Source: Eledone cirrhosa (Eukaryota). Taken from it: DNA of 64,000 nucleotides. Shown here in pieces: positions 1 through 64,000 of the stretch. Under the pieces are notes generated by a model. That model had not been told where the DNA came from. It did not search any database and saw only the letters and a list, made by a program, of their open reading frames with translations. How positions within the stretch are numbered: position 1 is the stretch's first letter; each line of letters begins with the position of its first letter. The position numbers and the translations under genes were made by a program. The DNA lies in contig OZ024743.1 in the NCBI GenBank assembly GCA_964016885.1, forward strand, positions 36,766,001 through 36,830,000, in the 5' to 3' direction.

Positions 1-74
1 ATCATGAAAAAGTTAGTTATTGTTTTATATTTCTTACACGGAGCTTATCTTAGTTTTATGGTGTTAAGTGACTG

Positions 75-260
75 AGAGAACAAGACCCTTCTCCTGGATG
101 GGATGCTAGTCCATCACAAGGCTAGCCCAGCCAGCTACTGCCACTGGTACTCATTTATAGCTGAAGGAACTGAAGCTGTGTGAAAAATGAAGTGTCTTGC
201 TGAAGAACACAATGTATCATCTGCTCAGGAAATTGAATCCATGACTTTATAATTGTGAAG
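75..260 (-). mobile_element. Decayed tRNA-derived SINE (second family)
   Basis: Reverse complement shows a B-box-like GGATTCAATTTCC followed by GTGTTCTTCAGCAAGACACTTCATT...CAGCTATAAATGAGTACC, a typical SINE central domain. Confidence 0.6.
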
Positions 261-529
261 CTATGTAAAAATGATTATGATGATATGTGCACCAAATAAC
301 ATATTGATAATGAAGAGTTAGTGATTTTACTAAATCCTTTAAAAATTTGAAGGATTTTATTTCAAAATGAATTGAAACACATAGGAAGTATATTTGATGA
401 AGAATATGGTCACATATATTTTCAGCATATCATTATATATTTTTCCTCTTTACATAACTAGCAATTCTTTAGATTATATTTTGATGTTGTAACCACTTAT
501 TAACTATACATTATTAAATATTATTTCAG

Positions 530-667
530 TTTTCTGATAATTCTGGTGATGGTGAAGGTATGAATCTGAAACTACCAAATGATGTGTATAACCGGTTGCG
601 TGCACATAGCTCTGCAATGAATAAGCGCTTCAACAAAGTCCATGAAAAGAAAGAACATTCTACAGTT
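530..667 (+). CDS. RIOK3: RIO kinase 3-like, internal exon A (upstream exons are outside the window)
   Basis: tttcag|TTT...GTT|gtatgt; 138 nt, phase 0/0; FSDNSGDGEGMNLKLPNDVYNRLRAHSSAMNKRFNKVHEKKEHSTV matches the RIOK3-specific GDGxGMxLKL...HEKKEHST segment. Confidence 0.9.
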
Positions 668-711
668 GTATGTGTCTTCTCTCTTTTTGTTATTATCATT
701 ATTATTTTTCT

Positions 712-1300
712 GCAGTAGATTAGCAGTGTTGGTAGAGCGTCAGACAACATGCCTTGCAGCATAGAGTTATGGCCCTTTACGTTCTGTGTTCATATCCCTC
801 CAACGTTAGCTTTGCCTTTCATCCTTACGTGGTCGATAAAATAAAGTACCAGTATCGCACTGGGGTCGATTTAATCGACTTTCTCCTTCCTCAAAATTGT
901 TGGCTTCGTGCCTAAATCAGAAACCATTATTATTATTAATAGTAAACGAATCGGTGGATTGGCAGTATCGGTAGAGGGTTGGACGCCATGCTTTCTAGCA
1001 TAGTTACGTCCCTTTACGGTCTGAGTTCAAATCCCGTTTAGGTTAACTTTGTCTTTCATCTTTACGGGGGTCGATAAAATAAAGTACCAGTAATGTACTG
1101 CGTAATTTGCTGGCCTTGTGCCAAAAGTAGAAACAATTATTATTATTAATAGTAAATCCCGTTGAAGTCAACTTTACCTTTCATCCTTCGAGAGTTCATA
1201 AAATGAATGTAATGTGATTGATATAATTGACTTCCCCTCCCCACTAATTGGTACCTTTGTGCTTAAATTAGAAATCAAGAAACAATTATTATTAATATTA
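712..1300 (+). mobile_element. Head-to-tail chain of three tRNA-derived SINE copies (~712-938, ~953-1150, partial ~1151-1300)
   Basis: A-box TGGCAGTATCGG, B-box GAGTTCAAATCCC, core CTTTGCCTTTCATCCTT..GGGGTCGATAAAATAAAGTACCAG, (ATT)n tails. Confidence 0.85.
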
Positions 1301-1316
1301 AATCCCATTATTATTA

Positions 1317-1980
1317 TGGCAGCCCCGATTGGGGTGCGTAAGCTGATATTATTGTGGTAATTGTCTTATTCAGGACTAGTCTGAGTTTAATGATTCTTGC
1401 ATTTACCCTGTACACTGAGATTACTTTATCTACCCACTTGTCAGCTAATAGTATACCTACACCACCCATCCCATCGTCATTTCCCACCCAGAAAAATTTG
1501 TAGCACTGGCTTTTTCCTACAAGGACTCTAGCAGACCCTCCTCTCCATCTAGTCTCTTGCACACAGCATACATCAACTTCCTTTCGCTCTAGCATTTCTA
1601 CGATTTCTCCTGCTCTTCCTTTCATTGAGCCTACATTGATGGTACCAACTCGGAGTTTTGGGCATTTGTCGACACTCGTAGGGGAGGGTCTCTGGGTTGG
1701 CGCTTCACGTGGGTGCTTGGTAGCTCGCAGATTCATATTTCATCTATTGATTCAGAGTTGCTCGTGTATTCCCAGCTCATCCATCCATAACGGTGGGAAA
1801 ATTGAGGGCTAGAAGGACAGTGGTGGTGGGGTAATGGCAGGGTGTGTTGGGATGCGCCAGAGGAGGAGAGAGTTAGTTAGGCAGGTAGTAGCAGCAGCAG
1901 CAGTGGAAATGGCATGCTAGGTTTGATTGGTCGAATAGACTATGGTGGTGTGTGGGGGTGGGGGGGAGGGAAATTGTGAG
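1317..1980 (-). mobile_element. RTE-clade LINE 5' fragment (N-terminal half of the AP-endonuclease plus upstream sequence)
   Basis: LRVGTINVGSM..., CCVQETRW, GVGILL, SAYAPQ motifs in ORF 1314-1736; breaks off at an (ATT)n run. Confidence 0.9.
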
Positions 1981-4900
1981 GTAGGAACTGAGGGTCGCAT
2001 GGTAAATATCCAAGTTAATACTACATCAGTAAAATTAACAATAATAACGTCATGAAAAAAGCTACTAAGAGAAACCCTCGAAAATTTATCGCTAATACAG
2101 CAGGGAAAATTTAACGCTAATACAGCAGGGAACATCATAATATTAACGACATGAAAAAGCTACTAAGAGAAACCCTCGAAAATTTATCGCTAATACAGCA
2201 GGGAAAATTTAACGCTAATACAGCAGGGAACATCATAATATTAACGACAATATGTAGGCTAAAATACCTTCGTAGATTAGGTGGATGGCTGGCTGGGAAA
2301 ATTTGAATCAGCTCTAGTGGTACATTTTAGCAGAGAAGAATGGCAAAGTGTCTTATCTCTTCAATATTTTCAGATTGAATGAATTAGGTTAAAGACAGGG
2401 TAGTAAGCCTTAAAGAAGTGCATAGAGGGGGGGGGGGGTAGGAACTGAGAGAGATACAATAGGATTAGAATACCGCATGGTAAATATCCAAGTTAATAAG
2501 TTAATACTACATCAGTAAAATTAACAATAATAACGTCATGAAAAAAGCTACTAAGAGAAACCCTCGAAAATTTATCGCTAATACAGCAGGGAAAATTTAA
2601 CGCTAATACAGCAGGGAACATCATAATATTAACGACATGAAAAAGCTACTAAGAGAAACCCTCGAAAATTTATCGCTAATACAGCAGGGAAAATTTAACG
2701 CTAATACAGCAGGGAACATCATAATATTAACGACAATATGTAGGCTAAAATACCTTCGTAGATTAGGTGGATGGCTGGCTGGGAAAATTTGAATCAGCTC
2801 TAGTGGTACATTTTAGCAGAGAAGAATGGCAAAGTGTCTTATCTCTTCAATATTTTCAGATTGAATGAATTAGGTTAAAGACAGGGTAGTAAGCCTTAAA
2901 GAAGTGCATAGAGGGGGGGGGGGTAGGAACTGAGAGAGATACAATAGGATTAGAATACCGCATGGTAAATATCCAAGTTAATAAGTTAATACTACATCAG
3001 TAAAATTAACAATAATAACGTCATGAAAAAAGCTACTAAGAGAAACCCTCGAAAATTTATCGCTAATACAGCAGGGAAAATTTAACGCTAATACAGCAGG
3101 GAACATCATAATATTAACGACATGAAAAAGCTACTAAGAGAAACCCTCGAAAATTTATCGCTAATACAGCAGGGAAAATTTAACGCTAATACAGCAGGGA
3201 ACATCATAATATTAACGACAATATGTAGGCTAAAATACCTTCGTAGATTAGGTGGATGGCTGGCTGGGAAAATTTGAATCAGCTCTAGTGGTACATTTTA
3301 GCAGAGAAGAATGGCAAAGTGTCTTATCTCTTCAATATTTTCAGATTGAATGAATTAGGTTAAAGACAGGGTAGTAAGCCTTAAAGAAGTGCATAGAGGG
3401 GGGGGGGGTAGGAACTGAGAGAGATACAATAGGATTAGAATACCGCATGGTAAATATCCAAGTTAATAAGTTAATACTACATCAGTAAAATTAACAATAA
3501 TAACGTCATGAAAAAAGCTACTAAGAGAAACCCTCGAAGATTTATCGCTAATACAGCAGGGAAAATTTAACGCTAATACAGCAGGGAACATCATAATATT
3601 AACGACATGAAAAAGCTACTAAGAGAAACCCTCGAAAATTTATCGCTAATACAGCAGGGAAAATTTAACGCTAATACAGCAGGGAACATCATAATATTAA
3701 CGACAATATGTAGGCTAAAATACCTTCGTAGATTAGGTGGATGGCTGGCTGGGAAAATTTGAATCAGCTCTAGTGGTACATTTTAGCAGAGAAGAATGGC
3801 AAAGTGTCTTATCTCTTCAATATTTTCAGATTGAATGAATTAGGTTAAAGACAGGGTAGTAAGCCTTAAAGAAGTGCATAGAGGGGGGGGGGGGGTAGGA
3901 ACTGAGAGAGATACAATAGGATTAGAATACCGCATGGTAAATATCCAAGTTAATAAGTTAATACTACATCAGTAAAATTAACAATAATAACGTCATGAAA
4001 AAAGCTACTAAGAGAAACCCTCGAAAATTTATCGCTAATACAGCAGGGAAAATTTAACGCTAATACAGCAGGGAACATCATAATATTAACGACATGAAAA
4101 AGCTACTAAGAGAAACCCTCGAAAATTTATCGCTAATACAGCAGGGAAAATTTAACGCTAATACAGCAGGGAACATCATAATATTAACGACAATATGTAG
4201 GCTAAAATACCTTCATAGATTAGGTGGATGGCTGGCTGGGAAAATTTGAATCAGCTCTAGTGGTACATTTTAGCAGAGAAGAATGGCAAAGTGTCTTATC
4301 TCTTCAATATTTTCAGATTGAATGAATTAAGTTAAAGACAGGGTAGTAAGCCTTAAAGAAGTGCATAGAGGGGGGGGGGGGGTAGGAACTGAGAGAGATA
4401 CAATAGGATTAGAATACCGCATGGTAAATATCCAAGTTAATAAGTTAATACTACATCAGTAAAATTAACAATAATAACGTCATGAAAAAAGCTACTAAGA
4501 GAAACCCTCGAAAATTTATCGCTAATACAGCAGGGAAAATTTAACGCTAATACAGCAGGGAACATCATAATATTAACGACATGAAAAAGCTACTAAGAGA
4601 AACCCTCGAAAATTTATCGCTAATACAGCAGGGAAAATTTAACGCTAATACAGCAGGGAACATCATAATATTAACGACAATATGTAGGCTAAAATACCTT
4701 CGTAGATTAGGTGGATGGCTGGCTGGGAAAATTTGAATCAGCTCTAGTGGTACATTTTAGCAGAGAAGAATGGCAAAGTGTCTTATCTCTTCAATATTTT
4801 CAGATTGAATGAATTAGGTTAAAGACAGGGTAGTAAGCCTTAAAGAAGTGCATAGAGGGGGGGGGGGGGGTAGGAACTGAGAGAGATACAATAGGATTAG

Positions 4901-7900
4901 AATACCGCATGGTAAATATCCAAGTTAATAAGTTAATACTACATCAGTAAAATTAACAATAATAACGTCATGAAAAAAGCTACTAAGAGAAACCCTCGAA
5001 AATTTATCGCTAATACAGCAGGGAAAATTTAACGCTAATACAGCAGGGAACATCATAATATTAACGACATGAAAAAGCTACTAAGAGAAACCCTCGAAAA
5101 TTTATCGCTAATACAGCAGGGAAAATTTAACGCTAATACAGCAGGGAACATCATAATATTAACGACAATATGTAGGCTAAAATACCTTCGTAGATTAGGT
5201 GGATGGCTGGCTGGGAAAATTTGAATCAGCTCTAGTGGTACATTTTAGCAGAGAAGAATGGCAAAGTGTCTTATCTCTTCAATATTTTCAGATTGAATGA
5301 ATTAGGTTAAAGACAGGGTAGTAAGCCTTAAAGAAGTGCATAGAGGGGGGGGGGGGGGGTAGGAAATGAGAGAGATACAATAGGATTAGAATACCGCATG
5401 GTAAATATCCAAGTTAATAAGTTAATACTACATCAGTAAAATTAACAATAATAACGTCATGAAAAAAGCTACTAAGAGAAACCCTCGAAAATTTATCGCT
5501 AATACAGCAGGGAAAATTTAACGCTAATACAGCAGGGAACATCATAATATTAACGACAATATGTAGGCTAAAATACCTTCGTAGATTAGGTGGATGGCTG
5601 GCTGGGAAAATTTGAATCAGCTCTAGTGGTACATTTTAGCAGAGAAGAATGGCAAAGTGTCTTATCTCTTCAATATTTTCAGATTGAATGAATTAGGTTA
5701 AAGACAGGGTAGTAAGCCTTAAAGAAGTGCATAGAGGGGGGGGGGGGGGTAGGAACTGAGAGAGATACAATAGGATTAGAATACCGCATGGTAAATATCC
5801 AAGTTAATAAGTTAATACTACATCAGTAAAATTAACAATAATAACGTCATGAAAAAAGCTACTAAGAGAAACCCTCGAAAATTTATCGCTAATACAGCAG
5901 GGAACATCATAATATTAACGACATGAAAAAGCTACTAAGAGAAACCCTCGAAAATTTATCGCTAATACAGCAGGGAAAATTTAACGCTAATACAGCAGGG
6001 AACATCATAATATTAACGACAATATGTAGGCTAAAATACCTTCGTAGATTAGGTGGATGGCTGGCTGGGAAAATTTGAATCAGCTCTAGTGGTACATTTT
6101 AGCAGAGAAGAATGGCAAAGTGTCTTATCTCTTCAATATTTTCAGATTGAATGAATTAGGTTAAAGACAGGGTAGTAAGCCTTAAAGAAGTGCATAGAGG
6201 GGGGGGGGGGGTAGGAACTGAGAGAGATACAATAGGATTAGAATACCGCATGGTAAATATCCAAGTTAATAAGTTAATACTACATCAGTAAAATTAACAA
6301 TAATAACGTCATGAAAAAAGCTACTAAGAGAAACCCTCGAAAATTTATCGCTAATACAGCAGGGAAAATTTAACGCTAATACAGCAGGGAACATCATAAT
6401 ATTAACGACATGAAAAAGCTACTAAGAGAAACCCTCGAAAATTTATCGCTAATACAGCAGGGAAAATTTAACGCTAATACAGCAGGGAACATCATAATAT
6501 TAACGACAATATGTAGGCTAAAATACCTTCGTAGATTAGGTGGATGGCTGGCTGGGAAAATTTGAATCAGCTCTAGTGGTACATTTTAGCAGAGAAGAAT
6601 GGCAAAGTGTCTTATCTCTTCAATATTTTCAGATTGAATGAATTAGGTTAAAGACAGGGTAGTAAGCCTTAAAGAAGTGCATAGAGGGGGGGGGGGGGTA
6701 GGAACTGAGAGAGATACAATAGGATTAGAATACCGCATGGTAAATATCCAAGTTAATAAGTTAATACTACATCAGTAAAATTAACAATAATAACGTCATG
6801 AAAAAAGCTACTAAGAGAAACCCTCGAAAATTTATCGCTAATACAGCAGGGAAAATTTAACGCTAATACAGCAGGGAACATCATAATATTAACGACATGA
6901 AAAAGCTACTAAGAGAAACCCTCGAAAATTTATCGCTAATACAGCAGGGAAAATTTAACGCTAATACAGCAGGGAACATCATAATATTAACAACAATATG
7001 TAGGCTAAAATACCTTCGTAGATTAGGTGGATGGCTGGCTGGGAAAATTTGAATCAGCTCTAGTGGTACATTTTAGCAGAGAAGAATGGCAAAGTGTCTT
7101 ATCTCTTCAATATTTTCAGATTGAATGAATTAGGTTAAAGACAGGGTAGTAAGCCTTAAAGAAGTGCATAGAGGGGGGGGGGGGGGGTAGGAACTGAGGG
7201 TCGCATGGTAAATAACTGAGAGAGATACAATAGGATTAGAATACCGCATGGTAAATATCCAAGTTAATAAGTTAATACTACATCAGTAAAATTAACAATA
7301 ATAACGTCATGAAAAAAGCTACTAAGAGAAACCCTCGAAAATTTATCGCTAATACAGCAGGGAAAATTTAACGCTAATACAGCAGGGAACATCATAATAT
7401 TAACGACATGAAAAAGCTACTAAGAGAAACCCTCGAAAATTTATCGCTAATACAGCAGGGAAAATTTAACGCTAATACAGCAGGGAACATCATAATATTA
7501 ACGACAATATGTAGGCTAAAATACCTTCGTAGATTAGGTGGATGGCTGGCTGGGAAAATTTGAATCAGCTCTAGTGGTACATTTTAGCAGAGAAGAATGG
7601 CAAAGTGTCTTATCTCTTCAATATTTTCAGATTGAATGAATTAGGTTAAAGACAGGGTAGTAAGCCTTAAAGAAGTGCATAGAGGGGGGGGGGGGGTAGG
7701 AACTGAGAGAGATACAATAGGATTAGAATACCGCATGGTAAATATCCAAGTTAATAAGTTAATACTACATCAGTAAAATTAACAATAATAACGTCATGAA
7801 AAAAGCTACTAAGAGAAACCCTCGAAAATTTATCGCTAATACAGCAGGGAAAATTTAACGCTAATACAGCAGGGAACATCATAATATTAACGACATGAAA

Positions 7901-10900
7901 AAGCTACTAAGAGAAACCCTCGAAAATTTATCGCTAATACAGCAGGGAAAATTTAACGCTAATACAGCAGGGAACATCATAATATTAACGACAATATGTA
8001 GGCTAAAATACCTTCGTAGATTAGGTGGATGGCTGGCTGGGAAAATTTGAATCAGCTCTAGTGGTACATTTTAGCAGAGAAGAATGGCAAAGTGTCTTAT
8101 CTCTTCAATATTTTAAAATCGAATGAATTAGGTTAAAGACAGGGTAGTAAGCCTTAAAGAAGTGCATAGAGGGGGGGGGGGGGGGTAGGAACTGAGAGAG
8201 ATACAATAGGATTAGAATACCGCATGGTAAATATCCAAGTTAATAAGTTAATACTACATCAGTAAAATTAACAATAATAACGTCATGAAAAAAGCTACTA
8301 AGAGAAACCCTCGAAAATTTATCGCTAATACAGCAGGGAAAATTTAACGCTAATACAGCAGGGAACATCATAATATTAACGACATGAAAAAGCTACTAAG
8401 AGAAACCCTCGAAAATTTATCGCTAATACAGCAGGGAAAATTTAACGCTAATACAGCAGGGAACATCATAATATTAACGACAATATGTAGGCTAAAATAC
8501 CTTCGTAGATTAGGTGGATGGCTGGCTGGGAAAATTTGAATCAGCTCTAGTGGTACATTTTAGCAGAGAAGAATGGCAAAGTGTCTTATCTCTTCAATAT
8601 TTTCAGATTGAATGAATTAGGTTAAAGACAGGGTAGTAAGCCTTAAAGAAGTGCATAGAGGGGGGGGGGGGTAGGAACTGAGAGAGATACAATAGGATTA
8701 GAATACCGCATGGTAAATATCCAAGTTAATAAGTTAATACTACATCAGTAAAATTAACAATAATAACGTCATGAAAAAAGCTACTAAGAGAAACCCTCGA
8801 AAATTTATCGCTAATACAGCAGGGAAAATTTAACGCTAATACAGCAGGGAACATCATAATATTAACGACATGAAAAAGCTACTAAGAGAAACCCTCGAAA
8901 ATTTATCACTAATACAGCAGGGAAAATTTAACGCTAATACAGCAGGGAACATCATAATATTAACGACAATATGTAGGCTAAAATACCTTCGTAGATTAGG
9001 TGGATGGCTGGCTGGGAAAATTTGAATCAGCTCTAGTGGTACATTTTAGCAGAGAAGAATGGCAAAGTGTCTTATCTCTTCAATATTTTCAGATTGAATG
9101 AATTAGGTTAAAGACAGGGTAGTAAGCCTTAAAGAAGTGCATAGAGGGGGGGGGGGGGGTAGGAACTGAGAGAGATACAATAGGATTAGAATACCGCATG
9201 GTAAATATCCAAGTTAATAAGTTAATACTACATCAGTAAAATTAACAATAATAACGTCATGAAAAAAGCTACTAAGAGAAACCCTCGAAAATTTATCGCT
9301 AATACAGCAGGGAAAATTTAACGCTAATACAGCAGGGAACATCATAATATTAACGACATGAAAAAGCTACTAAGAGAAACCCTCGAAAATTTATCGCTAA
9401 TACAGCAGGGAAAATTTAACGCTAATACAGCAGGGAACATCATAATATTAACGACAATATGTAGGCTAAAATACCTTCGTAGATTAGGTGGATGGCTGGC
9501 TGGGAAAATTTGAATCAGCTCTAGTGGTACATTTTAGCAGAGAAGAATGGCAAAGTGTCTTATCTCTTCAATATTTTCAGATTGAATGAATTAGGTTAAA
9601 GACAGGGTAGTAAGCCTTAAAGAAGTGCATAGAGGGGGGGGGTAGGAACTGAGAGAGATACAATAGGATTAGAATACCGCATGGTAAATATCCAAGTTAA
9701 TAAGTTAATACTACATCAGTAAAATTAACAATAATAACGTCATGAAAAAGCTACTAAGAGAAACCCTCGAAAATTTATCGCTAATACAGCAGGGAAAATT
9801 TAACGCTAATACAGCAGGGAACATCATAATATTAACGACATGAAAAAGCTACTAAGAGAAACCCTCGAAAATTTATCGCTAATACAGCAGGGAAAATTTA
9901 ACGCTAATACAGCAGGGAACATCATAATATTAACGACAATATGTAGGCTAAAATACCTTCATAGATTAGGTGGATGGCTGGCTGGGAAAATTTGAATCAG
10001 CTCTAGTGGTACATTTTAGCAGAGAAGAATGGCAAAGTGTCTTATCTCTTCAATATTTTCAGATTGAATGAATTAGGTTAAAGACAGGGTAGTAAGCCTT
10101 AAAGAAGTGCATAGAGGGGGGGGGGGTAGGAACTGAGAGAGATACAATAGGATTAGAATACCGCATGGTAAATATCCAAGTTAATAAGTTAATACTACAT
10201 CAGTAAAATTAACAATAATAACGTCATGAAAAAAGCTACTAAGAGAAACCCTCGAAAATTTATCGCTAATACAGCAGGGAAAATTTAACGCTAATACAGC
10301 AGGGAACATCATAATATTAACGACATGAAAAAGCTACTAAGAGAAACCCTCGAAAATTTATCGCTAATACAGCAGGGAAAATTTAACGCTAATACAGCAG
10401 GGAACATCATAATATTAACGACAATATGTAGGCTAAAATACCTTCATAGATTAGGTGGATGGCTGGCTGGGAAAATTTGAATCAGCTCTAGTGGTACATT
10501 TTAGCAGAGAAGAATGGCAAAGTGTCTTATCTCTTCAATATTTTCAGATTGAATGAATTAAGTTAAAGACAGGGTAGTAAGCCTTAAAGAAGTGCATAGA
10601 GGGGGGGGGGGGGTAGGAACTGAGAGAGATACAATAGGATTAGAATACCGCATGGTAAATATCCAAGTTAATAAGTTAATACTACATCAGTAAAATTAAC
10701 AATAATAACGTCATGAAAAAAGCTACTAAGAGAAACCCTCGAAAATTTATCGCTAATACAGCAGGGAAAATTTAACGCTAATACAGCAGGGAACATCATA
10801 ATATTAACGACATGAAAAAGCTACTAAGAGAAACCCTCGAAAATTTATCGCTAATACAGCAGGGAAAATTTAACGCTAATACAGCAGGGAACATCATAAT

Positions 10901-13900
10901 ATTAACGACAATATGTAGGCTAAAATACCTTCGTAGATTAGGTGGATGGCTGGCTGGGAAAATTTGAATCAGCTCTAGTGGTACATTTTAGCAGAGAAGA
11001 ATGGCAAAGTGTCTTATCTCTTCAATATTTTCAGATTGAATGAATTAGGTTAAAGACAGGGTAGTAAGCCTTAAAGAAGTGCATAGAGGGGGGGGGGGGG
11101 GGGTAGGAACTGAGAGAGATACAATAGGATTAGAATACCGCATGGTAAATATCCAAGTTAATAAGTTAATACTACATCAGTAAAATTAACAATAATAACG
11201 TCATGAAAAAAGCTACTAAGAGAAACCCTCGAAAATTTATCGCTAATACAGCAGGGAAAATTTAACGCTAATACAGCAGGGAACATCATAATATTAACGA
11301 CATGAAAAAGCTACTAAGAGAAACCCTCGAAAATTTATCGCTAATACAGCAGGGAAAATTTAACGCTAATACAGCAGGGAACATCATAATATTAACGACA
11401 ATATGTAGGCTAAAATACCTTCGTAGATTAGGTGGATGGCTGGCTGGGAAAATTTGAATCAGCTCTAGTGGTACATTTTAGCAGAGAAGAATGGCAAAGT
11501 GTCTTATCTCTTCAATATTTTCAGATTGAATGAATTAGGTTAAAGACAGGGTAGTAAGCCTTAAAGAAGTGCATAGAGGGGGGGGGGGGTAGGAACTGAG
11601 AGAGATACAATAGGATTAGAATACCGCATGGTAAATATCCAAGTTAATAAGTTAATACTACATCAGTAAAATTAACAATAATAACGTCATGAAAAAAGCT
11701 ACTAAGAGAAACCCTCGAAAATTTATCGCTAATACAGCAGGGAAAATTTAACGCTAATACAGCAGGGAACATCATAATATTAACGACAATATGTAGGCTA
11801 AAATACCTTCGTAGATTAGGTGGATGGCTGGCTGGGAAAATTTGAATCAGCTCTAGTGGTACATTTTAGCAGAGAAGAATGGCAAAGTGTCTTATCTCTT
11901 CAATATTTTCAGATTGAATGAATTAGGTTAAAGACAGGGTAGTAAGCCTTAAAGAAGTGCATAGAGGGGGGGGGGGGTAGGAACTGAGAGAGATACAATA
12001 GGATTAGAATACCGCATGGTAAATATCCAAGTTAATAAGTTAATACTACATCAGTAAAATTAACAATAATAACGTCATGAAAAAAGCTACTAAGAGAAAC
12101 CCTCGAAAATTTATCGCTAATACAGCAGGGAACATCATAATATTAACGACATGAAAAAGCTACTAAGAGAAACCCTCGAAAATTTATCGCTAATACAGCA
12201 GGGAAAATTTAACGCTAATACAGCAGGGAACATCATAATATTAACGACAATATGTAGGCTAAAATACCTTCGTAGATTAGGTGGATGGCTGGCTGGGAAA
12301 ATTTGAATCAGCTCTAGTGGTACATTTTAGCAGAGAAGAATGGCAAAGTGTCTTATCTCTTCAATATTTTCAGATTGAATGAATTAGGTTAAAGACAGGG
12401 TAGTAAGCCTTAAAGAAGTGCATAGAGGGGGGGGGGGGGGTAGGAACTGAGAGAGATACAATAGGATTAGAATACCGCATGGTAAATATCCAAGTTAATA
12501 AGTTAATACTACATCAGTAAAATTAACAATAATAACGTCATGAAAAAAGCTACTAAGAGAAACCCTCGAAAATTTATCGCTAATACAGCAGGGAAAATTT
12601 AACGCTAATACAGCAGGGAACATCATAATATTAACGACATGAAAAAGCTACTAAGAGAAACCCTCGAAAATTTATCGCTAATACAGCAGGGAAAATTTAA
12701 CGCTAATACAGCAGGGAACATCATAATATTAACGACAATATGTAGGCTAAAATACCTTCGTAGATTAGGTGGATGGCTGGCTGGGAAAATTTGAATCAGC
12801 TCTAGTGGTACATTTTAGCAGAGAAGAATGGCAAAGTGTCTTATCTCTTCAATATTTTCAGATTGAATGAATTAGGTTAAAGACAGGGTAGTAAGCCTTA
12901 AAGAAGTGCATAGAGGGGGGGGGGTAGGAACTGAGAGAGATACAATAGGATTAGAATACCGCATGGTAAATATCCAAGTTAATAAGTTAATACTACATCA
13001 GTAAAATTAACAATAATAACGTCATGAAAAAAGCTACTAAGAGAAACCCTCGAAAATTTATCGCTAATACAGCAGGGAAAATTTAACGCTAATACAGCAG
13101 GGAACATCATAATATTAACGACATGAAAAAGCTACTAAGAGAAACCCTCGAAAATTTATCGCTAATACAGCAGGGAAAATTTAACGCTAATACAGCAGGG
13201 AACATCATAATATTAACAACAATATGTAGGCTAAAATACCTTCGTAGATTAGGTGGATGGCTGGCTGGGAAAATTTGAATCAGCTCTAGTGGTACATTTT
13301 AGCAGAGAAGAATGGCAAAGTGTCTTATCTCTTCAATATTTTCAGATTGAATGAATTAGGTTAAAGACAGGGTAGTAAGCCTTAAAGAAGTGCATAGAGG
13401 GGGGGGGGGGGGGGGTAGGAACTGAGGGTCGCATGGTAAATAACTGAGAGAGATACAATAGGATTAGAATACCGCATGGTAAATATCCAAGTTAATAAGT
13501 TAATACTACATCAGTAAAATTAACAATAATAACGTCATGAAAAAAGCTACTAAGAGAAACCCTCGAAAATTTATCGCTAATACAGCAGGGAAAATTTAAC
13601 GCTAATACAGCAGGGAACATCATAATATTAACGACATGAAAAAGCTACTAAGAGAAACCCTCGAAAATTTATCGCTAATACAGCAGGGAAAATTTAACGC
13701 TAATACAGCAGGGAACATCATAATATTAACGACAATATGTAGGCTAAAATACCTTCGTAGATTAGGTGGATGGCTGGCTGGGAAAATTTGAATCAGCTCT
13801 AGTGGTACATTTTAGCAGAGAAGAATGGCAAAGTGTCTTATCTCTTCAATATTTTCAGATTGAATGAATTAGGTTAAAGACAGGGTAGTAAGCCTTAAAG

Positions 13901-16900
13901 AAGTGCATAGAGGGGGGGGGGGGGTAGGAACTGAGAGAGATACAATAGGATTAGAATACCGCATGGTAAATATCCAAGTTAATAAGTTAATACTACATCA
14001 GTAAAATTAACAATAATAACGTCATGAAAAAAGCTACTAAGAGAAACCCTCGAAAATTTATCGCTAATACAGCAGGGAAAATTTAACGCTAATACAGCAG
14101 GGAACATCATAATATTAACGACATGAAAAAGCTACTAAGAGAAACCCTCGAAAATTTATCGCTAATACAGCAGGGAAAATTTAACGCTAATACAGCAGGG
14201 AACATCATAATATTAACGACAATATGTAGGCTAAAATACCTTCGTAGATTAGGTGGATGGCTGGCTGGGAAAATTTGAATCAGCTCTAGTGGTACATTTT
14301 AGCAGAGAAGAATGGCAAAGTGTCTTATCTCTTCAATATTTTAAAATCGAATGAATTAGGTTAAAGACAGGGTAGTAAGCCTTAAAGAAGTGCATAGAGG
14401 GAGGGGGGGTAGGAACTGAGAGAGATACAATAGGATTAGAATACCGCATGGTAAATATCCAAGTTAATAAGTTAATACTACATCAGTAAAATTAACAATA
14501 ATAACGTCATGAAAAAAGCTACTAAGAGAAACCCTCGAAAATTTATCGCTAATACAGCAGGGAAAATTTAACGCTAATACAGCAGGGAACATCATAATAT
14601 TAACGACATGAAAAAGCTACTAAGAGAAACCCTCGAAAATTTATCGCTAATACAGCAGGGAAAATTTAACGCTAATACAGCAGGGAACATCATAATATTA
14701 ACGACAATATGTAGGCTAAAATACCTTCGTAGATTAGGTGGATGGCTGGCTGGGAAAATTTGAATCAGCTCTAGTGGTACATTTTAGCAGAGAAGAATGG
14801 CAAAGTGTCTTATCTCTTCAATATTTTCAGATTGAATGAATTAGGTTAAAGACAGGGTAGTAAGCCTTAAAGAAGTGCATAGAGGGGGGGGGGGGGTAGG
14901 AACTGAGAGAGATACAATAGGATTAGAATACCGCATGGTAAATATCCAAGTTAATAAGTTAATACTACATCAGTAAAATTAACAATAATAACGTCATGAA
15001 AAAAGCTACTAAGAGAAACCCTCGAAAATTTATCGCTAATACAGCAGGGAAAATTTAACGCTAATACAGCAGGGAACATCATAATATTAACGACATGAAA
15101 AAGCTACTAAGAGAAACCCTCGAAAATTTATCACTAATACAGCAGGGAAAATTTAACGCTAATACAGCAGGGAACATCATAATATTAACGACAATATGTA
15201 GGCTAAAATACCTTCGTAGATTAGGTGGATGGCTGGCTGGGAAAATTTGAATCAGCTCTAGTGGTACATTTTAGCAGAGAAGAATGGCAAAGTGTCTTAT
15301 CTCTTCAATATTTTCAGATTGAATGAATTAGGTTAAAGACAGGGTAGTAAGCCTTAAAGAAGTGCATAGAGGGGGGGGGGGTAGGAACTGAGAGAGATAC
15401 AATAGGATTAGAATACCGCATGGTAAATATCCAAGTTAATAAGTTAATACTACATCAGTAAAATTAACAATAATAACGTCATGAAAAAAGCTACTAAGAG
15501 AAACCCTCGAAAATTTATCGCTAATACAGCAGGGAAAATTTAACGCTAATACAGCAGGGAACATCATAATATTAACGACATGAAAAAGCTACTAAGAGAA
15601 ACCCTCGAAAATTTATCGCTAATACAGCAGGGAAAATTTAACGCTAATACAGCAGGGAACATCATAATATTAACGACAATATGTAGGCTAAAATACCTTC
15701 GTAGATTAGGTGGATGGCTGGCTGGGAAAATTTGAATCAGCTCTAGTGGTACATTTTAGCAGAGAAGAATGGCAAAGTGTCTTATCTCTTCAATATTTTC
15801 AGATTGAATGAATTAGGTTAAAGACAGGGTAGTAAGCCTTAAAGAAGTGCATAGAGGGGGGGGGGGGGGTAGGAACTGAGAGAGATACAATAGGATTAGA
15901 ATACCGCATGGTAAATATCCAAGTTAATAAGTTAATACTACATCAGTAAAATTAACAATAATAACGTCATGAAAAAGCTACTAAGAGAAACCCTCGAAAA
16001 TTTATCGCTAATACAGCAGGGAAAATTTAACGCTAATACAGCAGGGAACATCATAATATTAACGACATGAAAAAGCTACTAAGAGAAACCCTCGAAAATT
16101 TATCGCTAATACAGCAGGGAAAATTTAACGCTAATACAGCAGGGAACATCATAATATTAACGACAATATGTAGGCTAAAATACCTTCATAGATTAGGTGG
16201 ATGGCTGGCTGGGAAAATTTGAATCAGCTCTAGTGGTACATTTTAGCAGAGAAGAATGGCAAAGTGTCTTATCTCTTCAATATTTTCAGATTGAATGAAT
16301 TAGGTTAAAGACAGGGTAGTAAGCCTTAAAGAAGTGCATAGAGGGGGGGGGGGGGTAGGAACTGAGAGAGATACAATAGGATTAGAATACCGCATGGTAA
16401 ATATCCAAGTTAATAAGTTAATACTACATCAGTAAAATTAACAATAATAACGTCATGAAAAAAGCTACTAAGAGAAACCCTCGAAAATTTATCGCTAATA
16501 CAGCAGGGAAAATTTAACGCTAATACAGCAGGGAACATCATAATATTAACGACATGAAAAAGCTACTAAGAGAAACCCTCGAAAATTTATCACTAATACA
16601 GCAGGGAAAATTTAACGCTAATACAGCAGGGAACATCATAATATTAACGACAATATGTAGGCTAAAATACCTTCGTAGATTAGGTGGATGGCTGGCTGGG
16701 AAAATTTGAATCAGCTCTAGTGGTACATTTTAGCAGAGAAGAATGGCAAAGTGTCTTATCTCTTCAATATTTTCAGATTGAATGAATTAGGTTAAAGACA
16801 GGGTAGTAAGCCTTAAAGAAGTGCATAGAGGGGGGGGGGGTAGGAACTGAGAGAGATACAATAGGATTAGAATACCGCATGGTAAATATCCAAGTTAATA

Positions 16901-18044
16901 AGTTAATACTACATCAGTAAAATTAACAATAATAACGTCATGAAAAAAGCTACTAAGAGAAACCCTCGAAAATTTATCGCTAATACAGCAGGGAAAATTT
17001 AACGCTAATACAGCAGGGAACATCATAATATTAACGACATGAAAAAGCTACTAAGAGAAACCCTCGAAAATTTATCGCTAATACAGCAGGGAAAATTTAA
17101 CGCTAATACAGCAGGGAACATCATAATATTAACGACAATATGTAGGCTAAAATACCTTCGTAGATTAGGTGGATGGCTGGCTGGGAAAATTTGAATCAGC
17201 TCTAGTGGTACATTTTAGCAGAGAAGAATGGCAAAGTGTCTTATCTCTTCAATATTTTCAGATTGAATGAATTAGGTTAAAGACAGGGTAGTAAGCCTTA
17301 AAGAAGTGCATAGAGGGGGGGGGGGGGGGTAGGAACTGAGAGAGATACAATAGGATTAGAATACCGCATGGTAAATATCCAAGTTAATAAGTTAATACTA
17401 CATCAGTAAAATTAACAATAATAACGTCATGAAAAAGCTACTAAGAGAAACCCTCGAAAATTTATCGCTAATACAGCAGGGAAAATTTAACGCTAATACA
17501 GCAGGGAACATCATAATATTAACGACATGAAAAAGCTACTAAGAGAAACCCTCGAAAATTTATCGCTAATACAGCAGGGAAAATTTAACGCTAATACAGC
17601 AGGGAACATCATAATATTAACGACAATATGTAGGCTAAAATACCTTCGTAGATTAGGTGGATGGCTGGCTGGGAAAATTTGAATCAGCTCTAGTGGTACA
17701 TTTTAGCAGAGAAGAATGGCAAAGTGTCTTATCTCTTCAATATTTTCAGATTGAATGAATTAGGTTAAAGACAGGGTAGTAAGCCTTAAAGAAGTGCATA
17801 GAGGGGGGGGGGGGGGTAGGAACTGAGAGAGATACAATAGGATTAGAATACCGCATGGTAAATATCCAAGTTAATAAGTTAATACTACATCAGTAAAATT
17901 AACAATAATAACGTCATGAAAAAAGCTACTAAGAGAAACCCTCGAAAATTTATCGCTAATACAGCAGGGAAAATTTAACGCTAATACAGCAGGGAACATC
18001 ATAATATTAACGACATGAAAAAGCTACTAAGAGAAACCCTCGAA
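1981..18044. repeat. Tandem array of ~486-bp units (33 units plus a partial one), with internal ~98-bp and ~24-26-bp sub-duplications and a variable G-run
   Basis: G-runs recur at 2427, 2913, 3398, 3883 ... 17803; units are nearly identical. Confidence 0.98.
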
Positions 18045-18084
18045 TGATGATGATGATGATGATGATATCATTATTGTTATAGTA

Positions 18085-18876
18085 CAGTGGATTGGGAGTC
18101 AAAATTGAGTTCAAAATGCCCCAAGGTCAATTTCGACTCATTCTTGGATTAATAAAATAATGTACCAGTCACATACTGGGGTCGACACAATCAAATAATG
18201 CTTCCTGTATCCACGTTGCCTGACTGTATCTCTTATTATTTTTATTATTATTATTGGCAAGTGGGTGGTGGATTGGCAGTATCTGTAGAGGGTTGGATGC
18301 CATGCTTTGCAGCATAGAGTTACGGCCCTTTATGATCTGAGTTCAAATCTCGCCAAGGTTAACTTTGCCTTTCATCTTTACGAGGTCAATAAAATAAAGT
18401 ACCAGTAATACACTGGAATAATTGCTGGCCTTGTGCGAAAAGTAGAAACAATTATTATTATTGGCAAGGACAATGGATTGGCAGACTCAGTAGAGAGTAA
18501 AGAAAAATGCTTTGCAGTATTTGTTCTTTTTTTTTTCATGTGAGTTCAAATCTTAAGATCTACTTTGCCTTTCATCCTTCCAGGGTCAATAAATAAATTA
18601 CCAGTCATGTACTGGGATTGCTGTCATCAATTTTCCTCCAAAATTTCTGGACTTTCACCTAAATTAGAAATTATCATCATTATTATTGGATTGGCAGTAT
18701 CGGTAGAGGGTCGGAAGCCACGCTTTGACGCATAGAGTTGCGGCCCTTTCCATTCTGAGTTCAAATCCCGCTGAGGTTAACTTTGCCTTTCAGCCTTACG
18801 GGGTCGATAAAATAAAGTATCAGTAATGTACTGGGTAATTGCTGGCCTTGTGCCAAAAGTAGAAACAATTATTATT
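18085..18876 (+). mobile_element. Head-to-tail chain of four copies of the same tRNA-derived SINE family as 712-1300
   Basis: Copies at ~18085-18200, ~18265-18460, ~18474-18685, ~18686-18876, with the same A/B boxes and core, separated by (ATT)n. Confidence 0.85.
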
Positions 18877-18906
18877 ACATGGCAGTAAGAGTAAATTGCC
18901 AGACTA

Positions 18907-19030
18907 AATGAAATTATTGTGTACAGTGCTCAGGTGCACTACAACTCATCAAAGGTGCATGTATAGTACATAGAATAATGTACAAATGTCAGGAAAATGA
19001 ACAGTGTATGAGTCATGATATAATAACAAC
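18907..19030 (-). mobile_element. ~125-bp short element made of a CR1-type 3' tail
   Basis: Similar to the CR1 3' UTR at 20011-20107 and nearly identical (inverted) to 22868-23008. Confidence 0.75.
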
Positions 19031-19058
19031 AATAATAATAATGAAATATTGTGTACAG

Positions 19059-20010
19059 CGATAAAATCAGCAGTGGGGGAGGGTGCTCTGAAAGTACAGT
19101 AGCTAGAGTCAGAACTGGTTGGAAAAAGTTCAGAGAGCTTATACCACTATTAGCTGCTAAAGGGTTCTCCCTAAAAATGAAAGGCAGGTTGTACGATGCC
19201 TGCATACGAACAGCAATGTTGCATGGCAGTGAGACCTGGGCATTGTGTGCAGAGGATATACGCAGACTAGAGAGGAATGAAGCTTGCATGCTCCGCTGGA
19301 TGTGTAACAGTTATATACGTGAACGGCAAAGCATAAACGAACTAAGGAAAAAATTAGAGATAAGAGGGATCAGATGTTGTTTACTCGAGAGAAGGCTACG
19401 TTGGTATGGACACGTGATGCGCATGAAAGTCGATAGCTGTATAACAAAGTGCAGGGCAATAAAGATAGACGGTAGCCACGGAGTAGGCAGACCTAGAAAA
19501 ACCTTAGACGAGCTGATAAACTCCGATCTCACACACTTACACCTCTCCAAGACAATGTCACTGGACCGAGACCTTTGGCGGTACTCAGTAACAGAGAAGA
19601 CCCGCCTTACCTAAATATATAGTAAAACCTACTCCAGCCAGTAGGCATCTCTAACAAATACACCCCGTCCCACCACCACCACCCCCACCCCATCCACACC
19701 ACCCCGTTCTATGTAAAGTTATGTTGGTGCCGCGCCATCCAGGCCGAAACAAATGAGATCGTGTAGGTGACACGACAAAAAAACACACAGTCCACGCTGT
19801 AATGTGGCCGTGTAGGCAACACGGTAAAAACCTCCCAGACCCACACTGTAAATGTGGTTGGTGTTAGGAAGGGCATCCAGCTGTAGAAAACCTGCCAGAC
19901 AGTCCTATGCGAGCAAGACAATCACTCTTGCCTCAAGTGGGACTACCCCCGTCCAAACCCATGCAAGCGTGGAACACGGACGTTAAACGTTGATGATGAT
20001 GATGATGATG
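19059..20010 (+). mobile_element. 5'-truncated RTE-clade LINE nested in the CR1 3' end
   Basis: ...GGGCSESTVARVRTGWKKFREL...[12 protein letters not shown]...GRPRKT...; stop at 19614; 3' terminus CCCATGCAAGCGTGGAACACGGACGTTAAA plus (TGA)n. Confidence 0.9.
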
Positions 20011-20140
20011 AGTGCCCAGGTGCACCACAACTCATCAAAAAGTGCATGTACAGTACATAGGGCAAAGCACAAACATCAGTAAAATGAACAGTGCACGAGT
20101 CATGATACACACATGTCTGCATGTGTATGGAAGGGGTACA

Positions 20141-23050
20141 TCAGGTGTAGTTTTGGCGTATTTCGGGAAGCATGAGTGTCTTAAAGGATGCAGTGTCTCG
20201 GCAGCTAACAACTGACGCAGGCAGTTTGTTCCATGCTTCAGCAACTCTGAGCGTGAAAAAATGTCTACGAAAGTCATGGGAGCTGTGCTGTTTTCTGATT
20301 TTGTAGGCATGTCCACGTGTGTTAGACACATGGAGATCAAAAAGGTGCTCAGGGTTGCAATTGGCGAGATGGTTAATAACTTTGTGGGTATGCCAGACGT
20401 CGGAGCTTCAATGAATCCATGCCCAGGGAAGCAAGGCGTTCAGAGTATGGTAGGTGTCTGATGGAGGGTATGCGCTTGGTTGCACGTCTCTGAACAGTTT
20501 CCAGGAGGTCAATGTTCTGAGCAAGATAGGGGTTCCAGACTGATGATGCGAATTCCAAGTGTGGTCGTACCATAGCTGTATACAGTTTTAAATAGATGGC
20601 TGGAGAGCGGCTAACAAAGGTCTTGCTGAGTGATGCCAAGACACCCTCGGCCTTCTTGACAATTTTAGAGACATGCTTTGTCCAATGCAAATCGCTGCTG
20701 ACAGTAATGCCCAGGTCACGTTCACAAGAGGACTTCTTGATATCAGTGTTGTGGAGGGAGTATGTGGACGCTGGATTTTTCCTTCCAAAATGCATGGTGG
20801 TACACTTGTCCACAGCCAGCTTCAGTTGCCAGTCTGTGATCCATTGCTGCATTGTGTTCAGGTCTGATTGTGGGAAAGAGTTGTAAATTTCAGGATCAGT
20901 CCTTTTGATTTCAAGGTACAGCTTGATGTCATCTGCATATTTCAGTATCGTGGCATTCTGTAAGTTGGCATCTATGTCATTAATATATGCCACAAACAAA
21001 AGGGGACCAAGAACAGATCCCTGTGGTACACCAGATGACATCTCATATGCTGAAGAATGCTGTCCTAGAACCGTGACTACTTCTTTTCGGCTGAGAATGA
21101 AGGATTTCAACCAGTCGAAAAGATCATCCCTCACACCCATTGCAGAGAGTTTTGCCATAAGTCTTTTGTGTGGCACAGAATTAAAAGCCTTAGCAAAGTC
21201 AAGGTAAACAACATCCACCCATGAGCCGCTGTCAGTGATCCGGGTGATGTCCTCAAGGAACTCGATAAGCTGATCACAGCAGCTGGAGTTAGGGATAAAT
21301 CCAAACTGTGAGGGCCGGATGAGGCTGTGAGAGCTCCAGAAGTTCCAAAGTGTTTCTCTGACACAGGATTCCATCAGTTTGGCCATACAGCTAGTAAGAC
21401 TGACTGGACGATAGTTGACAGGTGACATGCGGTTGCCCTTTTTGAACAGGGGAATGACACTGGCAGTTTTCCACTGCTCCGGAGTAGCACCATTGTTGAG
21501 ACAGTATTGAAAGAAGAAAGAAAGCTGGCGCAAAAGGAAATACCCGCCACGTTTGAGAAGCAGGTATGTCACCCCATCAAGACCAGGGGAGGCATAGTTG
21601 CGCTTATTCTTAAGGTGACGTCGCAACATTGCAGTTGTAAATTCCATAGTTGTTATGGAATTTGATGTTAGAGATGGTGGAGATGGTACATTCTGGTTTT
21701 CAACAGTAAAAATACTTGCATAGCACTCAGCAATGAGTTCTGCGCATTCTTTGGGATCGTCAGTGATCTGGCTTGTGTGGGGATTGCGAAGAGGACCAAC
21801 TGGAGAGTGAGGTCTCTGCTTTGAATGAACATATTTCCAGAACACCTTACTGTCAGGATTGGTTGCTATGCACTGTTCAAATTCAAGCACTGCCTTCTTT
21901 GTCACTTGCTTGAGATGGTTAGAAGATTTATTCCGCTTTTTTCTGTTGGCATCTGATCTATGCAGTTTATATTCCCGTTCAGCGTTCCAACGTTCTTTCC
22001 TGGCAAGTCGGACCGCTGAAGTTTCCCAAATTGCACTTTTGGGGTGGTTATTTTTCCACTTACATGGCACCGATGCTGCACACGCTATCCATATTGAGTC
22101 CAGGATGCTCTGGAGTATAGTGTTCACATCTCCAGAGTTATACATCTCATGCCAGTTTGGGCGCTGTAGCTCAGTGCAGTACAAGTTCCAATCCACCCTC
22201 TTCCAATCAAAGCAAGCAGATTGGAGATGGCTCTGGTTTTTGTTGCTGCCCTCAAGTGCCAGATTGGCAATGATCATAGCATGATCAGAGTCGCCTAGAG
22301 GTTCCTCAGTAGTACAACTGATAACCACTTCAGGAGTAGTGGTGAAGATCAGGTCCAAAGTGTTGTCACCTCTTGTTGGAGAGGTGACTACTTGTGACCA
22401 GTTTGAGTCCAGCACTAGTTCAAGGAAATCGTTTGCACCTTGTGGCCAACGAAAGGTTTCCCAATCGATCTCAGGATGATTGAAGTCACCTGCAATAAAC
22501 ACATAAGTGGCTGTTTTCTTGGCAGCAACTCTGAGGATATCGCAAAGCTGTGTGTCCTGATGGTAGTTTGGGGGGCGATACACAACACCAAGCAGAAGTG
22601 TTGACATGGTCATACGTATGTCACAGAAAAAAACCTTCTTCCTGTGATTCGTTCAAATCAACGCAAGGAATTACCGAAAAGTTTGAACGAACGTAGACCA
22701 TCACACCACCACCACGGCGATTAATGCGGTCCTTGCGGAAAAGGTTGTACCCAGTAATGCTGAAAACCCCATCACAGAGTAAGGAATGTGCCCATGTTTC
22801 TGTGACTGTGATGAAGTCAGGGTCGATGCTTCTGATGTAGGATTCAAACAGATGTATCTTGTTGCATTGTTATTGTTATTATATCATGATTCATACACTG
22901 TTCATTTTCCTGACACTTTATTATTCTATGTACTATACATGCACCTTTGATGAGTTGTAGTGCACCTGAGCACTGTACACAATAATTTCATTATTATTAT
23001 TATTATTAATAAACTGCGAGCATTTAAGGACAACAATTTGTACCCTGCTC
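20141..23050 (-). pseudogene. CR1 ORF2 (AP-endonuclease plus reverse transcriptase), disrupted
   Basis: LNARSL/CNK, VTETW, RKDR..RRGGGV, VYRPP, GDFN, LDLIF, NYRPVSLTS, YLDFAKAF, SGVPQGSVLGPLLF, YADD, NTRGH..K, FFTLRV..WNKLP; frameshifts near 22630 and 20390; insertion at 22868-23008. Confidence 0.93.
22868..23008 (+). mobile_element. Short CR1-tail element with (TTA)n tail inserted antisense into CR1 ORF2
   Basis: Removing it restores N-A-R-S-L-C-N-K (aat gct cgc agt tta tgc aac aag on the minus strand); at most a 2-bp AT duplication. Confidence 0.85.
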
Positions 23051-23092
23051 ACAGTTTATGATGGTGTGTAGAGGGTGGCAGGTTGTTCTGGT

Positions 23093-24304
23093 TTAGTTTC
23101 CCAGAGTTGTAACAGTTTTTACATTGCCAGTTATTGTGGGTAGATCACACTCAGACCAGCTGGTATCTCTCTTCCACGTTTCACCAGCCTTGACAAACCT
23201 CCAGATTTGCCCATCATCACGCAGACTAAAACTTTCATGTTGTGCTGAGTTCCGATTCAAGGAAGCTGCAGCACGGAGCTTTGGACGTACATGGGGTGGT
23301 AGGCCTGGGCGTGTTCGGAAGGTAATCCGATTTTCACGCCCAGCTTTAACAGAGGCCAGATGGTATGAGGTTGCCTCAGCGGAGTCCGAAAAAGACAGCC
23401 TGATGAGTCTGGGATTTGGACCAGGTCGACCAAGGCGGAGAGCACCCTTTGGGGGAACACAGCCTAGGTCTTTGGCTGAGCTGGCAGCAAATGCCTGAAG
23501 ATCAGCCTTGTCCTCTGGTACCCCAATGGCAATCACTTCATGGGTAGCAGATTCCGCAGTCTTTCCAGTGTGGCCAGATACGGCAAGAGGTACAGGGAGA
23601 TTCTTTATCAAGGCATTCCGATAAGACCCCTCATTGTGGGGTCCTACCCGAATGCTTGCCTTTATTCCTGTTATTTCCCTTTTTAAAGCAGAAATCATTA
23701 GTTGCAATTCTGCAAAATCTGTACTGGTTGGTTGTTGTTGTTGTTGCTGCTGTTGTTGCTGCTGCTGCTGCTGCTGTTGGTGATGATGATGTTCCTCCAC
23801 GGGAATGGTAGGGGAAGACACAGTCGCAGGTTGTTGGTGTCGAGATGTACTGGGAGCGGAAGACATGGGTTGTTGTTGTTTCTGATGTTCTCCCACAGGA
23901 ACAGCAGCAGAAGCCAGTGTCATAGGTTTTTGCCGTTGTTCAGTAACAATGGTAGAGGAAGATACAGTCATTGGTTTTTGTTGTTGTTGTTGTTGTTTTT
24001 CAATAACATTAGTGGAGGCAGGCACACAGGCCAGGCACTGAAAGGACCAGGATTTTAGCTGGACCATCTCCCAGATTCCATCCATCATAGCATTATGATG
24101 TCTCTTTTTTTGGCCTGGGATCCTCCGGAAGCCTGTGGCGCATTGAAGGCAGACAGAGATGTGACAGGTTCCACATTCGACCCAGCGATTACGGAACGAG
24201 TTTTCGGGTTCCGCACAGATATGGCAGATGTGGTTTTCTGGGCAATGTTCTATTTTGGAACATCGACCAGTTTTGTTGCATACTTCATCCATGGATATCA
24301 CCAT
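23093..24304 (-). CDS. CR1 ORF1: PHD-like finger, polyQ linker, coiled coil, RRM-like domain
   Basis: Intact 403 aa; CHIC...WVECGTC...CLQC...CLAC; FAELQLMISALKREI; VIAIGVPE...RLGR...RLIRLSF; lies directly upstream of ORF2. Confidence 0.85.
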   Translation of the reverse strand: MVISMDEVCNKTGRCSKIEHCPENHICHICAEPENSFRNRWVECGTCHISVCLQCATGFRRIPGQKKRHHNAMMDGIWEMVQLKSWSFQCLACVPASTNVIEKQQQQQQKPMTVSSSTIVTEQRQKPMTLASAAVPVGEHQKQQQPMSSAPSTSRHQQPATVSSPTIPVEEHHHHQQQQQQQQQQQQQQQQPTSTDFAELQLMISALKREITGIKASIRVGPHNEGSYRNALIKNLPVPLAVSGHTGKTAESATHEVIAIGVPEDKADLQAFAASSAKDLGCVPPKGALRLGRPGPNPRLIRLSFSDSAEATSYHLASVKAGRENRITFRTRPGLPPHVRPKLRAAASLNRNSAQHESFSLRDDGQIWRFVKAGETWKRDTSWSECDLPTITGNVKTVTTLGN

Positions 24305-25123
24305 GGCAATTTTGTTATTTCAACCCATCCGTAGAAAAACACAGAATGTAAACAATATAGGTTTAGCGCACTTGATTACGATAGAAATAAAATGTCTGTT
24401 TTTTGTTTTGTTTTTTTGTGTATTTTGTTTCCGTTTTCCTAAATGTTGTGTGTGTACAGAAGAGTCTGTGCATGTAAACAAATAAATATGCTGCGTAAGT
24501 TAAATGAAACGTACTGTAGAAGGCAACAGTTTATTAACAGCGAAATAACGTTTTTTTTCTGATACTGCTTCTTTATAATAAACTTTCAATAATATTTTTC
24601 AAATTATTAACTTTCAGCTGCTAGTATATATATATATAATTAAAAGGTGTATGTGGGTTAGAAGCAAAGTCAATGTTCAGAGATATTTTACCAATGTACG
24701 TGAGATTGGCCGGTATCGTGTCTCACACGAAATAGTGTGGTTTCTTTTCACGTGTGTGTATATGCATATGGTATATATCTGTATATAAATAAATCTGTGT
24801 GTATATTGTTGTTTATATGTTTTGTGAAGTACTTACTGCGATCCCTAAGGGATGTAGTGATTTGTTTGTTTTTTTCCCTTTTTCCCCGTCCATGTCCACA
24901 CGTGGTTTGTTGGCGAAAATCAAGTCAAATTAAATATACTTCGTTAAAATAATTCTATGTTGAAGCTGGTACTAGTTGTCAGGGAACAGTCAGAGTAATT
25001 GTGATAATGAATATTGTAATCCATCTGACATGTGTTTAAAGGGCAGTTTTTGGTGAAAATATATTTTGTTTGGTCAAGACGTGGTCAAGCGACCTTCCTT
25101 GTCGCCATCTTGGTTTCCTATAT

Positions 25124-25270
25124 ATTCTGAGTTCATGTCCCACTGAGGTTAGCTTTGCCTTTCATCCTTACACGGTCGGTAAAATAAAGTACCAGTAATG
25201 CACTGGGGTCAATTTAGTCAACTTTCCCCTCCCTTTCAAATTGTTGGTCTTGTGCCTAAATCAGAAACCA
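25124..25270 (+). mobile_element. 5'-incomplete tRNA-derived SINE
   Basis: Starts at the B-box region TTCTGAGTTCA, same core as 712-938. Confidence 0.8.
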
Positions 25271-25469
25271 TATTTAGCTCCATCTCCTCTCCATTGTCAA
25301 GTCAAATACCATGGGGATTGACTTTACTTTTAATCTTTCTGGAGTTAATTATAAAAGTATTATATACTGGGTTCACTATGCCCTCCTACAAAATTGTTGT
25401 CTCATGTCTATGCTTTTAATCATTATTATTATTAATGGTTGTATTACGTTTTGTATTTTAAAATTTCAG

Positions 25470-25657
25470 ATAGAAGCTATTGATCATGATACACATCTCA
25501 TTCTTTTCCAAATGATTAACAATGGTATTTTTGAGAAAGATATAGGAATTGTTTCTACTGGTAAAGAATCTATAGTCTTGCACTGTGATTCTGGAGAAAA
25601 TCTGGCTTCATATTTAGAAAGCAAGTCTACGAAAGAAAATAATTTACCAACATCTGG
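25470..25657 (+). CDS. RIOK3: RIOK3-like exon B (winged-helix end plus nucleotide-binding loop STGKES)
   Basis: tttcag|ATA...TCT GG|gtaaat; IEAIDHDTHLILFQMINNGIFEKDIGIVSTGKESIVLHC...; continues in frame from exon A. Confidence 0.93.
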
Positions 25658-26375
25658 GTAAATAACTGTTTTTTTTCTGTGCTTATAAATGATGCTATCA
25701 TAATCATCTTCGTTTTTATGTCTAATTTTTTCATACTGGTAAAGTATCACTACAGAAGCCTACGCAGCAGTGGATGTACATAGCCTACTATGTACTCACA
25801 GTACACAGCATAAAGAATGGCATTTCCTACAAACTGTAACCCACCACAATAGTTATACCAACCTACATAGCTGCAGGGTGCCAATCTATACAATAGCTGC
25901 CAACTGCGTAGCTATATTTTCCCTTTTGAAAGCAAGTTATAGATCTTAATCATCATCATCAATTTACATCTGCTCTTCCTGTTGAAAGTGTGTCAAAGAT
26001 GACAACCTCCCTAATGTTGGTGATCTATACTATAAATGCACCCAGTACACTCTGTAAAATGATTGGTGATAGAGAAGGTATCCAGCCATAGAAAACCTGC
26101 CAAAAAAATGGTCAGGAGGACCCTCCAGCTGTTTCAAAGATATGGCAACCTCCCTAATGCTGGTGCTTCAGTAGAGCACAAGAGTATATGTAAGCGAGAT
26201 GCGAGCTCAACTCATCTGAACACTTGATAGTGTGTAGGGACATATAGAAGTGAAGTGCAGGCCTTCAGCTCATCTAAGAGGTCAGTAGCTCTGCTTGAGT
26301 ACTGATTTGGTCTCGTATAATCTGTCCAACCTTTGCTAACAAAGAAAACAAACATTAAATGATGATGATGGTATA

Positions 26376-26434
26376 TCATCATCATCATCATCAACGTTTA
26401 ACGTCCGTGTTCCACGCTTGCATGGGTTTGGACG

Positions 26435-26437
<3 letters not shown>
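26376..26437 (-). mobile_element. RTE 3' terminal fragment with (TGA)n tail
   Basis: Reverse complement matches the terminus at ~19947-20010; faces a decayed plus-strand tail at ~26325-26371. Confidence 0.85.
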
Positions 26438-26470
<33 letters not shown>

Positions 26471-26859
26471 CATGTATGCATCCACCATATATACTCACAT
26501 GCACACAATGCGTATTCTGTTTTTTAGAATAGGTATACTGTATCTCTGCATGTCAAAAGAAGTGACTAAAAGTCTTGTCCAACTTTTGCCTGCATAGAAA
26601 AACAGACATAAAAGGAATCATGATGATTACTGTGAAAATAATTATACCAAAAGTGCCAGTGCTGTCTGATAGATAAAATCACAGTCCAATATGTATGAAG
26701 AAATGATAGTCTCTACGTGGTCATTCAAACTGCTCAAGATCTTTCTTAACAATTGACAATAGTTGTAATACTGTTTGAATTTGTGCAAAATGAATATTTT
26801 GTTTCATCTAAGATTCAGTGGGGTGTTATAAAGCTTAAACATAATTAAACTAATATGTG

Positions 26860-27113
26860 TTTTGAAAATATGATAGTTTATTCCAAGCTGCTACAATGCA
26901 GGTTTAACTATAAAATAGTTAAAGAAGTTGGATGTATAAACTCCTAAAGGGTAATAATAATGCAGCTGTCTGTCATATGGTAGTTGTGAGTTTGTTTCCT
27001 GAAGGTGACTGTCCATATATGTCCACTTCTAGGGGCTTATGTGCCCAACTTTTTAACTATTTTATAGTTAAATCTGTGTTGTAGCAGCTTGAAATAAGAT
27101 AATAATATTCAAA
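26860..27113. repeat. ~250-bp imperfect fold-back (MITE-like) in the intron before exon C
   Basis: 26878-26931 TTATTCCAAGCTGCTACAATGCAGGTTTAACTATAAAATAGTTAAAGAAGTTGG is inverted at 27045-27097, with weaker extension on both sides. Confidence 0.85.
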
Positions 27114-27172
27114 TTTACTTAATAGATTGTAAAACGATTGTTTCTTTGTTTAATAATAATTTACTTCTTTAG

Positions 27173-27355
27173 GATATCCAATTCCTGTCCTAAGGTGTGT
27201 GCCATCAAAGTATTTAAGACCTCTTTAAGTAAGTTTAAAAACCGCAAGCAATATATTGTTGGTGACAGTCGGTTTACAGACAAATCTATGCGAAAACAGA
27301 ACCCACGAAAAGTGATTAGAAACTGGTCTAAAAAGGAAGCTGCTAATTTACACAG
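27173..27355 (+). CDS. RIOK3: RIOK3-like exon C (CAIKVFKT lysine, NPRK..W..KE..NL)
   Basis: tttag|G...CAC AG|gtatg; 183 nt, phase 2/2. Confidence 0.95.
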
Positions 27356-27665
27356 GTATGACCAATTTTACATCTCATCTTTTTGCAGGCTCATAATTTC
27401 CTGAGTTAGAAGTGCTGGTTATGTAGTCATGAGTTCAAACCTCACTACAACTATTGTGTCTCTTAAAGAATAGCTTCTTTACATTAATTGCCATAATCTT
27501 CTAGATCTTATGATTTTTTTTAAGCATGTCACTGTGATTAGATGCATGAATGTGTGTCTGTAAAACATACATATACACCAGGACTGAACACAAAAGAACC
27601 AAACTCCCACTGTCACTGCCTCTGTTTCTCCCACTCTCCCCATCTCTCATTATTATGAACAAATG

Positions 27666-27846
27666 GGTGGTGGATTGGCAGTATCGGTAGAGGGTCAGAC
27701 ACCATGCTTTGCAGCAAAGAGTTACGGCCCTTTATTGTCAGTTCAAATCCCGCCGAGGTTAACTTTGCCTTTCATCCTTATGGGGTCGATAAAATAAAGT
27801 ACCAGTAATACACTGGCCTTGTGCTAAAAATAGAAATAATTATTAT
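27666..27846 (+). mobile_element. tRNA-derived SINE, well preserved copy
   Basis: GGATTGGCAGTATCGGTAGAGGG...GTTCAAATCCCGCCGAGGTTAACTTTGCC...; (ATT)n tail. Confidence 0.85.
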
Positions 27847-28813
27847 GAGCAAATGGGGGCCCACGCGCTGGCAGCCTGCAGCCCCGGTGGACAATAAAAA
27901 GGCGTTTTCCTGTAGGATGGTGAGGGAGATGTTTTGGAAGAGCCATTCCAGTTTGCGGGTTGTGTTGTATTGCTTTCTAGGCAAGGTGCATTACCACTAA
28001 TTACCATAGTATAGCTGACTGAAAACAGCTCCCATTCATACTGTACATTTGAGAGGCTAGTGGTATGAGATCATGTATGTGAAAGGTCAATTGTTTCAAC
28101 AATTTACATTTATCAAAATTTGTAAAATATTTGACGTCCATGTGGGGAAAATGGTTGTAAAGCATGTCTTAGTTGTCTGTTTGAAATCAAACTTTGACTA
28201 GATCTTTGCTGGGGTTTATTGGTGCTATTGGATAGAACAATTTTTATTAGTGTTAAGGGATAGAGCAATCTTTAGTGTTGTGGGAAAGAAAGGTCATTGA
28301 TGGAGTTATGGGTAATTTTCTGGTGGGGTTGTGAGATAGAACAGTTGTTGATGGGGTCATGGGAAAGAACAGTCTTTGCTGGTGTTGTGGGATAGAATAG
28401 TCTTTGCATGGATTTGCTAGCATGAGCAACTGCTAGTCTTTTACAAAAATCCTTGTCCACATCTGTGCCTTATAGAGGAACTTTCTAGGTGCAGGTCTAC
28501 TGTCTCATAAGACATATCAAGGCTTGGAATAGAACAGCCTTTGTTGACTAATGAACTATTGTTGCCTTTTAAATAAATGTTCTATTTTGTATTAAAAACT
28601 AATTGTATCAGAATATTTTTTTCAGTTGTGTAGTTAGGGTTGTATTTCTTATGTTGCTCTCTGGGTTATATTTTTTGCTTGAATTGACCAGTTTGAATGG
28701 GGAAGGGTTAATGTAAATGACAAGCTCTAACTATCAGTTATGATTATTAATAGGTATTTCGCTTCTAATACAGATATTTATAGAATTTTGAAAACTTTTG
28801 GGTTTTTTTTCAG

Positions 28814-28973
28814 ACTGAGACGCTTTGGTATTCCATGTCCTACTCTTATTACTTTGAAAAATCATGTTTTAGTTATGTCTTTTATTGGTCATAATCATCA
28901 AGCCGCCCCCAAACTAAGAGATGCAAATCTCACTCCAGAGGAACTGAATTGTGCTTTTCAGCAGACATTTCAG
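28814..28973 (+). CDS. RIOK3: RIOK3-like exon D (GIPCP...HVLVMSFIG...APKL)
   Basis: ttttcag|A...CAG|gtatgg; 160 nt, phase 2/0. Confidence 0.95.
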
Positions 28974-29152
28974 GTATGGCCATGTGTTTTTTGCTCTTAT
29001 TAGTTTGTGTTATTCGTTAGAACAGCAAGTATGACTTCATTTGCCATTTTGATATCAAACTATCTGAAACCATTCCTAGTTTTGTTATACTAAACTGTTT
29101 ATTTTAAAATGCTTATATTTATATAAAAATTTTCCATCATAATTTTATTTAA

Positions 29153-29365
29153 CCCTTTAGCATTTATATTACTCTATATTTACTATTGTATTTTCACGGT
29201 TAACGCTTTAGCTTTTACATTATTCTATATATTCTATTATATTTTGATATTATTTATTTTGAGAACAATACCTTCAAATAAGTATGAGCTGCTGGTTACA
29301 GCCAGTTTGAACAGAAAGAGGTGAAAGAATTCTGGCTAGATATGGCTGGTTTAATTGCTAAAGGG
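29153..29365. mobile_element. piggyBac-type MITE (213 bp)
   Basis: TTAA|CCCTTTAGCA ... TGCTAAAGGG|TTAA: TTAA target duplication and CCC/GGG termini; a decayed second copy lies at ~30487-30693. Confidence 0.85.
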
Positions 29366-29828
29366 TTAAGAACCTTTATTATGTTCTAAACACTAGCTTA
29401 AAAATGAGAAAGTTATATTATCAAATCCCTCTAAATTCTTGATTATTTTCAAAAATATGGTAATAAATAGATTTTTATGGATTATATTACAGTGAATATA
29501 TTGAAGCTGATTACTGAATTAGGTTAAGGGTTTAGCTAAACTGTGAACCTACTTGATCATTTTTATTTTTACACCAAACCTTTTGTTTTTTGGCATGCTG
29601 ATCAGAGGGTTTCATTCTTTCAAGCTCAGCATTTCTCTACATAAAATGCCAAATATAGTTAAACTACCTTGACTGTTTATGTTTCATGTGATTCTTTTGT
29701 TACAAATTCTATATTTAAAAAACAATTTGTAGTAAAATGGATCTTGTAAGATGTAGTTGATAATAATATCAGATTACTTGAGTGAAATTTCTTTTTTTTT
29801 TCCCCATCTCTTTTCTTTGTTTCACTAG

Positions 29829-29999
29829 ATCTTGAGAGATATGTACCACAAGTGTAATTTAGTTCACGCTGATCTCAGTGAATACAATTTGTTGTGGCAT
29901 GATAACATTGTGTGGGTAATAGATGTGAGTCAGTCTGTTGAGATTAGTCATCCTTCAGCAATGGAATTTCTTCTGCGAGATTGTTCCAACATTTGCACT
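29829..29999 (+). CDS. RIOK3: RIOK3-like exon E (catalytic loop [10 protein letters not shown], metal-binding IDVSQ)
   Basis: Long polypyrimidine tract, ctag|ATC...ACT|gtaagt; 171 nt; the IDVSQ variant is typical of RIO1/RIO3. Confidence 0.96.
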
Positions 30000-31279
30000 G
30001 TAAGTATTAAATTCTTGTTTGTTTGAATTTGGCTTACCTTATTGGTAAAAAAAAACATTATCCTCATCCCCATCATTTAACTAAAGTACTAGATGGCCAC
30101 AATCCCTCTTCCACCATTACAGCTTTTATAATCAGTTGTTGTTGGGTGATAGTCTTAGCCACCAGTGGGATTTGAATCCTGAAGTGGAATATGAACACTT
30201 AGAAGGCACAGATTGGAACAAATACCTGAAAGTATTTCATCCAATGCTTTAATAATTCCACCAATCCTAGACTGCTAATTTATTTTATCAACTCTGAAAG
30301 TATGAAAGACAAAGTTGACTTAGGTGAGATTTGAATGCCCTTAATGACTACCAATTCGATACCTAAGAGAAACATCGAACTAACCAAACATTTATTAATT
30401 TTTCGCAAATTTAAATAAGTTTATATGATATGGAAAAATGACATTAGAATACTGACATTACAAGCAAATTACTCAGTGTTACCATAACCCTTTACATTAC
30501 TCTATATTCATTAATTATATTTTCACGGTAAAGGCTTTACCTCACATAATTATTTTACATAATATTGAATGTATGAGATTTTGATATTATTAACTTTGAG
30601 AACAATACCTTAACATAAGTATGAGCAGCTGGTTACAGCTGGTTTGAACAGAAAGAGGTGAGGAAATTCTGGCCGGATATGGCTGGTTTAAATGACCAGT
30701 GAAATGGAAATCTAATCTTGTGCCTTGAATTCAATACTGTAAGATATTTGGTCCTGCAACCTGATCTCGCACAAAGGGACAGCCCATTCTACCCATGCTA
30801 GTGTGGAAAATGGACGTTTAGTGATGATGATGATGTTAATTGTATTATGCAACACAGTCGGACATAAAACTCACCATGAACCACCACGACCTTGGTATGA
30901 TTCATTGGTGGTCCACCTTAACCATATGTATCACGTATCACTGAGTTGAAAGAAAAAAAGTTTGTTATAGTTTTGTTGTGGAAGGTATGTTGTTGTTGGT
31001 TCTGTCCATGTCTTAGCATATATCTTTGTATTGTAACTATGTAGTGAAGGTGTGTGGCTAGAGTTAGATTCACAATCGTGAGCTTGTGAATATGATTCCT
31101 TGACTAGGTGATGCATTATGTCCTTTACTTTATAACAATATTTGTCCAACTCCATAGAAAACCTGTTCGAAAAATTAGTAGTAGGATTGATGTTAGTATA
31201 AGCTACAGTTGAAATTTCTTTTCAGTGGTTATTTTCTTAACTCTGATCATTTTGACATTTTCTAACCTTCTTTTTTCAG

Positions 31280-31384
31280 TTCTTTGGAAATAATAATGTG
31301 CAAGATGTTCCCAGTCCTGAAGAACTTTTCAATAATGTTACAGATCTACACTTTGAAGGCAAAGGAACACTTTTTTTACATGCT
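31280..31384 (+). CDS. RIOK3: RIOK3-like exon F
   Basis: ttttcag|TTC...GCT|gtaagt; 105 nt; FFGNNNVQDVPSPEELFNNVTDLHFEGKGTLFLHA; not in the ORF track. Confidence 0.88.
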
Positions 31385-31489
31385 GTAAGTTACAAATGAT
31401 GATTTAGTTCTATTTTCCATTTAAAAAATATTGTCAGATTAGACCAAGGAAACTGTTTTTAATGGTCTTTCTATTGCTGATACTATCTA

Positions 31490-31980
31490 CCAATCACCAT
31501 ATTTCCAGTGGCAGGAGGTAGGATTTAAACTCAGGACATGCTAGAAATAGATACCACAAAACATCTTATCTGACTTTTTAACAATTCTGCCCATCAACCA
31601 CTCCTGGACTAGTACTTTATTTATCAATCTTGAAAGGATTAAAAGCCATGTTAACATGGATGGGATTTGAACACAGAACTTAGAGAGCTGGTTCAAATAT
31701 TAAGCATTTAAACTGACACTTCAACGACTCTGCCAGTTCACCATCTTGTAAAAATGAAGAATATTACTAGAGAATATTACTAGAGATAGTTCAAGGATTT
31801 CCATTGACAGGGTTGATAATGTAATATATTCATGCACATGGATGACTGAATTGGTAGAATATGGGGTAGAATATTTTGTAGTATTTGGTTGTGCTCTTTT
31901 ATGTTTCGAGTTCGATCTCATCAAAGCCAATTTTGCTTTTTCTTCCTTTGAGATTCATAAAATAAGTACTGGGATTAATT
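31490..31980. mobile_element. Decayed SINE copies (minus ~31490-31745, plus ~31843-31980)
   Basis: Degenerate A/B boxes and core; further decayed copies at ~30120-30340 (-), ~32995-33110 (+), ~35290-35460 (-). Confidence 0.6.
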
Positions 31981-32198
31981 TAATGAACTATATAATATAA
32001 CATATTACATATGTTCCATTTCTGGGATAGTTTCAACAGCTGGATGCTCTGTCTAACTAATCAGCAGAGACTAAATGATGTGCAGAAACTGTGCTATGCA
32101 AGTTGTTTAATTGATAATTATTGATAAGATAATCCCTAATTAGAGAAATAAATATAAATTCTGAAGGAATTCTCTCTATGTACTTTTTCTTTTCACAG

Positions 32199-32351
32199 AT
32201 ACAACGTTATGACAAAGATCAGAAAGAAAAATTTAAAGCTTGTAACGATTCTGAGAAATATGCTTTTAATTATTTTTTTGAAAACTCTGCTCCTGGATTA
32301 ACAGAACCAAATGATGACAATTCGAACAGTCGAGATGCTGAATCAAGCTAA
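32199..32351 (+). CDS. RIOK3: RIOK3-like terminal coding exon
   Basis: ttttcacag|ATA...AGC TAA; IQRYDKDQKEKFKACNDSEKYAFNYFFENSAPGLTEPNDDNSNSRDAESS*; in phase with exon F. Confidence 0.8.
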   Translation: MQRYDKDQKEKFKACNDSEKYAFNYFFENSAPGLTEPNDDNSNSRDAESS

Positions 32352-32504
32352 TTCATGTTACACTTGAATAAATATGTTGCTGTTCTTCTTTGTAAGACAA
32401 TCTGATGTTTTCTAAGTTTAATTTGCTTTATCTAACTTCTATTCTTTCAACCCAAAGCTCTCCCATATTTCTCATTTAAATGTATTATTATGCAGGTTGA
32501 AGAG

Positions 32505-32720
32505 TGGTGGAATTGCAGAATCATTAAAATTTCGGATAAAATGTTTCGCGTTATTTATTCCGACTTTTTACATTCTGACTTCAAATCCCACCGAAGTCAT
32601 CTCTACTTTTCATCCTTCTGGGTTCGATAGAATAAACGACCAGTGAAGTACTGGGATTAGTATATTTTCCTCTCCCACCAAAGATTGCTGGCCTTGTGCT
32701 TTAATTAGAAACTATTATTA
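32505..32720 (+). mobile_element. tRNA-derived SINE in the probable RIOK3 3' UTR
   Basis: TTCTGACTTCAAATCCCACCG...CTTTCATCCTTCTGGGTTCGATAGAATAA...TTGCTGGCCTTGTGC...TTAGAAACTATTATTA. Confidence 0.75.
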
Positions 32721-32953
32721 TGCGGGTTACTTTTTTCCTTTTATTTCCCTACACTCACACTATCCATGCTGTTGCTGTACTCATTCATATCTAAGAATTT
32801 GGTTTATTACAGGTATGACCTTGCTTTTTTTATCACACTAGCATAGATCAGATTAGTTATTGTCACCTATGAACCTATATTGATCTGACTTGTAGAATAT
32901 AACACTAGAGTCTGAGGAGGCTAATATTTGATTGTATTAGCAAAAATCATTTC

Positions 32954-32959
32954 AATAAA
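32954..32959 (+). terminator. Candidate polyadenylation signal of RIOK3 (alternative at 32367-32372)
   Basis: AATAAA downstream of the stop codon; the AT-rich background makes this weak. Confidence 0.3.
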
Positions 32960-34689
32960 GTTTATGAAATAGAATAAGTTTGCATAGTGTGAATGTGGTG
33001 AATTAGCAGAGTTGTTAAGGCATCAGAATAAATATGCCTTGTTATTTGTTCTGGCTGACTGTTGTTCTGTCTTTAAATCCCACTGAGGTCAGCTTTACAT
33101 TTTATTCTAGTCAGTAGGTTGACTATTAAGGTTGAAACTTTCTCCTTATCACTTTCTCTCTCTCTCTCTTTGGATGGAATCAGCTGTGTTTCAAACTGGA
33201 GTGAGCTAGGCTCTGCAAGGTTTAAAATGCCCTAAAGTGTCAGGACAGTATCTCTACAAATCTATCAGTAGAAAATGACACTGTGCCTTGTGTTTTGTGA
33301 GGAGATAATTTTAATTAACATTTCACCATTTCCAACAGGGGCTTTCTTAGAGAAGAAAAGATTTTAATACTCACAATTTTTTTTTTTACACATAGCACCT
33401 AATTTTGTTTTATTTTGTAAATTTCATTCTTACTGAGGAAGAATTTTGTTGAACAATAGAAAATTGACTTAGAGAAGGTTCGCTTTTTTTTTTTACTCTC
33501 AAAATTTGTCGAGTAACAACAAACAGTTGGGACTAGCAAACTTAACATGTAGAACAGTCATTGGCAAACTGTGGTCAATTTGCCTTTCTGAATAGTATGC
33601 CTAATTTCAAATTGACTTGATCTTTTTAGTAGTGTGGCCCATCTTATGATAAGTCATATCTTATGATAAATCATATCTTATGCAGCCCAAAGGTTGTCCA
33701 TACCTGGTGTAGAAGATTGAACTTCATTGAATATAAATAATTTTGTACTCCATTTGAACAAACCCTTCTATTTTACACACTCTGGAAGAATTAACTGATT
33801 AATATATTTTTGTTCTCTCTCTCTCTCCCCCCCCTCTCTCTCTCTCCCGCTCGCTCTCTATATATATACACGCATACACTGCTCAAAATGAGATATTGTA
33901 GGAGTTAGCTCCCTTGTTCACTGATTTTTTTTTTTTTTTTTTTTTTTTTTTCTATTTGAACAGTTTTAAAGAGATTTTTTTATCTTGAAATTACAAGTAT
34001 ATTTAGCATGTGAAACTACTCTATCTTCTATCGTCCATGTAGGGTAAACCTCCTACTATGATTATATATCTGTCATATCTATATAGAAGAACTGGTGTCA
34101 TTCATGAGTCTATCTTGATATAGTTGTAACATTGATGTTATTGGGCCCAGAATTAGAATTGGCTACAATACTACAATTGTCAAAATACTCATCAATTATG
34201 TACTGCTCAAAATGAACTGCTTGATGTGTAATTATTGTTTGAAGAATTAATGGGCATGGAATTACATGTCCAAGCAATTTTCCATTGTAAGTACATAGTC
34301 AACCCAGACAGGTGGAGGATTTTGGTAGCATCAAATACTAGTTGATATAAATAAAATTTATTTATATCAACAATTATAAGCCTTGTGCGAGCTTCTCTCT
34401 AACACGGATAGCATGTTTTTGTATTCTAATTAATTTTCAAGTTATTTTAGTAAAACAGCTGTAACTCTTTCATTTATTGATTATATGAAGATATTTAGAA
34501 TGCAACTTTACGAAATATAGATATTTATTTTGTGAAATCCTGTATTATCATTCACATAAGACTGTGTTTGAGGAGCTAGGTAATTTGTTAACTCAAATAA
34601 GCGTTCTAAATATAATACAAATTAATGATCTACAGTATGTGTGTATGTATGTGTGTGTGTGCGTATATATATACATATATATATATATA

Positions 34690-34990
34690 TCATCCTCTTT
34701 GCCTACTTATTCCTGAGAGAGTCGTGGGTCAGAGTCCTCAAACACTCCTTCCAGCAGGTCCTGTCAGAAACAACTGTCTCCAACTGATCCGGCTTGATCC
34801 CAAAGCCTGACCAGACAAGCTCATGGATGTTATCCAACCATCTTGATCGGGGTCTACTCCTGGGTCTCCTACCTGTTGGTTTTACCCATAAAATCTGCCC
34901 AGCGATTCTTTCCTGAGACATTCTAACCGCATGCCGATAGTATCGGAGCTGTGATCTCTCAATTTGGAGAGTAGTGGCTCTACCTGGAGT
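34690..34990 (-). mobile_element. 3' fragment of a Rex3/Expander-like RTE LINE
   Basis: ...MSQERIAGQILWVKPTGRRPRSRPRSRWLDNI..LVWSGFGI...; abuts a (TA)n run. Confidence 0.8.
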
Positions 34991-35881
34991 AGGGAGACTC
35001 TACGTGGCTGTTTGACCTGCTGGAAATAATAGCTAAATACCTTTCAAATCATACTCTCTTGTCATGAAACAGACAGTCCTGTCAGATAATGTAGTTCTAA
35101 ATACAATGTCTGAAAAATAAGTTGGAATTGTCATGGCTAGAATGCCTTTCAGCATAGATCTGTTTATTCATAGCTCATCTGGTGCTCAAAATCGTAGCCT
35201 TTAAAAGCATATTAACAGTATTTGCATGTGTTTATATATATTCTAAAAATCAACTGCAGATATATTCAAATCAAAAGTATCTTGTCCAACTCTCTAACAA
35301 TTCCATTAACCCACTACCTCTGGACTACTATCTTTTTATTTATTGACCCCTGAAATGATGAAAGACAAAGTTGACATTGATGGGATTTGAACTCAGAGTG
35401 TGGTGAGCAAAAACAAATGCTGAGGCATTTAATCCAACACACTAACTCTGCCAATTCAATGCCTATAACTTAAGCTATTAATATATTCCTTAGTTGGCCC
35501 AAACAAATTAGACAAGGCTGACCACTTTTGGACTAAGGGAATTATATTCAATCAATGAAACCTTTATTGATGAAAGTAAACAAACATTTAGTAACATTGC
35601 TGTTACTAAATACCTGTGAGGTGTTGTGACAGATATTTAGTAACAGCAATGGTACATTGTTTCCTTGGTCCAATCTAATGATGACCCCTCTTTTTTATTT
35701 CCTTTCCTTTTATTTAAGATCCTTTAGAATACACAATTGAATTTAAAACTTTTTAAGGACTGATTTAGTATTGAATGAAGAAAACAGCAATTAGATTTTG
35801 AAATATTTAAAACTAAAATATAAAATACCCCTCCTTTGTCCATTCAACATTAATCCCTAAAGATTTATTATAAATACTCAC

Positions 35882-35929
<48 letters not shown>

Positions 35930-36106
35930 GCATGCTCTGCTCATATGTTTTGAGTGCTCATTGAGTTAATGTGTGACTGTTTCTATGTATGTTTGTACAT
36001 AGAAATTATATATATATATATTTTGCAAGAGATATCAACATGAATGGACATATTTTTTCTGATTCCACTCCGCCCGTCCCCTTAATGTATTTTATTTCTC
36101 ACTCTT

Positions 36107-36142
36107 TCTTCTGATGAAGGACTAGCGTCTGAAACGTTAAGA
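36107..36142 (+). ncRNA. Minimal type I hammerhead ribozyme motif in a ~210-bp island (36021-36228), probably a Penelope-like pLTR remnant
   Basis: TCTT-CTGATGA-A-GGAC(TAGC)GTCT-GAAA-CG-TT-AAGA: stem I TCTT/AAGA, stem II GGAC/GTCT, palindromic AACGTT in place of stem III. Confidence 0.7.
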
Positions 36143-36228
36143 CCCTCTTCCCGCTATATCAAACATTAACCTAATATATACCTTCCATATACTGTACCGA
36201 TTCTGTTGTTATTTCTGTTTACCTTTTA

Positions 36229-42875
<6,647 letters not shown>

Positions 42876-43624
42876 CGGGATAGCAGGCAAACTAACAGGT
42901 AGGGAGAAATATGTATGCAGTAGATGTACAGGGAAATTAGACAGTAGAAGTCGCACTGATAGACACATTTTTCAAATGCGAGAGGGCGCTATAGAAGTGG
43001 TGGATAGCTTCCGGTACCTAGGAGATCAGATTAGCATGGGAGGAGGGTGTTCCGAGGCATAGTATCTAGAATAAGGACGGGTTGGAAGAAGTTTAGGGAG
43101 CTGCTTCCTCTGTTGACGAAGAAGGGTTTCTCCCTGCGTACGAAAGGCCGGTTGTATGATGCCTGTGTGAGGAGCGCGATGCTGCATGGTAGAGAGACAT
43201 GGGCAGCTACCGCAGAAGATATGCGACGGCTGGAGAGAAATGAGGCAAGCATGCTCCGTTGGATGTGCAATGTAAATGTGCGTGAACGACCCAGCATAAA
43301 TGTGTTGAGAGAGCAACTGTGTCTGAGAGGGATAGAATGTAGTGTACGGAGAGGAGACTGAGGTGGTATGGACATGTGATGCGCATGGAGGATGACCGAT
43401 GGGTGAAGAAGTGCCAGGAAATGCCAGTTGAAGGAAGACGTGGTAGAGGTAGACCACGAAAAACATGGGCGGAGGTGGTGAGAACAGACCTCAGATCATT
43501 GAAGCTCACGGTGGAGATGACGAGGGACCGTGACGAGTGGAGAGATGCTGTGCTGAATAAGACCCGTCCCACCCTTGCAAGCAGGGAAAAGCGGACGTAA
43601 AATGATGATGATGATGATGATGAT
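42876..43624 (+). mobile_element. 5'-truncated RTE-clade LINE inserted in (TA)n
   Basis: GIAGKL..YVCSRC...[10 protein letters not shown]...GGGC, then (frameshifts) [29 protein letters not shown]; ends GCGGACGTAAAA(TGA)n. Confidence 0.92.
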
Positions 43625-46130
<2,506 letters not shown>

Positions 46131-48847
46131 ACAGCAATGGTATGCTCTTGCTGCAGATGTGTGAGGAGCTGGATCTGTGTGTTACCAACACCATGTTCCA
46201 ACAAAAGAACAAATTCAAGACCACATGGATGCATCCTGCATCTAAGGAATGGCATCTTTTGGACTACGTCCTAGTCAGGATGCGTGACAGACAGGATGTG
46301 CGGTGTGTTCGTGTTCTTCGTGGAGCTGAGTGCTGGACGGACCACCGCCTGGTACGCGCAAAAGTGAATCTAATCACCAAACGTAAAATCCGGGCTCCTG
46401 GTGTTACCCTGCCCAAAAGATTGAATGCTGCTCGTCTTAAGGATAAAAATGTGAAGAGGACATTGGAAGAAGAGATGCAGGCTGCAGATCTTGGTGAGGA
46501 TTGGCCGACCCTTAAAAAGTCGGTTTATGATGTAGGCAGACGTGTTCTGGGATTGGTGCAGAGAAAACATCAGGACTGGTTTAATGAGAAAGATGTGCAT
46601 ATAGATGACTTGTTGGCTGATAAGAGGCGCGCTCTGTCACGCTACTTGACGGCAAGACCACAGGAGAGGAATACGTTGCATGAGGAGCTCAGGGATGTAA
46701 AATCACGTGTTAGGCGGAGTCTTTCTCAGATGAAGGATCAGTGGTGGAGTGAGAAGGCTGGTGAGATACAAACTGCGTCTGATTGCAATAACACAAAGCT
46801 GTTGTACAGTCTCTTGCGTGAGGTTTATGGACCGTCTTCTTCTCTGGTGACACCGATTCGCAGCAAGGATGGCAAAGAACTTCTTCGTGACTCACAGGGA
46901 ATTCTACGAAGGTGGCGGGAGCACTTTGATGATCTTTTGAATCAGCCGTCTGTCGTCAGTGAAGATTTCCTCAATCTCATTCCGGAAAGTCCTGTGAAAG
47001 TAGCTCTCGCAGAGCCTCCGACACTTGTGGAGGTTGCAGTGGCTATTTCGAAGCTGAACAGTGGAAGATCTCCAGGTATGGATGGCATACATGCTGAGCT
47101 CCTACAATATGGTGGTGAGAGACTCCTGCAACATCTTCACTCTCTGTTTGGAAGGATATGGGCTAATGAATCCGTGCCTGAGGACTGGAGAGATGCAGTA
47201 ATGGTGGTCTTGTACAAGGGAAAGGGTAACAGGAATGATTGTGGGAACTACAGAGGTATATCATTGCTTTCTGTCGTGGGAAAGTTTTATGTAGGGTGCT
47301 TCTGGACCGTCTGCTGACACACATTGCAGATTGTGTCCTTCCTGAAAGTCAATCTGGTTTTCGTGTTGGACGCGGCACTACTGATATGATCTTCTCAGCT
47401 AGACAGCTCCAGGAGAAGTGCATTGAACAGGGCTTGGATCTGTATCAGGTTTTGTCGATCTGACAAAGGCTTTCGATACTGTCAACAGAGATGCATTATG
47501 GAAGGTTCTCCAGAAACTTGGTTGCCCTGATAAGTTCCTTGCTTTAGTTAGGTCTTTCCATGACGACATGAAGGCTTGGGTTAATGTCGGAGGTAACATG
47601 TCGGAGCCTATCTCAGTAAAAAATGGAGTGAAACAGGGGGATATTCCAGCACCGACCCTGTTTGCCATATACTTTGCAATGGTTTTCTGTATTGCATTCA
47701 GGAATTGCGAGCATGGTGTTTACATCCGATATCGAACCTCAGGCAGCATATTTAACAATCAGGCGCTTTGCTGCGAAGACAAAAGTATTTACATCAGTCA
47801 TAAGAGACCTCTTGTATGCAGATGATTGCGATCTTGTAGCGCACACAGAGAGTGATATGCAACACATTTTGAATGTATTTTCTGACGCTTGCACTGCCTG
47901 CCTGGGTTTGACTGTCAGTCTCAAGAAAACCGTCGTCATGTACCAACCTGCACCTGGTAGGCAGTACACTGAACCAAACATCTATGTGTATGGCAAACGA
48001 CTTGGAGTGGTTGATCAGTTTGTCTACCTGGGAAGCACTGTCAATCGATACGGCAACCTTGACAGCGAAATCTCACTTAGGATTAGGAAAGCAAGTGATG
48101 CTTTCGGAAAGCTAGAAAGGCGACTCTGGGGTCGGCGAGACATATGCAGGAGGACAAAGGTAAGGGTGTACAGGGCATGTGTACTCTCTTGTCTTCTTTA
48201 TGCCTGCGAGACCTGGGTCACATATCGACGCCACCTTAAGCAATTGGAGCGTTTCCATCAGATGTGTCTCAGACGGATACATGGCGTTCGCTGGAGGGAC
48301 CACATCAGTGATGTCGAGATTTTGGAAAGCTCTATGTGTGACAGTATAGAAGCTCTTGTGCTTAAGCAGCGACTCCGTTGGAGTGGTCACCTTGCCAGGA
48401 TGAAGGATTCTAGAATACCAAAACAACTCTTCTATGGAGAGTTGGTTAAAGGAAAACGACCGCCACATAAACCAAAAAAGAGGTATAAGGATTCCTTGAA
48501 GGCCTCTCTGAAAGACGCTAACATCTCTGCTGATACATGGGAAAATATTGCTGCTGATCGTAATAAATGGAGAAAGACTGTATATGAGGGAAAAGTTGCC
48601 TTTGAGGCATCTCGAATCGCACACGAGAAAGTAAAGCGGGACGTGAGGAAGGGTATTGCTGTTGCACTTCCAGACGGCGAGGGTCCTCCTATGTTTCTGA
48701 CATGCAGCGTCTGTGCGAGACTCTGCCTAAGCAAAGCTGGACTCGAAAGTCATCTTCGCAGTCATAAAGTAAGACCAGTGGTTGACTACCAGGCTGCTGT
48801 TGGAGATGCTACTCATCATGCTTGCCAAACATGTGGTAGAGAATGTA
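46131..48847 (+). mobile_element. 5'-truncated BovB-like RTE LINE (end of APE, RT, C-terminal C2H2 fingers), running into an assembly gap
   Basis: NG.LLL..C....[66 protein letters not shown]...HLRSH; frameshifts near 47285, 47455, 47755. Confidence 0.93.
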
Positions 48848-49047
48848 NNNNNNNNNNNNNNNNNNNNNNNNNNNNNNNNNNNNNNNNNNNNNNNNNNNNN
48901 NNNNNNNNNNNNNNNNNNNNNNNNNNNNNNNNNNNNNNNNNNNNNNNNNNNNNNNNNNNNNNNNNNNNNNNNNNNNNNNNNNNNNNNNNNNNNNNNNNNN
49001 NNNNNNNNNNNNNNNNNNNNNNNNNNNNNNNNNNNNNNNNNNNNNNN
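48848..49047. other. Assembly gap (200 N)
   Basis: Run of n; contiguity across it is unverified. Confidence 0.99.
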
Positions 49048-49297
49048 ATAATATAATATATATATATATATTGATATAATATATATATATATGATATAAT
49101 ATATATATATATGATATATATATATATATATATATATATGATATAATATATTATATATATGATATAAATATATATATATATGATATAATATATATATATA
49201 TATATATATATGATATAATATATATATAATATAGATATAATATAATATATATATGATATAATATATATATATATGATATAATATATATATATATATG

Positions 49298-49349
<52 letters not shown>

Positions 49350-49466
49350 GATATAATATATATATATATATATAATATATAATATATGATATAATATATA
49401 TATATATATATATGATATAATATATATATATATATATATGATATAATATATATATATATATATATG

Positions 49467-49504
<38 letters not shown>

Positions 49505-49701
49505 GATATAATATATATATATATATATATGATATAATATATATATATATATATATGATATAATATATATATATATATATATGATATAATATATATATAT
49601 ATATATATGATATATATAATATATATATATATATATGATATAATATATATATATATATATGATATAATATATATATATATATATATGATATAATATTATA
49701 G

Positions 49702-49733
<32 letters not shown>

Positions 49734-49753
49734 TATAATATATATATATATAT

Positions 49754-49785
<32 letters not shown>

Positions 49786-50201
49786 GATATAATATATATA
49801 TATATAATATATATATATAATATATGATATATATATATAATATATATATGATATAATATATATATATATATGATATAATATATATATATATATATATATG
49901 ATATAATATATATATATATATATGAATAATATATATATATATATGATATAATATATATATATATATGATATAATAATATATATATATATGATATAATATA
50001 TATATATATATATGATATAATATATATATATATATGATATAATATATATATATATATGATATAATATATATATATATATGATATATATATATATATATAT
50101 ATGATATAATATATATATATATGATATAATATATATATATATGATATAATATATATATATATGATATAATATATATATATATATATGATATAATATATAT
50201 G

Positions 50202-50267
<66 letters not shown>

Positions 50268-50357
50268 TATAATATATATATATGATATAATATATATATA
50301 TATATGATATAATATATATATATGATATATATATAATATATATATATGATATAATAG

Positions 50358-50415
<58 letters not shown>

Positions 50416-50499
50416 ATAATATATATATATATATATATATGATATAATATATATATATATATATATATATGATATAATATATATATATATATATATATG

Positions 50500-50530
<31 letters not shown>

Positions 50531-50561
50531 GATATAATATATATATATATATATATATATG

Positions 50562-50599
<38 letters not shown>

Positions 50600-50653
50600 A
50601 TAATATATATATATATATATATATCATATAATATATATATATATATATATATG

Positions 50654-50684
<31 letters not shown>

Positions 50685-50715
50685 GATATAATATATATAT
50701 ATATATATATATATG

Positions 50716-50782
<67 letters not shown>

Positions 50783-51736
50783 GATATAATATATATATAT
50801 ATATATATATGATAAATATATATATATATATATATGATATAATATATATATATATAGATGATATAATATATATATATATATGATATATATATATATGATA
50901 TAATATATATATATATATATATATGATATAATATATATATATATATATATGATATAATATATATATATATGATATAATATATATATATATATATGATATA
51001 ATATATATATATATATATATGATATAATATATATATATATATATGATATAATATATATATATATATATATATATGATATAATATATATATATATATATAT
51101 GATATAATATATATATATATATATGATATAATATATATATATATATATATGATATAATATATATATATATATATGATATAATATATATATATATATATGA
51201 TATAATATATATATATATATATATGATATAATATATATATATATATATATGATATAATATATATATATATATATATGATATAATATATATATATATATAT
51301 GATATAATATATATATATATATATACGATATAATATATATATATATATATATATACGATATAATATATATATATATGATATAATATATATATATATATAT
51401 ACGAATATAATATATATATATATATATGATATAATATATATATATATATATGATATAATATATATATATATATATATGATATAATATATATATATATGAT
51501 ATAATATATATATATATATATATGATATAATATATATATATATATATATATGATATAATATATATATATATATATATGATATAATATATATATATATATA
51601 TATATGATATAATATATATATATATATATATGATATAATATATATATATATATATATGATATAATATATATATATATATATATATGATATAATATATATA
51701 TATATATATATATATGATATAATATATATATATATA
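49048..51736. repeat. Compound microsatellite (TA)n-TGATATAA
   Basis: Recurrent ATGATATAAT motif spaced by variable TA runs. Confidence 0.97.
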
Positions 51737-52251
51737 TGGTGGCTGCCAACTCGTTTTCGAGTACGGCCACTACTTTATATCCATGTAGGAGAACCCCTAC
51801 CGATACGCTGAACGAGTGTGACTTTTTAGTCTAACCAGCGACTTCAAACTCTGGTACAAACACTACACTTGTGACAATTATTGACACATAGTGCTGGGCC
51901 CATGGTACCATGTGACGACAAATGCAGAGAGATCTCCAGATATAAAGCAATGCCTGTGCCGTGAAGCTTTTATAGTGAGCAAAGGCACTGCACAAAGCCA
52001 GTCCCACTCTCTTAACCAAGATGATATTTACCAAAAAGAAGAACAAGTCAACATCATTGGATATCATCAGGGTTGCAGGTGTTATATCAGAGTTTTCCTT
52101 CTCCTAGAATTCTACCTTGACTAAGGCTAAGGGGTCATCTCTCCCGGTGATTTTGGATGGCCATTGACTCTTAAGAGCTCCTTTGACCTTTGACAGGTTT
52201 TGTTTTAGTCCTGCAGGATGTCCAAAGTCACCCTCCTCACCAAGAAACCTT
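51737..52251 (-). mobile_element. 515-bp non-coding island; right part resembles an RTE 5' UTR
   Basis: Minus strand reads ...GGTGAGGAGGGTGAC...AAAACCTGTCAAAGG...TAGCCTTAGTCAAGG...CTAGGAGAAGGAAAACTCTGA, a motif I recall from RTE 5' UTRs; no credible ORF. Confidence 0.5.
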
Positions 52252-52357
52252 GATATAATATATATATATATATATATGATATAATATATATATATATATA
52301 TATATAGATGATATAATATATGATATAAAATAATATATATATATATATATATGATAT

Positions 52358-52392
<35 letters not shown>

Positions 52393-52724
52393 TATATATA
52401 TCATAATATATATAAATATATATGATATAATATATATATATATATCATAATATATATATATATATATGATATAATATATATATATATATCATAATATATA
52501 TATATATATGATATAATATATATATATATATCATAATATATATATATATCATAATATATAATATATATATATATCATAATATATATATATATCATAATAT
52601 ATAATATATATATATATATCATAATATATATATATATGATAATATATATATATATGATATAATATATATATATATATCATATATATATATATGATATAAT
52701 ATATATATATATATCATATATATA

Positions 52725-52760
<36 letters not shown>

Positions 52761-53137
52761 TATATATATATAATACATATATATATATAATACATATATA
52801 TATATAATACATATATATAATATATATATATATATAATACATATATATAATATATATATATATCATATATATATATAATATATATACATATCATATATAT
52901 ATATAATATATATACATATCATATATATATATAATATATATATATATATCATATATATATATATATATATATATATCATATATATATATAATATATATAT
53001 ATCATATATAATATATATATATCATATATAATATATATATATCATATATAATATATATATATCATATATAATATATATATATCATATATAATATATATAT
53101 ATCATATATAATATATATATATCATATATAATATAAT

Positions 53138-53169
<32 letters not shown>

Positions 53170-53218
53170 ATATATATATATATATCATATATAATATATA
53201 TATATATATATAATATAT

Positions 53219-53250
<32 letters not shown>

Positions 53251-53299
53251 ATATATATATATATATCATATATAATATATATATATATATATAATATAT

Positions 53300-53333
<34 letters not shown>

Positions 53334-53419
53334 ATATAAATATATATATCATATATATATATATATCATATATATATATATATATATAATATATATATAT
53401 ATATAATATATATATATAT

Positions 53420-53458
<39 letters not shown>

Positions 53459-53465
53459 TATATAT

Positions 53466-53512
<47 letters not shown>

Positions 53513-53546
53513 TATATATATAATATATATATATAATCATATATAT

Positions 53547-53599
<53 letters not shown>

Positions 53600-53650
53600 A
53601 TATATAATATATATATATATATAATATATATATATATATATAATATATAT

Positions 53651-53682
<32 letters not shown>

Positions 53683-53816
53683 ATATATATATATATATAT
53701 AATATATATATATAATATATATATATATAATATATAATATATATAATATATATATAATATATAATATATATATAATACATATATATATAATATATATATA
53801 ATATATATATATATAT

Positions 53817-53874
<58 letters not shown>

Positions 53875-53886
53875 TATATATATAAT

Positions 53887-53917
<31 letters not shown>

Positions 53918-53926
53918 TATATATAT

Positions 53927-53969
<43 letters not shown>

Positions 53970-54053
53970 ATATATTATATATATAATATATATATAATAT
54001 ATATATATATATATTTATATATATAATATATATATAATATATATATATATAAT

Positions 54054-54085
<32 letters not shown>

Positions 54086-54113
54086 ATATATATATATAAT
54101 ATATATATATAAT

Positions 54114-54147
<34 letters not shown>

Positions 54148-54253
54148 ATATATATATATAAATATATATATAATATATATATATATAATATATAATATAT
54201 AATATATATATATAATATATATATAATATATATAATATATATATATATATAAT

Positions 54254-54311
<58 letters not shown>

Positions 54312-54624
54312 CATATATCATATATATATATATATCATATATATATATATATTTTATGATCATATATATATATATATATATATATCATATATATATAATA
54401 TATCATATATATATATATATATATCATATATATATATATATATATCATATATATATATATATATATATCATATATATCATATATATATATCATATATATA
54501 TATTATATATATAATATATATATATATATCATATATATATATATATCATATATATATATCATATATATATATATATATATATAATATATATATATATATC
54601 ATATATATAAATATATATATATAT

Positions 54625-54673
<49 letters not shown>

Positions 54674-54776
54674 ATATATATATATAATATATATATATAA
54701 TATATATATATATATATAATATATATATATAATATATATATATAATATATATATATATATATAAATATATATATTA

Positions 54777-54808
<32 letters not shown>

Positions 54809-54824
54809 ATATATATAAATATAT

Positions 54825-54869
<45 letters not shown>

Positions 54870-54884
54870 ATATATATAATATAT

Positions 54885-54929
<45 letters not shown>

Positions 54930-55225
54930 TATATATATAATATATCATATATATATATATATTTATATCATATATATATATATATTTATATCATATATAT
55001 ATATATATATATCATATATATATATATATCATATATATATATATATATATCATATATATATATATCATATATATATATATCATATATATATATATATATA
55101 TATCATATATATATATATATATATATCATATATATATATATATATATATCATATATATATATATATATATATATCATATATATATATATATATATCATAT
55201 ATAATATATATATATCATATATATA

Positions 55226-55284
<59 letters not shown>

Positions 55285-55785
55285 CATATATATAATATAT
55301 ATATCATATATATATATAATATATATATATATCATATATATAATATAATATATATATATATCATATATATCATATAATATATATATATCATATATATAAT
55401 ATAATATATATATATCATATATATAATATAATATATATATATATCATATATATATATAATATATATATATATCATATATATATATAATATATATATATAT
55501 ATCATATATATATATATATATATATAATATATATATATATATCACTCTTAAGAGCTCCTTGACCTTTGACAGTTTTGTTTTTAGTCCTGCAGGATGTCCA
55601 AAGTCACCCTCCTCACCAAGAAACCTTGATATAATATATATATATATATATATGATATAATATATATATATATATATATATAGATGATATAATATATGAT
55701 ATAATATAATATATATATATATATATATGATATCATATATATATATATATGATATGATATAAATATATATATATGATATGATATG

Positions 55786-55832
<47 letters not shown>

Positions 55833-55894
55833 GATATCATATATATATATATATATGATATGATATAATATATATATATATGATATGATATGAT

Positions 55895-55925
<31 letters not shown>

Positions 55926-56390
55926 TATATATATCATAATATATATATATATATATGATATAATATACATATATATATCATAATATATATATATATATGA
56001 TATAATATATATATATATATAATATATATATATATATCATAATATATATATATATATATGATATAATATATATATATATATCATAATATATATATATATC
56101 ATAATATATATATATATGATAATAATATATATATGATATAATATATATATATATATAATATATATATATATATATCATATATATAATACATATATATATA
56201 TATAATATATATATATATATATCATATATATATATAATATATATATATATCATCTATATATATATAATATATATATATATCATATATATATATAATATAT
56301 ATATATATCATATATATATATAATATATATATATATCATATATATATATAATATATATACATATCATATATATATATAATATATATATAT

Positions 56391-56421
<31 letters not shown>

Positions 56422-56428
56422 CATATAT

Positions 56429-56462
<34 letters not shown>

Positions 56463-56568
56463 ATATATATATATAATATATATATATCATATATAATATA
56501 TATATATATATAATATATATATATATATATAATATATATATAATATATATATATATATATCATATATA

Positions 56569-56599
<31 letters not shown>

Positions 56600-56679
56600 A
56601 TATATATATATCATATATAATATATATATATCATATATAATATATATATATATATAATATATATATATATATAATATAT

Positions 56680-56712
<33 letters not shown>

Positions 56713-57019
56713 CATATATATATATATATCATATATATATATATATATATAATATATATATATATATAATATATATATATATATCATATATAATATATAT
56801 ATATATATAATATATATATATATATTATATATATATATATATTATATATATATATATCATATATATATATATATATATAATATATATATATATATATTAT
56901 ATATATATATATCATATATATATATATATATATATAATATATATATATATATCATATATATATATAATATATATATATATATATCATATATATATATAAT
57001 ATATATATATATATATCAT

Positions 57020-57051
<32 letters not shown>

Positions 57052-57244
57052 ATATATATATAATATAGTATATATATATATATAATATATATATAATATA
57101 TATATAATATATATATAATATATATATAATATATATATATAATATATATAATATATATATATAATATATATATATATAATATATAATATATATATATATA
57201 ATATATAATATATATATATATAATATATTATATAATATATATAT

Positions 57245-57275
<31 letters not shown>

Positions 57276-57277
57276 AT

Positions 57278-57332
<55 letters not shown>

Positions 57333-57334
57333 AT

Positions 57335-57366
<32 letters not shown>

Positions 57367-57386
57367 ATATATAATATATAATATAT

Positions 57387-57419
<33 letters not shown>

Positions 57420-57453
57420 ATATATATATATAATATATATATATATATATAAT

Positions 57454-57485
<32 letters not shown>

Positions 57486-57500
57486 ATATATAATATATAT

Positions 57501-57531
<31 letters not shown>

Positions 57532-57568
57532 ATATATATATATAATATATATATATATATTAATATAT

Positions 57569-57613
<45 letters not shown>

Positions 57614-57686
57614 ATATATATAATATATATTAATATATATATAATATATATATATAATATATATATAATATATTATATATATTATA

Positions 57687-57720
<34 letters not shown>

Positions 57721-57762
57721 ATATATATATAATATATAATATAATCTATAATATATATATAT

Positions 57763-57794
<32 letters not shown>

Positions 57795-57823
57795 ATATAT
57801 ATATATAATATATATATTATAAT

Positions 57824-57855
<32 letters not shown>

Positions 57856-57867
57856 ATATATATATAT

Positions 57868-57912
<45 letters not shown>

Positions 57913-57914
57913 AT

Positions 57915-57951
<37 letters not shown>

Positions 57952-57997
57952 CATATATATATATATATTTATATCATATATATATATATATTTATAT

Positions 57998-58032
<35 letters not shown>

Positions 58033-58173
58033 TATATATCATATATATAATATATATATATATATCATATATATATATCATATTTATATATATCATATAT
58101 ATATATCATATATAATAATATATATATATATAATATATATATATATCATATATATAATATATATATATATATC

Positions 58174-58205
<32 letters not shown>

Positions 58206-58215
58206 TATATATATC

Positions 58216-58261
<46 letters not shown>

Positions 58262-58276
58262 ATATATATATATAAT

Positions 58277-58310
<34 letters not shown>

Positions 58311-58314
58311 ATAT

Positions 58315-58348
<34 letters not shown>

Positions 58349-58661
58349 ATATATATATATATAATATATATATATAATATATAATATATATATATATATA
58401 TATCATATATATATAATATATCATATATATATATATATTTATATCATATATATATATATATTTATATCATATATATATATATATTTATATCATATATATA
58501 TATATATATATCATATATATATATATATCATATATATATATATATATATCATATATATATATATATATATCATATATATATATATCATATATATATATAT
58601 ATATATATCATATATATATATATATATATATCATATATATATATATATATATATCATATAT
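52252..58661. repeat. Compound (TA)n microsatellite with TCATA/TAATA motifs, organised as a ~3.4-kb tandem duplication
   Basis: Unique anchor 52167-52251 is repeated at 55544-55629 and followed by the same rare variants (TAGATGATATAA). Confidence 0.85.
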
Positions 58662-58717
58662 AATAGGATATGTGTTCCTTCACGCATAAGGCGCTAAGGG
58701 ACGCATGTATTGTCCAA

Positions 58718-58795
58718 CTGACGAGAATCTTTCTTTGCAACGAAGGCCGTATGGTCTCCGTTTACTTTTGGGATTCGAAACCGATCGGTAAAGGT
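58718..58795 (+). ncRNA. 5'-truncated hammerhead copy (lacks the 5' strand of stem I)
   Basis: Begins exactly at the C of CTGACGA, fused to the inverted terminal segment. Confidence 0.75.
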
Positions 58796-59196
58796 AACTA
58801 TAGTAGGTAAAGTCAATTTTTAAATTTATTTTGAAACTTTTTCATTATTTGCTAAACCTTGTTTATATATGTTCTGGCTCGTTAATTTATTAACCTGCCA
58901 TTGAACCACATTGGCATTTGGTTGGACAATACATGCGTCCCTTAGCGCCTTATGCGTGAAGGAACACATATCCTATTATTACTACTCTCCGCTATTGTTG
59001 AGAGACAAATTGGGTTGTTCCGACTGCTGCTAGTGATAGTTGCGGCCGGTTTGACCTACCTCCCTCTGCCTCTATCTTTACTTCGGCCCTTGAAAAAAAT
59101 TGATTCCACTTCATTCACTCTCATCTCAGGAACAGTTTTGGATAGCGCTAGTTCGTAATTTAAATTCAAGAATTTTATATTCTTCGAATGAAAAGA

Positions 59197-59279
59197 ACCT
59201 TCTGACGAGAATCTTTCTTTGCAACGAAGGCCGTATGGTCTCCGTTTACTTTTGGGATTCGAAACCGATCGGTAAAGGT
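59197..59279 (+). ncRNA. Type I hammerhead ribozyme, complete copy 1
   Basis: ACCTT-CTGACGA-GAATC...GATTC-GAAA-CCGATCGG-TA-AAGGT; stem I ACCTT/AAGGT, stem II GAATC/GATTC, predicted cleavage after GUA (59274). Confidence 0.88.
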
Positions 59280-59681
59280 AACTATAGTAGGTAAAGTCAA
59301 TTTTTTAAATTTATTTTGAACTTTTTCATTATTTGCTAAACCTTGTTTATATATGTTCTGGCTCGTTAATTTATTAACCTGCCATTGAACCACATTGGCA
59401 TTTGGTTGGACAATACATGCGTCCCTTAGCGCCTTATGCGTGAAGGAACACATATCCTATTATTACTACTCTCCGCTATTGTTGAGAGACAAATTGGGTT
59501 GTTCCGACTGCTGCTAGTGATAGTTGCGGCCGGGTTTGACCTACCTCCCTCTGCCTCTATCTTTACTTCGGCCCTTGAAAAAAATTGATTCCACTTCATT
59601 CACTCTCATCTCAGGAACAGTTTTGGATAGCGCTAGTTCGTAATTTAAATTCAAGAATTTTATATTCTTCGAATGAAAAGA

Positions 59682-59764
59682 ACCTTCTGACGAGAATCTT
59701 TCTTTGCAACGAAGGCCGTATGGTCTCCGTTTACTTTTGGGATTCGAAACCGATCGGTAAAGGT
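59682..59764 (+). ncRNA. Type I hammerhead ribozyme, complete copy 2
   Basis: Same sequence as 59197-59279; predicted cleavage after 59759. Confidence 0.88.
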
Positions 59765-60164
59765 AACTATAGTAGGTAAAGTCAATTTTTTAAATTTATT
59801 TTGAAACTTTTTCATTATTTGCTAAACCTTGTTTATATATGTTCTGGCTCGTTAATTTATTAACCTGCCATTGAACCACATTGGCATTTGGTTGGACAAT
59901 ACATGCGTCCCTTAGCGCCTTATGCGTGAAGGAACACATATCCTATTATTACTACTCTCCGCTATTGTTGAGAGACAAATTGGGTTGTTCCGACTGCTGC
60001 TAGTGATAGTTGCGGCCGGTTTGACCTACCTCCCTCTGCCTCTATCTTTACTTCGGCCCTTGAAAAAATTGATTCCACTTCATTCACTCTCATCTCAGAA
60101 CAGTTTTGGATAGCGCTAGTTCGTAATTTAAATTCAAGAATTTTATATTCTTCGAATGAAAAGA

Positions 60165-60247
60165 ACCTTCTGACGAGAATCTTTCTTTGCAACGAAGGCC
60201 GTATGGTCTCCGTTTACTTTTGGGATTCGAAACCGATCGGTAAAGGT
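60165..60247 (+). ncRNA. Type I hammerhead ribozyme, complete copy 3
   Basis: Same sequence as 59197-59279; predicted cleavage after 60242. Confidence 0.88.

Positions 60248-64000: not shown

What the first reader, a model, noticed from the sequence alone, without database searches (positions are those of the whole stretch)
58662..58718. Perfect 57-bp inverted copy of the element's 3' end caps its 5' end
Seen: 58662-58718 is the exact reverse complement of 60374-60430. The same 57 bp is an ordinary internal part of every unit, so it is not a dedicated transposase TIR. The junction falls on the first C of the hammerhead core, and the 3' end merges into the target through TATTA microhomology. 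Known: PLE insertions often carry an inverted, truncated copy of their terminal repeat at the 5' end and favour AT-rich targets. Inference: both target strands primed reverse transcription at the same position of the RNA, pointing to PLE-type machinery acting in trans.
Basis: partly seen in the sequence, partly recalled or inferred. Interest (0 to 1): 0.75.

Follow-up and report, generated by a model that had tools for sequence, protein, structure and literature searches.

The report
Two-armed hammerhead retrozyme, Penelope footprint
The inverted 57 bases are real and are the short second arm of a non-coding jumping repeat with a predicted self-cutting RNA motif; in 49 of 57 two-armed copies of this family the arms end at two different fixed sites, as in the genome's Penelope retrotransposons, which likely means that a Penelope enzyme copies one RNA from both ends of a DNA cut.

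Summary
Observation confirmed: 58662-58718 is the exact reverse complement of 60374-60430. It is not a terminal inverted repeat. It is the short arm of a two-armed insertion of a 485-bp type I hammerhead tandem repeat (non-LTR retrozyme) in a (TA)n array. Across 145 loci, arms vary from 27 bp to 4.9 kb. Their 3' ends fall at two fixed unit sites, A (~153) and B (~260), and run into (TA)n. Of 57 two-armed copies, 49 use one A and one B, 1 is A/A, and only this window is B/B; a probable 36-38-bp target duplication whose end matches site B may explain it. Five coding Penelope-type copies in the genome show the same one-sided 'tail'. So Penelope machinery in trans is supported, but same-site priming is the exception, and the junction at hammerhead C3 is chance (1 of 168 arms). 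No autonomous partner sharing sequence and no RNA data were found. The scan noted this architecture before in other families of this genome; I found it in no paper searched.

The parts
58662..58718 (-). Short inverted arm: unit positions 204-260 (262 with microhomology), 5'-truncated, 3' end at site B; outer AATA may be target-derived
58718..60432 (+). Main arm: three units (484, 485, 483 bp) plus 263 bp, 5' end at unit position 1, 3' end at site B (262); all four units share a near-private variant (48C)
58718..58718 (.). Inner head-to-head junction, 1-nt microhomology (C); removes the 5' strand of stem I from the first hammerhead
59197..59279 (+). Complete type I hammerhead motif, unit 2 (stem I ACCTT/AAGGT, CTGACGA, stem II with 42-nt loop, GAAA, palindromic stem III, predicted cut after 59274)
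   Evidence: sequence; no Rfam match
59682..59764 (+). Complete hammerhead motif, unit 3
60165..60247 (+). Complete hammerhead motif, unit 4
59348..59354 (+). Site A (TATATAT, unit 147-153), the family's main 3' end; internal and unused as an end in this copy (shown for unit 2)
60427..60432 (+). Site B (TATTAT, unit 257-262), 3' end of the main arm, joined to the microsatellite
58628..58665 (+). Left copy of a probable target-site duplication (ATAT-C-(AT)11-C-(AT)3-AATA)
   Evidence: inference
60433..60468 (+). Right copy of the probable target-site duplication (one AT unit shorter)
   Evidence: inference
36230..63596 (.). Host compound (TA)n microsatellite array, with other insertions

Best explanation
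The 57-bp cap is the short second arm of one insertion of a 485-bp hammerhead tandem repeat (a non-LTR retrozyme), likely written by a Penelope-type reverse transcriptase/GIY-YIG endonuclease acting in trans that primes both ends of a cut in (TA)n DNA on one RNA. Shown: two head-to-head arms with random 5' ends, two fixed 3' ends (A about 153, B about 260), one of each in 49 of 57 two-armed copies, (TA)n targets, shared variants between arms. Inferred: the enzyme cuts both target strands; one 3' end starts reverse transcription inside the RNA at site A, the other at site B 109 nt downstream; the RNA is a circle or uncleaved multimer, so copying runs over the ribozyme site many times; the two truncated cDNAs are joined head to head by 0-13 nt of microhomology. 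This copy is the rare B/B case, probably because the left target end (..ATAATA) pairs with site B over 6 nt but with site A over only 3.
For: Arms: shorter arm 27-2392 bp, longest arm 4930 bp. Ends: of 168 arms in 122 elements at 120 loci, 105 end at 151-155 and 56 at 254-267, 7 elsewhere; 161 of 168 run into TA-type tracts. Microhomology alone does not choose the site: TATAT at 460-464 and TATA at 82-85 are used by 0 arms while TAT at 260-262 is used by 39. Pairing: A/B 38, A/A 1, B/B 1, one odd end 6, of 46 two-armed copies; an older subfamily (77-95% identity, 25 loci) gives 11 of 11 A/B (read by eye); 49 of 51 against 0.5, p 6e-13. Single-armed copies: 61 A, 14 B, 1 other. Coding elements with GIY-YIG hits (RT plus GIY-YIG by Pfam for L160, L163, L165, L170) show the same shape: 5 of 5 inspected two-armed copies (L165, L167, L171, L172, L173) end in TA repeats with a tail on one arm only (63, 39, 56 nt measured). 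The L160/L165/L173 terminal repeat carries a hammerhead-like motif with the same stem I core (CCTT/AAGG), a palindromic stem III, and its first end 80 nt after the predicted cut, the same as here. One template: 19 rare alleles shared by sister arms; 19 rare alleles present in all units of an arm against 6 in only some; e.g. L041 418T in all 11 units covering that site in both arms. Ribozyme: double-sided changes in stem I pair 4 (4 of 113), stem II pairs 1 and 3 (4 and 7 of 113), loop III AT to CG or TA keeps the palindrome. Literature: a PLE protein cuts and extends both strands and starts at two internal RNA sites that match the genomic tail (PMC11167929); inverted 5'-truncated copies, one-sided tails and (TA)n bias in PLEs (PMC8557442).
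Against: No autonomous element sharing sequence with the unit was found: 0 blastn hits in 25 GIY-YIG loci of 10,595 candidates, and PLE coding fragments near family copies were not continuous with their 5' ends. The window copy breaks the A/B rule. The tail (109 nt) is longer than the published 30-40 nt and the 39-63 nt of this genome's PLEs; both sites have TA microhomology, while the in vitro PLE started without homology and with no strand difference in start site (PMC11167929). Shared alleles fit one source locus as well as one molecule; sister arms were closest or tied in only 19 of 28 (strictly closest 7), with 53 rare alleles in one arm only. One unit of L036 carries another haplotype (48C, 132C, 169C), against a single monomer circle in that case. 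A cluster of B-arm 5' ends just upstream of site A (19 of 56 against 6 of 105; window chosen after seeing the data) did not repeat in the older subfamily (0 of 14, two at 106). Rfam gave no hammerhead match and the minimum-energy fold is not the hammerhead. Locus sets were picked by motifs, not at random.
Confidence: 0.8

Rival explanations
1. Same machinery, but the two arms come from two separate RNA molecules (or a linear multimeric transcript rather than a circle); the A/B rule is set by the geometry of the protein dimer, not by site occupancy on one RNA.
For: Shared alleles are expected if one source locus is expressed in a cell. L036 has one unit of another haplotype; L045 and L052 have variants in only some units. 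PMC11167929 found uncleaved RNA the main substrate in vitro.
Against: Private alleles fixed in every unit of long arrays (19 against 6) need a monomer bottleneck; arrays reach 10 units in one arm.
Confidence: 0.3
2. For this one copy, the short arm arose at DNA level: the free target end invaded or folded onto the finished 3' end of the main arm and copied 57 bases, rather than priming on RNA.
For: Both ends are B, seen in 1 of 57 two-armed copies; the arm is 100% identical to the main arm's end.
Against: Identity stops inside the (AT)n flank (C against G at the 7th base), so flank was not copied; L052 has an almost identical 58-bp B arm with an A main end, so such arms form without an own B end; the left target end gives a 6-nt match to site B.
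Confidence: 0.12
3. Twin priming by a non-Penelope LINE (CR1/L2/RTE type, also present in the window) produced the inversion.
For: Head-to-head arms with short junction microhomology resemble L1 twin priming (recalled); LINE-like ORFs lie in the window (not classified by a tool).
Against: No poly(A) or LINE tail; two fixed internal ends on both arms; identical footprint in GIY-YIG elements; tail described as unique to PLEs (PMC11167929).
Confidence: 0.05
4. A MITE with 57-bp terminal inverted repeats inserted at TA (Tc1/mariner type).
For: Perfect terminal inverted 57 bp and TA-rich flanks in this copy.
Against: 76 of 122 elements have no detected inverted arm; arm length 27-2392 bp; the two ends differ in 49 of 57 two-armed copies; the 57 bp is internal to every unit.
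Confidence: 0.01

Closest known systems
Metazoan non-LTR retrozymes (Cervera and de la Pena 2020, PMC7229834; Li, Clavereau and Pollet 2026, bioRxiv 10.64898/2026.07.22.740005)
   Same: Non-coding tandem units of a few hundred bp, one type I hammerhead per unit, dispersed multicopy, low GC, coexisting with PLEs; proposed circle template and PLE mobilisation.
   Different: The passages read describe no head-to-head arms, fixed 3' ends or tail ('inverted' 0 occurrences in PMC7229834). Stem II here carries a 42-nt loop. Expression, cleavage and circles are shown there and untested here; no PLE terminal repeat homologous to this unit was found.
EN+ Penelope-like elements (Craig et al. 2021, PMC8557442; Poseidon PAc, Frangieh et al. 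2024, PMC11167929)
   Same: 5' truncation, partial tandems, inverted 5'-truncated copy at the 5' end, tail on one end only, (TA)n target, two internal start sites downstream of a hammerhead (first site 80 nt after the cut here; 85-92 nt in PAc by my arithmetic from the paper).
   Different: No ORF; tail 109 nt instead of 30-40; both sites have TA microhomology to the target; near-strict one-A-one-B pairing, whereas PAc in vitro showed no strand difference in start site.
Non-autonomous Chlamys elements such as MRC1 (PMC8557442, passage read)
   Same: Non-coding PLE dependants with multicopy head-to-tail insertions.
   Different: They share 3' sequence with autonomous families and mostly lack hammerheads; no such partner was found here.
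L1 twin priming (recalled, no call)
   Same: Two target ends prime on one RNA, giving a 5' inversion with junction microhomology.
   Different: There the first primer uses the poly(A) end and the second a variable internal site; here both sites are internal and fixed and arms can be many units long.

Membership tests
Non-LTR retrozyme | Tandem repeats of about 50-970 bp with a type I hammerhead in each unit | tested here: met
   485-bp units, three complete motifs in the window; compensatory changes in stems I and II; Rfam did not detect it
Non-LTR retrozyme | Non-coding, no LTR/PBS/PPT arrangement | tested here: met
   No frame of 100 aa or more inside 58718-60432; no LTR-internal-LTR layout in 145 loci
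Non-LTR retrozyme | Dispersed multicopy with signs of retrotransposition | tested here: met
   355 exact site-A junctions, 421 and 633 matches to two internal motifs; variable 5' truncation
Non-LTR retrozyme | Self-cleavage in vitro (monomer or dimer) | not testable with these tools
   Predicted only; palindromic stem III suggests dimer form (duplex -16.6 kcal/mol; PMC4209133 passages)
Non-LTR retrozyme | Expressed as linear and circular RNA | not testable with these tools
   No RNA holder listed
PLE-type insertion | Inverted 5'-truncated copy adjoining the 5' end | tested here: met
   46 of 122 elements, 11 more
PLE-type insertion | Two internal 3' ends (tail), often on one end only | tested here: met
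   Sites A and B, 49 of 57 two-armed copies A/B; tail 109 nt, longer than the published 30-40
PLE-type insertion | AT-rich or microsatellite target, TSD often not discernible | tested here: met
   161 of 168 ends in TA-type tracts; candidate TSDs with a C or G in 28 of 122 but all inside periodic repeats
Autonomous PLE | ORF with RT and GIY-YIG endonuclease | tested here: not met
   No ORF; no PLE coding sequence continuous with any arm
PLE pLTR derivative | Sequence similarity to the terminal repeat of an autonomous PLE | tested here: inconclusive
   0 blastn hits in 25 PLE loci out of 10,595 candidates; only motif-level likeness to the L160 family
MITE (Tc1/mariner) | Fixed TIRs at both ends of all copies | tested here: not met

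The most novel reading that the evidence does not exclude
The Penelope 'tail' is the record of a division of labour: one enzyme dimer holds a single small RNA circle and primes the two target strands at two different fixed sites, the first at A and the second at B, so retrozyme arrays are rolling-circle cDNAs made in one insertion. The conserved block around site A (unit 98-200) is the protein-binding signal, and the B/B copy in this window shows that a better-pairing target end can switch the site.
Probability: 0.4. Interest if true: 0.75.

Novelty: new member of a known kind. Interest (0 to 1): 0.52.

Why it matters
Which enzyme moves animal retrozymes, and how Penelope elements make their inverted arms and one-sided tails, are open questions in the papers read. 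This family gives genomic evidence by insertion anatomy rather than by co-occurrence, plus a 485-nt non-coding substrate with two mapped start sites and a candidate binding block that can go straight into the published in vitro PLE assay. The 57-bp cap itself is an ordinary, slightly atypical product of that process.

Tried and rejected
Rfam at gathering and E-value thresholds: no hammerhead match, only AT-repeat noise. Free folding did not give the hammerhead. Junction at C3 as a signal: rejected (1 of 168). 5' ends at the predicted cleavage site: 4 of 161 at 71-75, p 0.09, and 13 of 161 at 68-86, p 0.011 uncorrected and confounded by TATA microhomology at 82-85; not claimed. Stalling of B arms just past site A: strong in the first three sets, absent in the fourth, whose motif excludes some short B arms; left as a lead. 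Search for an autonomous partner by blastn and tblastn: none. Sequencing runs: no RNA holder listed; contigs of 4 of the 5 listed runs did not span the window junction and showed no joint, which says nothing on absence. TSD search: not separable from repeat periodicity in general. The 485-bp satellite at 2012-18044 is unrelated (no blastn hit, no hammerhead motif in the 1.3 kb scanned). Paper searches found no paper describing two-armed retrozyme insertions or Penelope twin priming; the library lacks most subscription papers, and supplements (including those of the bioRxiv preprint and Figs S1-S2 of PMC11167929) were not seen.

Full report
Observation. The arm 58662-58718 is the exact reverse complement of 60374-60430; identity ends at once inward and after 6 more bases outward in AT repeat. 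The 57 bp lie forward in all four units. The element (58662-60432) is a 1.77-kb island in a 27-kb compound (TA)n array. The main arm has units of 484, 485, 483 and 263 bp. Unit numbering below starts at the C of CTGACGA (59202 = 1).

The unit. Each unit holds a type I hammerhead motif read from the sequence: stem I ACCTT/AAGGT, core CTGACGA, stem II GAATC/GATTC with a long loop, GAAA, palindromic stem III, cut predicted after position 73. Rfam does not detect it and free folding prefers other structures. In 113 locus-haplotypes pulled by pattern, pairs are kept in 94-100% of cells, with double-sided changes at stem I pair 4 (4), stem II pair 1 (4) and pair 3 (7), and loop III changes that keep the palindrome; one diverged copy has a 3-nt loop that breaks it. 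These changes come from few subfamilies, so they are a few events. A palindromic helix III is described for dimer-acting metazoan hammerheads (PMC4209133, passages).

Census. The window is G000:C4:36766001-36830000 in a 3.0-Gb genome. Four locus sets were taken. Set 1: the window plus 39 loci from the 40 scored of 1847 candidates. Set 2: the 55 loci not yet held among the first 100 of 421 matches to a motif just before site B. Set 3: the 25 C1 loci not yet held among the first 100 of 355 matches to the site-A junction, chosen to undo the bias of set 2. Set 4: 25 of the first 30 loci of 633 matches to an older-subfamily motif; 5 duplicates dropped. In the tally I dropped one 73% hit (L077) and one 30-bp partial duplicate (L144) and merged an interrupted arm (L149). 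Short arms seen by eye in L089, L152, L177 and perhaps L140 were counted as single-armed; they would be A/B.

Result. In sets 1-3 (122 elements, 168 arms) 105 arms end at 151-155 (site A), 56 at 254-267 (site B) and 7 elsewhere; 161 of 168 run into TA-type tracts. 5' ends are spread over the unit; only the window's is at position 1. Single-armed: 61 A, 14 B, 1 other. Two-armed (46): 38 A/B, 1 A/A, 1 B/B (the window), 6 with one odd end, three of which end in non-TA sequence and look interrupted. Set 4 adds 11 of 11 A/B although the site-B sequence has diverged. Shorter arms are 27-2392 bp and inner junctions overlap by 0-13 nt in 39 of 46. A fixed TIR is excluded, and so is the idea that the arm copies the copy's own end (L052). 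Better TA microhomologies in the unit (460-464, 82-85) are never used as ends, so position is directed, not only paired.

Why this copy is B/B. The left flank ends C-(AT)11-C-(AT)3-AATA and the right flank begins ATAT-C-(AT)10-C-(AT)3-AATA; this pattern occurs nowhere else in 2 kb on either side, and its short form 4 other times in 4 kb. I read it as a probable 36-38-bp target duplication. The left target end would then finish ATAATA, which pairs with site B (TATTAT) over 6 nt and site A over 3. This is inference from one locus.

Penelope link. A GIY-YIG search gave 150 scored matches of 10,595 candidates; 15 loci with long frames were fetched, and Pfam found RT plus GIY-YIG in 4 of 7 frames scanned, RT alone in 2 and GIY-YIG alone in 1 (RT scores partly under the curated cut-off). 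Five loci with clear inverted arms were inspected at both ends: all five end in TA repeats with a tail on one arm only (63, 39, 56 nt in three families). In one family the first end lies 80 nt after a hammerhead-like cut site, as here. An earlier scan note (e1-8665226) gave the lead that PLEs here share the footprint; my A/B reading was written before that look-up. No sequence-level partner was found.

One template? Near-private variants run through all units and both arms in young copies (window 48C in its main arm; L041, L055, L058). Sister arms share 19 rare alleles, but 53 are in one arm only, mostly in older copies, and sisters are closest or tied in 19 of 28. Rare alleles fill all units in 19 cases and some units in 6. 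This favours a monomer bottleneck such as a circle but does not exclude one homogeneous source locus. B-arm 5' ends cluster at 109-158 in sets 1-3 (19 of 56 against 6 of 105; arms of 200 bp or more 9 of 36 against 4 of 86; scan test on those long arms alone p 0.35), as if stopped by the A-primed complex, but 0 of 14 do so in set 4.

Literature seen. bioRxiv 10.64898/2026.07.22.740005: parts 1-3 of 5 (all main text): retrozymes linked to PLEs by co-occurrence and terminal-repeat homology, no insertion anatomy. PMC11167929: parts 1-2 of 4 (main text): both strands cut and extended, two internal starts equal the tail, no homology needed, no strand difference. PMC8557442: passages. PMC7229834: passages: circle-templated tandem cDNA and PLE mobilisation proposed. 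PMC4209133: passages. L1 twin priming is recalled. Five searches found no description of two-armed retrozymes; supplements were not seen. Eight earlier scan notes report the same architecture for other unit sizes in this genome; they are unchecked AI notes and not evidence.

Verdict. Real feature; a new member of the non-LTR retrozymes with a Penelope-type insertion footprint. The value lies in the family-wide one-A-one-B rule and the testable substrate. Interest 0.52.

Noticed in passing
window 2012-18044: Satellite of 485-487-bp units with 98- and 25-bp sub-repeats; same period as the retrozyme by coincidence, no sequence likeness and no hammerhead motif in the part scanned.
   Followed up: partly
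window 20373-24319 (-) and 46100-49056 (+): A 759-aa ORF and a 408-aa upstream ORF that look by eye like a LINE ORF2 and ORF1, and RTE-like fragments inside the microsatellite; family names recalled, not tested.
   Followed up: no
unit 98-200 (window 59299-59401): Most conserved block between subfamilies of 75-85% identity, more than the ribozyme loop; contig depth in three runs of one sample also peaks over it. Candidate protein-binding signal.
   Followed up: partly
L160:3250-3600, L165:6080-6310, L173: Terminal repeat of a coding PLE family holds a hammerhead-like motif with core TTGAAAA in place of CTGANGA, missed by a standard pattern; L160 has an open 938-aa RT+GIY-YIG frame.
   Followed up: partly
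L036 second arm, unit 3: One unit carries 48C, 132C and 169C, a haplotype otherwise seen in other loci: template switch, mixed multimer or gene conversion.
   Followed up: no
L091 5' junction, L082 3' junction: Stuttered copies of the site-A-proximal motif upstream of L091, and a doubled site-B motif at the L082 end: possible abortive re-priming.
   Followed up: no
L116, L195, L139, L155: Family copies sit in the TA tracts at the ends of, or beside, PLE fragments, i.e. shared targets.
   Followed up: no
L161:6510-7419, L170:1174-2506 and 7718-9901, L162, L166, L169: Several other hammerhead-bearing repeat families, some two-armed, lie in the PLE loci fetched.
   Followed up: no
L137 (G000:C1:33999400-34002000): The only A/A two-armed copy found.
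   Followed up: no
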